NCBI GenBank assembly: GCA_964600615.1
Contig: CAZRJK010000008.1
Coordinates: 32-64,031 of the forward strand
Direction: 5' to 3'
DNA: 64,000 nt
DNA from: an uncultured Muribaculaceae bacterium
Lineage (GTDB): Bacteria > Bacillota_I > Bacilli_A > RF39 > UBA660
Shown: positions 1 through 64,000 of the stretch, one piece after another
Position numbering within the stretch: the first letter of the stretch is position 1
How the letters are laid out: the number at the start of each line of letters is the position of its first letter
Position numbers and translations under genes: made by a program
Notes under the pieces: model-generated
What the model was told of the DNA's origin: nothing
The model's database searches: none
The model's input: only the letters and a program-made list of their open reading frames with translations

Positions 1-1
1 T

Positions 2-562
2 GGTTTAAAGAAGGAATATGATAAATTAAATAAGAATTTATGTGGTATTCGTGAAATGACTAAGTTACCTCAAGCAGTTATTATTGTTGATTCTATTAAG
101 GAAGAAAATGCTATTAAGGAAGCACATAAGTTAGGTATTCCTGTATTTGGTATTATTGATACTAATTGTGATCCTGATTTAGTAGATTATGTTATTCCTG
201 GTAATGATGATGCTGTTAGAGCTATTAAAGTTGTTTTAGGATCTTTAACTAATGCTATTGTTGAAGTTAATGGTGGTACTATCGTTGATTATGTTACAGA
301 AGATGATAGTAAAAAGAGTGCTAGATTTGAAAAGAAAGAATCTAAGAAGGAAGTAAAGAAAGAAATTAAAGCTACTGAAAAAGTAGAAAAGAAAGTTAAA
401 AAAGAAGAAAAAATTGAAGAGCCAGTAATTGATGATGTCGTTGAAGCTAAGTTAGATTTAAGTATTTTAACTGTAGTTGAATTAAGAGATTTAGCTAAGA
501 AAAAAGGTATCAAAGGTTATTCTAAAATGAAAAAAGATGAATTAATTGAAAGTTTGAAATAG
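2..562 (+). CDS. rpsB: 30S ribosomal protein S2 (5' end outside window) with a long K/E-rich C-terminal tail ending in a Rho_N/SAP-like helix-extended-helix motif
   Basis: Frame is open from nt 2 ([30 protein letters not shown]...[26 protein letters not shown], conserved S2 core). It is followed by tsf as in the canonical rpsB-tsf pair. Confidence 0.93.
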
Positions 563-578
563 AAAGTGGGTAATATGT

Positions 579-1451
579 ATGATTAGTGCAAGTATGGTTA
601 AAGAATTAAGAGAATCTACTGGTGCTGGAATGCTTGATTGTAAGAAGGCATTAGAGGCTTGTGATGGTAATTTTGAAGAAGCAGTTAATTGGTTAAGAGA
701 AAAAGGTATTTCTAAAGCACAAAAGAAGGCTTCTAGAATAGCTGCTGAAGGTTTAGCTTATGCTAAAATAGATGGTAATAAAGCAGTTATAGTTGAAGTT
801 AATTCAGAGACTGATTTTGTTGCTAAGAATGAAGAATTTAAAGGATTAGTTACTTTAATTGCTGATACTTTAATTGATAGTGATGCTAAGAGTGTAGAAG
901 ATGCTTTAAAAATAGAAGTAGATGGTAAGAGTATTGAAGATATTATTACAGAAAAAACTGCTACTATTGGAGAAAAAATTACTTTAAGAAGATTTGAAAT
1001 TGTTAATAAAGAAGATTCACAAATATTTGGTACATATTCTCATATGGGTGGTAAGATTGTTACTTTAACTGTTATGGAAGGTGATGATGCTGAACTTGCT
1101 AAGGATATTGCAATGCAAGCTGCAGCTATGAGACCTGAATATTTAGATAAAGATTCTGTTCCTGAAGAAAGAGTTGAAAAGGAAAGAGAAATTCTTACTG
1201 AACAAGCTAATAATGAAGGAAAAGATTCAAATAAGATTCCTATGATAGTAGAAGGAAGAATAAATAAATTTTATGAAGAAGTATGTTTAGTTGATCAAGC
1301 ATTTATTAAAGAGAACAAAATGAAAGTATCTAAATATGTAGAATCTAAAAATAGTAAAATAATTAGTTTTGTTCGTTATGAAGTTGGTGAAGGAATGGAA
1401 AAAAGAGAAGAAAACTTTGCTGATGAAGTAATGAAACAAATTAATGGATAA
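579..1451 (+). CDS. tsf: Elongation factor Ts
   Basis: N-terminal MVKELRESTGAGMLDCKKAL UBA-like motif, EF-Ts core and typical length of 290 aa; position after rpsB. Confidence 0.95.
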   Translation: MISASMVKELRESTGAGMLDCKKALEACDGNFEEAVNWLREKGISKAQKKASRIAAEGLAYAKIDGNKAVIVEVNSETDFVAKNEEFKGLVTLIADTLIDSDAKSVEDALKIEVDGKSIEDIITEKTATIGEKITLRRFEIVNKEDSQIFGTYSHMGGKIVTLTVMEGDDAELAKDIAMQAAAMRPEYLDKDSVPEERVEKEREILTEQANNEGKDSNKIPMIVEGRINKFYEEVCLVDQAFIKENKMKVSKYVESKNSKIISFVRYEVGEGMEKREENFADEVMKQING

Positions 1452-1456
1452 TTAAA

Positions 1457-1480
1457 AGGACGATTAATCGTCTTTTTATT
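1457..1480 (+). terminator. Rho-independent terminator after tsf
   Basis: Stem gacga/tcgtc (extendable by A-U and G-U pairs) with ttaa loop, followed by a T run. Confidence 0.6.
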
Positions 1481-1559
1481 ATATAAAAAATGATGAAACA
1501 ATTAATTTATATATATTTCAATCAACCATTAATATGTTACTTATTAGTTAAAAAACGTC

Positions 1560-1577
1560 TTTTTTTTTTTTTTTTTT
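1560..1577. repeat. Homopolymeric poly(T)18 tract in the promoter region of the 1621 gene
   Basis: 18 consecutive T counted directly (1560-1577). It ends 3 nt upstream of a perfect TATAAT. Confidence 0.95.
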
Positions 1578-1580
1578 CAG

Positions 1581-1586
1581 TATAAT
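1581..1586 (+). promoter_or_regulatory. Candidate -10 box (TATAAT) for the 1621 surface-protein gene
   Basis: Perfect TATAAT 35 nt upstream of the ATG. The -35/spacer region is occupied by the poly(T) tract. Confidence 0.45.
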
Positions 1587-1620
1587 TAAGTTAACATAGA
1601 TTATAGTAGGTAGGTGTAAT

Positions 1621-2814
1621 ATGAAGGATAGTAAGAAAATATTATATATAGTAGTATCTATAATAACTCTAATAATAACAATAACAGGTTCTACCTATGC
1701 ATACTTTGCCTTATCAACAAGTAATAATAATGCTATAACAGGTACAACTGCCGATGTAGGACTTACATTAACAGTAACTAAACTAAAACCCAATACTAAT
1801 ACTACTGATTACTTAGTACCCCAATTAGAAAGTGCTTTAGGAACTGCTATTAATAATACTAATAATTGTAAAGATGCTAATACCAATACAGTATGCCAAG
1901 TATATAAAGCAACACTAACTAATACAGGTACAGCTAATGCTAAACTAAAAGGAACTATAACATTTAATAACGTAAATAATCTTCCTAACTTAAAATGGAA
2001 ATTAATAACAGATGCTACAACACTAGGAAGTAATCCCACTAATAATGCTACATCTTCTAGTTCAACCTTTGTAGCAGAAGCTAATCTAAATCCTAACCAA
2101 TCTATAGATTATTACTTTGTCGTATGGATAAATGAAACAGGATCAGAACAATCAGATAATGGTTCTTATACAGGATCAATTACCTTCACCTCAGCCAATG
2201 GTACAGGAATAACCTCAACAATAGGAGCGGCTTATTCAGGAACCAAGTATACAGTAAACGTTCCAGATGATTGGGATAACTGGACAACATCAAATCTAAA
2301 ATTAGTATGGATAGGTAGTACTATACCAAGTGGAGTAACACAATATGATACACCAGCCCTAGCAATGTCAGCATTTAGTAATAAACCATTCTATTTAAAA
2401 CATACAATAGCAAACGATATAGTAACAGAAAGTTATGTAGAGTTTGTAGTAACACCAGAGATGGCATCAGCCAACTCAGGAATGACTGCCGGAACATACA
2501 CATTAAGAGGAGATAATATGTACGAATATGATGCTAACCAAGATGATTGGGTATGTAAAAGTGAATATGTTGATTCCAATACTGGAGATTGTATGACAAG
2601 TGCTTATTATACAAGCAATGTAAATGTATTAAAACAAGCCTTTGGAGAAAATAGTGGATATTGTACTGGTTTTACTAGTTCTTCCTACGTGAACTGCGAC
2701 GTGTCGGGGCTTAGCACGGGCGCCGATTCGTTTGGCAGCGTGGGCGCACACGATGACTCTGCGAACTGCTACGTGGAGAGTGATGGCGGTTCGTATTGCG
2801 GCAAGGAGGGGTAG
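1621..2814 (+). CDS. Secreted/surface protein with a TasA/camelysin-style (SipW-type) signal-anchor, an S/T/N/G-rich body and a Cys-paired C-terminal region
   Basis: N-terminus is K-rich, then a hydrophobic helix, then GSTYAYF (resembles the GGT(Y/F)AYF SipW-cognate signal motif). SD taggtaggtg lies upstream. The last 42 codons lie in the GC-rich island. Confidence 0.8.
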   Translation: MKDSKKILYIVVSIITLIITITGSTYAYFALSTSNNNAITGTTADVGLTLTVTKLKPNTNTTDYLVPQLESALGTAINNTNNCKDANTNTVCQVYKATLTNTGTANAKLKGTITFNNVNNLPNLKWKLITDATTLGSNPTNNATSSSSTFVAEANLNPNQSIDYYFVVWINETGSEQSDNGSYTGSITFTSANGTGITSTIGAAYSGTKYTVNVPDDWDNWTTSNLKLVWIGSTIPSGVTQYDTPALAMSAFSNKPFYLKHTIANDIVTESYVEFVVTPEMASANSGMTAGTYTLRGDNMYEYDANQDDWVCKSEYVDSNTGDCMTSAYYTSNVNVLKQAFGENSGYCTGFTSSSYVNCDVSGLSTGADSFGSVGAHDDSANCYVESDGGSYCGKEG

Positions 2815-2945
2815 CCCCGCTCTCGTGCTGTTGGGTCACCCAGCGAGGACCGGTGGGTCCATCTAGAAGTCTCAAGTCCTCATCCACTTGACGGAAGTCA
2901 AGTGGTAATGGTGCCGAACGAGTGACTACGAGTGTAGGCACGAGA
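2686..2945 (+). other. Abrupt GC-rich island (~60% G+C by hand count) covering the 3' end of the 1621 CDS plus ~130 nt of structured non-coding sequence
   Basis: 149 G+C in 2691-2940 versus 9/60 in 2941-3000. The coding part lacks Arg/Pro and keeps the Cys pattern, so it is recoded rather than random. The non-coding part contains strong helices. Confidence 0.9.
2884..2905 (+). other. Perfect 9-bp hairpin with GGAA (GNRA-type) tetraloop inside the GC-rich island
   Basis: ccacttgac-GGAA-gtcaagtgg read directly. It is enclosed by an 8-bp helix, tctcgtgc (2821-2828) / gcacgaga (2938-2945). Confidence 0.85.
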
Positions 2946-3160
2946 AAAGATATTACAATTTAAATTATTGCTTTACATAATAATATGTAAAATTATAATT
3001 TGTGATTATTTTATATAAATTTTTAGTTTGGTAATAAAAAGTATACAGAAATTTTTCTTTTGCAGATATATTGTATCTAAATGCTATGGTTTGGGTACTT
3101 TTTGGTATGTTAATTAATGCAGAAATTAAATTTTGGTAATTTGTTTTAATAATAGTTATT

Positions 3161-3194
3161 TGATAATATCACCTTGAGGGAGGTGATATTATCA
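3161..3194 (+). promoter_or_regulatory. Perfect 13-bp inverted repeat (hairpin) spanning the SD and possible non-ATG start of the Rpn-family gene
   Basis: tgataatatcacc (3161-3173) / ggtgatattatca (3182-3194), loop ttgaggga. The SD-like gagggagg overlaps the loop and right arm. Confidence 0.7.
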
Positions 3195-3226
3195 GAACTG
3201 AAATACCAAGTTTATCTTATAATGCT

Positions 3227-4114
3227 ATGTTTAAAGCTGTATTTTCTAATAATAAATATATATTATCTAAATTAGTAGAAGCTATACTTGATTATTATAA
3301 AATAGATTTAGATATTAAAGATAAGGAATTAATTATTAAGAATAATGAATTACCACTTGATAATTATCAAGATAAACAACTAATATGTGATTATATTATT
3401 AAGATTGATAAAAATACTGAAATAAATATAGAAGTTAATAGATCTAAATATATTGGAGTAACTGAAAGAAATTTAACTTATAGTTTTAAAATTTTTTATG
3501 ATCATTTTAAAAGTGGTGATAAATATGATAAGTTTAATAGATATACTTTATTGCAAATAAATTTTAATAATTATAGTAATCCTAATGGTAAAAATATAAA
3601 TAGATATTATATGATTGATATAGATGATATAGAAAATATGTTATCTAATAGTTATAGTTTAATGAATATAGATATTGCAAGTTGTTATAAATTAGTATAT
3701 AATAATGATAATTTGAAAGAAATATCTGATCTAGAGAAATGGTCTGCAATAATTGGTTGTGAATATTTAGAAGATATATCTTTTATATTAGAAAAAGGAT
3801 TGATATCTATGAATAAAGAAGAAAAAGAAAAGTTAATAAAAGAAATTAAAGAAAAAGCAAAAGATAAGGAAATATTAGAAGCTGTTAAATTAGAAAATAC
3901 TATGGAAGATCGCTTTAAAATGATTGAAGATTTGGCATTAGAAACTGGTTTACAGCAAGGAATTGAACAAGGAATTAAGCAAGGAATTGAACAAAAAACT
4001 GTTGAATTAATAATGAATATGATTGTAAACAATATAGATTATGATACTATATCTAAAATAACTTCTAAATCTATTGAAGAAATAAAAGAGATAGAAAAAT
4101 CTATTAAAGATTAA
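3227..4114 (+). CDS. Rpn/YhgA-like PD-(D/E)XK recombination-promoting nuclease (putative transposase family)
   Basis: (LSYNA)MFKAVFSNNKYILSKLVEAIL N-terminal motif, DYIIKIDKNTEINIEVNRS nuclease-core-like motif, and C-terminal GLQQGIEQGIKQGIEQ repeats typical of this family. The frame is open upstream to 3167, so an ATT/ATC start at 3188/3191 after the SD is possible. Confidence 0.75.
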   Translation: MFKAVFSNNKYILSKLVEAILDYYKIDLDIKDKELIIKNNELPLDNYQDKQLICDYIIKIDKNTEINIEVNRSKYIGVTERNLTYSFKIFYDHFKSGDKYDKFNRYTLLQINFNNYSNPNGKNINRYYMIDIDDIENMLSNSYSLMNIDIASCYKLVYNNDNLKEISDLEKWSAIIGCEYLEDISFILEKGLISMNKEEKEKLIKEIKEKAKDKEILEAVKLENTMEDRFKMIEDLALETGLQQGIEQGIKQGIEQKTVELIMNMIVNNIDYDTISKITSKSIEEIKEIEKSIKD

Positions 4115-4192
4115 TTTATCTTTTTTTATTTATGTCTTTAAAAATATTTGATTTTGTTATAAACTATATATTATATGTAAGGAGAGTGAGTT

Positions 4193-7100
4193 ATGATACC
4201 TGTTAAGCCTAAGGATGTTACTTGGACAGATGAACAATGGGAAGTTATATATGAGGATGGTAAAAATATTATTGTATCTGCTGGGGCAGGTTCTGGTAAA
4301 ACTGCTGTTCTTACGGAGAGAGTTATTCGTAAATTGAGAGATGGTGTTCATGTAAATGAATTATTAATTCTTACTTTTACTAAGGCTGCTGCTTCTGAGA
4401 TGGAAGATAGGATTAGGAAAAAAATAAAGAAGATTCCTGAATTAAAGAATGAACTTAATTTACTTAATTCTGCTTATATTACTACTTTTGATAGTTTTGC
4501 TTTATCTGTTGTTAAGAAATATAATTATTTACTTAATGTTAGTGATAATATTTCTATTATTGATAATGGGGTTATTAATATAGAGAAGAATAAGATAATG
4601 GATGAATTGTTTTTAGAGTTATATAAGAGTAAAGATGATAAGTTTCTTAATATGATTAAGTCTTTTTGTGTTAAGGATGATAATGATATTAGGAATTATA
4701 TTATGAATATTAGTGATAAGTTAGATTTGTTATCTAATAAATATGAATATTTAAATAATTATATGGGTAATTATTATTGTGATGAATATGTAGATGATTG
4801 TGTTAATAAATATATATCTATTATAGATAATAAGATTAATTTAATTCGGGATATTGTTACTGATATTAGTTATATTGATAGTGATTTTAGTTCTAAATTA
4901 AATGATAGTTTATTAGTGTTATATAATTATTCTAATTATGATGATTTGGTTACGAGACTTAATGTTAAATTACCTATAGTTCCTAGGGGTAGTAGTGATG
5001 AATTAAAAGAATTAAAGGCTTCTATTAGTGATTGTATTAAAGATATTAAATCTTTATGTTGCTATGATAGTGTTTCTGAGATTAAAGATTATATATATAA
5101 TACTAAGGATATAGTGGAAGTTATTGTTAAGATAATTTTAGAGTTTAGTAAGAGAGTTTATAGTTATAAGAAAAGATATAATAGTTATGAATTTAATGAT
5201 ATTGCTATTATGGCTATTGATGTTGTTAAGAATAATAAAGATGTTAGAGAAGAGTTGTTAAATAATTTTAAAGAGATAATGATTGATGAATATCAGGATA
5301 CTAATGATTTGCAAGAAGAATTTATTTCAATGATTAGTAATCATAATGTATATATGGTTGGTGATATTAAGCAGTCTATTTATAGATTTAGAAATGCTAA
5401 TCCTTATATATTTAAAAATAAATATGATAAATATAGTGTTAGTGATATTGATAGAAAGATAGATTTGAATAAGAATTTTAGGTCTAGAAGTGAAGTAATT
5501 AATAATATTAATACGATGTTTAATTTAATTATGAGTGATAATATAGGGGGAGCTGATTATTTAGCTAGTCATCAGATGATATTTGGAAATAATGCTTATA
5601 ATAAAGAGTCTGTTAAACATTCTAATGATATGGATATATATTGCTATAATTATGATAAGGATAGTATTTATAGTAAGGAAGAGATAGAAGCTTTTATTAT
5701 AGCACGTGATATATTAGATAAATATAATAATAAGTATCAGGTATTTGATAAAGATGAGGGTGTTTTAAGAGATATTAAATATAGTGATTTTTCTATAATA
5801 ATGGATAGATCTAGTAGTTTTGATTTATATAAGAGAGTATTTTCTTATTTTGGTATTCCGGTTAGTATCTTTAAATCTGAAAAGATGAATGATAATGATG
5901 ATGTTAATGTTATTAGGAATTTAATTAGATTTATTATTAAGATTAGAGATAAGGAATATGATGTAGAATTTAGATATTTGTTTATTAGTATTATGAGAAG
6001 TTTTTTATATGATATAGATGATGATGTTATATTTGATTATTTTGTTAATAATAATTTTTATGATAGTAATTTATATAATAAATGTTTAAATATAAGTAAG
6101 AAAATAGATTATATTACTGTTCATGAGCTATTAGATGTTATTGTTAATGAATTTAATTATTATGAGTGTTTAATTACTATAGGTAATATTAATAATAATA
6201 TTATTAAGTTAGATAAGATATATGATTTAATATATAATTTAGAGGGATTAGGATATGATATTAGAGCTTTTTCTTCTTATTTAATGGAAGTTACTAGTAA
6301 TGATTATTCTATGGAATATGATGCTAGTTCTTTAGATAATGATGCGGTTAAGATTATGACTATTCATAAGTCTAAAGGATTAGAATATCCTATATGTTAT
6401 TTTAGTGGTTTATATAAGAAATTTAATATTAGTGATTTAAAAGAAAAGTTTTTATATGATAAAGAGTATGGTATAGTAGTTCCTTATTTTAAAGAAAATA
6501 TGGGGATAGGTGAGACTATATATAAAGATTTAGTTAGAGATAGATATTTAAATGATGAGATAAGTGAGAAGATAAGATTGTTTTATGTGGCTTTAACTAG
6601 AGCTAGAGAAAAGATAATTATGGTTAAACCTTATAGTGATAAGGTTAATGATAATTGTAATTTATCTGATAATATAAAGAGTAATTATAGGTCTTTTGAT
6701 GATATATTAAATTCTATATATTTTAGTATAAAAGATAATTATGTTAATGTAGATATAAATAAATTGGGTTTAACTTATGATTATAAATTAATTAAAGTGG
6801 GTAATTATAAAGATAGTATTGATAAGTGTGATATTAAGTTAGATGTTAAGGAATTAGATATTGATAATGAGATTATTAATTCTAATAAGTTTTCTAAGAA
6901 TGTTAATAAGCTTATTGATAGAGATGAATATAATAATATGTTATTAGGTACTAAGATGCATGAGATATTAGAATTAATAGATTTTAAGAATCCTAATTAT
7001 GATTTAATTGATAATGAGTTTTATAAAGATATTGTGAAAGATTTTTTAAAACAAGATATTGTTAAAGATATAGATAAAGCTAAAATATATAAAGAGTATG

Positions 7101-7327
7101 AATTTATATATGAAGAAGATAATAATAAATATCATGGTATTATTGACTTAATGTTAGAGTATGATAAATATATAGATATTATTGATTATAAGTTAAAGGA
7201 TACTACTGATGATAATTATATTAAACAATTAAATGGATATAAGAATTATATTAAATCTATTAGTAATAAGAAAGTTAATATATATTTATATTCTTTACTA
7301 GATAGAAAAGTAGTTAAGTTAGATTAA
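4193..7327 (+). CDS. addA: ATP-dependent helicase/nuclease subunit A (AddA/RexA-like UvrD-family helicase with C-terminal PD-(D/E)XK nuclease)
   Basis: The N-terminus MIPVKPKDVTWTDEQWEVI...AGAGSGKTAVLTERVI closely parallels Bacillus AddA. It has Walker A, DEYQDT, and the C-terminal GIIDLM...IIDYK nuclease motif. A strong SD aaggagag lies upstream. Confidence 0.85.
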   Translation: MIPVKPKDVTWTDEQWEVIYEDGKNIIVSAGAGSGKTAVLTERVIRKLRDGVHVNELLILTFTKAAASEMEDRIRKKIKKIPELKNELNLLNSAYITTFDSFALSVVKKYNYLLNVSDNISIIDNGVINIEKNKIMDELFLELYKSKDDKFLNMIKSFCVKDDNDIRNYIMNISDKLDLLSNKYEYLNNYMGNYYCDEYVDDCVNKYISIIDNKINLIRDIVTDISYIDSDFSSKLNDSLLVLYNYSNYDDLVTRLNVKLPIVPRGSSDELKELKASISDCIKDIKSLCCYDSVSEIKDYIYNTKDIVEVIVKIILEFSKRVYSYKKRYNSYEFNDIAIMAIDVVKNNKDVREELLNNFKEIMIDEYQDTNDLQEEFISMISNHNVYMVGDIKQSIYRFRNANPYIFKNKYDKYSVSDIDRKIDLNKNFRSRSEVINNINTMFNLIMSDNIGGADYLASHQMIFGNNAYNKESVKHSNDMDIYCYNYDKDSIYSKEEIEAFIIARDILDKYNNKYQVFDKDEGVLRDIKYSDFSIIMDRSSSFDLYKRVFSYFGIPVSIFKSEKMNDNDDVNVIRNLIRFIIKIRDKEYDVEFRYLFISIMRSFLYDIDDDVIFDYFVNNNFYDSNLYNKCLNISKKIDYITVHELLDVIVNEFNYYECLITIGNINNNIIKLDKIYDLIYNLEGLGYDIRAFSSYLMEVTSNDYSMEYDASSLDNDAVKIMTIHKSKGLEYPICYFSGLYKKFNISDLKEKFLYDKEYGIVVPYFKENMGIGETIYKDLVRDRYLNDEISEKIRLFYVALTRAREKIIMVKPYSDKVNDNCNLSDNIKSNYRSFDDILNSIYFSIKDNYVNVDINKLGLTYDYKLIKVGNYKDSIDKCDIKLDVKELDIDNEIINSNKFSKNVNKLIDRDEYNNMLLGTKMHEILELIDFKNPNYDLIDNEFYKDIVKDFLKQDIVKDIDKAKIYKEYEFIYEEDNNKYHGIIDLMLEYDKYIDIIDYKLKDTTDDNYIKQLNGYKNYIKSISNKKVNIYLYSLLDRKVVKLD

Positions 7328-7330
7328 AAA

Positions 7331-7354
7331 AAGATAATGTTTATTATCTTTTTT
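7331..7354. terminator. Bidirectional terminator between addA and the convergent RhuM/Doc gene
   Basis: aagataat-gttt-attatctt hairpin flanked by an A run and a T run. Confidence 0.7.
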
Positions 7355-8297
7355 ATTTTGTTAAGAAATTCATTACTAAATCTATTAGTATTTCTTTTTC
7401 TTTAGGATTAGATTGAGCTATTAATAAGGTTATTGCTACTAATGTATTATTATCAATTATTTGTTTATTATCTTTATATAGAATATTATAATAATTTAGA
7501 AAGTATATAAATAAAGTTGCTGCTATTCTTTTGTTACCATCTATAAAGACGTGGTTTTTAGTTATTAAATATAGAAAATTAGCTGCTTTTTCTTCTATAG
7601 TAGGGTATAAATCTTTGCTATCAAATGATTGATAGATAGTTTCTATTATTTCTTTTAATCCTTCATTTCTTTCTAGGGCAAATAATTTGCTTTGATTATT
7701 AAATTTTAATTTATTAATTATATTTAGACAATCTTCATATTTTATTTTGTTATCATTTTTTGTTCCTTTGGGATTAGTAATTATTTTGTGATCATAGTTA
7801 TCTAATAAATTTAGAGCATCTTTATAATTATTTATTACTTTAATTATATCTTGGGCTTCATTATTATTTAATTCGTTATCTATTCTTCCTGCTATATCTA
7901 TTAATTTAACTGTTTTTTCTAAATAATCTAATCTTTTTTGATTAATTGCATATCCTTTTAATAAGTAATCTTTTAGTACTTTGTTAGCCCATTTTCTAAA
8001 GACTATTCCATTTTTCGATTTAACACGGTAACCAATAGAAATAATCATATCTAAATTATAATATTCTATATTACGTTTTATCTCTCTTTTTCCTTCTTTT
8101 TGAACTGTTGCAAAAAATGCAACAGTTGAATTATCTAATTCTTCTTCTAATGCATTTTTAATATGTCTTGAGATTACTGATTTATCTCTATTAAATAGAT
8201 TACTCATTTGTTCTAATGATAACCATACTGTTTCATCTTTCATATTTACTTCTAATTTGATATTTTGATTTTCAAATAATATTATTTCATTTTTCAT
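7353..8297 (-). CDS. RhuM-like N-terminal domain fused to a Fic/Doc (death-on-curing) domain
   Basis: The N-terminal ~125 aa match the RhuM pattern (VWLSLEQMSNLF...YYNLDMIISIGYRVKS...FRKWANKVLKDYLLKGY). The C-terminus has the Fic/Doc motif HVFIDGNKRIAA. Confidence 0.8.
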   Translation of the reverse strand: MKNEIILFENQNIKLEVNMKDETVWLSLEQMSNLFNRDKSVISRHIKNALEEELDNSTVAFFATVQKEGKREIKRNIEYYNLDMIISIGYRVKSKNGIVFRKWANKVLKDYLLKGYAINQKRLDYLEKTVKLIDIAGRIDNELNNNEAQDIIKVINNYKDALNLLDNYDHKIITNPKGTKNDNKIKYEDCLNIINKLKFNNQSKLFALERNEGLKEIIETIYQSFDSKDLYPTIEEKAANFLYLITKNHVFIDGNKRIAATLFIYFLNYYNILYKDNKQIIDNNTLVAITLLIAQSNPKEKEILIDLVMNFLTK

Positions 8298-8516
8298 ATT
8301 TTTTTCTCCTTGTTATTAATTTATTATTTTACAATAGCTTGTCCTTAGATTTTAAGAAACCTATAATTAACTAATGTGTAATTAATATATATTATTTTGA
8401 CTCTTATTAATAAGTAGTTCTTTATTTTAGTAATTCATATTTACCTCCTTTAATATTATTATTCGACATTAATATAAGAAATCCTTTTTATTTTGGAAAA
8501 TATTTTTATTTTTTGC

Positions 8517-8568
8517 GAACAAATGTATTTATTAATTAATTTAGTGTTAATTAACTATACATTTGTTT
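8517..8568. promoter_or_regulatory. 11-bp perfect inverted repeat (possible operator) just upstream of a TATAAT (8578-8583) preceding the ABC transporter genes
   Basis: aacaaatgtat (8518-8528) / atacatttgtt (8557-8567), with internal ttaattaa palindromes between the arms. Confidence 0.35.
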
Positions 8569-8621
8569 TTATATGGTTATAATGATATTGATATTTAAAG
8601 CAATGCAACTTGGGAGGAAAT

Positions 8622-9512
8622 ATGTCTAAAGTTGTATTAGAATGTGAAAATTTATGTAAAAGATTTAAAGGTAAGGAATTGGTTAGTGATGTATCTTTTT
8701 CTTTAAGAGAGGGAGATATTATGGGATTTATTGGACCTAATGGTGCTGGGAAGACTAGTACTATTAAGCTTATATTAGGATTATATAGACTTAATTCTGG
8801 TAGTGTTAAGATATATGGTTATGATTTGTCTAAAGAGTATGTTAAGGCTATTAGGAATGTAGGTGCTATTATAGAGAATCCTGATATGTATATGTATTTA
8901 TCTGGTTATGAGAATTTAATGATTAGTGCTAAGTTATATAATATTAGTAAGGATAGAGTAGATGAAGTAGTTAGGTTAGTTAATTTAGAAAAGAGAATTC
9001 ATGATAAGGTAAGTAAGTATTCTCTTGGTATGAGGCAAAGATTAGGTATTGCTCAAGCAATACTTCATAATCCTAAAATACTTATTTTAGATGAACCTAC
9101 TAATGGGTTAGATCCTGAAGGTATTATAGAATTAAAGCTATTATTAAAGAATCTTGCTAGTAAGGGTATGGCTATTATGGTATCTAGTCATATATTAAGT
9201 GAATTAGAATCTTTTTGTAATATTGTTTGTATTATTAATAAAGGAAAAGTTATTAATTGTGGAGATATTAATAAATTAGTTAATATTTCTAATAATAGTT
9301 ATTTAATAGAGGTTAATAATACTTTAGTTGATTTAGATAATTATAGTGTTGTTGATGATAAGCATATTAGGGTTAATGTTAATGGTAAATATTTAAATAG
9401 AATAATTAAGAAGCTTATTAAGAATAATATTCATATTTATGAAATAAAAAAAGAAGTATTATCTTTAGAGGAGATATTTATGTCTTTGGTGGGAGGTAAT
9501 ACTATTGATTAG
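8622..9512 (+). CDS. ABC transporter ATP-binding protein (ABC-2/bacitracin-lantibiotic export type)
   Basis: Walker A GPNGAGKTS, signature YSLGMRQRL, Walker B ILILDEP. ATG 8622 lies behind SD gggagg (the ORF track starts at TTG 8610). Confidence 0.9.
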   Translation: MSKVVLECENLCKRFKGKELVSDVSFSLREGDIMGFIGPNGAGKTSTIKLILGLYRLNSGSVKIYGYDLSKEYVKAIRNVGAIIENPDMYMYLSGYENLMISAKLYNISKDRVDEVVRLVNLEKRIHDKVSKYSLGMRQRLGIAQAILHNPKILILDEPTNGLDPEGIIELKLLLKNLASKGMAIMVSSHILSELESFCNIVCIINKGKVINCGDINKLVNISNNSYLIEVNNTLVDLDNYSVVDDKHIRVNVNGKYLNRIIKKLIKNNIHIYEIKKEVLSLEEIFMSLVGGNTID

Positions 9513-10971
9513 GTTAATTTTAATTGAATTAAAGAAGATATTTATGCATAAGAGTATATATTTTATATATGGAATAATATTTGTTTTTTGTTTATTTAAT
9601 AATATATTTTTTAGTTTAGATTATGATAGTGATGGTAGATATAAGTATGAAGAAGGTATTGATATTAATAATACTATTAGTGATTTAAAGAAGGAGTTAA
9701 AGAAATATAATGTTAATAATAAAGATGATTTAAATATATATGTTACTACTAAAAGTAAGTTAGATATGTATAATGATATGGTTAAATATGATAAGAATTC
9801 ATGGCAGTATATTAAATATAATGATTATATGTATGATGTTATATATAATGTTAATTATTATACTTATATAGATAAAAATAGTGATAAATTAAGGGAAGAG
9901 AAGGATAAGTATAATAAGTATGTTAATTATTTTAAGGATAATAATTATAAGTATTTTATTGATAAAGAGAAGAAGGATATAGAAGATAAGATAAAAGAAA
10001 TAGAGAATAGTATTAACGATACTAAGGATAAGGAATTAATTAATAATCTAAATGAAGAATTAACTAATTATAAGAATAATTTATTAATTATTAATTATAG
10101 AATTAATGAAGATATTAATTATGGTAATAATTATTTAAATAGGGCTTTAATTAGTTATGGAGATAGTATTAATAAGAAATATAATTATGATAAGAAGAAG
10201 TTAAGTTATGATGAAAAGTTAGAATATAATAGAATTATTAATGATATATATGTTAATAAATATATTGTAGATAATAAGGTTAATATTAATAAAGAAAATA
10301 GTCTTTATAGTGGGCTTAAGAATATTAGTTTGGATTATGAATTATTTATAGTTATTATTATTCTTATGATATCTGTTATGATGGTAGGAGATGAGTTTAA
10401 TAAGGGGACAATTAAATTATTGTTAGTTAAGCCTTATAAGAGAAATACTATACTTGTTAGTAAGATATTTAGTGGTGTTGTTGTAATTATTATGACTTTA
10501 TTATTTCTGATTATATGTGAATTTATACTGGGAGGAATGATTAATTCTTTTGATAGTGTGAAGATGCCTGTAGTTATATATGATTTTAATATTGATAAGT
10601 TATTTACATATAATATATATAAATATATATTTATTAAGATATTAGTTAGGTTACCTATGTTTATATTTATATTGTTATTTAGTATTTTACTTAGTGTTAT
10701 TAATGGTAATAATATTTTTAGTTTTGCTGTAGGAATGATTATTTATTCGTTTTCTTCTGTTATTAATAATTTGATTATATATAATAATATTAAGATACTT
10801 AAATATGTATTTACTTTGAATTGGGATTTTAGTAATTATTTATTTGGGGGTATTAGTAATTTTAAGTATCTTTCTTTAAAAAGTTCTATCTTTATATATG
10901 TTATTTATGTTATAATAATATTAATTATGATGTTAATTAATTTTAATAAAAAAGATATAAAAAACATTTAG
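9505..10971 (+). CDS. ABC-2-type permease with a ~260-aa K/N/D/Y-rich loop between TM1 and the remaining TM helices
   Basis: Translationally coupled (8-nt overlap) to the ATPase. It has an N-terminal TM, a long low-complexity coiled region, then 5 or more hydrophobic helices. Confidence 0.75.
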   Translation: MIRLILIELKKIFMHKSIYFIYGIIFVFCLFNNIFFSLDYDSDGRYKYEEGIDINNTISDLKKELKKYNVNNKDDLNIYVTTKSKLDMYNDMVKYDKNSWQYIKYNDYMYDVIYNVNYYTYIDKNSDKLREEKDKYNKYVNYFKDNNYKYFIDKEKKDIEDKIKEIENSINDTKDKELINNLNEELTNYKNNLLIINYRINEDINYGNNYLNRALISYGDSINKKYNYDKKKLSYDEKLEYNRIINDIYVNKYIVDNKVNINKENSLYSGLKNISLDYELFIVIIILMISVMMVGDEFNKGTIKLLLVKPYKRNTILVSKIFSGVVVIIMTLLFLIICEFILGGMINSFDSVKMPVVIYDFNIDKLFTYNIYKYIFIKILVRLPMFIFILLFSILLSVINGNNIFSFAVGMIIYSFSSVINNLIIYNNIKILKYVFTLNWDFSNYLFGGISNFKYLSLKSSIFIYVIYVIIILIMMLINFNKKDIKNI

Positions 10972-10983
10972 AAGGGGTGTATT

Positions 10984-11610
10984 ATGTTAAATACTATTAG
11001 ACTTATGATTACAGGAGTACTTCCTGATGTTTGGCCTATTATAATTATTATTACTGTTATAGCGTGTTCACTTCGTATAGCGTATCTTGTTAATAATAAT
11101 AAGGATTTTTGTTTTTATAAAGAATTATTTATGTTAGTATTTATTCTTTATGTTATGTGTTTATTTGAGGTTGTTACGGTTCAAGATTATAATTATGGTT
11201 TATCTAATTTTATTCCCTTTCATGAGATATTTAGATATGAGATAGGGTCTAGATTATTTGTTAAGAATATTTTTGGTAATATATTACTATTTTTACCTTA
11301 TGGTTATTTTACTACTAGTTATGTTAATAATAAGAAGGTTTGGCCTACGATTTTACTTACAGTTATAATATCTATTACTATTGAAATAGTACAGTTAAAT
11401 ATTGGAAGAACTTTTGATATTGATGATGTTATTTTAAATACTTGTGGTGGTATGCTTGGCTTTTATTTATATAGGCTTATGGATACTATTAGTGATCATT
11501 TACCTAAGATATTTAAGACGGAAGGTTTTATTAATTTTTTTGTAGTAGTTGTATTAATAATTGTAATTATATTTTTATTTAATATTAATTTAGTAAATCT
11601 TATTCAATAG
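10984..11610 (+). CDS. VanZ-family membrane protein
   Basis: Multi-TM protein with the FGNILLFLPYGYF and DIDDVILNTCGG motifs characteristic of VanZ-like proteins. Confidence 0.7.
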   Translation: MLNTIRLMITGVLPDVWPIIIIITVIACSLRIAYLVNNNKDFCFYKELFMLVFILYVMCLFEVVTVQDYNYGLSNFIPFHEIFRYEIGSRLFVKNIFGNILLFLPYGYFTTSYVNNKKVWPTILLTVIISITIEIVQLNIGRTFDIDDVILNTCGGMLGFYLYRLMDTISDHLPKIFKTEGFINFFVVVVLIIVIIFLFNINLVNLIQ

Positions 11611-11622
11611 AAGGGAGTATAT

Positions 11623-12063
11623 ATGTTTGAAATAATTAATAATACTGATAATGAAATATCTGAGCTAGAATTTTTAGATGGTTATGTTAAATATGTGTGT
11701 AAGAAGTTAAAAATAGAAGAAGCTATATTTAATATTATTTTTGTTAGCAATGAAGAGATACATAGGATAAATAAGGAATATCGTGGTGTTGATAGGGAGA
11801 CTGATGTTATTAGTTTTGCTTTGGAGGATGGAGAGGATGTTAGTAAGAATCCTATTAGAGTATTAGGTGATATTTATATTGCTATAGATGTAGCTTATAA
11901 TCAGGCTTTAGAATATGGTCATTCTAGAAAGAGAGAAGTTTGTTTTTTGGTAACACATGGTATTTTACATTTACTTGGATATGATCATATGAATGAGGAT
12001 GATGAAAAAATAATGTTTGATAAACAAAAGGAGATATTAGAGGGATATGAAGTTTTTAGATAA
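11623..12063 (+). CDS. ybeY: rRNA maturation endoribonuclease YbeY
   Basis: HGILHLLGYDH zinc-binding motif; 146 aa. Confidence 0.92.
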   Translation: MFEIINNTDNEISELEFLDGYVKYVCKKLKIEEAIFNIIFVSNEEIHRINKEYRGVDRETDVISFALEDGEDVSKNPIRVLGDIYIAIDVAYNQALEYGHSRKREVCFLVTHGILHLLGYDHMNEDDEKIMFDKQKEILEGYEVFR

Positions 12064-12466
12064 GATATTTAGAAGAAGAAAGAATATATTTTTGGCTACA
12101 CAAGGTAAGTCAAAGTTTTCTGTTAGTGTAGGACATGCTCTTGCTGGTATTGATTATGCTATAGATCATGAGAGAAATGTTAAGATAGAGATATTATTTG
12201 GAATAATGGTATCTATTGCTGGTTTTTTATTTCATATTTCTATTTTTGAATGGTTAATTATATTACTTACTATTGCGATGGTTATTACTTTAGAATTTGT
12301 TAATACGGCAATAGAGAGAGTTGTGGATTTAGTTACTACTGATTATAAGGAATTAGCTAAAGCTGCTAAGGATGTAGCTGCTGGTGCTGTTCTTGTTATG
12401 AGTTTATTTTCAGTTATAATTGGTATTGTTATATTTTTGCCTAAGATATTGGCACTATTTATTTAG
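12047..12466 (+). CDS. dgkA: Diacylglycerol/undecaprenol kinase (DgkA family)
   Basis: Small 3-TM protein with the EFVNTAIERVVD motif. It overlaps the ybeY 3' end, as in the conserved phoH-ybeY-dgkA-cdd-era cluster. Confidence 0.85.
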   Translation: MKFLDKIFRRRKNIFLATQGKSKFSVSVGHALAGIDYAIDHERNVKIEILFGIMVSIAGFLFHISIFEWLIILLTIAMVITLEFVNTAIERVVDLVTTDYKELAKAAKDVAAGAVLVMSLFSVIIGIVIFLPKILALFI

Positions 12467-12474
12467 GAGGTATT

Positions 12475-12861
12475 ATGAAGGATAGATTGATTAAGTTATT
12501 AAATAATAGTTATGCACCTATTTCACATTTTAATGTTAGTTCTGTGGTAGTTCTTAAGGATGGTAATTCTTTTGAAGGTGTTAATGTGGAGGATGCATCT
12601 ACTAGGGCTGGTACTTGTGCGGAGAGGAATGCTTTGTTTGCTATGATAACTGCTGGATATAAAAAAGGCGATGTTAAGGAAATAAATTTAATGCTTTCTT
12701 CTGGTGAGTTTGGGACTCCTTGTTTTGTATGTAGGCAAATGATTAGTGAATTATGTGATAAAGATGTTATAATCAATTGTTATAATTCTATGGGTGAAGT
12801 TAAGAGTTTTACTGTTGAAGAATTATGCCCTTATCCTTTTTCAGAGGATGATTTAAAATGA
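12475..12861 (+). CDS. cdd: Cytidine deaminase
   Basis: CAERNA and PCFVCRQ zinc-ligand motifs; 128 aa. Confidence 0.9.
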   Translation: MKDRLIKLLNNSYAPISHFNVSSVVVLKDGNSFEGVNVEDASTRAGTCAERNALFAMITAGYKKGDVKEINLMLSSGEFGTPCFVCRQMISELCDKDVIINCYNSMGEVKSFTVEELCPYPFSEDDLK

Positions 12862-13748
12862 GAAGTGGTTTTGTTAGTATAATAGGTAGACCTAATGTTG
12901 GTAAGAGTACCTTACTTAATAGTATTATTGGTAAGAAGATAGCTATTACTTCTGAAACAGCACAGACTACTCGTAATATGATTCAGGGTATATATAATGA
13001 TAAGGATATGCAAATTGTATTTGTTGATACTCCTGGTATTCATAAACCTAAGCATAAATTAGGTACTATTTTAAATGAACAGGCATATTATTCTATCAAT
13101 GATGTTGATGTTATATTATTTTTAGTATCTGCTAATGAAAAGTTTGGTACTGGTGATAAGTTTATTTTAGATAAGTTGAAAGATATAGATAAACCTGTTA
13201 TATTGGTAATTAATAAGATAGATAAGATTAGGTATGAGGAATTACTTCCAATGATTGATAGTTATAAGGGATATTATCCTTTTAAGGAGATTGTTCCCAT
13301 ATCTGCTATTAATAATAAGAATATAGATGAACTTATTAAGTGTATTAGTAATTATTTAACTGATGATGTTAAATATTATGATGATGATACTGTTACTAAT
13401 GTTAGTGATTCTTTTATTATTTCAGAGTTAATTAGGGAGAAAGTATTATATTTAACGCATGAAGAGATACCTCATTCTGTTACTTGTGTTGTTGATTTAA
13501 TAGAAGAGGATAAAAATAATGTTAGTATTAGTGCTTCTTTAATTGTAGATAGAGAAAATCTTAAAAAGATACTTATTGGTAAGAATGGATCAATGATTAA
13601 GAAGATAGGTACTAATGCTAGGCATGATATTGAAGAATTATTAAATAAAAAAGTTTATTTGGATTTAAGGGTAAAGGTTATAGATAATTGGCGAGATAAA
13701 GAATCTTTTTTAAATAAGGAATTGGGTTTAAATAATTTTAATGAATAA
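12858..13748 (+). CDS. era: GTPase Era
   Basis: G1 GRPNVGKST, G3 DTPG, G4 NKID, and a C-terminal KH domain. Confidence 0.95.
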   Translation: MRSGFVSIIGRPNVGKSTLLNSIIGKKIAITSETAQTTRNMIQGIYNDKDMQIVFVDTPGIHKPKHKLGTILNEQAYYSINDVDVILFLVSANEKFGTGDKFILDKLKDIDKPVILVINKIDKIRYEELLPMIDSYKGYYPFKEIVPISAINNKNIDELIKCISNYLTDDVKYYDDDTVTNVSDSFIISELIREKVLYLTHEEIPHSVTCVVDLIEEDKNNVSISASLIVDRENLKKILIGKNGSMIKKIGTNARHDIEELLNKKVYLDLRVKVIDNWRDKESFLNKELGLNNFNE

Positions 13749-13786
13749 ATAGTTTAAATCTAGTACAATATTTTATTGGTGATGTT

Positions 13787-13903
13787 ATGAATAAGAAAGA
13801 TATATGGTTATTATTTAAGCATACTGGTAAGATAGAGTATTATTTAAAATATAAGGAATTAAAAGATAAAGATGATAAAAAAAATAGAAGGAATAGTAGT
13901 TAG
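13787..13903 (+). CDS. YqzL-like small protein (38 aa), not in the ORF track
   Basis: MNKKDIWLLFKHTGKIEYYLKYKEL resembles the YqzL family motif (W..F..TG.I..YL.YKE). It sits between era and recO as in Bacillus and overlaps the recO start by 32 nt. Confidence 0.55.
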   Translation: MNKKDIWLLFKHTGKIEYYLKYKELKDKDDKKNRRNSS

Positions 13904-14603
13904 TACTGTTGATTATAAAGAGAGTAGTAAGATTCTTAATGTTTTTACTAAAGATGAAGGTATAATTGGTGTAATGGCTAGAGGGTGTAAGAAATTAAAG
14001 AGCAAGATTTCTGCTACTTCTAGTGTTCTTACTTATGGTACTTTTCATTTGAATGTTAATAATAAAGGGATACCTAATTTAATAGAGGTTGACGTTATAG
14101 ATAATTTTAAGGTAATTAGAAAAGATTTTATTAAGACTAATTATGCTATATTTTTGTTAGAGCTTACTAGTCAGGTATATAAGAATGATAAAGACAATTC
14201 TATTTATGATTTACTTATTAATGGTTTAATTAAGATTAATAATGGATATGATGAGAATATAATTACTTCTATTATTGAATTAAAGCTACTTAATTATTTA
14301 GGTATAATGCCAATTGTTGATAGGTGTGTTAGTTGTGGTTCTTGTGATGATATTGTTACTATTTCTAGTTATAAGGGTGGATATCTTTGTAAGAATTGTG
14401 TTGGTAATGAGAATATTTTTAATATAAAGACTTTGAAGCTTATTAGGATGTTTTATTATGTTGATATTAGTAAGATTAGTAAGTTAGATGTTAGTGATAA
14501 TATTAAGAGAGAAATAAATTTGTTTATAGATGATTATTATGATAGATATTCTGGTTTATATTTAAAGAGTAAGGATATGCTATATAATATTTCTGATAAT
14601 TAA
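13872..14603 (+). CDS. recO: DNA repair protein RecO
   Basis: N-terminal OB-fold pattern (IEGIVVSTVDYKESSKIL), CVSCGS...CKNC zinc motif, and synteny after era. Confidence 0.9.
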   Translation: MIKKIEGIVVSTVDYKESSKILNVFTKDEGIIGVMARGCKKLKSKISATSSVLTYGTFHLNVNNKGIPNLIEVDVIDNFKVIRKDFIKTNYAIFLLELTSQVYKNDKDNSIYDLLINGLIKINNGYDENIITSIIELKLLNYLGIMPIVDRCVSCGSCDDIVTISSYKGGYLCKNCVGNENIFNIKTLKLIRMFYYVDISKISKLDVSDNIKREINLFIDDYYDRYSGLYLKSKDMLYNISDN

Positions 14604-14604
14604 A

Positions 14605-14628
14605 ATAACCTTACTTATGTAAGGTTAT
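14605..14628. terminator. Bidirectional terminator after recO
   Basis: Perfect 10-bp stem ataaccttac / gtaaggttat with loop ttat. Confidence 0.75.
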
Positions 14629-14629
14629 A

Positions 14630-14833
14630 TTAGCAAAATAAGACAAAGAATATTAAACCTATAAATAATAGATATTCTATTAGTAATATCATTATGTTGT
14701 AGAAACATGGTATAAAGAGACTTATTATTAATTGATATAAAATAATTATAGGTATTACTATTGTAAAGGCGATAGCTGCTATTAGTTTTAAGCCAAAGTA
14801 ATTTCTTAAGAAGCGATAGAAATTATTACCCAT
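14630..14833 (-). CDS. Small hypothetical membrane protein (67 aa, 2 TM)
   Basis: SD aggtga lies 5 nt before the ATG on the minus strand. It has two clear hydrophobic helices and lies in an otherwise empty gap. Confidence 0.5.
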   Translation of the reverse strand: MGNNFYRFLRNYFGLKLIAAIAFTIVIPIIILYQLIISLFIPCFYNIMILLIEYLLFIGLIFFVLFC

Positions 14834-14947
14834 AAAATCACCTATAATAGTTTATGTTTTTGATAATTATTTGTTAATTATTAAAATGTTCTTTTAATTT
14901 TATTTTTTTTAGTTTATAATATTATTTAGTAGTGAAAAGGTGATAAA

Positions 14948-15796
14948 ATGAACAAGAAAAAGAAAAAAATTGAATTTAAATATGTTGTTTTAATCGGAGT
15001 TATTTCAGCTTTTGTTTTAATTATATTTTTGGCTTATACTTTAAAAACTGAAAAGAAATTAAATACTTTTGAATTAATTGTTAAGGATTCGTTTGTAGAG
15101 ATACAAAAGGTAGTTTATACTCCTTTTAATGGGTTAGGAAATTTAATTGGTGATTATACTAAGTTAAAGAATGTTTTAAAGGAAAATAAGATACTTAAAG
15201 CTAATGTTGATAAATATGAGTTGATTGAAGCTGAAAATGCAGAATTAAAGCAAGAGATAAATAGATTAAAGGGAGAATTAAATATTGAGCATGTTCTTAG
15301 TGATTATGATTATTTGAATGCTACTGTTATTAGTAGAAATGCTACTTCTTGGTATAATGTTTTAACTATTGATAAGGGTAGTAATAATGGTATTACTGAG
15401 GGTATGGTTGTTATTAATTCTAGTGGTGTTATTGGTAAAACTACTAATGTTTCTACTTTTTCTTGTGATGTTAGGTTAATTACTACTACAGATACAAATA
15501 ATAAAATATCTGTTACTATTATTAGTGATGGTAAGAAACTTACGGGTGTTATTGATAAATATGATTATGATAGTGGTTATTTAGAGGTTGAAGGGATTAG
15601 TAATACTGATAAGGTTAATGTTGGTGATATGGTTTATACTTCTGGTTTAGGTGGAGTATTTCCTAGTGGCGTTCTTATTGGTAAGGTTAGTGAGATAACT
15701 ACTGATGTTTATGATTTGGCAAAGATTATTAATGTTACGCCTTCAGCTTCTTTTGAGGATATAAATTATGTAACGGTGTTAAAAAGGAAGGGATAA
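14948..15796 (+). CDS. mreC: Rod shape-determining protein MreC
   Basis: N-terminal TM, coiled coil (ENAELKQEINRLKGEL), and C-terminal beta domains with the GLGGVFPSGVLIGKV motif. Confidence 0.9.
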   Translation: MNKKKKKIEFKYVVLIGVISAFVLIIFLAYTLKTEKKLNTFELIVKDSFVEIQKVVYTPFNGLGNLIGDYTKLKNVLKENKILKANVDKYELIEAENAELKQEINRLKGELNIEHVLSDYDYLNATVISRNATSWYNVLTIDKGSNNGITEGMVVINSSGVIGKTTNVSTFSCDVRLITTTDTNNKISVTIISDGKKLTGVIDKYDYDSGYLEVEGISNTDKVNVGDMVYTSGLGGVFPSGVLIGKVSEITTDVYDLAKIINVTPSASFEDINYVTVLKRKG

Positions 15797-15798
15797 AT

Positions 15799-16308
15799 AT
15801 GATAGTTGTTAGTATAGTTAGTTTATTTCTTTCTTTTTTGTTACAAGGTTTAGTTTCTAATTTTTTGCCTTATACTATTAATAATTTATCTATTTTTAGT
15901 ACTGTTTTTGTATTAGTTAATTTGGTTATATTACAGGAATATTACGAAAATCATAAGAAATTTATATTATTAATTATAATATTTGGATTACTTATGGATA
16001 TTGTTTATAATGGTACAATGTTATTGTCTGTATTTATATTTTTGGTTATATTCTATGTAAATAAGGGTTTAAAGTTTTTACTTCCTTATAATATATTTAC
16101 GGTTAATTTATTTGCTTTTATATCAGTAATTATTTATCATGTTATGACTTTTTTGTTTTTAATTATACTTGGGTTTGATACTTATTCTGTTATTGTATTG
16201 TTAAAGATTATTGGTTGTAATATTTTAATGACGGTTATTTATGCTAGTTTGTTATATTTTGTTATTAGTAAAATTGTTAAGAAATTCGAATTAAGAGTTG
16301 TTAGATAA
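15799..16308 (+). CDS. mreD: Rod shape-determining protein MreD
   Basis: Polytopic 169-aa membrane protein immediately after mreC. Confidence 0.8.
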   Translation: MIVVSIVSLFLSFLLQGLVSNFLPYTINNLSIFSTVFVLVNLVILQEYYENHKKFILLIIIFGLLMDIVYNGTMLLSVFIFLVIFYVNKGLKFLLPYNIFTVNLFAFISVIIYHVMTFLFLIILGFDTYSVIVLLKIIGCNILMTVIYASLLYFVISKIVKKFELRVVR

Positions 16309-16355
16309 CTTTACTAATACTTTTATTTTTGGTATAATTTTTTTCGAGGTGTATT

Positions 16356-16916
16356 ATGGAATATATTAATAGGAATCCTTTAATTGTTTGTATTTGTGGT
16401 AAGGCTAGAAGTGGTAAGAATACTGTTTCTAATTATTTTGGTGATTTATTTATTAAAGATAATAAAAAAGTTATTGTTTCACCATATACTAAATATTTAA
16501 AAAAGTATATAGAAGATATTTTGGGAGAATCTATTACGGAAGAAAATAAGCCTCGTGATTTATTACAAAATTTAAGTAAAGATGTTATTAAGGGAATACT
16601 TAATGATGAAGATTTCTTTATAAGAAGACAAATAGAAGATATTAATTTTTATTCTTATTTTTGTGATGTTATCATTATTAATGATGTTAGATTTCCTAAA
16701 GAAATAGAAGTTTTGAGAGATAAATATGATAATGTTATTTCTATTGGTATAGAAAGAAATAATTTTGCTAGTGATTTAACAGAAGAAGAGAAAAATGATA
16801 TTACAGAGGTTTCTTTAGATAATTATACTGAATATGATTATGTTATAGAAAATAGTGATTTTGATAATTTGTATGATGCTGTTTTAGAGATATTTGAGGA
16901 TATTAGTAAGGAGTGA
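16356..16916 (+). CDS. P-loop kinase-like protein (dNMP-kinase-like)
   Basis: Walker A CGKARSGKNT; size and layout resemble small nucleotide/deoxynucleotide monophosphate kinases. It overlaps the cmk reading frame by 4 nt. Confidence 0.5.
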   Translation: MEYINRNPLIVCICGKARSGKNTVSNYFGDLFIKDNKKVIVSPYTKYLKKYIEDILGESITEENKPRDLLQNLSKDVIKGILNDEDFFIRRQIEDINFYSYFCDVIIINDVRFPKEIEVLRDKYDNVISIGIERNNFASDLTEEEKNDITEVSLDNYTEYDYVIENSDFDNLYDAVLEIFEDISKE

Positions 16917-16921
16917 TATTT

Positions 16922-17575
16922 ATGGGAATAGTTATTGCAATAGATGGCCCTGCTGGTGCTGGTAAGGGAACGTTAGCCAAGGAAGTTGCTAAGAGATTTA
17001 ATTTTGTTAATATAGATACGGGAGCTACTTATAGGTGTGTTGCTTTAAAGGTGTTAAGAGAGGGTATTTTACTTTCTGATGAAGATAAGATTATAGATAT
17101 TTCTGCTAATATTAAGATTGATTTAAAAAGTGATGGTACTGTTTTATTAGATGGTGAAGATGTTACTAAAGAGATTAGAAGTAAGGAAGTTACGGATATT
17201 GTTTCTCCTATATCTTCTATTGTTAAAGTTAGAGAAAATATGGTTAATATTCAAAGGGAAATTGCTCGAGGTAAGGACGTAGTTATGGAAGGTAGAGATA
17301 TAACTACTGTAGTATTTCCTGATGCTAAATATAAGTTTTATTTAGATGCTTCAGTTGAGGAGCGAGCGCGTAGGAGATTTCTTGAGAATCAAGAAAAGGG
17401 AATTGATACTACTTATGAAGAAGTATTAGATAATATTAAAAAACGTGATTATAATGATATGCATAAAGAAGTTGGTTCTTTGATGAGAACTGATGATCAG
17501 ATATATATTGATTGTACTAATTTAAGTATAGACGAGGAAATTAGTATTATTGAAAAAGAAATAAATAGAAGATGA
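16922..17575 (+). CDS. cmk: Cytidylate kinase
   Basis: IAIDGPAGAGKGT P-loop and DTGATYR motif. ATG 16922 lies 8 nt after SD aaggag (the track starts at GTG 16913). Confidence 0.93.
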   Translation: MGIVIAIDGPAGAGKGTLAKEVAKRFNFVNIDTGATYRCVALKVLREGILLSDEDKIIDISANIKIDLKSDGTVLLDGEDVTKEIRSKEVTDIVSPISSIVKVRENMVNIQREIARGKDVVMEGRDITTVVFPDAKYKFYLDASVEERARRRFLENQEKGIDTTYEEVLDNIKKRDYNDMHKEVGSLMRTDDQIYIDCTNLSIDEEISIIEKEINRR

Positions 17576-17585
17576 TGGTGATAGT

Positions 17586-20282
17586 ATGAAAAAAATGACA
17601 GGTGAAGAGATAATAAATACATATATAGATTTTTTTGTAGAAAGAGGTCATTTAAAGGTAGAAAGTGCTTCTTTGATTCCACAAGATGATCCTAGTGTTT
17701 TATGGATAAATGCTGGAGTTACTCCTTTAAAGAAATATTTTGATGGTAGTGAAGTACCTAAATGTAGAAGGCTTACTAGTTGTCAGAAATGTATTAGAAC
17801 TGGGGATATTGAGAGTGTTGGTATTACAGCTAGGCATCATACTTTCTTTCAGATGTTAGGTAATTTTTCTATTGGTGATTATTTTAAGACTGAAGCTTTA
17901 ACTTGGGCTTATGAATTACTTACTTCAGAAAAGTATTTTGGTATACCTAAGGATAAATTATATGTTACTGTATATACTACTGATGATGAAGCTTATAATT
18001 TATGGCTTAAGTTAGGTGTTGATAAGAGTCATATTGTTAGATTAGAGGGTAATTACTGGGAAATTGGTGAAGGACCAAGTGGACCTGATAGTGAGATATT
18101 TTTTGATAGGGGAGAAAAATACGATAAAGAGAAACAGGGAATTAAATTATTAGAGCAAGAAATAGAAAATGATAGATATATTGAAATATGGAATAATGTT
18201 TTTAGTCAATATAATGCTAAAGATGGTGTTGATAGAAAAGATTATGAAGAGTTACCTAGTAAGAATATAGATACTGGTATGGGTGTAGAGAGAATGGCTT
18301 GTATTATGCAAGGGACAGAAACTAATTATGAGACTGATTTGTTTATGCCTATTATTGAAGAGTTATCTAATATTTGTAATTTAGGTTATGTTGGTCAAAA
18401 AGAGTTTAAGGTTATTGTTGATCATGTTAGGAGTTTAACTTTTGCTTTAGCAGATGGAGCTACTTTTGAGAATTATGGTAGAGGTTATGTTCTTAGAAGA
18501 TTACTTAGAAGATCTGTTATGATGGGAAGAAAATTAGGTATTAATCATCCTTTTATGTCAGATTTAGTTGATGTAGTTATTTCTAAGTATGGTAGTATTT
18601 ATCCTAATATTGTTACTAATAAAGAATTAGTTAAGGAATTAATTTTAAAAGAAGAAGAATTATTTGAAAAGACTTTAATTTCTGGTGAAAAGCGATTAGA
18701 GGAAATATTTAATAGTAATATTAAAATTATAAGTGGAGAAGAAGCTTTTAAGTTATATGATACTTATGGTTTTCCTGTAGAACTTACGATGGAATATGCT
18801 AGTGAGAGAGGTATAGATGTAGATAGAGATGGTTTTGATAAGTATATGTCTATGCAAAAGGAGATGGCTAGAAATAATCGTAAGAATGTAAATAGTATGA
18901 ATTTACAGAATGAATTACTTATTAATTATAAGGAAGAGAGTAATTTTGTTGGTTATGATACTTTGGGTAATAAGACTATAGTTATGGATATTATTCATGA
19001 TGATAAGTTTGTTGATAGTATAAATGATGAAGGTTATATATTTATTAAAGATAATCCTTTCTATGCAGAATCTGGTGGACAAATATATGATACGGGTTAT
19101 ATTAAAAATGATGAATGCAAGTTAGAAGTAATTGATGTAATTAAAGCTCCTAATGGTCAACATTTATTGCATGTTAAGGTTTTATCAGGAGTTTTAAAGA
19201 AAAATAGTGAAATTTTAACTCATGTTTTGGAAGATAGGAGAAATTCTATAGCACGTAATCATAGTTCTACTCATTTATTGCAAAAGACTTTACAAGATTT
19301 GTTAGGTGATAAAGTACATCAAGCTGGTAGTAGGGTTGATGATAAGAGTTTTAGATTTGATTTTACTTATCATGGTAGACTTAACGATGAGGTTATTACT
19401 AAGTTAGAAGAGGATGTTAATAAGAGAGTAGAGGCTTCTTATGATACTAAGATAGAGTTTTTATCTTTGGATGAAGCTAAAAAAAGAGGTGCTATGGCAT
19501 TATTCTCTGAAAAATATGGTGATGTTGTAAGAATGGTTACGATGGGGGACTCTGTTGAATTATGTGCTGGTACGCATGTAAAAAATACTAAGGATATTGA
19601 TAAAATTGCTATTATAGCTTTGGAGAATAAGGGTGCTGATACTTATAGAATTGAAGGAGCTACTAAAAATAATATTAATCATATGTTACATGATGCTGTT
19701 AGTCCTTATGTTTTAGAAATGAAGAAATTATTGGAGAAAGCTCGTAATATTGTTGATGAAGCTATTAATTGTGATATAAAGCTTAAATTTGACTTTAAAT
19801 TTGATTTTGATGGGGTACTAGATAGTTATAATGATGTTATATCTTATAAGCATGATTTAGCTTTGTTAAAAGATAAGTTGAAAATGTTAGAGAAAGAATA
19901 TAAAGAAGAGAAAACTAAAAAATCTCTTAGTGATTTAACTGCTTTTACGGCTAATATGGAAGTTATTAATGGTATTAAGAGTTGTGTGGTAATTCTTAAT
20001 GACTATGAAATTGATATTATGAAGCAAATAGCTGATGTTATATGTAATAAATATGAAAATTGTTTTGTAATGTTAGCTAATGTTACAGATAATAATGTTA
20101 ATGTTATTGCTAAGAGTAATTGTGATAAGATTAATTGTGGGGCTATTGTAAAAGAATTCTCTATTGCTTGTAGTGGTAATGGTGGTGGTAGTAAGACTTT
20201 TGCTCAAGGTGGTGGAAGTGATGCTACAAATATTTCTAAATATTTAGATGAGGTAAAGGTTAAAATAGCGGATATTAATTAA
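17586..20282 (+). CDS. alaS: Alanine--tRNA ligase
   Basis: FFQMLGNFSIGDYFK class II motif, editing-domain HSSTHLL...CAGTH, and a C-terminal DHHA1-like GGGS region; 898 aa. Confidence 0.96.
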   Translation: MKKMTGEEIINTYIDFFVERGHLKVESASLIPQDDPSVLWINAGVTPLKKYFDGSEVPKCRRLTSCQKCIRTGDIESVGITARHHTFFQMLGNFSIGDYFKTEALTWAYELLTSEKYFGIPKDKLYVTVYTTDDEAYNLWLKLGVDKSHIVRLEGNYWEIGEGPSGPDSEIFFDRGEKYDKEKQGIKLLEQEIENDRYIEIWNNVFSQYNAKDGVDRKDYEELPSKNIDTGMGVERMACIMQGTETNYETDLFMPIIEELSNICNLGYVGQKEFKVIVDHVRSLTFALADGATFENYGRGYVLRRLLRRSVMMGRKLGINHPFMSDLVDVVISKYGSIYPNIVTNKELVKELILKEEELFEKTLISGEKRLEEIFNSNIKIISGEEAFKLYDTYGFPVELTMEYASERGIDVDRDGFDKYMSMQKEMARNNRKNVNSMNLQNELLINYKEESNFVGYDTLGNKTIVMDIIHDDKFVDSINDEGYIFIKDNPFYAESGGQIYDTGYIKNDECKLEVIDVIKAPNGQHLLHVKVLSGVLKKNSEILTHVLEDRRNSIARNHSSTHLLQKTLQDLLGDKVHQAGSRVDDKSFRFDFTYHGRLNDEVITKLEEDVNKRVEASYDTKIEFLSLDEAKKRGAMALFSEKYGDVVRMVTMGDSVELCAGTHVKNTKDIDKIAIIALENKGADTYRIEGATKNNINHMLHDAVSPYVLEMKKLLEKARNIVDEAINCDIKLKFDFKFDFDGVLDSYNDVISYKHDLALLKDKLKMLEKEYKEEKTKKSLSDLTAFTANMEVINGIKSCVVILNDYEIDIMKQIADVICNKYENCFVMLANVTDNNVNVIAKSNCDKINCGAIVKEFSIACSGNGGGSKTFAQGGGSDATNISKYLDEVKVKIADIN

Positions 20283-20292
20283 GGATGTTATT

Positions 20293-20760
20293 ATGAAAAG
20301 AATTTATATTGTATTAATAATTATTGTTTTGTTATTTACAGGTTGTAATAATGAAAAGGAAGAAGTTAAGAGTGAATACTTAACTATGAAAAGTAAATTA
20401 TTAAAAGTAAAAGAGTTTAATTCAAATGAGGATATTAATTTTGATATTTTAGTTAGTGTTGATAGGGTTGATGAAGAAAATGTTTCTTACAAGATGGTTT
20501 TAAGTAATCCTATGGAGAATATGCATGATATAAAGGCTATTTTAATTCATAATTATTATACGGAAGATGTTTTTCCTAGTATTGGCCTTTTTGATAAGGT
20601 TAAGAGTATGCATATAAATAGTAATGATAGTATTGATTTAGAAGGGGTTATTAAAACTGATAAGAGTATTGATAATTTAGGTTTGATACTTAAGTTGTAT
20701 GTTAAATATTTAGATGATTATGGTAATGAAAAGAGTATTTATTATAAAACGACAAAATAA
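20293..20760 (+). CDS. Hypothetical lipoprotein
   Basis: Lipobox LLFTGC after a K/R-containing N-terminus. Confidence 0.7.
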   Translation: MKRIYIVLIIIVLLFTGCNNEKEEVKSEYLTMKSKLLKVKEFNSNEDINFDILVSVDRVDEENVSYKMVLSNPMENMHDIKAILIHNYYTEDVFPSIGLFDKVKSMHINSNDSIDLEGVIKTDKSIDNLGLILKLYVKYLDDYGNEKSIYYKTTK

Positions 20761-20796
20761 ATACTCTTTTTTAATTATTATAATTATGGTGATATA

Positions 20797-20973
20797 ATGA
20801 AAGTTAAAATTTTTGATGAGTCTCATGAGGCTGATTTGGAGGATGATATTAATAAGTTTATTAAAGAAGAAGATCCGGAAATTATAGATATTAAATTTTG
20901 TGTTTCTAATAGTGTTTATTCTGAAGAGCAATTATATTGCTTTAGTTCAATGATTATTTATAATGATAATTAA
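20797..20973 (+). CDS. cse60: Sporulation protein Cse60-like (58 aa), not in the ORF track
   Basis: MKVKIFDESHEADLEDDINKFIKEE resembles the Cse60/YteV N-terminus (VK.FDEEHEKDLE..VN.FL). Translated by hand with no internal stops. Confidence 0.6.
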   Translation: MKVKIFDESHEADLEDDINKFIKEEDPEIIDIKFCVSNSVYSEEQLYCFSSMIIYNDN

Positions 20974-20974
20974 A

Positions 20975-20992
20975 AGACCACTTTAGTGGTCT
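20975..20992. terminator. Bidirectional hairpin shared by cse60 and the convergent DUF378 gene
   Basis: agaccac-ttta-gtggtct. Confidence 0.6.
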
Positions 20993-21180
20993 AAGTCTTT
21001 TGTTAAGATACCTAATTGTATTATTCCTGAGATGGCAACTATTATATATACTAGTCTTGTTATAATAGTGGAGTTTCCAAATAAGAATTCTACTAGATTA
21101 AAATTTAATAATCCTACTAATCCCCAATTTATACAGCCTATAGTTGCTACTACTAGGCATGTTTTATATAGCATATTCAT
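20983..21180 (-). CDS. DUF378-family small membrane protein
   Basis: IGCINWGLVGLLNFNLVEFLFG motif. The start is placed at the ATG 6 nt after SD aaggagga (the track's TTG start at 21216 is less likely). Confidence 0.75.
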   Translation of the reverse strand: MNMLYKTCLVVATIGCINWGLVGLLNFNLVEFLFGNSTIITRLVYIIVAISGIIQLGILTKDLDH

Positions 21181-21278
21181 TAATATTCCTCCTTTATCTA
21201 GTAATACTTTATCCAAAAATAGATAAATTATTCATATTATATAAATATTTATATATAATTTATTGAAGGAGATGTGAA

Positions 21279-22334
21279 ATGAAAAAAATTTTAAAACTTT
21301 ATTTGGGATTATTTGTTTTTTCTTTAATTTTATCTGGTTGTGGTGGTGATAGTTCTAAAGATATTATTACAAAAATGGATAATAAGATTAAGAATGCTAA
21401 TAGTTATTTTGTTACTGGTACTATGGAAATTATTAATAATGAAGATACTTATACTTATGATGTTTCTGTTTCTTATAAAAAAGATAGTTATTATAAGGTA
21501 GATTTAATAAATACTTTAAATAATCATGAACAGGTTATTTTGAGAAATGATGAAGGTGTTTATGTGGTTACTCCTTCTTTAAATAAGAGTTTTAAATTTC
21601 AAAGTGATTGGCCTTATAACAATTCACAAATTTATTTATTAGATTCTATTATTGAAGATTTAAAGTCTGATAAAAAAATGGAATTTAAAAGTGATAATAA
21701 AAAATATATTCTTTCTTCTTTGGTTAATTATCCAAATAATAAATCTTTATATAAGCAAAATGTTTATGTAGATAAGAATAATAATATTACTAATGTAGAA
21801 ATAGTTGATAAGAATAATAAAGTTCAAATATCTATGAAATTTAATAAAGTAAAGTATAATAAAAAATTTAATGATGATTATTTTAATTTATCTAGTTTAA
21901 TTAAAGTTAATAATAAGGTTAATGATAATAATTCTGAAAGTAGTGATAATAATACTGATGGTAATGAAGATAAAAAGACTAAGGAAACTACTAAAATAGA
22001 TGATGTAATATATCCTATGTATTTACCTGATAATACAACTTTAGCTAATAAAGAAGTTATTGATACTGAGGATGGCCAGAGATTAATACTTACTTTTGAT
22101 GGTGATAATCCATTTGTTTTGGTTGAAGAGACTTCTAAATATTATGATGAAGGATTGGTAGTTCCTGTTAGTGGAGATTTAGATTTTACTAATGATGTTA
22201 TAGGTGTTGTTAGTGATAATTCTCTTACTTGGGAGAGTAATGGTATAGAGTATTATTTGGTTAGTAAAACAATGGAGACTTCTGAACTTATGAATATAGC
22301 TAGATCTATTAATATTTTACCTGTTAGTAAATAA
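21279..22334 (+). CDS. Lipoprotein, possibly LolA-fold (YdcC-like)
   Basis: Lipobox LILSGC. The function assignment is only by overall resemblance. Confidence 0.55.
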   Translation: MKKILKLYLGLFVFSLILSGCGGDSSKDIITKMDNKIKNANSYFVTGTMEIINNEDTYTYDVSVSYKKDSYYKVDLINTLNNHEQVILRNDEGVYVVTPSLNKSFKFQSDWPYNNSQIYLLDSIIEDLKSDKKMEFKSDNKKYILSSLVNYPNNKSLYKQNVYVDKNNNITNVEIVDKNNKVQISMKFNKVKYNKKFNDDYFNLSSLIKVNNKVNDNNSESSDNNTDGNEDKKTKETTKIDDVIYPMYLPDNTTLANKEVIDTEDGQRLILTFDGDNPFVLVEETSKYYDEGLVVPVSGDLDFTNDVIGVVSDNSLTWESNGIEYYLVSKTMETSELMNIARSINILPVSK

Positions 22335-22360
22335 AGATAACTTATGTTATCTTTTTTCTT
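22334..22360 (+). terminator. Rho-independent terminator
   Basis: aagataac-ttat-gttatctt followed by a T run. Confidence 0.7.
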
Positions 22361-22412
22361 GTTTTTTTATTTTTTTAGTGTTATACTATTTGTAGTATAG
22401 GAGGAGAGTAAT

Positions 22413-22838
22413 ATGGGGAATAGTGTTAAAGAAAAATTACATTTGCCTACAATGATTTTTTGTATTATTGGTTGTGTATTATTAGTTTTGGGAATTTTAT
22501 TATGTATTAATGGTAAATTTAAGATGCAGATAATTGGTAGTGAGGCGGTAGTATCTGGTGTACAAACTGCTACTGATAGTGATGGTGTTGTTATTTCTAC
22601 TACATATACTTTGACTTATAATGCTAATAAAAGTGATTATAATGCTTCTATTGTTTCGAATGATTCTGATTTAGAATTGGGCGATAAAATGATTTTATAT
22701 TATGATTTTTTTGATCCTACTAGTGTTAGTCAAAAGAGGGGTGGCTATTATGGATATATTGCTTTATTATTGGGCCTTATATTGGTTTTAAAGACTGGTC
22801 CTAGATTTATTAGGATTATAAGAGATAATTATCTATGA
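22413..22838 (+). CDS. Hypothetical membrane protein (two TM helices flanking a beta-rich domain, DUF3592-like layout)
   Basis: TM at both ends; SD ggaggag upstream. Confidence 0.6.
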   Translation: MGNSVKEKLHLPTMIFCIIGCVLLVLGILLCINGKFKMQIIGSEAVVSGVQTATDSDGVVISTTYTLTYNANKSDYNASIVSNDSDLELGDKMILYYDFFDPTSVSQKRGGYYGYIALLLGLILVLKTGPRFIRIIRDNYL

Positions 22839-22900
22839 GCTTTTAGCTCTTTTATTTTGGTTTATTATTTAGTATAATATTTTTGTTTTGAGGTGATAAA

Positions 22901-24124
22901 ATGATTAATGATATTTTTAAGGAAGCTTCTAATAAAGTTAGTGATGTTTTTAAATCTATTGAAGAAATTGAGAGATTGAATAGTATTAAGGTTTTAAATG
23001 CTTTTAGGGAATGTAATGTTACTGAAGATTGTTTTAATATGACTACAGGATATGGATATAATGATATTGGTAGAGATACTATTGAAAGGGTATATGCTAA
23101 GATATTTAAGTGTGATGATGCTTTAGTTAGGTGTCAATTTATATCTGGTACGCATGCTATATCTACTTGTTTATGGGCTTGTTTAAGACCTAGAGATATA
23201 ATGTTATCTATTACTGGTAAACCTTATGATACTTTAGATGAAGTTATTGGTATTGTTCCTAATGATAGTTCTTTAATTTCTTTTGGGATTAAGTATATGC
23301 AAGTTGATTTAATTAATGATAAATTTGATTATGATGGTATTAAGGATATTATTACTAATAATAAGATTAAATTAATTGAAATTCAGAGAAGTAAGGGATA
23401 TTCTACTAGAAAAAGTATTGATATTGATGAATTAGAAAAAGTTATTAAATTTATTAAAGGTATTGATAAAGATATAATAATTATGATTGATAATTGTTAT
23501 TGTGAATTTGTTTGTGATAAGGAACCTAATGAAGTAGGTGCTGATATTGTTGTTGGTTCTTTGATTAAAAATTTAGGTGGCGGTCTTGCACCTAATGGGG
23601 GATATATTGTTGGTAAGAGTGATTTAATTGAATTGTGTGCTTCTCGTATTAATGTTGCTGGGGAAGGCAGAGCTGTTGGGCCATCTTTAGGTATTAATAA
23701 GGCTATTTTACAAGGTTTGTTTATGGCTCCTAGTGTAGTGGCTAGTTCTTTAAAAGTGGCTGTTATTACTAGTTATGTGTTAGAGAAGATTGGTTATGAA
23801 GTTGAACCTAGATATGATGATAAGAGGGCTGATATTGTTCAAAATATTATATTTAATGATAAAGATAAGTTAATTAAATATTGTCAGGCTATTCAAGAAT
23901 ATAGTCCTATTGATTCTAATGTTAAGCCTATTCCTTGGGATATGCCTGGATATTCTGATCAGGTTATTATGGCGGCTGGTACTTTTGTACAGGGATCTTC
24001 TATAGAGTTATCTTGTGATGGTCCTTTAAGGAAACCTTATATTGCATATCAACAGGGATCTCTTACTTATAATTATGGTTTAATTGCTGTTATGCATGCG
24101 GTTGAAGAATTGTTGGATAAATAG
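22901..24124 (+). CDS. Methionine gamma-lyase family PLP protein (YnbB / aluminium-resistance family)
   Basis: The overall pattern is typical of the YnbB family (TGYGYNDIGRD, SGTHAI, IQRSKGY). Confidence 0.7.
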   Translation: MINDIFKEASNKVSDVFKSIEEIERLNSIKVLNAFRECNVTEDCFNMTTGYGYNDIGRDTIERVYAKIFKCDDALVRCQFISGTHAISTCLWACLRPRDIMLSITGKPYDTLDEVIGIVPNDSSLISFGIKYMQVDLINDKFDYDGIKDIITNNKIKLIEIQRSKGYSTRKSIDIDELEKVIKFIKGIDKDIIIMIDNCYCEFVCDKEPNEVGADIVVGSLIKNLGGGLAPNGGYIVGKSDLIELCASRINVAGEGRAVGPSLGINKAILQGLFMAPSVVASSLKVAVITSYVLEKIGYEVEPRYDDKRADIVQNIIFNDKDKLIKYCQAIQEYSPIDSNVKPIPWDMPGYSDQVIMAAGTFVQGSSIELSCDGPLRKPYIAYQQGSLTYNYGLIAVMHAVEELLDK

Positions 24125-24194
24125 TTTTTTGTATTGCAATTAATTAATTTATATTATAAAATATATTTATAATAGTTATTAAGGTGGTGGTGAG

Positions 24195-25334
24195 GTGAAT
24201 TTGTTTTTTTTGAATTTACTATCTGATGCGTGTAATGATGTTGGTGTTTTAAGAGTAATTTTATTTTTAAAGACGTTGTTACAGTATGTTTTTACTCTTG
24301 TTCCTGTTGCTGCAGTATTATGGTTGACTATTGATATGACTAAAAATGTTTTTTCGCAGGATGCGGATACACAAAGAAAAAATCTTGGAATGTTTGTAAG
24401 AAGATGTATTTATTTAATTATTGTTTTTTTAATTCCTACTATTGTTAATTTGACTTTATCTTTATTTGCTGAAGATATTGATACTAGTGAATATTCTAAA
24501 TGTATGAATGTTACTTCTGAGAGTATAAAAGTTTTATTAAAAAAGAATAAAGATGAGTGCAATCTTGATAATTACGAATGGGATGAAATTAATGGGCATT
24601 GTGTTTTTGTTGGTGAGAGTAGTGTGTTGCCTGAAGATTTTACGGTTATTGATGTAAATCCTAAAGCGGATGTTACTGAAAGTCCTGGTGGTATAAGGAG
24701 ATTAAATAGATCTTTTCCTAATTCTAAGTCTTCAACAATGATGGAATATACTCAAGGTGATGAAAGATGGGCTTATGATGGTTTTTGTGATGATAATGTA
24801 ACTAATATGGCTAGTTCTGGCTGTGGAGCTGCTGCATTTGCAATGATTGTTACAGGTTATGGTAATGATCCTAATGCGACTCCTAAGACAATTAGGGATT
24901 ATGTATGTAATAATGGTTTACATAGAAATTATGGTTTAGGTACAGATCCAATTCATAGTGAAAAACTTGTTGGCCATTTTGGTATGAAGGCAGAAGTATT
25001 ATGGGAAAGAGTTTATTCGAAAAATTATAGTCAGGAAAGAGCAAATCTAATCAAAGAAGCTGTTGATCAAGGTTATGGTGTTATTATAGATATTCCTAAC
25101 CATTGGGTTGCAGTTGATAAAGGTGGTTGTCCTGCTGATAAGGTTTATTACTATAATCCTAATGAAAAGTGGGAGAATGGTTGTGTTACTATGGAGAAGT
25201 TATGGGATATGACTTGGGATAGGAGAGAAAGATGTACTAATCCTAAACCACCACTTTATAATCCTAATAATTTGGAACAATATTGTGGTTGGAAGTATGC
25301 TTATAAATATTGGCCTGCTGATGATACTTATTAA
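24195..25334 (+). CDS. Membrane protein: conserved N-terminal 2-TM module + C39-like (papain-fold) cysteine peptidase domain
   Basis: The N-terminal ~105 aa align with the N-termini of the 35474 and 36657 products. C39_2-like motifs are QGDERW...SSGCGAAAFAMIV (Cys) and NHWVAVD (His). Confidence 0.75.
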   Translation: MNLFFLNLLSDACNDVGVLRVILFLKTLLQYVFTLVPVAAVLWLTIDMTKNVFSQDADTQRKNLGMFVRRCIYLIIVFLIPTIVNLTLSLFAEDIDTSEYSKCMNVTSESIKVLLKKNKDECNLDNYEWDEINGHCVFVGESSVLPEDFTVIDVNPKADVTESPGGIRRLNRSFPNSKSSTMMEYTQGDERWAYDGFCDDNVTNMASSGCGAAAFAMIVTGYGNDPNATPKTIRDYVCNNGLHRNYGLGTDPIHSEKLVGHFGMKAEVLWERVYSKNYSQERANLIKEAVDQGYGVIIDIPNHWVAVDKGGCPADKVYYYNPNEKWENGCVTMEKLWDMTWDRRERCTNPKPPLYNPNNLEQYCGWKYAYKYWPADDTY

Positions 25335-25355
25335 AATATATAATTGGAGGTATTT

Positions 25356-26090
25356 ATGAAAAAAAATATTTTATTATTGGTAATTTTAGCATTTTTTGTG
25401 ACTGGGTGTGGTTCATCTAAAATGGATGAATATGAGGTTGATTATAATTTAAAGATTAATGATGTTTTTTATGAGAGTATTACTGTAGCTTTACCTAAGG
25501 ATGCTTATGATATTGCTGGTAAGGATTCTAAGAAAAACGAGAATTATAATTCTTTGGAATATTCTTTATTAAAATCAGATATTAATCCTATTTTTTCTAA
25601 TTATGATGAATTATATAGAAAAGAAATAAATAAGTATAATAATATGGTAGAGGTTAATTTAAAATATAATTATCCTGAAAAATATTATGTTTATAATAAT
25701 TTTATTACATCTTGTTTTTCTAATTATGATTTAATAAGTAGTGATGATAATTTTGAGATAAAATTAAGTGGAGCCTTTATATGTGGTAACAAGATAGAAA
25801 AATTGAATATAAGTGTAACTAGTAATTATGATGTTTTAGAATCAAATGGTAAAAAAGATGGTAAAACTTATACTTGGTCTATTGGTAAAAAGGATTTTGA
25901 AAAGATTGATATTGATTATAAGATTTCTAGAAAATATAGTAAGATGGCTAAGGAAGCAGTTAATGGTAAAGGAAATGATAAACGTGCTACTACTATTAGG
26001 AATTTAAGAATTGTGACTTTTGTTATTATGATTATTGTTATTATTGCTTTTTCAGTTAGGTTTTATTTTATGAAAAAAGATTTAGAATAA
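25356..26090 (+). CDS. Lipoprotein with an additional C-terminal TM anchor
   Basis: MKKNILLLVILAFFVTGC lipobox; C-terminal hydrophobic helix VTFVIMIIVIIAFSV. ATG 25356 follows SD ggagg. Confidence 0.75.
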   Translation: MKKNILLLVILAFFVTGCGSSKMDEYEVDYNLKINDVFYESITVALPKDAYDIAGKDSKKNENYNSLEYSLLKSDINPIFSNYDELYRKEINKYNNMVEVNLKYNYPEKYYVYNNFITSCFSNYDLISSDDNFEIKLSGAFICGNKIEKLNISVTSNYDVLESNGKKDGKTYTWSIGKKDFEKIDIDYKISRKYSKMAKEAVNGKGNDKRATTIRNLRIVTFVIMIIVIIAFSVRFYFMKKDLE

Positions 26091-26112
26091 GTTTATGCTT
26101 ATTCTTTTTTCT
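26084..26112 (+). terminator. Rho-independent terminator
   Basis: agaataag / cttattct 8-bp stem followed by a T run. Confidence 0.7.
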
Positions 26113-26161
26113 TGATAATAAATATATAATGCTATATAATATTAATGGAAAAGGTGATATT

Positions 26162-27790
26162 ATGACTGATATAGAAATTCAAAATAGATGTAATAAATTA
26201 GATATTGTTAATGTTGCTAAGAAAATTAATATTTCTGATAATATAGAATTATTTGGTAATGATAAAGCTAAAATTAGATTTAATGAGATTAATGGTAATA
26301 ATAATGGCAAATTAATACTTGTTACTTCTATTAATCCTACTCCTTATGGTGAAGGTAAGACTACTGTTAGTATAGGATTAAATGATGGATTAAATAAGAT
26401 TGGTAAGAGGAGTATAGCAGTGTTAAGAGAACCTTCTTTAGGTCCTGTGTTTGGTGTTAAAGGAGGAGCTACTGGTGGAGGTTATTCACAGGTAATGCCT
26501 ATGGAAGATATTAATCTTCATTTTACTGGAGATTTACACGCTATTACTAGTGCGAATGATTTAATTAGTGCGGCTATAGATAATCATATTTATTATGGTA
26601 ATAATTTAGATATAGATATTAATAATATTTGTTTTAGAAGATGTTTAGATGTTAATGATAGGGCATTAAGAAATGTTAATCTTGGTAATAGAGAAGAGCA
26701 TTTTAATATTACTGCTGCTTGTGAAGTAATGAGTGTTTTATGTTTAAGTAATGATTTAATGGATTTAAAGAAGAGACTTGGTAATATATTAATTGCTTAT
26801 AATACTAAGAGTGAACCTATATATGCCTCTGATTTGAAATTAGAAGGAGCTCTTTCTGTATTACTTAAGGATGCTATTAAACCTAATTTGGTTCAATCTT
26901 TAGAAAATAATCCTGTTATTATTCATGGTGGTCCTTTTGCAAATATAGCACATGGATGTAATAGTATTATTGCTACTAAATTAGGATTGAAGATAGCAGA
27001 TTATGTTGTTACAGAAGCTGGTTTTGGTTCTGATTTAGGGGCTTCTAAATTTTTTGATATTAAGTGTAGATATGCTAATATAAAACCTAATTGTGTTGTT
27101 ATAGTGGCTACTACTAAGGCATTAAAATATAATGCTGGTGTATCTAAAGAAGATATATTAAAACCTAATGTTAAGGCTATAGAAAGTGGGATATGTAATT
27201 TAGATGCTCATATTGATAATATGTTAAATTATACTAATAATATAATTGTTACTTTAAATAAGTATGATACTGATACTGAAGAAGAAATTAATTATATTCG
27301 TGACTATGTTTTAAAGAAAAATATATTATTTGAAGTAAATGATTCATATTTATTAGGTGGTGAAGGATCTATTGATCTTGCTAAGAAAGTAGTAGAAGTA
27401 TGTGATAGAGATATTGATTTTAAATTATTATATGATGAATCATTAGATATAAAAGAAAAAATAGATATTGTTTGTAAGAAAGTATTTCATGCTAGTAAGA
27501 TTAATTATACTGATGAAGTTAATAAGAAAATAGAAATGATTAATGGTATTGGTAAGGATAAATTACCTATATGTGTTGCTAAAACTCAGTATTCTTTATC
27601 TGATGATCCTAAGAAATTAGGATATCCTAAGGATTATGAAGTAACTGTTAAAGATATAAATGTTTATACGGGAGCAGGTTTTATTGTTGTATATTTAGGT
27701 GATATTATGACAATGCCTGGATTATCTAGACATTCTAATTATGAAAATATTGATATAGATAATAACTACAATATAAAAGGAATATTCTAA
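26162..27790 (+). CDS. fhs: Formate--tetrahydrofolate ligase
   Basis: NPTPYGEGKTT P-loop-like motif; FTHFS length and pattern. ATG 26162 is preferred over the track start. Confidence 0.93.
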   Translation: MTDIEIQNRCNKLDIVNVAKKINISDNIELFGNDKAKIRFNEINGNNNGKLILVTSINPTPYGEGKTTVSIGLNDGLNKIGKRSIAVLREPSLGPVFGVKGGATGGGYSQVMPMEDINLHFTGDLHAITSANDLISAAIDNHIYYGNNLDIDINNICFRRCLDVNDRALRNVNLGNREEHFNITAACEVMSVLCLSNDLMDLKKRLGNILIAYNTKSEPIYASDLKLEGALSVLLKDAIKPNLVQSLENNPVIIHGGPFANIAHGCNSIIATKLGLKIADYVVTEAGFGSDLGASKFFDIKCRYANIKPNCVVIVATTKALKYNAGVSKEDILKPNVKAIESGICNLDAHIDNMLNYTNNIIVTLNKYDTDTEEEINYIRDYVLKKNILFEVNDSYLLGGEGSIDLAKKVVEVCDRDIDFKLLYDESLDIKEKIDIVCKKVFHASKINYTDEVNKKIEMINGIGKDKLPICVAKTQYSLSDDPKKLGYPKDYEVTVKDINVYTGAGFIVVYLGDIMTMPGLSRHSNYENIDIDNNYNIKGIF

Positions 27791-28866
27791 TGTATATATA
27801 CATTCATATTCCTTTTTGTTCTTCTATATGTTCTTATTGTGATTTTCCTAAGGTGTTATATTGTAGTAAGTATATTAATAAATATTTAGATTGTTTAGAA
27901 AAAGAAATAAATGATAGATATAAGGGTGAATTAGTTAAATCTATTTATGTAGGTGGTGGTACTCCTACTAGTTTAAGTTATAAAGAATTAGAGAGATTAT
28001 TTAAGATAATTAATATTTTTAATACTGGTAAAAATATTGAATATACAATTGAATCTAATGTAGAGAGTTTAGATATAGATAAGATTAAATTATTAAAAAA
28101 ATATAATATTAATAGGGTTAGTTTAGGAGTACAATCTTTTGATAATGGTATTTTAAAAGAATTAAATAGACATCATACTAAAGATGATGTTTTTAGAGTT
28201 GTTAATGATTTAAAGAGTAATAATATTATTAATATTAATATTGATTTAATATATGGGGTTAATAATAATATAGATATTATTAAGAAAGATATAGATTATT
28301 ATTTAGAGTTAAATATTCCTCATATATCTTGCTATAGTTTAATTATAGAAGATAATACTATGTTTGGTATTAATAAGAGAGATTATATAGATAGTAATAT
28401 AGATTATGAAATATATAAATATATTGAAGATAAATTAACTAGTAATGATTATATTCATTATGAAGTTAGTAATTATTGTAAGGAAGGATATCAATCTATT
28501 CATAATTTAAATTATTGGGATAATGGATATTATTATGGATTTGGTATGGGTAGTGTTAGTTATATAGATAATTATAGAATTAGTAATACTAAGAATTTAT
28601 CTAAATATTTAGATAATAAATATGTAGATAGTAATATTTATGAGGATATAGATACTAGAATATCTAATACTTTAATACTTGGATTAAGAAAAGTTAAGGG
28701 TATTAATATATTAGATTTTAAGAAAAAATATAATAGAGATATAATAGATTTATATAATATTAAAGAATTAATTGATGATAATAAATTAATATTAGATAAT
28801 AATTATTTATATATTAATCCTAAATATTTTTATTTATCTAATGAAATATTAATTAATTTTATTTAA
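27790..28866 (+). CDS. hemW: Radical SAM heme chaperone HemW (oxygen-independent coproporphyrinogen oxidase-like)
   Basis: HIPFCSSICSYCDF CxxxCxxC motif and GGGTP motif. Confidence 0.88.
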   Translation: MYIYIHIPFCSSICSYCDFPKVLYCSKYINKYLDCLEKEINDRYKGELVKSIYVGGGTPTSLSYKELERLFKIINIFNTGKNIEYTIESNVESLDIDKIKLLKKYNINRVSLGVQSFDNGILKELNRHHTKDDVFRVVNDLKSNNIININIDLIYGVNNNIDIIKKDIDYYLELNIPHISCYSLIIEDNTMFGINKRDYIDSNIDYEIYKYIEDKLTSNDYIHYEVSNYCKEGYQSIHNLNYWDNGYYYGFGMGSVSYIDNYRISNTKNLSKYLDNKYVDSNIYEDIDTRISNTLILGLRKVKGINILDFKKKYNRDIIDLYNIKELIDDNKLILDNNYLYINPKYFYLSNEILINFI

Positions 28867-28902
28867 TTTATGGTATAATTTATATTTGAGAGGTGAGATA
28901 TT

Positions 28903-30552
28903 ATGACTAATAAAGATTTAGCTGAATTAATATTTCCAGATATTAAAAAGAGTATAGATGATTTGAGAAAAGAGTATCCTAAGAGAGATTTGAAAGAGGG
29001 AGCTTTAGTTACAAGGTTTGCTCCATCACCTACAGGATTTGTTCATATAGGTAATTTTCAACAGGCTGTTACTGATTATATTTTAGCGCGTGGTTCTAAT
29101 GGTGTTTTTATATTACGAAATGAAGATACTGATGGAAAGAGAGAAAAAGAAGGTGCTTATGAGTTAATAATGGAGACTCTTAAGAATTATGATATGATGC
29201 CTGATGAATATCAAGATGGAGATAAGATTGTTGGAGATTATGGCCCTTACAAACAAAGTGAGAGACGTAAAATATATCAAACTTTTATTAAACATTTAAT
29301 TGAGATAGATAGAGCTTATCCTTGTTTTTGTAGTAAAGAAAAATTAGATGAGGTTAGGGAAAGACAAGAGAGGTATAAACAAAGAACTGGTTATTATGGT
29401 CCATATTCTACTTGTAGAAAATTATCTATTGATGAAGCTTATGAGAGAATTAAAAATGGAGAAGATTATATAATTAGATTTAAATCTAAAGGTAATTTTG
29501 ATGAAAAATTTAGATTTGATGATTTAGTCAAGGGAAGATTATTACTTCCTTATAATGATGAGGATTTAATTATTATGAAAGCTGATGGACTTCCAACATA
29601 TCATTTTGCTCATGTTGTTGATGATTATTTAATGGGGACTACTCATGTTGTTAGAGGTGAAGAGTGGTTAAGTTCTGTACCCAAACATATTGAGATGTTT
29701 AATGCTTTTGGTTTTGAACCACCTAAGTATATTCATGCTCCTTTAATTATGAAGAAGGATGAAGAAACTGGCAAATTAAGGAAAATTAGTAAGAGAAAAG
29801 ATCCTGAGGCTATTATGACTTATTATAGTGAACATGGTTATCCTACACTTGCTATTATAGAGTCTTTGATGACTATTATTAATACTAATTATGAGGAATG
29901 GCATACTCAGAATCCGGGATTGAGTTATTTAGAGTTTGTATATGATCCTAAGAAGATGAGTGCTTCTGGTGGTTTATATGATTTGGATAAGTTGATTAAT
30001 ATATCTAAGACTATTATATCTCGTATGACTAAGGAAGAGCTATGTGATAAGGCTTATAATTGGGCTTGTACTTATAGTTCTGAATTAAAAGAATTAATTG
30101 ATAGAGATAAAGAATATTTTATGGATATTATTAATATTGAGAGGGAACAAAAGAAACCTCGTAAAGATATAGCTAAATATGAGGATATTATTTCTAATAT
30201 TTGGTTTATGTATGATGATTTATATGAAGAAAAAGATAAAGAATTTGATTGGCAAAGTATTAATGATAAGGAAGAGATTAAAAAGATATTAGATACATAT
30301 ATGGATAAATACTTTAATATAGATGATAAGGATAGTTGGTTTAATGGAGTTAGAGAATTAACTATCGAATTAGGATATTGTGCTAATATGAAGGAATATA
30401 AGGAAGATCCTTCTAAGTATAAGGGTAGTGTAGCAGATATTTCTACTGTACTTAGAGTAGCTTTAACTAGTAAATCTATGACTCCTGATTTATATGAGAT
30501 TATGAGATTATTAGGTAAAGAAAGAATAGAAAAAAGATATAAGAATATTTAG
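28903..30552 (+). CDS. gltX: Glutamate--tRNA ligase (long form)
   Basis: RFAPSPTGFVHIGN (HIGH) and KISKRK (KMSKS) class I motifs. Discrimination between GluRS and GlnRS was not verified. Confidence 0.85.
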   Translation: MTNKDLAELIFPDIKKSIDDLRKEYPKRDLKEGALVTRFAPSPTGFVHIGNFQQAVTDYILARGSNGVFILRNEDTDGKREKEGAYELIMETLKNYDMMPDEYQDGDKIVGDYGPYKQSERRKIYQTFIKHLIEIDRAYPCFCSKEKLDEVRERQERYKQRTGYYGPYSTCRKLSIDEAYERIKNGEDYIIRFKSKGNFDEKFRFDDLVKGRLLLPYNDEDLIIMKADGLPTYHFAHVVDDYLMGTTHVVRGEEWLSSVPKHIEMFNAFGFEPPKYIHAPLIMKKDEETGKLRKISKRKDPEAIMTYYSEHGYPTLAIIESLMTIINTNYEEWHTQNPGLSYLEFVYDPKKMSASGGLYDLDKLINISKTIISRMTKEELCDKAYNWACTYSSELKELIDRDKEYFMDIINIEREQKKPRKDIAKYEDIISNIWFMYDDLYEEKDKEFDWQSINDKEEIKKILDTYMDKYFNIDDKDSWFNGVRELTIELGYCANMKEYKEDPSKYKGSVADISTVLRVALTSKSMTPDLYEIMRLLGKERIEKRYKNI

Positions 30553-30560
30553 GAGGTATT

Positions 30561-31673
30561 ATGAAAAAGAATATACCTATTACTTTACTTACAGGATATT
30601 TAGGTAGTGGTAAGACTACTTTAATTAATCATATTTTAAAGAATAATAATGATAAAAAGATTGCTATTATAGTTAATGATATTGGCACTGTTAATATAGA
30701 TGCTTCTTTAATTGAAAAAGATGGTATTGTTTCTAAGAAAGATGAATCTTTAGTAGCTTTATCTAATGGATGTATTTGTTGTAATCTTAAGATGGATTTA
30801 GTAGAACAAATATTTGAAATTATTAAGCAAGATAAATTTGATCATATAATAATAGAAGCTAGTGGAATATGTGAACCTATTCCTATCGCGCAGACTATTT
30901 CGATGATTAACGAGATGTATAATATGAATTTGTGTTATATTGATAGTATTGTTACTGTTACGGATGCTTTAAGACTTGCTTCGGAATTTAATTGTGGAGA
31001 ATATTTAATTAAAGATGATATTAAGGATGATGATTTAGAAAAGTTAATTATTGAACAATTAGAGTTTTGTAATATAATTATTTTAAATAAAGTTAGTGAA
31101 TTAGATGATGATTCTCGTAATGAGGTTAAGGGTATTATTAGGGAGATACAACCTAAGGCTAAATTAATTGAAGCTAATTATGCAGAAGTTGATGTTGATG
31201 AAATATTAGATACACATTTGTTTGATTTTGGAGAAGCTTCTATGTCTGCAGGATGGATTAAAGCTTTAGATAATGTAGAAGAGGAAGAAGATTCTTCTGA
31301 AGTATTAGAATATGGAATAGAAACTTTTGTATATTATAGAAGGAAACCTTTTGATAGAAGTAAGTTTTATAATTTTTTAGATAGTATATGGGATAAATCT
31401 ATTATTAGGACTAAAGGGGTAGTTTATTTTAGTGATGAAGTAAATATGGCTTATATGTTTGAATCTGCAGGTAATAGTAAGAATTTAGTACCTACTGGTC
31501 CTTGGATATCTGATTTAAGTAAAGAAGAACAACAATCTATTATTATAGCTAATCCTGATATTATGGATGAATGGGATCCAGAGTATGGTGATAAGATGAT
31601 TAAGATTGTTATTATTGGTAAAAATATTGATAAGGAAAATCTTATTAATAAATTAGATAGTTTTATGATATAA
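30561..31673 (+). CDS. COG0523-family GTPase metallochaperone (CobW/ZigA/YciC-like)
   Basis: P-loop GYLGSGKTT, GCICCN (CxCC) metal motif, and a CobW C-terminal domain. Confidence 0.85.
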   Translation: MKKNIPITLLTGYLGSGKTTLINHILKNNNDKKIAIIVNDIGTVNIDASLIEKDGIVSKKDESLVALSNGCICCNLKMDLVEQIFEIIKQDKFDHIIIEASGICEPIPIAQTISMINEMYNMNLCYIDSIVTVTDALRLASEFNCGEYLIKDDIKDDDLEKLIIEQLEFCNIIILNKVSELDDDSRNEVKGIIREIQPKAKLIEANYAEVDVDEILDTHLFDFGEASMSAGWIKALDNVEEEEDSSEVLEYGIETFVYYRRKPFDRSKFYNFLDSIWDKSIIRTKGVVYFSDEVNMAYMFESAGNSKNLVPTGPWISDLSKEEQQSIIIANPDIMDEWDPEYGDKMIKIVIIGKNIDKENLINKLDSFMI

Positions 31674-31696
31674 TTAAATGGATTAATCCATTTAAT

Positions 31697-31773
<77 letters not shown>

Positions 31774-31782
31774 TAAAAAAAT

Positions 31783-31807
31783 AAATGACTTATTTAATAA
31801 GTCATTT
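31783..31807. terminator. Bidirectional terminator between the tRNA and the convergent sigma factor gene
   Basis: Perfect 11-bp stem aaatgacttat / ataagtcattt, loop tta, flanked by A and T runs. Confidence 0.8.
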
Positions 31808-31809
31808 TT

Positions 31810-33024
31810 TTATTTTATATAATTTTTTAGTTCTTTTATACTTTTATTATTTCTTGCTTGGTTTTTTATTTTTCTTAAAGCTTTTTTTTCTATTGCGTTT
31901 ATTCTTTGGTGACTAATATTATATATTTTACTAATTTCTTTAGTAGTGTATTGCTTGTTATTCTCAGTTCCTATACCAAATCTTAATTTTAGTATATTGA
32001 TTTCTCTTTCTGATAAATAATCAAAGACTATTTTTATTTCGTCCTTTAATTCATTTTTTATTATATAATCTTCTATATTAGTATTTTTATCTTCTATAAA
32101 ATCTTCTAGAGTAGTATTTTCTCCTGGTTCATTTTTTTCTTTTATATTTGCGTTTAGTGATAGAGTTTTATTATATTGTAAATATTTTGTTATTGTATTA
32201 TAATTCATATTAAATATTTGAATTAGTTCTAATGCAGTATATTTTTTGTTGTTTTCTTTTTCTAATTGTTCTACTTGTTTTCTAAATTTTTTAATATTAT
32301 ATATTTCATTTTGGTTGACTGTTATATTATCATTATATTTATATGTATATACTGTTATTGCTTGTCTTATCCAGTGAGTGGCATAAGTAGAAAATTTGTA
32401 TCCTTTTTTTATATCAAATTTTTCTATTGCACGCATTAATGCTATATTTCCTTCATTTATTAAATCCATAATATCATTTTCTTTAGTTTTATATTTTTTG
32501 GCTATATATACTACTAATTTAAGATTGGCATTAATTAATTCTTTTCTAGCATTTAGATATTCTAAATATAGTTTAAGGTTTTCAAGTAATAATTTTTTTT
32601 CTATTATTGGTTCATCTTCATAATTAATTTTATATTTATCTATTAATACTTTTTTATCATCATTGTTTTCAATATTTAGAATGTATTCATTTATATTTAT
32701 TTTTGTTTGATAATTTAAGGCATTTTTTACTAATTTTATTAATTCTTTATCGTTTCTATATGTAATTAAATTCTTTGTTAGTAATGGTATATTTAGTGGT
32801 TTTATATTTTGTCCTTTTAAGGCTATTATACAGTCATTACTTTTTAATATTGTTTTAGCTAATTCTTGTTCTTCTTCTATTGTTAATAAAGGTATTGGTT
32901 TTATTTCTGCTATGTATGATTTAAAATTATCTTTAATAAAATCATTATCTTCTTTTATATTATTTGAGAAGTATTCTATTATTTCTTCTTTTTTTATTTC
33001 TTCTTCTAGTATTTCTTGTTTCAT
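31810..33024 (-). CDS. Sigma-70 family sigma factor, RpoD-like architecture with a divergent region 2.4-3 and an insertion between regions 1.2 and 2
   Basis: DLINEGNIALMRAIEKFDIKKGYKFSTYATHWIRQAIT (region 2); region 4 ISKIYNISHQRINAIEKKALRKIK. Confidence 0.85.
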   Translation of the reverse strand: MKQEILEEEIKKEEIIEYFSNNIKEDNDFIKDNFKSYIAEIKPIPLLTIEEEQELAKTILKSNDCIIALKGQNIKPLNIPLLTKNLITYRNDKELIKLVKNALNYQTKININEYILNIENNDDKKVLIDKYKINYEDEPIIEKKLLLENLKLYLEYLNARKELINANLKLVVYIAKKYKTKENDIMDLINEGNIALMRAIEKFDIKKGYKFSTYATHWIRQAITVYTYKYNDNITVNQNEIYNIKKFRKQVEQLEKENNKKYTALELIQIFNMNYNTITKYLQYNKTLSLNANIKEKNEPGENTTLEDFIEDKNTNIEDYIIKNELKDEIKIVFDYLSEREINILKLRFGIGTENNKQYTTKEISKIYNISHQRINAIEKKALRKIKNQARNNKSIKELKNYIK

Positions 33025-33164
33025 AGTTTTCCCCCTTTAAACGTTTTAATATTTTAACATATATGTAACAATTTTGCAAGTGGTGTATTATTTTGACCTT
33101 TATGTTGTAAGTTTGTTTAAACTATGGTATACTAATCAATGGTAATATGGTAGGAGGTATGTAT

Positions 33165-34142
33165 ATGTTTTGTCCTAAATGTGGTGAGCATAATGCTGAG
33201 GGGTCTGGTTTTTGTACTAAGTGTGGCAATAATCTTAGTAATGTTTTAAATAATGAATCTGTTCAAAATGTAGATTCTACTAATTTGGCAACTGATAATG
33301 ATAATTCTAGTGTTAGTAGTGAACCTATACAAAGTAATGTTAATCATGATATGAATGATAACAAGAAATCTAATCTTATACCAATTATTGTTATAGTTTT
33401 AGTTGTTGCTGCTGGTATTTTTTTTGGTATTAGTAAATTAGTGAAAAAAGATAATTCTAGTACTAACAGTGATATGAAGCAAAATACTAGTAGTGAGGTT
33501 GATACTAATGTAGATAATGATAGTTCTAATAGTAATCAATCTACTATTGATGGTTCTACTGATACGACTTATGATAAAAATGGTGACTTTTTAATGTCTG
33601 TTGAGGATGTTTTTTCTATTTCTGGAAAAGGAACTGTTGCTACTGGTAGAGTTTTGAGGGGAACTGTTAAGGTTGGCGATAAGGTTCAAGTTATTGGGCT
33701 TGATCATGAAATTATAACTACTGAAGTTGTAGATATACAAGCTTTTAGGCAATCTATGGAATATGCGGATGCTGGTAATGATGCTGGTTTATATTTGAAA
33801 GATGTTGAAAGAGATGATGTTGTAAGAGGGCAAGTTCTTGCTAAACCTAATTCGATTAAAGCTTATAAAAAGTTTGATGCAGATATATATTTTTATTCTA
33901 CTAAGGAAGGTGGTAGGGCTACAGCATTTTTTGCTAATTATAGACCACAATTTTGTTTTAGAACGGCTGTGATTGCTGGTGGCATTACTTTACCTAGTGG
34001 TGTTGAAATGGTAAATCCTGGAACTAATATAAAATTAACAGTAGAATTAGAAGTTGATGTTGCTATGGAAGTTGGAGATATATTTGATGTTAGAGATACT
34101 GGTAGAACCGCTGGCAAAGGTACTGTTACAAAGATATATTAA
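33165..34142 (+). CDS. Zinc-ribbon + single TM + EF-Tu domain II/III protein (no GTPase domain)
   Basis: N-terminal CPKCG...CTKCG, [20 protein letters not shown], and an S/N/D-rich linker. The C-terminal ~185 aa are collinear with EF-Tu domains II-III ([22 protein letters not shown]...RGQVLAKP...YRPQFCFRT...[12 protein letters not shown]). Start is at ATG 33165, 7 nt after AGGAGG. Confidence 0.85.
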   Translation: [325 protein letters not shown]

Positions 34143-34148
34143 ATTTTT

Positions 34149-34178
34149 AGATAAGTATTGATTTACTTATCTTTTTTG
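34149..34178 (+). terminator. Rho-independent terminator
   Basis: agataagta / tacttatct 9-bp stem followed by a T run. Confidence 0.75.
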
Positions 34179-34210
34179 TTGTATAATTTTATTGGAATAG
34201 GAGGTATCTT

Positions 34211-35398
34211 ATGAGATGTGTAGGTACTGTTGTTAGGGGTATTAGAACTCCTATAGTTAAAGAGGGGGATGATTTAGCTTCTATTGTTGTTGATTCAGTT
34301 ATGAAAGCTAAAGAGAGTGAAGGGTTTGAATTTAGGGATAGAGATATAGTTGCTATTACGGAAGCTGTAGTTGGTATTAGTGAGGGTAATTATGTTACGG
34401 TTGATGATATTGCTACTGATTTAAAGAATAAATTTCCTAGTGGTGATATTGGAGTAGTTTTTCCAATATTAAGTCGTAATAGATTTTCTATGATATTAAA
34501 GGGAATTGCTAGGGGAATGAAGAAAGTTACTATGTTATTATCTTTTCCTTCTGATGAGGTTGGTAATGGTATCTTAGATGAGGACAAATTACGTAGTAGT
34601 AAGTTTAATTTATCTAGTGTTATTAGTGAAGATGAGTATAAGGAATATTTTGGAGATTATTTACATCCTTTTACTGGTATAAATATGGTTGATTTTTATA
34701 GAGAATTAATTAAAAATGAGGATTGTGAAGTAGAATTTGTATTTGCTAATGATCCTACAGTTATTCTTAATTATACTAAGGATGTTCTTAGTTGTGATAT
34801 TCATACTAGATTACATACTAAGAGTGTCTTAGAAGAAGCAGGAGCTAATAGTGTATATGGTTTATATGAAGTAATGACTGAGAGTATTAATGGTAGTGGA
34901 TGTAATCCTAGTTATGGACTTTTGGGTTCTAATAAATCTACTGAAGAGAGATTAAAATTATTTCCTAAGACTGGTGATAAGTTAGTTTTAGATATTCAAA
35001 ATAGATTAAAGGAAGCTACTGGTAAGACTATTGAGGTTATGGTATATGGTGATGGAGCGTTTAAGGATCCTGTTGGTCATATTTGGGAGCTTGCTGATCC
35101 TGTTGTAAGTCCTGCTCATACTAGTGGATTAGATGGTACTCCTAATGAAATAAAATTAAAATATGTTTCTGATAATAAGTTTGCTGATTTATCTGGTGAT
35201 GAGTTAAAAGAAGCTATTAAGGATGAAATTAGAAATAAAGATGCTGATTTAAAAGGAAAGATGATTACACAAGGAACTACTCCTAGAAGACTTACTGATT
35301 TGATTGGTTCTTTATGTGATTTAACTAGTGGTAGTGGAGATAAGGGAACACCAGTAGTATTTATTCAAGGATATTTTGATAATTTAGCTGATGATTAA
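34211..35398 (+). CDS. CofE-like (F420-0:gamma-glutamyl ligase family) protein
   Basis: The N-terminal RTPIVKEGDDLASIV and DRDIVAITEAVVGISEG parallel the CofE pattern (PLIK.GDDLAELI / GD.LVV..T..SKAEGR). Confidence 0.6.
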   Translation: MRCVGTVVRGIRTPIVKEGDDLASIVVDSVMKAKESEGFEFRDRDIVAITEAVVGISEGNYVTVDDIATDLKNKFPSGDIGVVFPILSRNRFSMILKGIARGMKKVTMLLSFPSDEVGNGILDEDKLRSSKFNLSSVISEDEYKEYFGDYLHPFTGINMVDFYRELIKNEDCEVEFVFANDPTVILNYTKDVLSCDIHTRLHTKSVLEEAGANSVYGLYEVMTESINGSGCNPSYGLLGSNKSTEERLKLFPKTGDKLVLDIQNRLKEATGKTIEVMVYGDGAFKDPVGHIWELADPVVSPAHTSGLDGTPNEIKLKYVSDNKFADLSGDELKEAIKDEIRNKDADLKGKMITQGTTPRRLTDLIGSLCDLTSGSGDKGTPVVFIQGYFDNLADD

Positions 35399-35422
35399 AA
35401 GAGAGGTTCTCTCTTTTTTTCT
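35398..35422 (+). terminator. Rho-independent terminator
   Basis: aagagag-gtt-ctctctt followed by a T run. Confidence 0.65.
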
Positions 35423-35473
35423 TGTTTTATTTTATTTGTGATGGTATAATTTATTTAGATATGAGGGATATAG

Positions 35474-36592
35474 ATGTTAGTTGGTATTTGTGAGAATCCT
35501 TTTGTTTTGAAAATTTTATTATTTATTGGGAAGCTTGTTAAGATTTGTTATTTGGTTATTCCTATTGGATTAGTAATTTTTTTTAGTTTTGATTTTTTTA
35601 AAGGAATTATTAATCAGGAAGAAGCTGATAAACAAATTGTTTTTTCATTGAAAAAAATAATTAATGTTGTTGCTTTGTTTTTGGTTCCTACATTTGTTAG
35701 TATTTTTATGAAATTTATTAGTAATATAGAATTTTTAGATATTAATTATAAAACTTGTTTAGCTAATACTTCTAATATTACTTATTATGAGGAAAAGTAT
35801 GAATCTTTAATTAAATTAGAAGAAGAAAAAAGAGCAGAAGAAATAGAAAAGCAATTAGCCGATTATGAGTATTATAAAACACTTGATAGAAGGAAAAAAA
35901 TGTTTGTTAAATATAATGAGAAGAAAGATAACAATGGTGGAAATAATACTGGAGGCAATACTTATGATCCTAGTGCTGTTTTTACTGGACAAACATATAG
36001 TTTAAGTGCTGATGAATTAAAAAACATAACTGCTGTATGTATTGGTGAACAGGGAGCATATGTTGATGGTGTTTCTTCGGAAGCTTCTTTTATGGCTAAT
36101 ACTTATGAAGCTAAATATTCTAATAAATTTTCAACGATTTCAAGCTGGGTACTTGATACTGGGGATGGACATTATTTTGATACTCGTTCTTATGAAAATG
36201 GTTTACCCCAAGTTACTGATGAGTTGATTAATGCGGTTAAAGAAGTTTTAGTTAATGGTAATAGGACTTTACCTTTATATGTTGATGATCATGATTGTTG
36301 GTTTTGTTCTGATCATTATGATAGGAATCATAATCCACTTTATTGCCATAATGGTAATAAGGGTGATATATGTTATTTAAATAATGGTGGTTCTGATTTA
36401 TCTAGTAAGGATGAGATTACTAATAGAGATAATTATATAAAGGATAAGACTAAAATATATACTTATTATAAGCAAGATCATAGTGATGATTTGGATAAGT
36501 ACTTTATTTTTTATGCTTGGGCTAGACCTACTACGAAGGGTGGGGATCCTTTTGGGTATACTGAAGATACTTATAAGCGTATAAATGGTTAG
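35474..36592 (+). CDS. Membrane protein: conserved N-terminal 2-TM module + coiled linker + Cys/His-rich C-terminal domain (paralog A)
   Basis: Same N-terminal module as the 24195 product. The C-terminal domain has GEQG...EASFMANTYE and LVNGNRTLPLYVDDHDCWFC motifs shared with paralog B. Confidence 0.8.
   Translation: MLVGICENPFVLKILLFIGKLVKICYLVIPIGLVIFFSFDFFKGIINQEEADKQIVFSLKKIINVVALFLVPTFVSIFMKFISNIEFLDINYKTCLANTSNITYYEEKYESLIKLEEEKRAEEIEKQLADYEYYKTLDRRKKMFVKYNEKKDNNGGNNTGGNTYDPSAVFTGQTYSLSADELKNITAVCIGEQGAYVDGVSSEASFMANTYEAKYSNKFSTISSWVLDTGDGHYFDTRSYENGLPQVTDELINAVKEVLVNGNRTLPLYVDDHDCWFCSDHYDRNHNPLYCHNGNKGDICYLNNGGSDLSSKDEITNRDNYIKDKTKIYTYYKQDHSDDLDKYFIFYAWARPTTKGGDPFGYTEDTYKRING
35822..35986 (+). 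repeat. Near-identical block shared with 37009-37173 (linker region of the tandem paralogs)
   Basis: Hand alignment gives roughly 155/165 identical, including a 68-nt perfect run (gattatgagtattataaaacacttgatagaaggaaaaaaatgtttgttaaatataatgagaagaaaga). The flanking parts of the genes are clearly more diverged. Confidence 0.85.
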
Positions 36593-36656
36593 TATAGTTT
36601 TTGTTTAAATTTTTTTAATTGTGTGTTATAATTTTTTTGGATAGTGAGGGATAAAT

Positions 36657-37757
36657 ATGATTGTTGGTGCTTGTGAAAATCCTTTTGTTTTAAAGATTTT
36701 GTTATTTATGGGAAAAATTGTTGAGGTTTGTTATTTGATTATTCCTATTGGTTTGATTCTTTTTATGAGTATTGATTTTTTTAAGGCAATTATTAATAAA
36801 GAAGAAGAAGGAACTAAGAATGTTATTTTTTCTTTTAAGAGAATTGTTAACGTTGTTGCTTTATTTTTGGTTCCTACTTTTATAAGCTTTTTTATGGATT
36901 TTGTTAGTAATTTAGATTTGTTTAATGGAGATTATGCTTCTTGTTTAGCTAATACTTCTAGTGTTACTTATTATCAAGAGAAGTATGATGCCTTGGTTAA
37001 ACAAGAGGAAGAAAAAAGAGCAAAAGAGATAGAAAAGCAATTAGCTGATTATGAGTATTATAAAACACTTGATAGAAGGAAAAAAATGTTTGTTAAATAT
37101 AATGAGAAGAAAGACAACGATGGTGGCAATAATACTGGAGGCAATACTTATAATCCTGATGCTGTTTTTACGGGCCAAACTTATAATTTAACTGATGAAC
37201 AGGTAAAGAGATTAGCTGCTATATGTTATGGTGAAAAAGGAAATAATGTAAAGGCAGTAGCTGCAGAGGCTACAATGATGGCCAATATATACGAGGATCG
37301 TGGGAATAAGAATTATTCTTTATATGATTGGGCTCTTCTACCAGTTGGCGATGGTGGTTGGTATGCTTCAAGCAGTAGGGATAGTAGTAATATAGCTAAA
37401 GTTACTGATGAGTTATTTAATGCGGTTAAAGATGTTTTAGTTAATGGTAATAGGACTTTGCCTTTATATATAGATGATCATGATTGTTTGTTTTGCGATG
37501 ATTCCACTTGTTCAAATGGTAATAGGGGCGATGTATGTTATTTAGATACTAATGGGACTATTTTTTCTGATGAATCTCAATTAAAGGATAGATATAATTC
37601 AACTATCTATATTCCTAATAAGACAAAAGTATATACTCTTAGTAAGTTGAGAAATAGTGTTGCTAGTGAGCGATATTTTGTATTTTATACTTTTGTATCT
37701 GATAATAGTGGTCCTGTTGGGTATACTGAGAAGAGTTATAAAAGAGTAAATGGTTAG
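36657..37757 (+). CDS. Membrane protein, tandem paralog B of the 35474 gene
   Basis: Collinear with paralog A over its whole length; similar promoter/SD context (tataat...gtgagggata). Confidence 0.8.
   Translation: MIVGACENPFVLKILLFMGKIVEVCYLIIPIGLILFMSIDFFKAIINKEEEGTKNVIFSFKRIVNVVALFLVPTFISFFMDFVSNLDLFNGDYASCLANTSSVTYYQEKYDALVKQEEEKRAKEIEKQLADYEYYKTLDRRKKMFVKYNEKKDNDGGNNTGGNTYNPDAVFTGQTYNLTDEQVKRLAAICYGEKGNNVKAVAAEATMMANIYEDRGNKNYSLYDWALLPVGDGGWYASSSRDSSNIAKVTDELFNAVKDVLVNGNRTLPLYIDDHDCLFCDDSTCSNGNRGDVCYLDTNGTIFSDESQLKDRYNSTIYIPNKTKVYTLSKLRNSVASERYFVFYTFVSDNSGPVGYTEKSYKRVNG
37009..37173 (+). repeat. Second copy of the near-identical paralog block (see 35822-35986)
   Basis: Direct comparison of the two gene sequences. 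Confidence 0.85.
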
Positions 37758-37766
37758 AGGTGTGTT

Positions 37767-38375
37767 ATGATACAGAATATAAAAGAAAAGTTATATAGAT
37801 TTACTTCTAGTAATAAATTATTTGTTGTTTCTATTATTTTATTTATTTTATTAATTGTTTTTTCAATTTATAATAATAAAAGGTCTAATGAGAGATTTGT
37901 GGATTATATTACTAAATTAGGTTATTATAATGAAGATGGTGGTAATTTATATTATTATAATGTTGGAGGTATTTCTTTAGAAGATTTTAATGATGATGTT
38001 GCTAATGGTCTTGATTCTCATTATGAGATTAATTATTTTGATGTTAACGAGGTTTTATTTAAAAAGAATTTTAGAGATTATACTGATAAGATGAATACGC
38101 TTTTAAATTTTACTTATGATTATAAGAGTGGCGTTGTTACTTACTCTTATAGAGGTGTTTCTAATAATGAAGCTGTTTTAATGTTTAGTGGAGAGTATTC
38201 ATATAAGGATGATGCTTTTGATTTTTCTTGTAATAAGGATTATAGATATCAATATGATGTAGATTCTAATGATGATTTGGTTTGTACTTTTCTTAAGGGA
38301 AAGGTTGAAAATTTTTATGTTGAGGCTATTAATGTTATAGAGAAGTATTCTGTTGTTGATAATGTAATTAAATAA
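37767..38375 (+). CDS. Hypothetical N-terminally anchored membrane protein, translationally close to paralog B
   Basis: One TM (LFVVSIILFILLIVFSIY) and a 9-nt gap after the 36657 gene. No recognisable motif. Confidence 0.65.
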   Translation: MIQNIKEKLYRFTSSNKLFVVSIILFILLIVFSIYNNKRSNERFVDYITKLGYYNEDGGNLYYYNVGGISLEDFNDDVANGLDSHYEINYFDVNEVLFKKNFRDYTDKMNTLLNFTYDYKSGVVTYSYRGVSNNEAVLMFSGEYSYKDDAFDFSCNKDYRYQYDVDSNDDLVCTFLKGKVENFYVEAINVIEKYSVVDNVIK

Positions 38376-38391
38376 TATATATGGTGGTTTT

Positions 38392-38817
38392 ATGGATGAT
38401 ATTTATTATATGGAAGAAGCTTTAAAACTTGCTAAGAAGGCTTATGAGGTAGATGAGATCCCTGTTGGTTGTGTTATTGTTTGTGATAATAAGATTATAG
38501 CTAGGGGATATAATAGAAAAGAATTAGATAAAATAGCCACTTATCATGCTGAAATTATGGCTATTAATGTGGCGTGTAAAGAGTTAGGTAGTTGGCGATT
38601 AGATAATTGTGTATTGTATACTACTATGGAACCTTGTATGATGTGTACAGGTGCTATTTTGCAGGCTAGAATACCTAGAGTTGTATATGGAATAAAAAAT
38701 GAGGCTTTTGGATTTCTTAGTGAAATTAAGAATGCTAAGATTGAAATTAATGATGGTGTTTTGGAAAATAGATGTTTAGAGTTGTTAACTGATTTTTTTA
38801 GAGAAAAGCGAAAATAA
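38392..38817 (+). CDS. tadA: tRNA-specific adenosine deaminase
   Basis: HAEIMAI and PCMMCTGAI zinc motifs. Confidence 0.92.
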   Translation: MDDIYYMEEALKLAKKAYEVDEIPVGCVIVCDNKIIARGYNRKELDKIATYHAEIMAINVACKELGSWRLDNCVLYTTMEPCMMCTGAILQARIPRVVYGIKNEAFGFLSEIKNAKIEINDGVLENRCLELLTDFFREKRK

Positions 38818-38872
38818 TTGCTTTTTTTCTTTATTTGTGCTATTATATAAGTCGTTTTGGGGAGGTAATATT

Positions 38873-39454
38873 ATGAGTTGTCCATATTATTCATTTAAGA
38901 GTGGTTTATTGTTCGGTGGAGATTACTTTTGTGATGTAAAAAAAATAAGTGTTGATTCTTCACAATACAATACATATTGTAGGGGATATAATTACTCTAA
39001 TTGTGTAATATATAAATCAAAAAATGGATCTTCTAGTGGTTGTTTTATTACAACTGTAGTTCGTGATATTTTAGGAAAAGAAGATAATGATGTTTTACTT
39101 AATAATTTTAGATGTTTTAGAGATAATATTTTACATTGTGATGAAAAATATAATGAATTATTACAGGATTATGATAATATTGGTCCTAGAATAGCTGATG
39201 CTATATGGACTGATAAGGATGCTGTAAAGATGGCTAATGGTATTTATAATATTTCTTTATTACCAATTAATGAAATGATTAAGAATAAGGAATATGATAA
39301 AGCTTGTGAAAAATACTATTTACTTACTCTTTCATTAATTAATTATTATGGTTTAAAACATGATTATAATTTTGATAAAGATAATGGTTTATATGAAAAA
39401 GATTTTGATGCTAAAGTATCTGGACATGGAAGAAGATTAATTAAAGAATGTTAA
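38873..39454 (+). CDS. Cysteine-rich hypothetical protein (CPYY...C...C...C N-terminus, then the SGCFITT...FRCFRDN motif)
   Basis: ATG 38873 follows SD ggggagg. The motif layout recalls a conserved uncharacterised family, but I cannot name it. Confidence 0.6.
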   Translation: MSCPYYSFKSGLLFGGDYFCDVKKISVDSSQYNTYCRGYNYSNCVIYKSKNGSSSGCFITTVVRDILGKEDNDVLLNNFRCFRDNILHCDEKYNELLQDYDNIGPRIADAIWTDKDAVKMANGIYNISLLPINEMIKNKEYDKACEKYYLLTLSLINYYGLKHDYNFDKDNGLYEKDFDAKVSGHGRRLIKEC

Positions 39455-39496
39455 TATAAAAAGCTATGTTTATTCATATATTTAATTGGTGATATT

Positions 39497-40219
39497 ATGA
39501 ATAATATAAATATAGCTTTTTTTCTTGCTTTTATTGCAGGTTTTTCTACTTTGGTGGGATTAGTTTTTATTTTTTTAAAAATTAAAGAAGAACATATAAT
39601 AATATGCTCTTCTTTAGCTTTTGCTAGTGGGGTAATGCTATCTATTTCTATTTTTGATTTAATTCCTTCGGCTATAAGATTATTATATAATTATAATATT
39701 TTATATGTTTTTTTATTTATGGTTATAGGTATTTGTTTATCTAGTGCTATTGATTATTTTATTGGTAGTGATGATTCTCTATACAAAGTAGGTATTATTT
39801 CAATGATTGGTATTATTATGCATAATATACCTGAGGGTATTCTTACTTTTATTACTTGTACTAAGGATATTAAATTGGGGGTATCTTTAGCTATTGTTAT
39901 TGCTATTCATAATATACCTGAAGGTATATCTATTGGTATACCTATATTTTATTCTACTAATAGTAAGATAAAGACTTTCTCTTATACTTTTATTGCAGCT
40001 TTTTCTGAATTGTTGGGGGCAATTATTACTTATTTATTTTTAATTAATTATATTAATAATTTTATATTAGGAATATTATTTTCTGTTATAGCAGGTATTA
40101 TGATACAAATATCTTTGTTAGAATTATTACCTGTTGCTAATAGTTATAATAATAAATTATTAGTAAGAATATTTTTTATATTTGGTTTTGTATTAATGAT
40201 TATTAATTTGTTATTTTAA
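39497..40219 (+). CDS. zupT: ZIP-family zinc transporter ZupT
   Basis: Two HNIPEG motifs; ~8 TM helices. Confidence 0.88.
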   Translation: MNNINIAFFLAFIAGFSTLVGLVFIFLKIKEEHIIICSSLAFASGVMLSISIFDLIPSAIRLLYNYNILYVFLFMVIGICLSSAIDYFIGSDDSLYKVGIISMIGIIMHNIPEGILTFITCTKDIKLGVSLAIVIAIHNIPEGISIGIPIFYSTNSKIKTFSYTFIAAFSELLGAIITYLFLINYINNFILGILFSVIAGIMIQISLLELLPVANSYNNKLLVRIFFIFGFVLMIINLLF

Positions 40220-40248
40220 TAATTTGTGTTATAATTATTAGAGTTAGG

Positions 40249-41496
40249 ATGTGCATAATGAGGAAGATTTATTTTGTGTTTATATTGATATTATATTTTT
40301 TTAATATAAGTATTATTAATGCTGTTGATATTAGTAAGGCATATGATTATAGTTATGAAGAAGTTAATGTTGATATTACTAGTAAACATGTTATGTTATA
40401 TAATTTAACGGATAATTATAAGCTATTAGATATAAATGGTAATGAGAAGGTACAGATAGCTAGTTTAACTAAGATTATGACTAGTATAGTTGCAATTGAA
40501 AATATTAAGAATTTGGATGATAAAGTAACTATTAAGAGTAATGTATTTAATGGTATTAGTGAATATTCTAAAGCAGGTTTTAATGTAGGTAATAAAGTTA
40601 GTTATAGGGATTTATTATATGGAATAATGCTTCCTAGTGGTGCTGATGCTGTTAGGGCGATAATTCTTAATATTAGTGATAGTGAAGATAAGTTTATAGA
40701 ACTTATGAATAATAAAGCTAAGGAATTAGGGCTTACTAATACTCATTTTGATAATGGAATTGGAATGGATTCTAAAGATAATTATTCTACTGCTAGTGAT
40801 ATGGCTGTTATATTAAATTATGCTTTGGAAAATGAAGAGTTTAAGAAAATATTTACAACTAAGAAATATACTGTTGATTCTGTTGGTTTAAAATTTGAGA
40901 GTACTCTTAGTTTATATGGTGGTAATATGGATACTAGTTTTATTAATGGTTCTAAGAGTGGTTTTACTGATGGTGCTGGAGTATGTTTAGCTTCTATTGC
41001 TAGTGTTAATGATGTTGATTATTTGCTTATAGTATTAGGGTCTAATGCTAAGAATAGGTCAAATGCTGTTAGGGATAGTGTTGATATATATAATTATTTT
41101 GGTAAGAATTATAGTTATAAGGTATTGTTGGATAAAAATCATGTTATTAAGAAAATTAAGGTTAAATGGGGTAAGAAGAAAACTTATGATATAAAAGTAT
41201 CTAATGATATTAAGAAATATGTTAAGAATAATGTTAGTGATGATGATTTAAAATATGTTTATGATGGTATTGAGGAATTAAAATATAGTATAAAGAAGGG
41301 CAGTAAGTTGGGTAAGGTTGATGTTATATATAAGGGTAAAGTTATTGGTAGTGAGGATATTTATTTAAATGAGGAACTTAAATATTATCATCCTGTTGTA
41401 TATGGAATTATGATTCTCTCTTTTGTTGCTATGATTAGTTCTTTAGTTAGTATAAAGAAGCAAAAGAGAAAGAAAAGAAAGAAAAAGAAGAAATAG
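40249..41496 (+). CDS. Serine-type D-Ala-D-Ala carboxypeptidase (PBP5/DacB-like) with a C-terminal TM and poly-Lys tail
   Basis: SLTKIMT (SxxK) active-site motif, signal sequence, and a C-terminal anchor followed by KKQKRKKRKKKKK. The start could also be the ATG at 40258. Confidence 0.85.
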   Translation: MCIMRKIYFVFILILYFFNISIINAVDISKAYDYSYEEVNVDITSKHVMLYNLTDNYKLLDINGNEKVQIASLTKIMTSIVAIENIKNLDDKVTIKSNVFNGISEYSKAGFNVGNKVSYRDLLYGIMLPSGADAVRAIILNISDSEDKFIELMNNKAKELGLTNTHFDNGIGMDSKDNYSTASDMAVILNYALENEEFKKIFTTKKYTVDSVGLKFESTLSLYGGNMDTSFINGSKSGFTDGAGVCLASIASVNDVDYLLIVLGSNAKNRSNAVRDSVDIYNYFGKNYSYKVLLDKNHVIKKIKVKWGKKKTYDIKVSNDIKKYVKNNVSDDDLKYVYDGIEELKYSIKKGSKLGKVDVIYKGKVIGSEDIYLNEELKYYHPVVYGIMILSFVAMISSLVSIKKQKRKKRKKKKK

Positions 41497-41525
41497 TTGA
41501 CTAATAATATTAATTATAATATAAT
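41497..41525 (+). promoter_or_regulatory. Sigma-A-type promoter of the pheST leader
   Basis: TTGACT (41497-41502), 17-nt spacer, TATAAT (41520-41525). Confidence 0.7.
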
Positions 41526-41526
41526 T

Positions 41527-41745
41527 ATTGTGTTGTGAGATATAAGATTATGATGAGGAAATAGTAATACTTGGATATTAATATGAGAGAGTTAGTGTAA
41601 GGTGAGAGACTAATTATTAATAGAGTATGAATTCACCCTTTAGTTTTATCGTGTAATTACGTTACAAATAGAGAGTATAACATTGTTATAAAGAAAGGTG
41701 GTACCGCGGCTTGAGTCGTCCTTTTGTACCATCTTTTTTTGTGTT
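41527..41745 (+). promoter_or_regulatory. T-box riboswitch leader, Phe-specific (UUC specifier)
   Basis: AGAGA/GGUGAGAGA stem I distal elements, GAAUUCA specifier context (UUC at 41632-41634), and the conserved T-box aaaggtggtaccgcg (about 41695-41709). A terminator helix ggtggtac/gtaccatc and a T run follow. Confidence 0.85.
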
Positions 41746-41755
41746 TGGAGGTATT

Positions 41756-42031
41756 ATGGAATATTTACTTAAATATGTATCTAATGATTGTTATAAAAAG
41801 ATACTTAATAGTGGTAATGATTATCTTTTAGATAGTTTAGTTCATTATCGGGTTAATGTTGATTTAAATATTAGGTATTTGATTGATATTGGTATTAGTA
41901 ATTTGGATAGTGTAATATATGATAGATTAGAGGATTTGATAAAACCACATAGTGATTTTATGAAAATGATTGATAATTATATTGATAAAATGGGTAAAGA
42001 TAATTTTATTAGTATGATAGAAAATATGTGA
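41756..42031 (+). CDS. Small hypothetical protein (91 aa), first gene of the T-box-controlled pheST operon
   Basis: ATG 41756 follows SD ggaggt. The track's TTG start at 41711 would lie inside the T-box terminator. Confidence 0.6.
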   Translation: MEYLLKYVSNDCYKKILNSGNDYLLDSLVHYRVNVDLNIRYLIDIGISNLDSVIYDRLEDLIKPHSDFMKMIDNYIDKMGKDNFISMIENM

Positions 42032-42040
42032 GGTGAGATT

Positions 42041-43084
42041 ATGAAGGATGTAGAGAATTTATTAGGAGAGGTTAAGAGTATTTTTGATAATGTTAAAACT
42101 CTTGAAGAATTAAACGATTTAAGAGTTGAGTATATGGGTAAGAAGGGTAAGATTACTGAGGTTAATAGTCATATTAAAGATGTAGATAATGATAAGAAAA
42201 AAGAATTTGGTATGAAGGTTAATGAAGTGAAAACATTATTTAATTCTAAATATGAAGAAAAGAAAGAATTGTTTGAGAGAGAAATATTAAATAAGAGATT
42301 AGAGAGTGAAAAAATAGATATTTCTTTACCTAGTACTTGTGTTAGTGTGGGAGCTCCTAATATATTAGAGAAGTTAATTGAAGAAGTAGAAGATGTATTT
42401 ATGTCTATGGGATATGATGTTGTTGATGGCCCTGAGATAGAGGAAGATAAATATAATTTTGAGATGTTAAATATTCCTAAGGGCCATCCGGCTAGAGATG
42501 CTCAAGATACTTTTTATATAGATGGTGAAGAGATTCTTCTTCGTAGTCAGACTAGTCCTGTTCAGGTTAGGACAATGTTAAAGGGAGAAGGTAAAGTACC
42601 TATTAGAATGATATGTCCTGGTAAAACTTATCGTAGGGATGATGATGATGCTAGTCATTCTCATCAGTTTATGCAAATTGAAGGATTACTTGTAGATAAG
42701 GATATTAGTTTAAGTGATTTAAAAGGAACTATGGATGTATTATTTAAGAGATTATTTGGTAAGGATGTAGAGACTAGATTTAGACCTAGTTATTATCAAT
42801 TTACTGAGCCTTCAGTTGAAGTGGATATTACATGTGTTAATTGTCATGGTAAGGGATGTCCTGTATGTAAGAAAACTGGTTGGGTTACTGTTGTTGGAGC
42901 AGGAGTAGTTCATCCTAATGTTCTTCGTATGAGTGGATATGATCCTTCTATTTGGAGTGGTTTTGCTTTTGGATTTGGGGCTGAGAGACTTGCGATGATG
43001 AAATATGATATTAATGATATTAGAGTTTTTTATAATCCAGATTTGAGAGAAGCAAGTGTATTTGATAGGGAGGATGAGGAATAA
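42041..43084 (+). CDS. pheS: Phenylalanine--tRNA ligase alpha subunit
   Basis: Class II motifs (GHPARD, FRPSYYQFTEPSVEVD, GFGFGAERLAM). Confidence 0.96.
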   Translation: MKDVENLLGEVKSIFDNVKTLEELNDLRVEYMGKKGKITEVNSHIKDVDNDKKKEFGMKVNEVKTLFNSKYEEKKELFEREILNKRLESEKIDISLPSTCVSVGAPNILEKLIEEVEDVFMSMGYDVVDGPEIEEDKYNFEMLNIPKGHPARDAQDTFYIDGEEILLRSQTSPVQVRTMLKGEGKVPIRMICPGKTYRRDDDDASHSHQFMQIEGLLVDKDISLSDLKGTMDVLFKRLFGKDVETRFRPSYYQFTEPSVEVDITCVNCHGKGCPVCKKTGWVTVVGAGVVHPNVLRMSGYDPSIWSGFAFGFGAERLAMMKYDINDIRVFYNPDLREASVFDREDEE

Positions 43085-45453
43085 TGATTAGTTTAAATTG
43101 GGTAGGAGATTATATTGATATTAAGGATCAAGATGTATATGAACTTGCTACTAAGATAACTAAGGCGGGTATTAATATTGAATCTGTTGTTACTCATCAT
43201 ATTGATAATTTAGTTATTGGTAAAATAAAATCTGTTAAAGATCATCCTGATAGTGATCATTTACATGTTTGTGAAGTTGATGTAGGAGAGGAAGTTTTAC
43301 AAATAGTATGTGGAGCTCCTAATGTTAAAGAAGGTTTAAAAGTTATTGTAGCTAAGGTGGGAGCTATTCTTCCTGGTGATTTTGAAATAAAGAAAAGTAA
43401 GATTCGTGGAGTAGAATCTTGTGGTATGATGTGTGCTTTATTTGAATTAGGAGTAGAAGAAAAGACTGAAGAAAATTATGCTAAGGGAATATGTGAATTA
43501 GATAAAGATGCTCCTCTAGGAGAAGATCCTTTGGTATATTTAGGACTTGATGATACATTATATGAATTAGATATTCACAAGCATCGTAATAATGATTGTT
43601 ATTATCATATTGGTTTTGCTTATGAGATAGCATGTATTTTAAATCGTAAGGTTAAATTACCTTCTTTAGATTTTAAAGTTGTTAAGGATAAAGTTACTGA
43701 TAATTTTAAATTAAAAGTAGATAGTAAAAAGTGTACTTATTATATGGCTAGAGAGGTTAGAGATGTTAAGATAGGAGAGAGTCCAGAGTTTATTAAGAGA
43801 AGATTAATAGCTGCTGGGATGAGACCTATTAATAATGTTGTAGATATTTCTAATTATGTTATGCTTGAATTTGGGCAACCTTTACATTTCTTTGATAAGG
43901 ATAAATTAGGTAATAATATTGTTGTTAGAGATGCTAAAGATGGGGAAGAGATTATTACATTAGATGGTAATAAGAGAGTACTTGATAGTAATGATATTGT
44001 TATTACTAATGGTAAGAAGTCTGTTTGTATTGCTGGTGTTATGGGGGGAGAAAATACTGAAGTAGATAATAATACTAAAAATATATTAATAGAATCTGCT
44101 ATATTTGATGCTGTTAGTATTAGAAATACTTCTCGTAAGTTAGATCTTCCTAGTGAGGCTAGTATTAGATATGGTAAAGGATTATCATATGAGTATACAG
44201 AGATGGCTTCTCGTAGGGCTTGTCATTTATTAGAAAAATATGCAGGTGCTACTATATTAGATGGCTATGTGCTTGTAGATAATGAAAATCATGAAGATAA
44301 GAAATTATCTTTTAAAGCCAATGATGTTAACAAAATATTAGGTATAGATATATCTATTGATGATATGAAGAAAGAATTAGAAAGATTAGATTTTCCTTAT
44401 ACTTTAGATAATGATATATTTAATGTTACTATTCCTAAGAGAAGATTAGATATAGATGCTAATGTTAATGATATAGCAGAAGAAATTGGGAGATTATATG
44501 GATATAATAATTTAGTTTCTTCTTTACCTTCTGTTGAAGTTAGAAGAGGAGAGTATATAGGTGATGTTAAGTATCGTAAACTTGTATCTAGGAGGTTAAG
44601 GGCTTTGGGATTAAATGAAGTAAAGACTTATACTTTAGTTAGTCCAGATATGGCCAATAAGTTTAGATATGAAAATATTAAGAATGTTATTTTACCTAAT
44701 CCGATGAGTGTTGATAAGAGTGTGGTTAGAACTACTTTAATACCTTCTTTATTGAATGTTTATAATTATAATAAAGCTAGGGGAGTTAAAGATATTAATA
44801 TTTATGAGATTGCTAAGACTTATGATATTGATTATAATGAAACATCTAAAATATGTGGCTTAATGACAGGTAGTTATATTTATAGTAGTTGGAAGAGAGA
44901 TTTAGAAGTAGATTTTTATGTAGTTAAGGGTATAGTTGAGAATTTAATTAACTATATGGGATATGCTAATAGATATTCTTTTGTAAGAAGTAGTTGTGAT
45001 GATTTACATCCTGGTGTTCAAGCTAATATTGTTTTAGATGGTAAAAATATTGGTGTTATAGGAAAGATTCATCCTAGTATTTGTAAGAAAGATGTATATG
45101 TATTTGAACTTAATTTGAATAATTTATTTGGAAAAACTTCTAAGTTAAAATATAAAGAAGCATTTAAATATCCTTCTATTACTAAAGATATGGCATTTAT
45201 TATGGATAAAGATATAGATGTAAGTGAAGTTATTAAAACTATTAAAAAAGCTTCTGATAAAACATTACAAGAGGTAAATATATTTGATGTATATATTGGA
45301 GATAATATAGAAGATAATAAGAAGAGTGTTGCTTTTTCACTTGTATTTAATGGTATAGATCATACTTTAAAAGATGAAGATGTTATGAAGGTATTTAATA
45401 AAGTAATAGAGAATGTTAAGGATAAGCATAAAGCTATTTTAAGGGATAATTAA
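43084..45453 (+). CDS. pheT: Phenylalanine--tRNA ligase beta subunit
   Basis: N-terminal tRNA-binding domain (HPDSDHLHVCEVDVG), B3/4, B5 and FDX-ACB domains; coupled to pheS. Confidence 0.96.
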   Translation: MISLNWVGDYIDIKDQDVYELATKITKAGINIESVVTHHIDNLVIGKIKSVKDHPDSDHLHVCEVDVGEEVLQIVCGAPNVKEGLKVIVAKVGAILPGDFEIKKSKIRGVESCGMMCALFELGVEEKTEENYAKGICELDKDAPLGEDPLVYLGLDDTLYELDIHKHRNNDCYYHIGFAYEIACILNRKVKLPSLDFKVVKDKVTDNFKLKVDSKKCTYYMAREVRDVKIGESPEFIKRRLIAAGMRPINNVVDISNYVMLEFGQPLHFFDKDKLGNNIVVRDAKDGEEIITLDGNKRVLDSNDIVITNGKKSVCIAGVMGGENTEVDNNTKNILIESAIFDAVSIRNTSRKLDLPSEASIRYGKGLSYEYTEMASRRACHLLEKYAGATILDGYVLVDNENHEDKKLSFKANDVNKILGIDISIDDMKKELERLDFPYTLDNDIFNVTIPKRRLDIDANVNDIAEEIGRLYGYNNLVSSLPSVEVRRGEYIGDVKYRKLVSRRLRALGLNEVKTYTLVSPDMANKFRYENIKNVILPNPMSVDKSVVRTTLIPSLLNVYNYNKARGVKDINIYEIAKTYDIDYNETSKICGLMTGSYIYSSWKRDLEVDFYVVKGIVENLINYMGYANRYSFVRSSCDDLHPGVQANIVLDGKNIGVIGKIHPSICKKDVYVFELNLNNLFGKTSKLKYKEAFKYPSITKDMAFIMDKDIDVSEVIKTIKKASDKTLQEVNIFDVYIGDNIEDNKKSVAFSLVFNGIDHTLKDEDVMKVFNKVIENVKDKHKAILRDN

Positions 45454-45457
45454 AAAA

Positions 45458-45481
45458 AATAACTCAAGAAATTGAGTTATT
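45458..45481. terminator. Bidirectional terminator after pheT
   Basis: Perfect 10-bp stem aataactcaa / ttgagttatt with gaaa loop, flanked by A and T runs. Confidence 0.8.
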
Positions 45482-46604
45482 TTACTTTGTATGGATTTTC
45501 TTTTGTTCCATTACCTTCTACATATATAGTATCTTTTGCTAAGGCTATTACTGGTTTTAAATATGCGCCAGTATTTGCTTTTGAACTGGTAATATTGTTT
45601 CCACTTTCTATTTTATATACTTCGTCAGTATTCAAACTGTTTCCTGTTCCTAACCACCAACTTTTTTCTTTGCCAATTAGATAATTGTAGTTATTACATG
45701 ATTTTGTACTTAATGATTTACAATTTGTATCTACGCTTGCGTTTATATAATCATATGCTGGTAATAAACCAATATATTCATTTTCTAATATTACTTTCTT
45801 TTCAGTTAATCCACTTTTATCTTCATCTGTTGGAGTTCTTTTTCCAATATATACATTATAATTTGTTATTAGAAGTTTATCATCATTACTAAATAATTTG
45901 TTATCTTTATATATTTCGTTTAAATATTCTCTTGCTCTTGATACTTTATAATCGTTAATTCCTAATCTTAATTTTTTTTGTTCGTTATATCTATTATCCC
46001 ACATTCTAATTGTATCATTTTTAATTGTGTTGTTTAAGATAATATAAGTTTTGTCTTCAGATATTTTTATAATTCTCCATATTTCATTAGCAAATTCTAA
46101 GTAATTATTAATTAATTCACCACGGTATACAAGTTCATTATTATATTCGTATAATCCTTCTTTATCGGTTACTATTTCAACATTGTTTTTTATGTATTCG
46201 GTTAGTATTTTTGTTTTATAATCTTTATCACAATCTAGAATTGGTGTATATCTATATTTTTTGTTTAAATTGGTTACGTTTATTGATCCAGAACATTTTA
46301 TTTTTTCATCTTTTAAGTATTCACTTATTGGTTTCATATATTCCTTTTTTACTAGTTCTTTAACTTCTATTGTTAATGTTTGACCTTCTTCTTTAGGAAG
46401 TTTCTTTTCATTTTTTTCATAATATTTTTGAGTTGCTTTAGTCATTATTTCTTCTATTTCGTTATAACTCTTTTTATAAAAGAATTTGTTATATATTAAT
46501 GCTCCTCCTATAAAAAGTATAATTATACCTACTAATATACAGATTGATGTAATTATTTTTTTTAGTCCAATTTTATTAATTATTTCTTTCATATTATCCC
46601 TCAC
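45477..46604 (-). CDS. N-terminally anchored hypothetical extracytoplasmic protein
   Basis: It has one TM. The C-terminal WWLGTG...KPVIALAKD...GNGTKENPYKV resembles the common WWLRS...RPAL...GTG..NPY surface-domain pattern. Confidence 0.7.
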   Translation of the reverse strand: MRDNMKEIINKIGLKKIITSICILVGIIILFIGGALIYNKFFYKKSYNEIEEIMTKATQKYYEKNEKKLPKEEGQTLTIEVKELVKKEYMKPISEYLKDEKIKCSGSINVTNLNKKYRYTPILDCDKDYKTKILTEYIKNNVEIVTDKEGLYEYNNELVYRGELINNYLEFANEIWRIIKISEDKTYIILNNTIKNDTIRMWDNRYNEQKKLRLGINDYKVSRAREYLNEIYKDNKLFSNDDKLLITNYNVYIGKRTPTDEDKSGLTEKKVILENEYIGLLPAYDYINASVDTNCKSLSTKSCNNYNYLIGKEKSWWLGTGNSLNTDEVYKIESGNNITSSKANTGAYLKPVIALAKDTIYVEGNGTKENPYKVK

Positions 46605-46666
46605 TTAATTTATAAAAATTATATCAAATTTTATTTTTGTTTTCAATAGTATTTTATAATTTGATG

Positions 46667-46694
46667 GTATATTTTACCTTGTTTTCCATATAAT
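46667..46694 (+). promoter_or_regulatory. Candidate mother-cell (sigma-E-like) promoter upstream of the spoVID-like gene
   Basis: gtATAtt, then 13 nt, then CATAtAAT, compared from memory with the sigma-E consensus (kmATAww / CATACAnT). Confidence 0.3.
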
Positions 46695-46714
46695 TATGTG
46701 AAAGGATTGATATA

Positions 46715-47371
46715 ATGAAACAAATAATACCATTTCAAAAAGAATTGTTGTTTAAGACTAAGATAAATGATATTACTTCTATATCTTTGGAACATAATAT
46801 AACATATAAAGATGATAATATTTTATCAGGAGTATTTTTAATAACTGGTGATTATAAAATGACTGAAGGGTCTATTAGTAGAGAAAAATTTGATTTTGAG
46901 ATTCCTTTTGATATTTCTTTAAATGAAAATTATAATATTGATACTTTAAAACTAGATATAGATAATTTTTATTATGAGGTTATTAATAATGAAATATTAA
47001 AAGTTAATATTGATGTTTATATAATAGGTGAAAAACTAGATAAAGAAGAGTCTGTTGAAGAAGATATTATTAAGGAAAATGAATTAAGGGAAGATAAAGA
47101 AAATGATTTTGAAAATGGAGTATCTGTTAAATATGAGGAGATTGATAAAGTTGATAGTTTGAATGATGATGTTACAGATAATAATATTTTTAATAATATA
47201 GATTCAAATGATACATATATTACTTATTATGTATATATTGTTAAAGAGGATGATAGTTTAGATAAGATATTAGATAAATTTAATGTAACAAGGGAAGAAT
47301 TAGAAAAATATAATGATTTATCTAATATACATGAAAAAGCTAAATTAATTATTCCAAGTAATAATGAATAA
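46715..47371 (+). CDS. spoVID: SpoVID-like spore coat morphogenetic protein (N-terminal SPOCS-like domain + C-terminal LysM)
   Basis: N-terminal pattern IPFQKELLFKTKINDITSISLEH...GDYKM, an acidic middle, and C-terminal LysM YYVYIVKEDDSLDKILDKFNVTREELEKYNDL. It is followed by a ysxE-like gene as in Bacillus. Confidence 0.65.
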   Translation: MKQIIPFQKELLFKTKINDITSISLEHNITYKDDNILSGVFLITGDYKMTEGSISREKFDFEIPFDISLNENYNIDTLKLDIDNFYYEVINNEILKVNIDVYIIGEKLDKEESVEEDIIKENELREDKENDFENGVSVKYEEIDKVDSLNDDVTDNNIFNNIDSNDTYITYYVYIVKEDDSLDKILDKFNVTREELEKYNDLSNIHEKAKLIIPSNNE

Positions 47372-48272
47372 GGAATTAAGAGATTTATTTGATGAGAATA
47401 ATATTATTGTTAAGAAGATTACTATAATACGTGGGGTTATAATAATAGATACTTTAGATAATAGATATGTTATAAAAAAGAAAAATACTAGGATTTCTTC
47501 TTTATATAAGTATTTATCTAGTAGAGGTTTTAATTCTTTTCCTAGTTTACTGTTTAAGACTAATAATTATGATATATTTGAATATATTGAGGAAGTTAAT
47601 CTTCCTATAGAAGAGAAAGCTATTGATATTATGAAATTAATTTCATTACTTCATAATAAGACTACTTTTTATAGAGATATAGATCAAGATACATTTAAAG
47701 GTATTTATGAAGAAGTTATTGATAGAGTAAATTATTTATATAATTATTATGATGATATTGCTAATGTAATAGATAAGGAGAAATATATGTCTCCTTCTAG
47801 TTATTTATTTGTAAGAAATATTTCTTTATTATTTAATATTTTAAATTTTTGCCGAGAGAGTATTAATAAATGGTATGAAATAATTAAAGAGAAGAAAAGA
47901 ATTAGAGTAGTAAATTTACATAATAATTTATCTTTAGATCATTATTTATTATCTAATAAACCATATTTAATTAGTTGGAATAAAAGTAAGAAAGATATGC
48001 CTATATATGATATTATTAATTTTTATAAAATATATTATAAAGATTTTGATTTTAATGATTTAATTAGAGTTTATGAATCTTATTATCCTTTATTAAAAGA
48101 AGAAAAAATACTTTTATTATGTTTAATTTCTATACCTAGTAAGTTAGAATTTAATAATGATAGTTATAATATGTGCTTAAAAATAGATTCTTTTTATAAA
48201 TATATAAATAATTCCTTAAGTTTAATAGATGATTATAAAGAAAATATGAATATTTCTATTATTAAAAAGTAG
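47364..48272 (+). CDS. ysxE: CotS/YsxE-family spore coat protein (kinase-like fold)
   Basis: Size and pattern (VVNLHNNLSLDHYL, HxD-like) and synteny with spoVID; 8-nt overlap with the upstream gene. Confidence 0.6.
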   Translation: MNKELRDLFDENNIIVKKITIIRGVIIIDTLDNRYVIKKKNTRISSLYKYLSSRGFNSFPSLLFKTNNYDIFEYIEEVNLPIEEKAIDIMKLISLLHNKTTFYRDIDQDTFKGIYEEVIDRVNYLYNYYDDIANVIDKEKYMSPSSYLFVRNISLLFNILNFCRESINKWYEIIKEKKRIRVVNLHNNLSLDHYLLSNKPYLISWNKSKKDMPIYDIINFYKIYYKDFDFNDLIRVYESYYPLLKEEKILLLCLISIPSKLEFNNDSYNMCLKIDSFYKYINNSLSLIDDYKENMNISIIKK

Positions 48273-48368
48273 TAATAAAGAGCTATTAATAGAGAAACTT
48301 TTTTTGTTAATTTCGTTGATTTTTGTTTTGGCGTGTGTTAAATTAATATTAGTTAATAAGATGGTGAT

Positions 48369-50765
48369 ATGATGAGTGATATAAAACAAATTAAAAATAT
48401 TGATGTTAAACAAATTGCTTTGAGTGAAGATGCTGTGGCAAAAGGAGACTTTGTTAAAAGTGAAAAAGTTAAAACGAAATTTTGGGGCGATAACGGTACT
48501 ATATTAGAAGCTGTTCCTAAAGAAGTTAATGGTAAAACTGTATATAGAGTAGATGAAATTTTATTTGATGATAATGGGCGAGAAGTAAAGAGAGTTGGAA
48601 TGGGATTTACTACTAAGGAAGCAGTAGAGGCTAATATGGTAACAGATGGTAATAAGTCTAATAAGGGAAATTCTCCTAAAATTGAAATGTATACTGATAG
48701 TGGAACAGGGATTAAAAATAAAGAAAGTTCTAATGATGATGCTGCTGGTGGTGTTTCTAATTCTCCTACTGCTATTCCAGACGCTTCTACTGTAGAAGAG
48801 AAGAGTTCAGGTAGTATTTCTTCAGATGTTTTTCCTAAGCAAATTGGTGATAGACACTTTGTTGCTGCTTATGCTGGAGAAAGTGGTGAATTGGTTGGTT
48901 GTTATGATGATGGTTCTATGATAACTTATGTAGATGGAAAACTTCATAATATTTCCTTTGCTGAAAAAGAGCCTGATTCTACTAAATCTTCTGAACTTGA
49001 ATATGGACCAATGTTTGAAACTGCTGATCCTTTTTCTAATGTTGCTAACATGAATAATTTTTGGAAATTGGATGTAAATTCAACTATTAATTCTACATCA
49101 AATGCTGCTTCTAGTTCTGATGTTTTGTCTAATGCTTCTGATGAATTTAGCCAAAATATGGATTCAACTTCTGCAACTGCTTTAGGTATTGGTACTGCAG
49201 ATGCTTTAGATTTTGCTGCTACTACTGGTAAGGCGGCAGCAGATGCTGCAATGAATAAAATCAGCGGCTTAAAAGATGATATTGTTAGAGCGGCAGCTGA
49301 AGCTGCAATAGATGAAACTAGTGGGGTAAAAGATGTTATTGCTTTGTCTGATTATTTTAAGGATGAGCCGGTAAAAAGTGGCAATGTATTTAATTTCGCA
49401 TCTACTGATTTTCCAAAACCTAATGAGCAGACAGTTGAAGATGTAGCTAGGTATAATAAATATATGTCTGATATATATTTTGCTTTAAAGAATACAAACT
49501 TATTTAGTCCTGCTCAAATAGCTGGAATAATGGCCAATATGAAGGATGAAACTAATTCATATTTTAATCCTGGTACTAATTATGAACGAGTAGGTAGTGA
49601 TGATCCAGCATATAAAGATTTGTATTTTTATGATGCTAAGACTGGTAAAAAAATTGATTTAGATTTATCTTCTTCTGGTGCTGTGTCTAGAGCGCTTGCA
49701 AGTCGTGGTATACCTTCTAAAGGGGGAATAGGAATAATACAATGGACTGGTGATAGAAAAGATAAATATGTAGCTTGGTGTAATGAAAATGGTTACGAAT
49801 GGGATGATATTAATCATCAAGTTGAATATTTTGCTAAGGAATATACTTCTGATGAATGGAGTGAATTTAGAAAAAAATTTGAAAAAACACGATCTTCAAA
49901 AGAAGCAGCTAGAGTTTTTTGCGCTGATTTTGAAAAACCTAAAAATTCAAGTGGTGTTGGAGAAGAAAGAGCTGCTGATAGTGATAAATTTTATGATGCT
50001 ATTCTTGCATTTGAAGAAAAGGAAGGTTCGGGAAGAGCAGTGTTAAAGCCTGGTGCTGCTAAGGGATTAAGAGATAATACTAGTGCTGCAGTTGATAAGG
50101 TTTCTCATATACCTGATAATTGTGGAATAGCAGATGTAGAAAATTCTTCTAGTGATTATTATTTTCCAGATAATGGTGGAAATAATAAAGTGCCTCAATT
50201 TTTTCAAGGTCATGATTCTTCATGGGCTAATGTGCGATTTGGGGACCATACTTTGGCTAAGTCTGGTTGCTCAGTTGTTTCGTTTGCGATGAATCTTTCA
50301 TTTTGGGGAATAGGTAATAAGGGTTTTACTTTTCCTGATGATGTTGTACAAAAAATAATTGATGAAACTAGTTCACGATTTACGTATCATGTAAAGGATG
50401 TTGGTGCTGATTCAGCTAGTTTATTTCCTAAGCTTGCTGAATGGTATAATATGGATTATGCGGTATTATCTAAAAATAATGGTGATTCTGTAGTGAAATC
50501 TTTAAAAGATGGAAAACCTATTGTAGCACATTGTAGCCGTGGTTCATTTACTACTAAGGGTCATTTTATTGTTTTAACTGGTGTTACTGATGATGGTAAG
50601 ATTGTTATTAATGATCCTAATTATAATAATTATACTGGTAACAGAGATTATGTATCAACTAAAGATTATACATTTGATGAGTTAGTTAATATGGGTGTTG
50701 ATAAATTTTGGCAATTTACACCTAAAAATATGGATAGGAAAGGAGTAGCAGATTATGAACAATAA
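48369..50765 (+). CDS. Large signal-less protein: S/A-rich N-terminal half + phage-tail-lysozyme-like domain + C39-like cysteine peptidase domain
   Basis: AGIMANMKDETNSYFNP...GIGIIQWTGDRKDKYVAWC...QVEYFAKEY (lysozyme-like). QGHDSSWANVRFG...KSGCSVVSFAMNL...GHFIVLTGV...INDPN (C39_2-like). No signal peptide or TM. Confidence 0.8.
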   Translation: MMSDIKQIKNIDVKQIALSEDAVAKGDFVKSEKVKTKFWGDNGTILEAVPKEVNGKTVYRVDEILFDDNGREVKRVGMGFTTKEAVEANMVTDGNKSNKGNSPKIEMYTDSGTGIKNKESSNDDAAGGVSNSPTAIPDASTVEEKSSGSISSDVFPKQIGDRHFVAAYAGESGELVGCYDDGSMITYVDGKLHNISFAEKEPDSTKSSELEYGPMFETADPFSNVANMNNFWKLDVNSTINSTSNAASSSDVLSNASDEFSQNMDSTSATALGIGTADALDFAATTGKAAADAAMNKISGLKDDIVRAAAEAAIDETSGVKDVIALSDYFKDEPVKSGNVFNFASTDFPKPNEQTVEDVARYNKYMSDIYFALKNTNLFSPAQIAGIMANMKDETNSYFNPGTNYERVGSDDPAYKDLYFYDAKTGKKIDLDLSSSGAVSRALASRGIPSKGGIGIIQWTGDRKDKYVAWCNENGYEWDDINHQVEYFAKEYTSDEWSEFRKKFEKTRSSKEAARVFCADFEKPKNSSGVGEERAADSDKFYDAILAFEEKEGSGRAVLKPGAAKGLRDNTSAAVDKVSHIPDNCGIADVENSSSDYYFPDNGGNNKVPQFFQGHDSSWANVRFGDHTLAKSGCSVVSFAMNLSFWGIGNKGFTFPDDVVQKIIDETSSRFTYHVKDVGADSASLFPKLAEWYNMDYAVLSKNNGDSVVKSLKDGKPIVAHCSRGSFTTKGHFIVLTGVTDDGKIVINDPNYNNYTGNRDYVSTKDYTFDELVNMGVDKFWQFTPKNMDRKGVADYEQ

Positions 50766-50925
50766 TGAAATTGAGAATAATGATTTGAATACTTCTGCTT
50801 TTAATCGTTTATTGAAAATAGGTGAATTGGATATTTATGGTAATCCTATGGATTGGGATACTACTGAGCCTTGTTTTTCGGAAACTCAAGATGATGATAT
50901 GGAAAAAGAAGAAGATAATAAATAA
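50755..50925 (+). CDS. Small acidic protein (56 aa) overlapping the 3' end of the 48369 gene by 11 nt; not in the ORF track
   Basis: ATG follows SD aaggag (about 9 nt). Hand translation gives MNNNEIENNDLNTSAFNRLLKIGELDIYGNPMDWDTTEPCFSETQDDDMEKEEDNK. A strong terminator follows. Confidence 0.5.
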   Translation: MNNNEIENNDLNTSAFNRLLKIGELDIYGNPMDWDTTEPCFSETQDDDMEKEEDNK

Positions 50926-50943
50926 TAGTTAATTTATATAAAA

Positions 50944-50998
50944 ATGTAAAGAAAATTTATTTGTATAGATGTTATAAATTTCTTTACATTTTTTATTT
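50944..50998 (+). terminator. Rho-independent terminator (long hairpin)
   Basis: atgtaaagaaaattta / taaatttctttacat (one bulge) followed by a T run. Confidence 0.75.
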
Positions 50999-51030
50999 TG
51001 AAAAAAAGTTAAAAAAGTGGTAAAAAAGGC

Positions 51031-51059
51031 TTGCAAATGCTTAAAATATATAGTACAAT
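51031..51059 (+). promoter_or_regulatory. Sigma-A-type promoter of the S10 operon
   Basis: TTGCAA (51031-51036), 17-nt spacer, TACAAT (51054-51059). Confidence 0.7.
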
Positions 51060-51193
51060 AACATTCGTGTAGATGGCGAAGATGTGCAAAGTTGCTGATA
51101 CGCCCGGTTAAGTTGTAAAATATTTATAAGGGCTTATCAGGTAATTTGTTCGGAGCAAGTCTATACTTAGATATAGGCGAAAGGAGGAATAAT
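51060..51193 (+). promoter_or_regulatory. S10-operon 5' leader (possible r-protein autoregulatory leader)
   Basis: A ~130-nt untranslated leader, relatively GC-richer than typical intergenic DNA here. No specific motif recognised. Confidence 0.35.
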
Positions 51194-51502
51194 ATGTCAA
51201 CTACTAAAGTTAGAATCAAATTAAAGGCATATGAACACCAAATTGTTGATGATGCTTGTGCTAAGATAGTTGCTACTGTTAAAAGAACTGGTGGAGAAGT
51301 TAGTGGTCCTGTTCCACTACCTACTAAGGTTGAAAAGTTTACTATTTTAAGAGCTGTACACAAATATAAAGATTCAAGAGAACAATTTGAAATGCGTACA
51401 CACAAGAGATTAATTGATATTAATAACCCTAGTAAAGAGACTATAGATGCTTTAAGTCATCTTGATTTACCTAGTGGTGTTGATATACAAATTAAGTATT
51501 AG
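51194..51502 (+). CDS. rpsJ: 30S ribosomal protein S10
   Basis: [15 protein letters not shown]...; ATG after SD aaggagg (the track's upstream start is rejected). Confidence 0.97.
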
Positions 51503-51513
51503 GAGGGAAAATA

Positions 51514-52314
51514 ATGAAAGGAATCTTAGGTCGTAAGATTGGGATGACTCAGGTTTTTGCTACTAATGGTAAGTTAGTACCTGTTACAGTTATTGAAGTT
51601 GAACCTAATGTTGTTAGTCAAATTAAGACTGTTGAACATGATGGTTATGACGCTATTCAACTAGCTGCTGTAGAAAAGAAAGAAAAGCATAGTAATAAAC
51701 CTGAAATGGGTCATCTAAAGAAGGCTAATACAACACCTAAGCGCTTCTTAAAAGAACTTAGAGGTGTTGATGTTAGTGAATACAGCCTTGGTCAAGAGTT
51801 AAAGGCTGATGTATTTAGTTTAGGAGAAATGGTTGATGTAACTGGCACTTCTAAAGGAAAAGGAACACAGGGTGTTATTAAGAGATGGAATCAATCTCGT
51901 GGTCCTATGGGACATGGTAGTCAATATCACCGTGGTGTTGGTTCATTAGGTACAATGTTACCAATGAGAGTTTTACCAGGAAAGAAAATGCCTGGTCGTA
52001 TGGGTGGAGAACAAGTTACTGTTCAAAACTTAGAAATTATTCAAATTGATTTAGAGAATAATGTTATCTTAATTAAGGGTAATGTTCCTGGTCCTAAAAT
52101 GTCATTAGTATTTATTAGATCTTCTGTTAAACATGAAGGTAAGATTAATCCTGAGACTGTTCTTGTTACTTATGTAACTGAGGAAGAAGTTAAGGAAGAA
52201 CCTAAAGAAGAAGTTGTAGAAGAAACTAATGATGAAACTCCTGTAGAAGAAGAAGTTACTGAAGAGGTTAAAGAAGAACCTGTTGAAGAAGAAACTGACA
52301 AGGAGGAAAAATAA
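51514..52314 (+). CDS. rplC: 50S ribosomal protein L3 with a ~45-aa acidic C-terminal tail
   Basis: [15 protein letters not shown]...; conserved operon order. Confidence 0.97.
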
Positions 52315-52952
52315 TGGCTAATAAAATTTCAATTGTAAATTTAAATGGTGAAAAGGTAAAGGACAGAAATTTAAAGGATAACATTTGGGGGATTACTCCT
52401 AATGATGCTGTACTTCATAATGCTGTTGTATTAAATATGGCTAATGCAAGACAAGCATCTGCTTCAACTAAGACAAGAAGTGAAGTTTCTGGTGGTGGAA
52501 GAAAGCCATGGAGACAAAAAGGAACTGGTAATGCTCGTCAAGGATCAATAAGAGCACCGCATTGGCGTGGTGGTGGAATTGTATTTGGACCTAACCCAAA
52601 TAGAAATTACACTAAGAAAATGAATAAGAAGGAAAGAAAGTTAGCTCTTAAGAGTGCTTTAGCTTATAAAGTTATTGATAAAGAGTTAATCGTAGTTGAA
52701 GATATTAAATTTAAAACTAATAAAACTCGTGAAATGGTTGAATTGTTAAGTAAACTTAATGTTCGCGATAATAAAGTATTAGTAGTAGTTAGTGAACTAA
52801 CTGAAAACGTATGTTTAGCTGCTAGAAATTTAGCTAATGTTAAGTTAGTTACTTTTGAAAAAGTAAATGCTTATGATTTAGTTAGTGCAGATAATATGTT
52901 AATTGAAGTTAGTGCACTTGATAAATTAGAGGAGGTGCTATCTCGTGAATAA
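52314..52952 (+). CDS. rplD: 50S ribosomal protein L4
   Basis: GGGRKPWRQKGTGNARQGSIRAPHWRGGG motif. Confidence 0.97.
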   Translation: MANKISIVNLNGEKVKDRNLKDNIWGITPNDAVLHNAVVLNMANARQASASTKTRSEVSGGGRKPWRQKGTGNARQGSIRAPHWRGGGIVFGPNPNRNYTKKMNKKERKLALKSALAYKVIDKELIVVEDIKFKTNKTREMVELLSKLNVRDNKVLVVVSELTENVCLAARNLANVKLVTFEKVNAYDLVSADNMLIEVSALDKLEEVLSRE

Positions 52953-53220
52953 TTATGATATTATTTTTGCACCTGTTATTACAGAGAAGAGTGCTTCTAT
53001 GGAAGCAGAAGGTAAATATGTTTTTAAGGTAGATGTTAGAGCTAATAAAATGCAAATTAAACAAGCTATCGAAAAATTATTTAATGTTAAAGTAGAAAGT
53101 GTTAATACTATGAATACTCATCCTAAGGATCGTAGAGTGGGTAAATATAGTGGTAAAACAAATAGATATAAGAAAGCTATTGTTAAATTAGCTAACGGTA
53201 GTACTATTAGTTTTGATTAA
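52945..53220 (+). CDS. rplW: 50S ribosomal protein L23
   Basis: DIIFAPVITEKS...FKVD pattern; operon order. Confidence 0.95.
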   Translation: MNNYDIIFAPVITEKSASMEAEGKYVFKVDVRANKMQIKQAIEKLFNVKVESVNTMNTHPKDRRVGKYSGKTNRYKKAIVKLANGSTISFD

Positions 53221-53235
53221 TAAGGAGGAAATGAC

Positions 53236-54069
53236 ATGGCAATAAGAGTATTAAAACCAAATACAAATGCTCAAAGAAATATGAGCTATTTGAAAAGTGA
53301 TGAAATTACTAAGACTACTCCTGAAAAAAGTTTAGTTGTAACTACTAATAAGACTAATGGTCGTAATAACCAAGGTAGAATTACTGTTAGACATCGTGGT
53401 GGCGGTGTTAAGAGAAAATATCGTTTGGTTGATTTCAAGAGAGTTAAGGATGGCGTAACTGCTGTTGTTAAGGGTATTGAGTATGATCCTAATAGAAGTG
53501 CTAATATTGCATTAATATATTATAAGGATGGTACTAAATCTTATATTCTTGCTCCAAAAGAATTGAGTGTTGGAGCTGTTGTTGAATCTGGTACTAAAAC
53601 TGATGTTAAAGTTGGTAATGCTATGGAAATTATGAATATTCCAGTTGGTACTGTAATTCACAATATTGAACTTAGACCTGGTAAAGGTGGTCAACTTGCT
53701 AGAAGTGCTGGAAATAGTGCTCAAATATTGGGACGTGAAGGTAAGTATGTTTTAGTTAGACTTGCTAGTGGAGAAACTAGAAAAATCTTAGGTACTTGTC
53801 GTGCTACTATTGGTACTGTAGGTAATGAAGATTATTCGTTAGTTAAAGTTGGTAAAGCTGGTCGTAAGAGACATATGGGTATTAGACCAACTGTTCGTGG
53901 TTCTGTTATGAATCCTAATGATCACCCTCATGGTGGTGGTGAAGGTAGAGCTCCAGTTGGTAGAAGTGGACCAATGACTCCATGGGGTAAACCTGCTTTG
54001 GGATATAAGACTAGAAAGAATAAGAAAGAATCAGATAAATATATCTTGACTCGTCGTAATAAAAAATAA
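53236..54069 (+). CDS. rplB: 50S ribosomal protein L2
   Basis: [19 protein letters not shown] motif. Confidence 0.98.
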
Positions 54070-54088
54070 AGAAAGGATTGAATTTTAA

Positions 54089-54361
54089 ATGGCAAGAAGT
54101 TTAAAGAAAGGACCTTTTGTAGAAGGTAGTTTAATGAAAAAGGTTCAAATGTTAAATGAATCTGGAAAAAAAGAAGTTGTAAAAACTTGGTCTCGTCGTT
54201 CAACAATTTATCCTGATTTTATTGGACACACTTTTGCAGTACATAATGGTAAAGAATTTATTCCAGTTTATGTTACTGAAGATATGGTAGGACATAAATT
54301 AGGTGAGTTCTCTATGACTCGTAAATTTGGTGGACACGGCGCATCAAAGACTGAGGATTAA
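54089..54361 (+). CDS. rpsS: 30S ribosomal protein S19
   Basis: [11 protein letters not shown]...[23 protein letters not shown]. Confidence 0.98.
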
Positions 54362-54378
54362 ATTAAGGAGGCGTGATG

Positions 54379-54723
54379 ATGGAGAAGACTGAAGTTAGAG
54401 CAGTATTAAAAACTGTTAGAATAGCTCCTCGTAAAACAAGATTAATTATTGATTTAATCAGAGGAAAAAATGTTGATGAAGCTAAAGCTATTTTAGCTAA
54501 TCAACCACAAAGAGCTGCTAGAGTAATTGAGAAGGTATTAAATTCTGCAATTGCTAATGCAGTTAATAATCATGAATTTGAAGAAGAAAAATTATATGTA
54601 AAGACTTGTTATGTTGATGAATCTATTGTAATGAAAAGAGCAAAGATGGATTCTCGTGGACATGTTGGTAGAAATGACCATAAGACTAGTCATATTACAA
54701 TAATTGTTGGTAGTAGAGAATAA
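54379..54723 (+). CDS. rplV: 50S ribosomal protein L22
   Basis: [18 protein letters not shown]. The start is ambiguous among GTG 54373, ATG 54376 and ATG 54379. Confidence 0.95.
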
Positions 54724-54743
54724 TTAGTAAAGGAGGATTAGTT

Positions 54744-55412
54744 ATGGGACAAAAAGTTAGTCCAGTGGGACTTAGAATTGGCATAAATAAAGACTGGGAA
54801 AGTAAATGGTATGCTGATAAGAAAGAATTTTCTAAGTATCTTAATAATGATGTTAAGGTTCGTAAGTATTTAGAAAAGAAATTTGCTTCTAGTGGTATTT
54901 CTTCAGTTGTTATTGAGAGAAAAAACTCTAGATGTGAAGTTATTATGTATGTTGCTAAACCTGGTTTAGTTATTGGCCAAAATGGTAGCGAAATTGAAAA
55001 TGTTAAGAAATATCTTTCTAAGTTAGTTAAAGAAGATGTTCAAATTTCTGTAATAGAAGTTAAGAATCCTGATTTAAATGCTAAGTTAGTTGCTGAAAGT
55101 ATTGCTCATAATATTGAAAATCGTGTATCATTTAGAGTAGCACAAAAGAAAGCTATTAGAAATACTATGAAGGCTGGAGCTATGGGTATTAAAACTTTAG
55201 TTTCTGGTCGTTTAGGTGGAGCAGATATAGCTAGAAGTGAAGGTTATTCTGACGGAACAACTCCACTACATACTTTGAGAGCTGATATTGATTATGCTCA
55301 CAGTGAAGCTAATACTACTTATGGTAAGATTGGTGTAAAAGTATGGATATATAAGGGTGAAATTTTAGACAAAAAGGGAGGTAATTCTCATGTTGATGCC
55401 AAAAAGAACTAA
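54744..55412 (+). CDS. rpsC: 30S ribosomal protein S3
   Basis: [13 protein letters not shown]...; KH and S3-C domains. Confidence 0.98.
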
Positions 55413-55821
55413 ACATAGAAAAACTTTCCGTATTAGATATGATGGAAGAGCACGTGGTAATACTGAGCTTCACTTTGGTTCATATGGTCTTATGGCTAAA
55501 GAGGGAGCTTGGATTACAGCAAATCAAATCGAAGCTGCTCGTGTTGCTATGACTAGATTTATGAAACGTGGTGGAAAGGTATGGGTTAATATTTTCCCTC
55601 AACTTTCATTAACTAAAAAACCTTTGGAAACTCGTCAAGGTAAAGGTAAAGGTGAACCTGAAGTATGGGTTGCTGTTGTTAAAAAAGGTAAAATTTTATT
55701 TGAATTAGATGAAGTAACTGAGGATGTAGCTAGAGAAGCTTTAAGACTTGCATCTCATAAGTTACCAATTAAATGTTCTTTTGTAAAAAAAGAGGAAAGT
55801 GGTGATAAGAATGAAAACTAA
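55390..55821 (+). CDS. rplP: 50S ribosomal protein L16
   Basis: [11 protein letters not shown]... Confidence 0.98.
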
Positions 55822-56005
55822 AGATATTAGAGAGTTAACCACTGAAGAAATTAATAAGAAAATAGTTGAATCTAAGGAAGAGATACTAAAGTTAAGATTT
55901 AAACAAGCTACTGGTAGTTTGGAAAATCCAGCTCGTATTCATGAACTTAGAAAGTTTGTTGCAAGACTTAAGACTGTTCTTAGAGAAAGAGAATTAGAAG
56001 GTTAA
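55811..56005 (+). CDS. rpmC: 50S ribosomal protein L29
   Basis: [18 protein letters not shown]...; internal ATG preferred over the track's GTG start. Confidence 0.93.
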
Positions 56006-56019
56006 AGGAGGACTTGCTT

Positions 56020-56280
56020 ATGAATGAGAATAAAAAACGTGAATTAATTGGTGTTGTTGTAAGTGATAAAGCTGATAAAACAATAACTGTTAAGGTAGAA
56101 ACTTATAAAATGAATCCAATTTATAAAAAGAGAGTAAAATATTCTAAAAAATATGCTGCTCACGATCCTGAAAATAAGGCTCATGTTGGTGACAAGGTTA
56201 AACTTGTTATGTCTAGACCTTTGTCTAAAACAAAAAGATATGAGTTAGTTGAGGTTGTTGAAAAGGCTGTTATTTTATAA
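56020..56280 (+). CDS. rpsQ: 30S ribosomal protein S17
   Basis: [17 protein letters not shown]...; ATG 56020 lies 9 nt after aaggagg. Confidence 0.95.
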
Positions 56281-56310
56281 TATCTCTTTATATTGGAAGG
56301 AGGAAATTAA

Positions 56311-56679
56311 ATGATACAACAGGAAAGTCGTTTAAAAGTTGCTGATAACTGTGGAGCTCGTGAATTATTAGTAATTAGAGTTCTTGGTGGAAGTAAAGTT
56401 AGAACTGCAAACATTGGTGATGTTGTAGTTGGTACTGTAAAGAAAGCTACTCCTAATGGTACTGTTGAAAAAGGTAAAGTTGTTAAGGCAGTTATCGTTA
56501 GAAGTAAGTATGGTGTAAGAAGAGAAGATGGAAGTTATATCAAATTTGATGATAATGCATGTGTATTAATTAGAGATGATAAAACTCCAGTCGGAACTCG
56601 TGTTTTGGGACCTGTAGCACGTGAACTTAGAGATAAAGGATATATGAAAATAGTTAGCTTGGCTAAAGATGTGTTATAG
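56311..56679 (+). CDS. rplN: 50S ribosomal protein L14
   Basis: [16 protein letters not shown]... Confidence 0.98.
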
Positions 56680-56706
56680 TTTCTGAATGTTAAAGGAGGA
56701 ATACTT

Positions 56707-57036
56707 ATGAAAATTAAAACTGGTGATAAAGTTACTGTTATAGCTGGTGCTAATAAAGGTAAAGACGGTAAAGTTATCAAGGTATTAGGTGATAAAGTTA
56801 TTATTGAGGGCGTTAATATTGTTACTAAGCATATTAAACCTAAGAATAATAATGGTAATGGAGAAATAGTTAAGACTGAAGCTCCTATACATAGATCTAA
56901 TGTTAAAGTAGTTGAAAGTGTTAAGGCTAAGACTACTACTAAGAAAAAAGAAACTAAAAAAGTTGAAAAAACAGAAAAAAAAGAAGTAAAGAAAAGTACA
57001 AAGAAAAGTACTAAGAAAGCTAAAGAAGAAAAGTAA
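56707..57036 (+). CDS. rplX: 50S ribosomal protein L24 with a lysine-rich low-complexity C-terminus
   Basis: MKIKTGDKVTVIAGANKGKDGKV (KOW motif). Confidence 0.95.
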   Translation: MKIKTGDKVTVIAGANKGKDGKVIKVLGDKVIIEGVNIVTKHIKPKNNNGNGEIVKTEAPIHRSNVKVVESVKAKTTTKKKETKKVEKTEKKEVKKSTKKSTKKAKEEK

Positions 57037-57075
57037 TTAGATAGCTAATTGATTTGGAAGGAGGGTGGATTATTT

Positions 57076-57615
57076 ATGAACCGCCTAGAAGAAAAATATA
57101 AAACTAAAGTTGTTCCAAGTTTAAAATCTAAATATAACTATAGTACAGTTATGATGGTTCCAAGAATTGAAAAAATAGTTGTTAATATGGGAGTAGGAGA
57201 TGCTACTTTGAATTCTAAGTTATTAGATGCAGCTATTTCTGATTTGGAAAAGATTACTGGATTAAAACCTGTTGCTACAACAGCTAAAAAATCTATTGCT
57301 GGATTTAAGTTAAGAGCAGGTAATAAGATTGGTTGTAAGGTAACTTTAAGAGGAGAAAGAATGTATACTTTCTTAGATAAGTTAATTTCTGTATCTTTAC
57401 CTAATGTTAGGGATTTTAGAGGATTATCTCCAAGAAGTTTTGATGGTAGAGGTAATTATACTATTGGTATTAAAGAACAATTAATATTCCCTGAAATAAA
57501 CTTTGATGAAGTTGTTAAGGTAAGAGGTATGGATATTGTTATTGTAACAAGTGCTAAAAATAATGAGGAAGCTTATGATTTATTAAAAGAACTTGGAGTT
57601 CCTTTTAGGAAATAG
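57076..57615 (+). CDS. rplE: 50S ribosomal protein L5
   Basis: [14 protein letters not shown]...; internal ATG after SD ggaaggaggg. Confidence 0.97.
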
Positions 57616-57626
57616 GGAGGAATATA

Positions 57627-57812
57627 ATGGCAAAAAAGTCAATGATTGTTAAATCACAAAGAAAACCTAAATTTAAGGTTAGAGAATATACTAGATGTCA
57701 AAGATGTGGTAGACCACATGCTGTTATGAGTAAATTTGGTATTTGTCGTATTTGTTTTAGAGAATTAGCATATAAGGGACAAATTCCAGGTGTTAAAAAG
57801 TCAAGCTGGTAA
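57627..57812 (+). CDS. rpsZ: 30S ribosomal protein S14 type Z (zinc-binding, 61 aa)
   Basis: [10 protein letters not shown]...CRICFRE (CxxC...CxxC). Confidence 0.97.
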
Positions 57813-57832
57813 TTTAATTTTGGGGGATTAGA

Positions 57833-58333
57833 ATGAATTCAAAAGAGAAAGAGTTACTAAATGGAGTTTTATTTACTCCAAGCGGTGCTGCTAAAGTAAT
57901 AGTTTATTTGTATGATGCTCTTAAAGGAGAAAAAATAAATATAACTTATGAAGAGTATCAGGAACATCTTATTTTTAGTTCTATTCCTGAAGAAAGAAAG
58001 CAATTATTCTTTTTCGCAGGAGATTATGATAGTGAATTAATATGTGATATTCCTAAAAATGTTAGTTTTAATGAAAGAATATTGGCATTTGATTTTGTTT
58101 GTTGGGAATATGATCTTAAGGGTCCTATCGTTAAGAATTTAAATAAGATAACTCATAACAAGTTATTTTATAGTCGTACTACTTTTGATTATTTTAAAGA
58201 GATTGCTGAATGTTTTAATTATTTGGCAGGGATTCAAATTGAAAATAAACTATTAACTGATGAAGAATTAGTTGAATATGCTAAAGCTTTTGTTAATCAA
58301 AAAGGATATAAGAAAGCTTTAAAAAATAATTAG
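57833..58333 (+). CDS. Hypothetical 166-aa cytoplasmic protein inserted between S14 and S8 genes of the spc operon
   Basis: Clean ORF with SD-like ggggga 7 nt upstream. There is no terminator on either side, and it is visibly more AT-rich than the flanking r-protein genes. No motif recognised with confidence. Confidence 0.7.
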   Translation: MNSKEKELLNGVLFTPSGAAKVIVYLYDALKGEKINITYEEYQEHLIFSSIPEERKQLFFFAGDYDSELICDIPKNVSFNERILAFDFVCWEYDLKGPIVKNLNKITHNKLFYSRTTFDYFKEIAECFNYLAGIQIENKLLTDEELVEYAKAFVNQKGYKKALKNN

Positions 58334-58359
58334 TTTAAAACTAAAGAAGGAGGGATTTT

Positions 58360-58752
58360 ATGACAGATCCAATCGCAGATATGCTTACTAGAATTCGTAA
58401 TGCTAATCGTAATCGTGCAAAGACTGTAACTATGCCATCTTCTAAAATGAAAGAGCAGATAGCTACTATTTTAAAGGATGAAGGTTATATTACTAATTTT
58501 AGTGTAAAGAAAAATGATGTTCAAAATATCTTAACATTAACTTTAAAATATGCTGATAATAAAGAAAGAGTTATTACTGGACTTAAGAGAATTTCTAAAC
58601 CAGGTTTAAGAGTTTATGCTACGGCTTCAGAAATTCCTTATGTATTAAATGGATTAGGAATAGCTATTATTTCAACACCAAAAGGAGTTATGACTGATAA
58701 GTTAGCTCGTAAGAATAATGTTGGTGGAGAAGTTATAGCATATATCTGGTAA
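58360..58752 (+). CDS. rpsH: 30S ribosomal protein S8
   Basis: [15 protein letters not shown]... Confidence 0.98.
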
Positions 58753-58764
58753 TGGAGGAACAAT

Positions 58765-59304
58765 ATGAGTCGTATAGGTAAAAGAGTTTTGACAATACCA
58801 GCAGGTGTTAATGTTAATTTTGATGAACATGTATTGACAGTTAAGGGACCTAAGGGAGAATTAACTTTAAATATTATTCCTGATTTAGATATTAAAATTG
58901 ATGGAACTGAATTAACTGTTGTTAAATTAAATGAAAATAGTCATACTAGTGTAATGCAAGGAACTACTAATTCTAATATTGAGAATATGATAGTTGGTGT
59001 TACAGATGGTTATAAAAAAGAATTAGAAATTATTGGTGTAGGTTATCGTTTTAATGTAAAAGGTAAAGTTTTACAAGTACAAGATGGTAAATCTCACCTA
59101 GATACTTTAGATATTCCTGAAGGTATTTCTGTTAAGGCAACTAGTAATACAGAAATTGAATTATCAGGAATTGATAAGTGTGCGTTAGGTCAATTTGCGG
59201 CTGAAATTAGATCTTTAAGAAAGCCTGAACCTTATAAGGGTAAAGGAATTCGTTATAAAGGTGAATTTGTTCGTCGTAAAGAAGGAAAGAAAGCATCTAA
59301 ATAA
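58765..59304 (+). CDS. rplF: 50S ribosomal protein L6
   Basis: MSRIGKRVLTIPAGV... Confidence 0.98.
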   Translation: MSRIGKRVLTIPAGVNVNFDEHVLTVKGPKGELTLNIIPDLDIKIDGTELTVVKLNENSHTSVMQGTTNSNIENMIVGVTDGYKKELEIIGVGYRFNVKGKVLQVQDGKSHLDTLDIPEGISVKATSNTEIELSGIDKCALGQFAAEIRSLRKPEPYKGKGIRYKGEFVRRKEGKKASK

Positions 59305-59320
59305 AGGAGTGTGAAAATTT

Positions 59321-59683
59321 ATGATTAATAAAGTTTCAAGAAATGCTATGCGTTTAGAAAGACACAAAAGAATTAGAACTGATTTAAGTGGTACTACTAC
59401 TAGACCTAGACTTAGTGTGTTTAGATCAAACGCTAATATTACAGCTCAAATAATTGATGATACTAAGGGTGTTACTTTAGTTAGTGCTTCTACTTTAGAG
59501 AAAGAATTAAAGATAAAGAATGGTGGTAATGTAGAGGCTGCTAAGGTAATAGGTGCTGAAATTGCTAAGAGAGCTAAAAAAGCTAAAATTAAGGAAGTTG
59601 TTTTTGATAGAGGTGGATATTTATATCACGGTCGTGTTAAAGCTTTGGCAGAAGCTGCACGTGAAAACGGCTTAGAATTCTAA
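59321..59683 (+). CDS. rplR: 50S ribosomal protein L18
   Basis: [18 protein letters not shown]...[22 protein letters not shown]. Confidence 0.98.
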
Positions 59684-59698
59684 TAAGGAGGAAAACTT

Positions 59699-60307
59699 AT
59701 GAGCGAAGAAAATATTAAGAACGAGGTTGCTAACGAAACTAAAGATACTTCAGTTAAAACTAATAAAACTGATAAGAAAGTTAATAATAGAAAACCTCGT
59801 CGTAATAATAATTTTTCTAGACAAAAAAGTGATCTAGAAGATAAAGTAATCGATATTAATCGTGTTACTAAGGTTGTTAAGGGTGGTCGTCAATTTCGTT
59901 TTTCTGCTACTGTTGTTGTTGGTAACAGAAAGGGTAAAGTTGGTTTAGGTACTGGTAAAGCTAAAGAGATGCCAGATGCTGTTAAAAAGGCTACTCAAGC
60001 AGCTAGTAAAAACCTAATCAATATTGAATTAATAGATAATCGTACTATTTCTCATGAAATTATTTCTAAAGAAGGTGCGGTAAGAGTAATGTTAAAGCCT
60101 GCTGCTGAAGGTACTGGTGTTAAAGCTGGTGGACCTGTTAGAGATGTTTTAGAGCTTGCAGGTGTTAAAGATGTCCTTTCAAAGAGTCTTGGTTCAAGTA
60201 CTAAGATTAATACTGCTAGAGCTACATTAAAAGCTTTAAAAGAGCAAAAGAGTCCATCTCATGTTGCAGCTTTAAGAGGAAAAACTATAGAGGAGATTAG
60301 AGGATAA
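59699..60307 (+). CDS. rpsE: 30S ribosomal protein S5 with a ~40-aa K/N-rich N-terminal extension
   Basis: [24 protein letters not shown]... Confidence 0.97.
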
Positions 60308-60744
60308 TGAAGTTACATGAATTAAAACCGGCTTATGGTTCTACACAATCTAAGAAAAGAGTAGGTCGTGGAGGAAAATATAGTAAGACAGCTGGTAAAG
60401 GTGAAAAAGGACAAAATGCTAGATCTGGTGGCGGAGTAAGACCAGGTTTTGAAGGTGGACAATTACCATTATTTAGAAGATTAGGTAAAAGAGGATTTTC
60501 TAACGCAAGATTTAAAACTGTATTTGCTTGTGTTAATGTATCTGATTTAAATAGATTTGATGAAAATACAGTAGTAACTCCAGAATTATTAATTGAATCT
60601 GGATTAATTGGTAAAGAATTAAATGGAATAAAAATTTTAGGAAATGGGGAATTATCTAAGAAGCTTACTGTTCGTGCTAATAAATTTTCAACTAGTGCTA
60701 AGGCTAAGATAGAAAAAATTGGTGGAAAAACAGAGGTGATTTAG
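60307..60744 (+). CDS. rplO: 50S ribosomal protein L15
   Basis: [12 protein letters not shown]...[17 protein letters not shown]. It starts on the rpsE stop codon, so there is no rpmD in between. Confidence 0.97.
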
Positions 60745-62001
60745 ATGTTTAAGAATCTTAAACTTATTTTTAGTCCAAAGAATAAAGATATAAGAAAGAG
60801 ATTAGGATTTACATTATTTTGTTTATTTATATTTATAGTAGGTACTACAATACCTGTACCTGGTATTACATCTTTAAAGAATGTTGATTTTGGTGATTTA
60901 GCTAATGCTATTACTGGTGGATCTTTAAGAAGATTTTCTATATTTGCGTTAGGGGTTATGCCTTATATTTCTGCAACTATTATTACTAGTTTGTTGCAGA
61001 TGGATATTTTACCTTATTTTACAGAACTTAAGGAAAGTGGTGCTCAAGGTAGACAAAAGATAAATACTATAAATAGATATTTAGGAATTGGAATTGCCTT
61101 TATAGAGGGCTTTGGTATGTCATTTGCTCTTGTTAATGATGCAACTGCTATAGATTATTTAAGAATTACTATTATATTAGTGGCTGGTACAGCATTCTTA
61201 TTATGGTTAGGTGATCAAATGACACAGAAGGGTATTGGTAATGGAATATCTTTAATCATAATGGCTGGTATACTTGCTACGATACCTAAATCTTTTGTTG
61301 ATACTTTTAATGTATTGATATTAGATAATAAATCATTATTTTTAGGAATAGTAGAATTTGCTGTATTTGTATTAATATATTTAGCTATAATTGTTTTAGT
61401 TGTATTTGTACAAGAGTCTGAAAGACGTATTCCAATTCAATATTCTAATCAAACTGCTACATCTTATGGAGCTAAACAAAACTATATACCATTTAAACTT
61501 AATAGTGCTAATGTTATGCCAGTAATATTTGCTTCTGTTGTGTTTACGGTTCCTACTTTTATTGCTAGTCTTATAAAGAGTGAGAATGGTTTTGTTACTT
61601 TTGTAAATAAGTATGTTAATTATACTACTCCTACAGGATTTGCTGTATATATGGTATTGATTATTGCATTTAGTTTCTTATATACATTTATTCAGGTAAA
61701 TCCTTCAGAATTATCTAAGAATTTATCTAGACAAGGGGGATATATCCCAGGGGTAAGACCTGGTAAGGAAACTATTAAATATATTAAGACTGTTTTAGGA
61801 AGAATAACTTTAATTGGTTCATTATTTATTGCTGTTATAGCGGGTCTTCCTATTGTTGTATCTAGTTTCTTATCTACTAATTTACCAACTAGTGTTAGTA
61901 TTGGTGGTACTAGTATTTTAATCGTTGTTGGTGTAGCTTTAGAGACTTGTAGACAATTAGAAAGTAGTCTAATTAATAGAAATTATGGAAGAAGGGGATA
62001 A
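60745..62001 (+). CDS. secY: Preprotein translocase subunit SecY
   Basis: 10-TM pattern; GIGNGISLIIMAGI motif. Confidence 0.97.
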   Translation: MFKNLKLIFSPKNKDIRKRLGFTLFCLFIFIVGTTIPVPGITSLKNVDFGDLANAITGGSLRRFSIFALGVMPYISATIITSLLQMDILPYFTELKESGAQGRQKINTINRYLGIGIAFIEGFGMSFALVNDATAIDYLRITIILVAGTAFLLWLGDQMTQKGIGNGISLIIMAGILATIPKSFVDTFNVLILDNKSLFLGIVEFAVFVLIYLAIIVLVVFVQESERRIPIQYSNQTATSYGAKQNYIPFKLNSANVMPVIFASVVFTVPTFIASLIKSENGFVTFVNKYVNYTTPTGFAVYMVLIIAFSFLYTFIQVNPSELSKNLSRQGGYIPGVRPGKETIKYIKTVLGRITLIGSLFIAVIAGLPIVVSSFLSTNLPTSVSIGGTSILIVVGVALETCRQLESSLINRNYGRRG

Positions 62002-62004
62002 ATT

Positions 62005-62664
62005 ATGAAGAATATTATTTTTATAGCACCTCCGGGTGCTGGTAAAGGTACTCAAGCTAAGTTAATTAGTGATACTTATAATATTCCTCATATTTCTACT
62101 GGTGATTTACTTCGTGATGAGAGGAATTCTGGTAGTGAGCTTAGTGAGATGCTTAAAGCGGAAATGGATAAAGGTAATTTAATAGATAATAGTATTATTG
62201 TTAAATTATTAAGAGCTAGACTTAATAAGGTTGATTGTAATAATGGTTATATATTAGATGGTTATCCTAGAAGTATAGAACAATCTAAAATATATGAAGA
62301 TTTGTTATCTGAACTTAATAAAGATATGGGCGTTGTTATCTATATGGATATTGATAAGGATTTGGCACTTGAGAGAACATTAAGTAGATTAATTTGTTCT
62401 TCTTGTGGAGCTTCTTATAGTAGTGCTTCAGCTGAGTTAAAACCTAAGATAGATGGTATTTGTGATAGATGTGGTCATGCTCTTAGGTTAAGAGGAGATG
62501 ATACTCCAGAAGTTTTTTCTAATAGGTTTGATACTTATTTAAAAGAAACTAAACCTTTGATTGATTATTATAATTCTTTAGGAGTTTTAAAGACTATTAA
62601 GGTTGAAGCTAAGGATACAGCGCAAGATGTTTTTGATAAGATAATAAAAATAATAGGTGAATAA
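62005..62664 (+). CDS. adk: Adenylate kinase (zinc-lid type)
   Basis: GAGKGT P-loop; CSSCG...CDRCG lid. Confidence 0.97.
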
Positions 62665-62683
62665 TAACGAGGAGATGATTAGA

Positions 62684-62902
62684 TTGAGTAAAAATGATGT
62701 TATTGAAACCGAGGGTAAAGTAATTGATATTATTCCTGGTGGTAAATTCAAAGTTCTACTTGATGGTGGTCACATAGTAGAAGCCCATGTTTCTGGTAAA
62801 ATGCGCGTAAATAATATACGTATTTTACCAGGTGATAAAGTTATTATAGAAATGTCACCTTATGATTTAACACATGGGCGTATAGTATATAATAAGAAAT
62901 AG
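62684..62902 (+). CDS. infA: Translation initiation factor IF-1
   Basis: (L)[23 protein letters not shown]... A TTG start at 62684, 9 nt after gaggag, is preferred. The track's GTG 62657 overlaps adk. Confidence 0.93.
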
Positions 62903-62913
62903 GAGGAATTAGA

Positions 62914-63027
62914 GTGAAAAGAAGAGCGTCAGTTAAACCTATTTGTGATAAATGCAAAGTAATAAAAAGAAATGGTAAAGTTATGGTTATTTGTGATAAT
63001 CCAAAACATAAGCAAACACAAGGTTAA
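62914..63027 (+). CDS. rpmJ: 50S ribosomal protein L36 (37 aa, zinc type); not in the ORF track
   Basis: GTG start after aggagg. Hand translation gives [37 protein letters not shown]. Confidence 0.95.
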
Positions 63028-63044
63028 TAAGGAGGAATTAATTT

Positions 63045-63410
63045 ATGGCACGTATAAAAGGTGTTGATATACCTGATAATAAAAGAATTGAGATTTCTTT
63101 AACTTATATTCATGGTGTTGGTAGAAGTTTATCTAATACTATTTTAAAGAATGCTAAGGTTGATATAAATAAGAAAACTAAAGATTTGACTGAAGATGAG
63201 CTTGCTAATATTAGAGCAGAATTAGATAAGCATACAGTTGAAGGTGATTTAAGAAGAGAAGTTGCTCTATCTATTAAAACTTTAAAAGAAATTGGCTGCT
63301 ATAGAGGTAAGAGACATATAAAAGGTTTACCAGTTAGAGGTCAAAGAACTAATAGAAATGCTAGAACTCGTAAGGGTAAAGGTAAGACTATTGCTAATAA
63401 GAAAAAATAA
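63045..63410 (+). CDS. rpsM: 30S ribosomal protein S13
   Basis: [14 protein letters not shown]... Confidence 0.98.
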
Positions 63411-63435
63411 TAAGTAACTAAGGAGGTTAACTTGT

Positions 63436-63828
63436 ATGGCTAATGGAAAGTATAATGCAAGAAAACGTAAAGTAAAAAAGAATGTACCTAATGGTGTAGT
63501 ACATATTAAATCTACTTTTAATAATACTGTTGTTACAGTTACTGATACTGAAGGTAATACATTATGTTGGGCTTCTTCTGGTACTCAAGGTATAAAGGGT
63601 AGTAAGAAGTCTACACCATTTGCTGCTAGTAAAAGTGCTGAACTTGCTGGTGCTAAGGCAGTTGAAATGGGAATGAAGAAAGTTGAAGTTGAGGTAAAAG
63701 GATTGGGTGCTGGTCGTGAATCTGCGATCAGAGCATTACAAGCTACAGGATTAGAAGTAACAAAAATAACTGATAATACACCAATCCCACATAACGGATG
63801 TCGTCCACCAAAGAAACGTCGTGGATAA
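63436..63828 (+). CDS. rpsK: 30S ribosomal protein S11
   Basis: [18 protein letters not shown]... Confidence 0.98.
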
Positions 63829-63850
63829 AAAAAGGAAAGGGAGTGTTAAG

Positions 63851-64000
63851 ATGTTAAAATTTGAAAAACCTAATTATAAAGTAAAAGAATATATTGAAAG
63901 CGATAATTATGGTAAATTTGAGATTGAACCCTTAGAGAGAGGTTTTGGTACTACTTTAGGGAATGCTTTAAGAAGAACTATGTTATCTTCTTTACCAGGG
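63851..64000 (+). CDS. rpoA: DNA-directed RNA polymerase alpha subunit (3' end outside window)
   Basis: [11 protein letters not shown]...[25 protein letters not shown]. Confidence 0.95.

Follow-up and report, generated by a model that had tools for sequence, protein, structure and literature searches.

Two adjacent, related genes that are followed closely by a gene for a small membrane protein raise the question whether this locus encodes wall-degrading toxins together with their antidote, or enzymes that remodel the wall of the producing cell itself. The original prediction had compared the locus to effector/immunity or hydrolase/inhibitor cassettes. The window, i.e. the whole stretch of 64,000 nucleotides analysed here, contains the following elements of the cassette.

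Organization of the cassette

35397..35417, + strand: terminator-like hairpin with T-run at the 3' end of the upstream F420-ligase-like gene
35442..35467, + strand: extended -10 element and Shine-Dalgarno sequence 5' of paralog 1 (consensus match only)
35474..36592, + strand: paralog 1, 372 aa, with two-TM pilin-like anchor, linker and SleB-like domain
36624..36650, + strand: extended -10 element and Shine-Dalgarno sequence 5' of paralog 2, read from the sequence
36657..37757, + strand: paralog 2, 366 aa, with the architecture of paralog 1
37767..38375, + strand: class A partner gene, 202 aa

According to the ORF list of the window, the three genes are co-oriented as originally described, and the partner gene, which possesses its own Shine-Dalgarno sequence (AGAGG), starts 9 nt past the stop codon of paralog 2. 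The hairpin represents the 5' boundary of the cassette, and inspection of the sequence revealed no convincing terminator between the paralogs. Paralog 1 is composed of the anchor (aa 1 to ~100), a charged helical linker with a G/N spacer (~100-165) and the SleB-like domain (~166-372).

Both paralogs are preceded by their own promoter-like sequence and Shine-Dalgarno sequence, as had been claimed (paralog 1: TGgTATAAT at 35442-35450 with the hexamer at 35445-35450, and GAGGG at 35463-35467; paralog 2: TGtTATAAT at 36624-36632 with the hexamer at 36627-36632, and GAGGG at 36646-36650). Promoter-like sites did not exceed the level of shuffled sequences in this AT-rich DNA (13 found, 23 expected); therefore, both -10 elements are regarded as sequence features only. 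The same tandem layout was present in an independent assembly, on a contig of 16 kb (L036) that stems from a different sample.

The N-terminal anchor module

35474..35773, + strand: anchor module of paralog 1, with Cys6, TM1 (~9-40), K/R-rich loop, TM2 (~59-83) and Cys95
24195..25334, + strand: third anchor-bearing protein, with the anchor and a Peptidase_C39_2-like domain (sub-threshold)

Both hydrophobic segments were located by hydropathy on a simple scale. Cys6, located before TM1, and Cys95, located after TM2, are invariant. The loop between the segments contains four K/R residues and the N-terminus none; this hydropathy and charge distribution would agree with a hairpin whose loop is cytoplasmic. 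A profile of the family N-terminus matched the ORF at 24195 with an E-value of 8e-23 and nothing else within the window, and the module is thus common to the paralogs and this third gene, as the original prediction had stated.

Weak matches to the T4SS pilin family PF18895 (E ≤ 5; best E 0.0014) were obtained with 12 of the 28 family members, none of which reached the gathering score of 26.6 bits; each of the other families was matched by at most three of the 28. The protein encoded at 24195 likewise remained sub-threshold (E 1.1). On the basis of these profiles the anchor appears weakly T4SS-pilin-like, and it resembles VirB2/TrbC-like pilins in its length of ~100 aa, its two putative TM helices and its short positive loop. 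In contrast to these, it is not a free pilin but the N-terminal anchor of an enzyme and carries the invariant Cys pair. A homologous module, in which both Cys residues are kept, is encoded by the first gene of a T4SS cluster (L026).

The C-terminal domain and its distribution

35969..36589, + strand: putative C-terminal catalytic domain of paralog 1, ~200 aa

Conservation was read from an alignment of 28 family members. All seven motifs that had been listed for the domain are present in both paralogs, and most of them form invariant or near-invariant columns. In paralog 1, the invariant residues comprise E192, E203, A208, N209, G262, R264, T265 and P267 as well as H273, D274, D298, P359 and G361. 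The domain had been described as Cys/His-rich; its four Cys residues (C275, C278, C291 and C300 in paralog 1) lie in a loop that is missing from several family members and is, judged by the alignment, a dispensable insertion.

No Pfam or NCBIfam model matched the C-terminal domain of either paralog. The domain is widespread; a profile search retrieved 774 clusters at 50% identity, and it is found in large numbers in Saccharibacteria and among T4SS hydrolases. Eight of ten long domain-bearing proteins tested also carry domains of the wall-hydrolase type (M23, Phage_lysozyme2, NlpC/P60, Glucosaminidase, C39_2, CHAP, SpoIID, ELLD and Amidase_5), and the multidomain hydrolases bearing the domain have sizes of 600-1600 aa. 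At four loci (L016, L018, L025 and L026), a VirB4-like ATPase is encoded directly upstream of the domain-bearing protein, and this slot next to VirB4 is where monoderm T4SS encode their VirB1-type hydrolases (PMC12102498). The company of the domain points to a wall-hydrolase activity.

Relation to SleB/CwlJ

The AF2 model of the paralog 1 domain (pLDDT 87.9) yielded only one sensible match in the PDB, namely SleB (4fet_A; target-normalised TM 0.58, rmsd 3.8 Å over 102 columns), which was weak (Foldseek E ~1, probability 0.63). SleB-type phage cell-wall hydrolases made up about 20 of the 27 best matches in the BFVD (E 2e-3 to 0.3, with probabilities of up to 1.0). All structural matches span only the N-terminal, helical half of the domain, and SleB/CwlJ proteins (PF07486; 4F55, 4FET) were the only coherent ones.

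The alignment of the family profile to CwlJ plus SleB with hhalign was collinear over 90 columns (P 0.0087, at a reported probability of only 4.6%), and its score of 22.6 exceeded those of all 150 column shuffles (maximum 22.4). The motifs follow the same order in both, a hydrophobic helix with GE-x-G...A-x3-N and then NG-x3-P. In this alignment E192 falls on the conserved Glu of the Y-G-E-x-R-G-E helix motif, the first one in GESRGE; N209 is aligned to the N of LNR, and NGNRTLP to NGxxxWP. By the chain numbering, the first Glu of GESRGE would be Glu151, which is reported to be the catalytic Glu (Jing et al. 2012). A catalytic role of the Glu of the SleB motif is described in the literature (PMC12331253, PMC11148199).

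PF07486 (Hydrolase_2) itself was matched neither by the two paralogs nor by the isolated domain (E up to 10) nor by the 28 family members, and a profile search against the PDB sequences gave zero matches at E ≤ 10. The likeness to SleB/CwlJ-type hydrolases, of which the original prediction had been reminded, therefore appears to hold at the level of the predicted fold (4fet, BFVD and hhalign) and does not extend to membership in PF07486; formally, the paralogs stand outside the Hydrolase_2 family. They also differ from SleB/CwlJ in their C-terminal half, which is ~90 aa longer and beta-rich and contains H273-D274, D298, the DPFGY motif and the optional four-Cys loop, and they are anchored by a two-TM hairpin and a coiled coil, whereas SleB possesses a signal peptide and a PG-binding domain. 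A lytic transglycosylase activity on peptidoglycan is predicted from sequence and model. For the beta-rich half, which contains the invariant HD, no counterpart is known, and the chemistry could therefore differ from that of a lytic transglycosylase.

Divergence of the paralogs

35834..35968, + strand: linker tract of paralog 1 (aa 121-165), 97% nucleotide identity to its counterpart in paralog 2
37020..37154, + strand: homogenised linker tract of paralog 2, counterpart of 35834..35968

The paralogs share 58% identical amino acids over their full length (E 8e-151) and 50% in their catalytic domains. The domain of paralog 2 is the more divergent copy, with 44-54% identity to every other family member and changes at nearly invariant positions (Q193K, D358G and F360V); it retains the putative catalytic residues. 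The nearly identical linker stretch represents a gene-conversion or recombination tract, and a hybrid allele found in L031/L032 has its crossover inside or beside it. Relatives possess a single enzyme copy; the tandem duplication is confined to the source species, within which it may be polymorphic.

Within their syntenic block, the genes for enzyme and partner evolve fastest (45-54% identity in comparison to 60-88% for their neighbours). For the whole gene, pairwise NG86 comparison of both paralogs gave a dN/dS ratio of ~0.47, and only scattered 30-codon windows approached 1, with dS reaching saturation where the paralogs vary most. Clear positive selection was thus found neither in the whole gene nor in the 30-codon windows. 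The notion of diversifying tandem enzymes is not borne out by these ratios and by the single copy in relatives.

The partner protein

25344..26090, + strand: class B partner gene, encoding a lipoprotein with a C-terminal TM

The class A partner downstream of paralog 2 possesses a positively charged N-terminus, predicted to be cytoplasmic, followed by one TM segment (~18-36, by hydropathy). In the model, its ectodomain forms an antiparallel sheet of six to seven strands, onto which a long C-terminal helix packs. Two Cys residues of the protein, Cys155 and Cys173, are invariant. Neither PepSY nor any other Pfam domain was detected in this protein, and its model gave no significant match in the PDB. 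The gene had been regarded as a partner of the enzymes, and it is indeed conserved as such: it immediately follows family members at no fewer than 12 separate loci, the other neighbours of which are unrelated, and the partner family, like the enzyme family, comprises 28 clusters.

At one locus (L012) a class A partner follows an anchor-only protein. Class B homologs are encoded directly 3' of SleB-like enzymes in L013, L014 and L015, so that this class accompanies C39-like as well as SleB-like enzymes, and in the window a single class A partner accompanies both diverged enzymes. The occurrence of the partner thus follows that of the anchor module and not that of the catalytic domain; this speaks in favour of a regulator or scaffold and against an immunity protein.

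Genomic setting and alternative explanations

The order F420-ligase-like gene, enzyme, partner, tadA, Zip and PBP5 is conserved in L008, L033, L034 and GCA_016648615.1. Related MAGs also contain both modules of the cassette within T4SS clusters. L026 combines an anchor-like gene, VirB4 and a hydrolase that carries the catalytic domain plus C39_2, and L018 contains VirB4, a domain-bearing hydrolase and VirD4. Together with the weak PF18895 matches, these clusters could indicate that the cassette is a remnant or satellite of a conjugative T4SS, in which a pilin-like protein fused to a VirB1-type hydrolase still works for a T4SS whose genes lie in another part of the genome. This is unlikely, since tblastn with T4SS proteins detected no VirB4 or VirD4 homologs in the window, in agreement with the earlier statement that secretion-system genes are missing from it, and no T4SS gene adjoins the window genes or any full-length family member. 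Moreover, the pair is surrounded by housekeeping genes in several neighbourhoods that are unrelated to each other, its position is syntenic across the clade, and its dedicated partner family was not detected in the T4SS loci.

The effector/immunity hypothesis, according to which the enzymes are diversifying wall-degrading toxins against competitors and the 202-aa protein protects the wall of the producer, accounts for several features of the locus. A wall-active domain followed by a small extracytoplasmic membrane protein is the usual layout of such systems, the literature contains a T6SS effector of the SleB fold that is paired with an immunity protein (PMC11148199), the copy number is variable, and the rapid evolution of enzyme and partner relative to the flanking genes fits a conflict-driven function. 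Delivery domains (LXG, WXG, PAAR, Rhs etc.) were found neither in the cassette genes nor in the 24195 pair or several neighbours with Pfam and NCBIfam models, and the 64 kb contain no secretion genes. The enzyme should stay in the membrane of the producer because of its conserved two-TM anchor with paired outer Cys residues. Furthermore, the housekeeping position is syntenic and the gene single-copy in relatives, one partner is shared by two diverged enzymes, partners of both classes also accompany proteins with a different catalytic domain or with the anchor only, and the dN/dS ratio is ~0.47. The combination of a hydrolase and a small membrane protein thus stands in its hydrolase/regulator version, which is plausible, while we consider its effector/immunity version quite improbable.

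A sporulation or germination enzyme, i.e. an anchored functional analogue of SleB/CwlJ that degrades the spore cortex with the partner in the role of YpeB, would be consistent with the SleB-like fold, with the operon-like succession of enzyme and membrane-anchored partner that recalls sleB-ypeB (PMC12331253), and with a SpoIIM gene in the neighbourhood of L006. We attach only a small likelihood to it, as the domain is abundant in Saccharibacteria and T4SS hydrolases unrelated to spores, the partner is devoid of PepSY domains, and in the window no sporulation genes were noted beside the cassette.

Class II holins have two TMs, and the best structural neighbours of the domain are phage cell-wall hydrolases, but a prophage lysis module, with a holin-like hairpin fused to a SleB-type endolysin and a spanin- or antiholin-like downstream protein, is very improbable for a locus that is syntenic and conserved across species, has no phage genes nearby and gave no tblastn match among 50,697 phage records, and whose coiled-coil stalk and conserved outer Cys pair are foreign to holins.

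Proposed function and relation to known systems

The explanation that we favour, with a probability of roughly 55%, is that the paralogs are membrane-tethered hydrolases for wall remodelling that act with a regulator or scaffold partner, and that the cassette is a chromosomal locus with modules related to those of T4SS and a species-confined duplication. The paralogs would cleave the glycan strands of peptidoglycan in this uncultured, very AT-rich lineage of gut Bacilli. The VirB2/T4SS-pilin-like hairpin would span the membrane with both termini outside and one invariant Cys at each outer end, followed by the charged helical stalk, the flexible G/N spacer and the catalytic domain. The helical half of this domain is probably a distant version of the SleB/CwlJ (Hydrolase_2) fold, Glu192 would serve as its acid catalyst, and the beta-rich half with the HD, D298 and DPFGY motifs would be lineage-specific. 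The single-pass partner, presumably co-transcribed, may be located on the outside of the membrane, next to the anchor or stalk, and stabilise, position or restrain the enzyme, as YpeB does for SleB; it would not be an antidote specific for the active site. Such a chromosomal wall-remodelling function would be inherited vertically, its duplication is limited to the source species, and recombination in the homogenised linker would keep reshaping the cassette. Both modules are also common to conjugation-type T4SS clusters, where the hydrolase would be the VirB1 analogue.

The arrangement resembles sleB-ypeB in that the enzyme gene is followed by the gene of an N-terminally membrane-anchored partner (PMC12331253). 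It differs from it in the partner, a small sheet-plus-helix protein unlike the PepSY-containing YpeB, and shows no evident link to spores. With the VirB1-type hydrolases PrgK of pCF10, TraG of pIP501 and CwlT of ICEBs1, the window proteins share the N-terminal membrane anchor, and their catalytic domain recurs in multidomain hydrolases directly 3' of VirB4-like ATPases. In contrast to these hydrolases, the window genes are short and chromosomal, encode a single catalytic domain, which is not of the SLT, CHAP or NlpC/P60 type, have a dedicated partner and adjoin no T4SS gene. MltG, SpoIID/SpoIIP/SpoIIM and CwlO-FtsEX likewise combine a membrane-held wall-cleaving domain, a membrane partner encoded nearby and a chromosomal housekeeping setting, but anchor, domain and partner are unrelated in sequence, and the resemblance that we infer is a functional one only. 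Most likely, the cassette is an undescribed variant of a familiar kind of wall-cutting enzyme and not a toxin/antidote system.

A bolder and rather doubtful version of membrane-tethered wall remodelling is that the anchor is a genuine self-assembling VirB2-type pilin and that these proteins, together with their dedicated partners, form a T4SS-derived but T4SS-independent machine, an oligomeric membrane platform from which coiled-coil stalks would present the wall-cutting heads. If so, the cassette would be the main device of this lineage for wall remodelling or cell separation, linker recombination would shuffle anchors and catalytic heads between tandem copies, and the domain would define an extensive branch of the SleB superfamily, so far undescribed, that acts as the VirB1 analogue of Saccharibacteria and gut Firmicutes.

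The domain family is sizeable (774 clusters) and is missed by current domain libraries, and naming it would improve the annotation of many MAGs. Some T4SS clusters are known to lack a recognised VirB1-like hydrolase (PMC12102498), and the domain appears to supply this missing hydrolase beside VirB4 in some clusters of Saccharibacteria and gut Firmicutes. The fusion to a pilin-like hairpin and the partner that tracks the anchor suggest that parts of a conjugation machinery were domesticated for housekeeping wall remodelling.

Gene organization and surroundings of the cassette

The cassette at 35474-38375 encodes, with an estimated probability of about 0.55, membrane-tethered SleB-like wall-cleaving enzymes and a co-transcribed membrane partner, which serve the remodelling of the cell's own wall and consist of parts common to conjugation-type T4SS. 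The three ORFs lie exactly where the original prediction had placed them, the third starting 9 nt after the stop of paralog 2, and every domain motif proposed there occurs in both paralogs, which are 58% identical over their full length.

35397-35417, terminator-like hairpin closing the gene upstream of the cassette
35474-36592, same orientation as the other two cassette genes, paralog 1 (ORF of 372 aa)
36657-37757, same orientation as the other two cassette genes, paralog 2 (ORF of 366 aa)
37767-38375, same orientation as the paralogs, class A partner gene (ORF of 202 aa)

Each paralog has the expected promoter-like element and SD sequence in the same layout, as an extended -10 of the form TGnTATAAT together with the ribosome-binding site GAGGG, so that the expression signals were duplicated along with the genes; since promoter-like hexamers are rarer in the real sequence than in shuffles of this AT-rich DNA, these elements count as sequence features only. 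Between the paralogs, no convincing terminator was detected.

The window has a G+C content of 20-33% and a strongly positive GC skew (0.2-0.57) over all 64 kb, and nearly all of its genes are located on the + strand. Skew and strand bias suggest that the window lies within a single replichore of a genome very rich in AT. The neighbours of the cassette are housekeeping genes (F420-ligase-like, tadA, ZIP transporter, PBP5-type carboxypeptidase, GluRS and formate-THF ligase). In the stretches listed (about 21-41 kb), no sizeable gene other than a sigma-70-type one (31810-33024) lies on the minus strand. The sole tRNA of the window, tRNA-Arg(CCU) at 31697-31773, is overlapped by an antisense ORF (31451-31774), which is probably spurious. 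The product of 33147-34142 is an odd fusion in which a zinc ribbon at the N-terminus is followed by a low-complexity region, a single TM and domains 2 and 3 of EF-Tu, the GTPase domain being absent; L036, a locus of the same species, encodes it as well, with a called gene of 405 aa. A 205-aa Cys-rich protein (38837-39454) showed a sub-threshold CFI-box-CTERM match (NF041770, E 1.6e-6, 27.8 bits at a cut-off of 40); its gene is syntenic and fast-evolving (33-72% identity in relatives).

The enzyme family and its probable relation to SleB

Among 5.8 billion proteins searched, the full architecture occurred in only 28 clusters, none of them with a Pfam domain or a name. Their source MAGs, of uncultured bacteria from gut and rumen, carry the labels Bacilli, Erysipelotrichaceae or Clostridia. 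Ten proteins were checked for an existing name, three from the enzyme family, five multidomain ones and two partners, and none is named in any source. Neither the paralogs nor their domains taken alone had a significant match in Pfam or NCBIfam, and a profile search against PDB sequences gave zero matches. In the family alignment, Cys6, Pro30, Asp40, Phe69, Pro72 and Cys95 of the anchor module and E192, E203, A208, N209, G262, R264, T265, P267, H273, D274, D298, P359 and G361 of the catalytic domain are invariant; the charged linker between both is poorly conserved. A four-Cys loop following HD (C275, C278, C291, C300) is absent as a block from several members, including that of L012, and is thus an optional insertion outside the domain core.

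The AlphaFold model of the domain, based on 24 sequences, is confident (pLDDT 87.9, pTM 0.86) and comprises five helices followed by a small sheet. In the PDB, only SleB gave a sensible match, with its catalytic domain (4fet; TM 0.58 normalised to the target, rmsd 3.8 A for 102 columns, but E about 1). When predicted structures of viral proteins were searched, the first 27 matches included about 20 annotated as SleB-type cell-wall hydrolase or spore-cortex lytic transglycosylase (E from 2e-3 upward, probability up to 1.0). A 167-sequence alignment of the domain was compared by hhalign with a Hydrolase_2 alignment of CwlJ homologs and the SleB 4F55 sequence. With the narrow, CwlJ-only profile just 11 columns were aligned; after addition of SleB 4F55, 90 collinear columns were obtained (P = 0.0087), and the score was 22.6, whereas the 150 controls with shuffled columns had a mean of 13.1 (sd 2.8) and reached at most 22.4. 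In this alignment, E192 falls on the first Glu of Y-G-E-S-R-G-E, N209 on the Asn of L-N-R, and the stretch N-G-N-R-T-L-P on N-G-x-x-x-W-P. The SleB glutamate aligned with E192 is residue 151 of B. anthracis SleB (4F55 chain numbering), which we take to be the published catalytic glutamate. The loose likeness to SleB/CwlJ seen originally therefore probably stands as a distant relationship of fold: the helical half of the domain appears to be distantly related to the SleB/CwlJ fold, but the domain is not a formal member of PF07486. SleB depends on one essential catalytic glutamate (PMC12331253, PMC11148199). Very probably, the domain cleaves the glycan strands of peptidoglycan. For the C-terminal beta-rich half (HD, D298, DPFGY) no known counterpart was found.

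In a subfamily encoded in L014 (171-1169) and L015 (4425-5516), the anchor is retained together with the helical, SleB-like half and its motifs GEYG, MAN and NGNRTLPLYIDEFD. The subfamily possesses a different C-terminal segment in place of the HD/Cys-loop/DPFGY half, and its partner is a class B lipoprotein.

Occurrence of the domain in T4SS loci and the pilin-like anchor

A profile search of 1.84 billion representatives detected the domain in 774 proteins at E<=1e-3, of which 310 also reach E<=1e-30. Carriers of 600-1600 aa with the domain in mid-protein are numerous, and eight of ten long carriers tested contain classical peptidoglycan-hydrolase domains; Peptidase_M23, Phage_lysozyme2, NlpC/P60, Glucosaminidase, Peptidase_C39_2, CHAP, SpoIID, ELLD and Amidase_5 co-occur with it. 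In four loci the domain-bearing gene is located directly downstream of that of a VirB4-like ATPase, and in L018 such a gene is also located upstream of the VirD4 coupling protein gene.

L016 (Saccharibacteria), 3805-7227, large multidomain carrier next to a VirB4-like gene
L025 (Saccharibacteria), 5761-8391, the same
L018 (Bacilli MAG), 4057-8031, the same
L026 (Bacilli MAG), 5314-8604, the same

In monoderm T4SS, this position downstream of VirB4 is occupied by the VirB1-type wall hydrolase, and these four proteins are candidate VirB1 analogues of their systems. For Saccharibacteria, hydrolase homologues are reported to occur immediately downstream of virB4 (PMC12102498), with which the contexts found here agree. 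No match to the L018 copy of the domain was obtained by tblastn in 72,556 plasmids.

The anchor also has relatives in T4SS. A profile of the first ~100 residues of the paralogs matched, as the shared module had implied, the protein encoded at 24195-25334 (E 8e-23) and no other protein of the window. According to hydropathy, the module has two hydrophobic segments, which with four K/R in the connecting loop and none at the N-terminus fit a hairpin with both ends outside. If this topology holds, Cys6 and Cys95 would be close together on the outer face and may form a disulfide. Twelve of 28 members matched PF18895 (T4SS_pilin), all below the family threshold (best E 0.0014), and other families were matched by at most three. 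Moreover, the first gene of the L026 T4SS cluster carries the same module at its end with both cysteines kept. Taken together, the PF18895 matches and the L026 module point to a pilin-like anchor with T4SS relatives. A reading in which the cassette acts as satellite to a T4SS encoded at another place in the genome is rather unlikely.

The 24195-25334 protein, in which a Peptidase_C39_2-like domain (below the Pfam threshold, E 0.017) is joined to the module, forms together with 25344-26090 a second pair of anchored enzyme and small partner in the window.

The downstream partner

The 202-aa partner consists of an N-terminal TM and an ectodomain. Class A partners are encoded directly downstream of family members in the window and in L036, L001/L002/L003/L010, L004/L005, L006, L007 (as a split gene), L008, L009, L011, L012 (twice), L033 and L034; in GCA_016648615.1 the partner was assigned by size and position. 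Several of these neighbourhoods are otherwise unrelated. The gene is a conserved companion of the enzyme, and its family comprises 28 clusters like that of the enzyme. In L006, three tandem YfhO-family paralogs (404-7940, 830-834 aa each) are located directly upstream of the pair.

G52, Y117, G142, Y144, C155 and C173 are invariant in the partner. In its model (pLDDT 88), TM and stalk make up one long helix, the sheet is antiparallel with 6-7 strands, and the C-terminus is again a long helix. Pfam and NCBIfam scans yielded nothing significant, and Foldseek of the model against the PDB gave no significant match, only weak helix-grip/START-like and miscellaneous ones (E>=0.05). The immunity protein TipC2 appeared at rank 34 (probability 0.15) and was not counted as evidence.

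Two pairings show with which part of the enzyme the partner is associated. The first is a tandem cassette:

L012, 4869-7528, 156-aa anchor-and-stalk-only protein, class A partner, full enzyme (331 aa, without Cys loop), second class A partner

Here, one class A partner follows a protein without catalytic domain. Secondly, in L013-L015 SleB-like enzymes are followed by a class B protein, a lipoprotein with a C-terminal TM, which is homologous to that encoded at 25344-26090 behind the C39-like enzyme. The partner therefore goes with the anchor and not with the catalytic domain, which favours a scaffold, stabiliser or regulator at the membrane and argues against an immunity protein specific for an active site. 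YpeB, acting for SleB (PMC12331253), would be a functional parallel. An antibacterial effector with its immunity protein, as originally considered, is improbable, because the membrane anchor on the enzyme, the genomic context and the behaviour of the partner speak against it and no delivery system was found by domain scans of the cassette, the 24195 pair and some neighbouring genes or by tblastn of the window with T4SS proteins.

History of the duplication

Relatives with the same synteny (L008, L033, L034, GCA_016648615.1) possess one enzyme and one partner each; two further assemblies of the species, L035 and L036, independently confirm the tandem pair.

Identity of paralog 1 and paralog 2 by region
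Anchor: 65% amino acid identity
Linker (aa 121-165): 97% nucleotide identity, dS about 0.14
Catalytic domain: 50% amino acid identity, dS about 1 or saturated

The catalytic domain of paralog 1 shares more identity with its counterparts in other species (up to 66%) than with paralog 2. The latter stands at roughly the same distance from every other member and is changed at nearly invariant positions. From this mosaic and these distances it follows that the duplication is old or arose via recombination, and that the linker was homogenised later. The dN/dS values give no clear sign of the supposed diversification of the tandem enzymes: for the whole gene the ratio is about 0.47, and the few 30-codon windows near 1 are not evidence of positive selection.

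In L031 (2320-3417) and L032 (2177-3274), two assemblies of the same species that are 99.5% identical upstream, a single hybrid gene combines the anchor of paralog 1 (first ~420 nt identical) with the catalytic domain of paralog 2 (last ~680 nt with one or two mismatches), the crossover being in or adjoining the homogenised linker. Either it is a real deletion allele that arose through crossover within this linker, or it is an assembly collapse, for which the paralogs' longest exact match of 68 nt leaves room.

Within the syntenic block, no genes evolve faster than enzyme and partner, except for the CFI-box-like gene in two of three loci. Their orthologs share 45-54% identity, those of tadA, Zip and PBP5 60-68% and those of the F420-ligase-like gene 83-88%. 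This is expected for surface proteins and leaves some room for conflict-driven evolution.

Proposed function

With SleB as the structural match in the PDB, a germination enzyme might also be considered, which is hardly probable. By tblastn, the catalytic domain of the window had no match in 72,556 plasmids or 50,697 phages; a prophage lysis module is very improbable. In the preferred reading, remodelling of the own wall, the enzymes would be held at the membrane and cleave the wall of the cell, while the co-transcribed membrane partner would work alongside. As a kind of function, an anchored wall hydrolase with a regulator is already familiar. Undescribed in the libraries and papers searched are the family of the catalytic domain, the joining of this domain to a pilin-like hairpin, and the partner families tracking the anchor.

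Follow-up and report, generated by a model that had tools for sequence, protein, structure and literature searches.

An orphan-family gene between rpsZ and rpsH in a ribosomal protein operon of uncultured Bacilli

Passengers of ribosomal protein operons

Few bacterial gene strings are as rigid as the one to which the rpsZ–rpsH pair belongs. The spc–alpha region carries non-ribosomal passengers, namely secY, adk, map and infA. A comparable case in Bacillus subtilis is the L7Ae-like gene ybxF, which lies between rpoC and rpsL and is lineage-restricted and non-universal. We compared with these passengers a 166-codon open reading frame, hereafter gene X, found between rpsZ and rpsH in the window (the whole stretch of 64,000 nucleotides that was analysed). 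Gene X resembles the known passengers in that it has no transcription signals of its own and carries its own Shine-Dalgarno (SD) sequence, equal in strength to that of adk; it is also lineage-restricted, like ybxF. In contrast, secY, adk, map, infA and ybxF are widespread members of known families and are placed at the ends of operons or at points known to vary, whereas gene X, which has no known family, is confined to two narrow lineages and separates rpsZ from rpsH. That pair was unbroken in at least 80 other genomes and in nine close relatives of the window.

A reconstruction of the history of this operon cluster in Gammaproteobacteria and Bacilli yielded 163 alteration events (Brandis 2021, PMC8046335). 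The events detailed there were either losses of genes by deletion or insertions of small numbers of genes, and the inserted segments lay between adjacent operons of the cluster or, once, between rplL and rsmC. In S. pneumoniae the isoform rpsN2 replaced rpsN within rplE-rpsN-rpsH by recombination (PMC8046335), which shows that foreign DNA can enter this segment by way of the flanks. The S. pneumoniae case was an exchange of one S14 isoform for another, whereas in the window an unrelated extra gene was added. In our search of the literature, no insertion of a gene between rpsN or rpsZ and rpsH was encountered.

Gene X, its junction and its product

The S10–spc–alpha cluster of the window lies on the plus strand, and gene X fills the 547-nt gap between the end of rpsZ (57812) and the start of rpsH (58360). 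The first-pass annotation, which was made from the sequence of the window, had described an intact reading frame with its own SD-like GGGGGA in this gap, and the open reading frame, its translation and the underlying sequence all confirmed that description (Table 1). The GGGGGA motif is placed 5 nt before the ATG, and the same motif at the same spacing was found at the homologous locus on contig L001, described below. We also confirmed that the junction is unusual. The S14–S8 gap measured 18–225 nt in at least 80 GTDB genomes of Firmicutes and Actinobacteria, whose S8 proteins were 58–68% identical to that of the window, and none of the at least 80 GTDB loci listed encoded a gene X relative in this gap.

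Table 1. Positions of gene X, its neighbours and the intervening signals in the window
Feature	Position	Strand	Basis
rpsZ, 61-aa zinc-type S14, neighbour upstream of gene X	57627..57812	+	ORF and translation; PF00253 on the identical gene in L085-L090
S14–X spacer, 20 nt, with gene X SD GGGGGA at 57822-57827	57813..57832	+	sequence, conserved in L001
Gene X, 166-aa orphan-family ORF	57833..58333	+	ATG start, TAG stop
Last gene X codons (AAA AAT AAT TAG) and 26-nt X–S8 spacer	58322..58359	+	retained in sister-lineage deletion scars
S8 SD AAGGAGGG, inside the X–S8 spacer	58347-58354	+	
rpsH (ribosomal protein S8), neighbour downstream of gene X	58360..58752	+	ORF; PF00410

We inspected the surroundings of gene X for other signals. 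Only chance repeats were found around it, with no inverted repeats or target duplications. All six frames of the window were devoid of a gene X paralogue, and an origin as a duplicate of a neighbouring gene was therefore rejected. No toxin gene or immunity array was present near gene X; rpsZ and rpsH flanked every locus. The absence of evident terminators and promoters, which the first-pass annotation had noted, was upheld: a scan of positions 52000–61095 detected no terminator-like hairpin on the plus strand, and promoter-like matches occurred at chance level (53 found vs. 54.6 expected from shuffled sequence). Given spacers of 20 and 26 nt and no transcription signals of its own, gene X is probably co-transcribed with the operon. 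Its SD forms a predicted duplex of −8.4 kcal/mol with the anti-SD, similar to those of adk (−8.4 kcal/mol), L15 (−8.9 kcal/mol) and L6 (−9.3 kcal/mol), whereas the duplexes of most ribosomal protein genes are stronger (−10.7 to −13 kcal/mol); all of these values assume the canonical anti-SD, as the window contains no 16S gene. From these features we would expect an abundant mRNA with moderate translation of gene X.

Relatives of the gene X protein proved very scarce. A word-index search of 5.8 billion clusters returned P0002 and, from within the species, P0001, and nothing else. When 1.84 billion representative proteins were searched exhaustively with hmmsearch, the only matches were P0002, the fragment P0003 and P0004, a repeat protein that was dismissed from the family as a false positive. 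P0003 was rejected as a degenerate copy of gene X: this fragment of the window's species comes from a short contig in which the first 52 nt are unrelated and the remainder is 100% identical, so that it is most likely an assembly chimera. The gene X family is an orphan, consisting of two lineages among about 15 billion proteins.

Domain and structure collections were similarly silent. No Pfam match was obtained for gene X at E ≤ 10. PADLOC returned nothing, and PHROGs only noise, for both gene X and P0002. No relative of gene X was found in the PDB by sequence or by profile, in plasmids and phages by tblastn, or in IMG/VR and JGI metagenomes scanned with peptide and degenerate-DNA patterns. In NCBIfam, residues 61–90 matched the MafI immunity family (NF033691) below threshold (15.7 bits, E = 0.0097, cut-off 31 bits); assignment of gene X to the MafI immunity proteins was rejected because the match fell below the cut-off and P0002 had none.

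The gene X product has a pI of 5.3, compared with 9.2–10.7 for S14, S8, L5 and L6, and it is not a ribosomal protein, as judged by this pI and by its absence from nine close relatives. As the first-pass annotation had said, the protein has no transmembrane segment (highest 19-residue Kyte-Doolittle mean of 1.37). AF2 models were of low confidence, with pLDDT 49 and pTM 0.52 for gene X and pLDDT 47 for P0002 (the alignment amounts to two effective sequences). These low-pLDDT models had 3–4 strands and 3–5 helices, in a shared order of an N-terminal helix, a hairpin formed from the invariant block RKQxFFFAGDxDSELICDI, one or two more strands, and two C-terminal helices. Foldseek comparison of both low-confidence models with the PDB gave noise (E ≥ 0.19, TM ≤ 0.33). 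The comparisons by Foldseek and by profile that the first-pass annotation had proposed were run, and no fold could be assigned from them. Overall, the product would be an acidic, soluble, cytosolic alpha/beta protein of roughly 19 kDa, for which we infer a cytosolic accessory role.

The composition of gene X had been described as more AT-rich than that of its neighbours, and as a sign of later acquisition. The first part of this description held true, because gene X has a GC content of 0.259 and its ribosomal neighbours about 0.29–0.35. The second part did not hold. Among the 66 larger ORFs of the window (mean GC 0.282, sd 0.046), gene X ranks 16/66, and its GC3 of 0.138 is close to the window mean of 0.143. 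The GC-rich outliers are the ribosomal protein genes and not gene X; the former owe their high GC to the Gly, Arg and Ala residues that they encode. A foreign origin argued from composition was therefore rejected, since the composition of gene X is typical of the genome.

Selection, loss and origin

We examined gene X within and beyond the window's species. An identical gene X protein was encoded by 14 metagenomic contigs. Six retrieved contigs, each at least 5 kb long, were 99.4–100% identical to the window in nucleotide sequence and carried gene X without substitution, and three more variants, on short contigs, had 1–3 amino-acid changes. Every full-length copy in the window's species was intact.

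The second family member, P0002, is a protein of 164 aa that is 57% identical to gene X. It is encoded on two short contigs (L001, L002), and on both it is placed directly between the C-terminus of S14 and the start of S8. The comparison between gene X and the P0002 gene gave a dN/dS of 0.27 with a dS of 1.06. The flanks of the same two lineages gave closely similar values: dN/dS was 0.26 and dS 1.01 for the S8 N-terminus, and dS was 0.92 for S14. Along gene X, dN/dS was uniform at about 0.14–0.41, and 95 residues were invariant between the two lineages. Because the dS and dN/dS values of gene X match those of its flanks, we concluded that gene X has diverged for as long as the flanks have, and under purifying selection. 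This substitution pattern indicates that gene X is a genuine functional protein-coding gene.

The first-pass annotation had proposed a comparison of the rpsZ–rpsH junction across related taxa, and had raised the prospect that the frame is degenerate in sister strains. S8 proteins 91–98% identical to that of the window are common in ruminant gut metagenomes, and eight of them were looked up, yielding nine distinct relatives. Gene X was absent from all nine. Within the window's species no degeneration was seen, the full-length copies all being intact; in the sister species the gene has been deleted, and deletion scars were found.

The nine relatives fell into two classes by the form of the S14–S8 spacer. 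The scar class has a spacer of 87 nt in L095, L100 and L101, and of 73 nt in L096 and L097. The 5′ end of the scar is a decayed gene X leader (TAATATTATTTGGTTTTGGTGATAAAAA, compared with TAATTTAATTTTGGGGGATTAGAATG in the window), and a decayed gene X SD, TTTTGGTGAT, is left in the scars of L095, L100 and L096. The 3′ end consists of the last gene X codons, the stop codon and the X–S8 spacer (AAATAATTAGTTTCAAACTAAAGAAGGAGGG, compared with AAATAATTAGTTTAAAACTAAAGAAGGAGGG). When this 3′ segment was aligned, L095, L100 and L096 were seen to keep AAATAATTAGTTT(C/A)AAACTAAAGAAGGAGGG, and L001 to keep AATTAGTTTTAAAACTAAAGAAGGAGGG. The clean class has spacers of 28–35 nt (L098, L102, L103, L104 and L091), which have only the S8 SD core in common with the window and contain no trace of gene X.

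A neighbour-joining tree of 1647 nt from L5, S14, S8 and L6 grouped the window, L095, L100 and L096 into one clade, for which bootstrap support was 100%. This clade comprises exactly the genomes with either gene X or a scar, and the genomes with clean spacers are outgroups. From the window to the scar genomes dS was 0.35–0.39, compared with 0.48–0.78 to the outgroups. Because the two gene X lineages split at a dS of about 1 and the clade spans only 0.35–0.39, gene X predates the scar clade; therefore the 73–87-nt spacers are remnants of a deletion of ~460 nt and not precursors of the insertion. One or two deletion events took place, the branching inside the clade having 43% support. The scar relatives have S14 proteins 92–100% identical to that of the window (the C-terminal 40 residues were compared) and S8 proteins 95–98% identical, and both rpsZ and rpsH were left intact. 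We concluded that gene X is dispensable for the ribosome, because it was deleted in sister species whose rpsZ and rpsH are intact. The deletion in sister species argues against a core ribosomal role for gene X, but not against its being a real gene.

The lineage that carries P0002 is more distant. The S8 N-terminus beside P0002 is 65% identical in amino acids and 70% in nucleotides to all members of the window's group, and its distance from other orders is about as great. The phylogenetic position of this lineage is weakly anchored, as its contigs are at most 1 kb long; in L001 and L002 the S8 reading frame ends at codon 59 and is followed by unrelated AT-rich DNA, possibly through misassembly. 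Two readings of the shared junction present themselves. Gene X may be ancient and have been cleanly lost in every intervening lineage, or it may have arrived at this junction on two occasions, recombining through the conserved flanks. A recent transfer between the two lineages was rejected, because gene X has diverged to the same degree as its flanks, which have no tract in common between the lineages. The acquisition that the first-pass annotation had suggested is supported by the phyletic distribution, according to which gene X was acquired and is not ancestral, but receives no support from composition, which is normal for the genome.

Competing explanations and significance

The explanation that we favour, and hold to be moderately probable as a whole, is that gene X is an accessory gene of an orphan family that was gained in the ancestor of a small clade, has been kept by the window's species and deleted in its closest relatives, and is expressed by operon read-through. 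The evolutionary and structural reading, taken separately, is likely. Under this explanation, gene X would have entered the rpsZ–rpsH junction in an ancestor shared by a small group of uncultured rumen Bacilli; purifying selection maintains it in the window's species, and the closest relatives have deleted it. Transcription would occur by read-through of the S10–spc–alpha operon, with neither a promoter nor a terminator of the gene's own, and translation would start at the conserved SD of the gene, a rather weak one comparable to that of adk. The product would be a dispensable accessory factor that is not ribosomal and is not required for ribosome function. As to its activity, we offer our best guess, which we nevertheless consider rather unlikely to be correct, namely a protein of the immunity or antitoxin type that would act by stoichiometric binding or neutralisation. 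The guess was made because gene X is small, acidic, fast-evolving, patchy, dispensable and presumably constitutively expressed, and a product of this type would benefit from constitutive high expression.

Two alternatives appeared very unlikely to a similar degree. According to the first, gene X is a selfish gene of the homing type, which encodes or rides on an unrecognised site-specific nuclease targeting the S14–S8 junction, and which spread by recombinational repair via the ultra-conserved flanks and afterwards decayed and was deleted, as in the cycle of invasion, degeneration and loss that homing endonuclease genes go through. Like free-standing homing endonuclease genes, gene X has a patchy distribution, occupies an identical intergenic site in distant hosts (identity between the S8 N-termini of the two lineages is only 65% in amino acids and 70% in nucleotides), is without trace in closer relatives and has been lost by deletion, with scars in the sister lineages. 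In addition, four invariant acidic residues (D64, D66, E68 and D72) cluster in what is predicted to be a beta-hairpin. Unlike those genes, however, gene X has no nuclease domain: no LAGLIDADG, GIY-YIG, HNH, His-Cys or PD-(D/E)XK domain was detected in Pfam (E ≤ 10), NCBIfam or PHROG, nor did gene X match a transposase or a homing endonuclease, the kind of match by which, according to the first-pass annotation, it would be trivially explained. Furthermore, the two copies separated long ago (57% identity, dS about 1), have diverged as much as their flanks and give no sign of recent transfer; the X-bearing flanks share no co-conversion signature; terminal repeats and target duplications are lacking; and gene X is absent from the phage, plasmid and viral collections. 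The uniform dN/dS along the gene (about 0.14–0.41) is as compatible with a protein that benefits its host as with a selfish one. We think it very improbable, on this balance, that homing brought gene X to its site.

The second alternative, to which we gave similarly little credence, holds that the gene X product binds the small subunit or acts as an assembly chaperone for the very basic S14 and S8, and is encoded in the operon for stoichiometric co-expression. The location of gene X inside the spc operon, between the genes of two primary or early 30S assembly proteins, is in line with such a role, as are its acidic pI of 5.3 beside basic neighbours and a level of purifying selection comparable to that of the S8 N-terminus. 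The non-universal L7Ae-like ybxF inside the B. subtilis str operon is a precedent. Against this role, gene X was deleted without replacement in the closest relatives (S14 92–100% and S8 95–98% identical), is limited to two lineages among 15 billion proteins, has a weaker SD than the ribosomal protein genes, and shows no similarity to known assembly or hibernation factors in Pfam and NCBIfam.

The first-pass annotation had pointed to a faint resemblance to SUKH/SMI1-KNR4 immunity proteins, and we considered whether gene X is an orphan member of that superfamily, directed against a nuclease toxin. The SUKH core fold has four helices and six strands, arranged as a hairpin plus a 4-stranded meander (Zhang et al. 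2011, PMC3113570). Like SUKH proteins, the gene X product is small, acidic and cytosolic, and the succession of helices and strands predicted for it is of a broadly alpha/beta kind. Three motifs that look similar by eye occur in the correct order (FFFAGDxDSELICDI, ILAFDFxCW and TFDYFKEIAECF), and the weak match to the MafI immunity family (residues 61–90, E = 0.0097) points the same way. The searches gave a different answer. As a positive control we used a hand-written SUKH consensus, which matched PF09346, PF14568 and PF14567 at 1e-25 to 1e-37 (PF09346 at 5e-37) and PF14435 only below the cut-off (E = 0.0073), and which recovered the solved chains 2prv, 3d5p, 2pag and 2icg, from which 120 SUKH proteins were gathered. 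Gene X, in contrast, had zero matches to PF09346, PF14567, PF14568, PF14435 or any other Pfam family at E ≤ 10. When its alignment was compared by hhalign, the probability was 0.5% against the four solved chains and 0.2% against 14 diverse representatives. A filter-free SUKH HMM scored −0.3 bits for gene X and 0.5 bits for P0002, lower than for many shuffles of gene X, which reached 7–15 bits. The MafI match is below its cut-off and missing in P0002; the stretch that leads from the N-terminal helix to the hairpin is ~30 residues too short for the unit of strands 1–2 and helix 3; no toxin or immunity array is found near gene X; and, for either low-confidence model, SUKH structures were absent from the top 50 Foldseek matches listed. 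Gene X thus differs from SUKH proteins in having no statistical similarity in sequence or profile and no toxin neighbour, the fold comparison having been made with low-confidence models. The proposed resemblance was not supported; it is a pattern by eye and nothing more, and membership of gene X in this superfamily is highly improbable.

The remaining alternative, a chance open frame or decaying remnant in an enlarged AT-rich spacer, is strongly disfavoured and barely credible: the orphan status of gene X, the low AF2 confidence, its AT-rich composition and its loss in relatives would all suit such a frame, but its 166 codons stayed open across two lineages (dS ~1, dN/dS 0.27, 95 invariant residues), its SD is conserved, and where the locus was not maintained it was cut down to 73–87 nt with no long pseudogene left. 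Carriage of gene X as a passenger of an IS element or transposon was rejected, given that we found no terminal inverted repeat, target-site duplication, transposase domain, or plasmid, phage or viral copy.

A bolder interpretation is that gene X founds a new family tied to its location, whose members would be either ribosome protectors or immunity factors that act against ribosome-targeting toxins and are made in stoichiometry with the ribosomal proteins, or a new kind of site-specific selfish gene that homes to the S14–S8 junction. The identical site in two distant rumen lineages, together with repeated loss, is compatible with both versions; we regard this interpretation as decidedly unlikely.

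Returning to the accessory-gene explanation, what is new here is the gene X family, whereas an accessory passenger in a ribosomal protein operon is a known phenomenon, of which gene X is a case with an exceptionally clear history of gain and loss. The gene X product is a tractable target for work on structure and function, because it is a clean orphan under purifying selection for which strong expression is expected. If the product does bind ribosomes or a toxin, or if the gene homes to this junction, a new family would be defined; otherwise, gene X would be one more lineage-specific accessory gene. The gain of an unrelated gene, together with the deletion scars, provides a small natural experiment on how an essential operon tolerates passengers and purges them.

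Truncated reading frames in short contigs

Contig L105, which encodes P0003, an 83-aa fragment of the orphan gene product X from the species of the window, is 616 nt long. Its positions 1–52 (~52 nt) are unrelated sequence, whereas the remainder is 100% identical, running from about codon 64 of X into rpsH. The unrelated start most likely stems from a chimera at the end of the contig, which explains why P0003 appears as a ‘protein’ of only 83 aa. A break was also seen in the distant lineage whose short contigs, L001 and L002, carry a homologue of X. In both assemblies the S8 reading frame ends after codon 59 (L001, 672–1002; L002, 649–838), and the sequence beyond that codon is unrelated and AT-rich. 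This break may reflect misassembly, or the locus may truly be disrupted or partly duplicated.

Ribosomal protein genes of the cluster

L24 (window 56707–57036) ends in a tail rich in Lys, and the whole protein ranged from 88 to 115 aa across close relatives (genomes with S8 91–98% identical to that of the window). S5 (59699–60307) has an Asn/Lys-rich N-terminal extension and measured 193–205 aa across relatives. In both ribosomal proteins the extension is of low complexity and evolves fast. The start of rplE (57049–57615) is ambiguous: a TTG at 57049 opens the reading frame, the conserved start, MNRLEEKY, lies at the ATG at 57076, and gene callers reported 154, 179 or 188 aa depending on the contig.

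The interval between rpsE and rplO (59699–60744) lacks rpmD (L30); the stop codon of S5 and the start codon of L15 overlap at position 60307. This arrangement was common to all close relatives looked up. Directly after adk come infA and rpmJ, both in the window (62005–63045) and at 14173–15213 of L085, a long metagenomic contig with an identical rpsZ. No gene for methionine aminopeptidase (map) follows adk in either interval; in contrast, B. subtilis has map at this position.

Other genes and elements

Among the further features of the window, the RhuM plus Fic/DOC gene and the PDDEXK_2 gene may constitute a mobile or accessory patch.

Further genes and elements in the window
Feature	Position	Strand	Remarks
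PD-(D/E)XK transposase-like protein (PDDEXK_2)	3227–4114	+	Very AT-rich gene, GC 0.196
RhuM plus Fic/DOC protein	7353–8297	−	Very AT-rich gene
T-box leader	41541–41726		103.6 bits; upstream of 347-aa and 789-aa ORF pair at 42041–45453
Protein of 798 aa; domains Phage_lysozyme2 and Peptidase_C39_2	48369–50765		Immediately upstream of S10 operon
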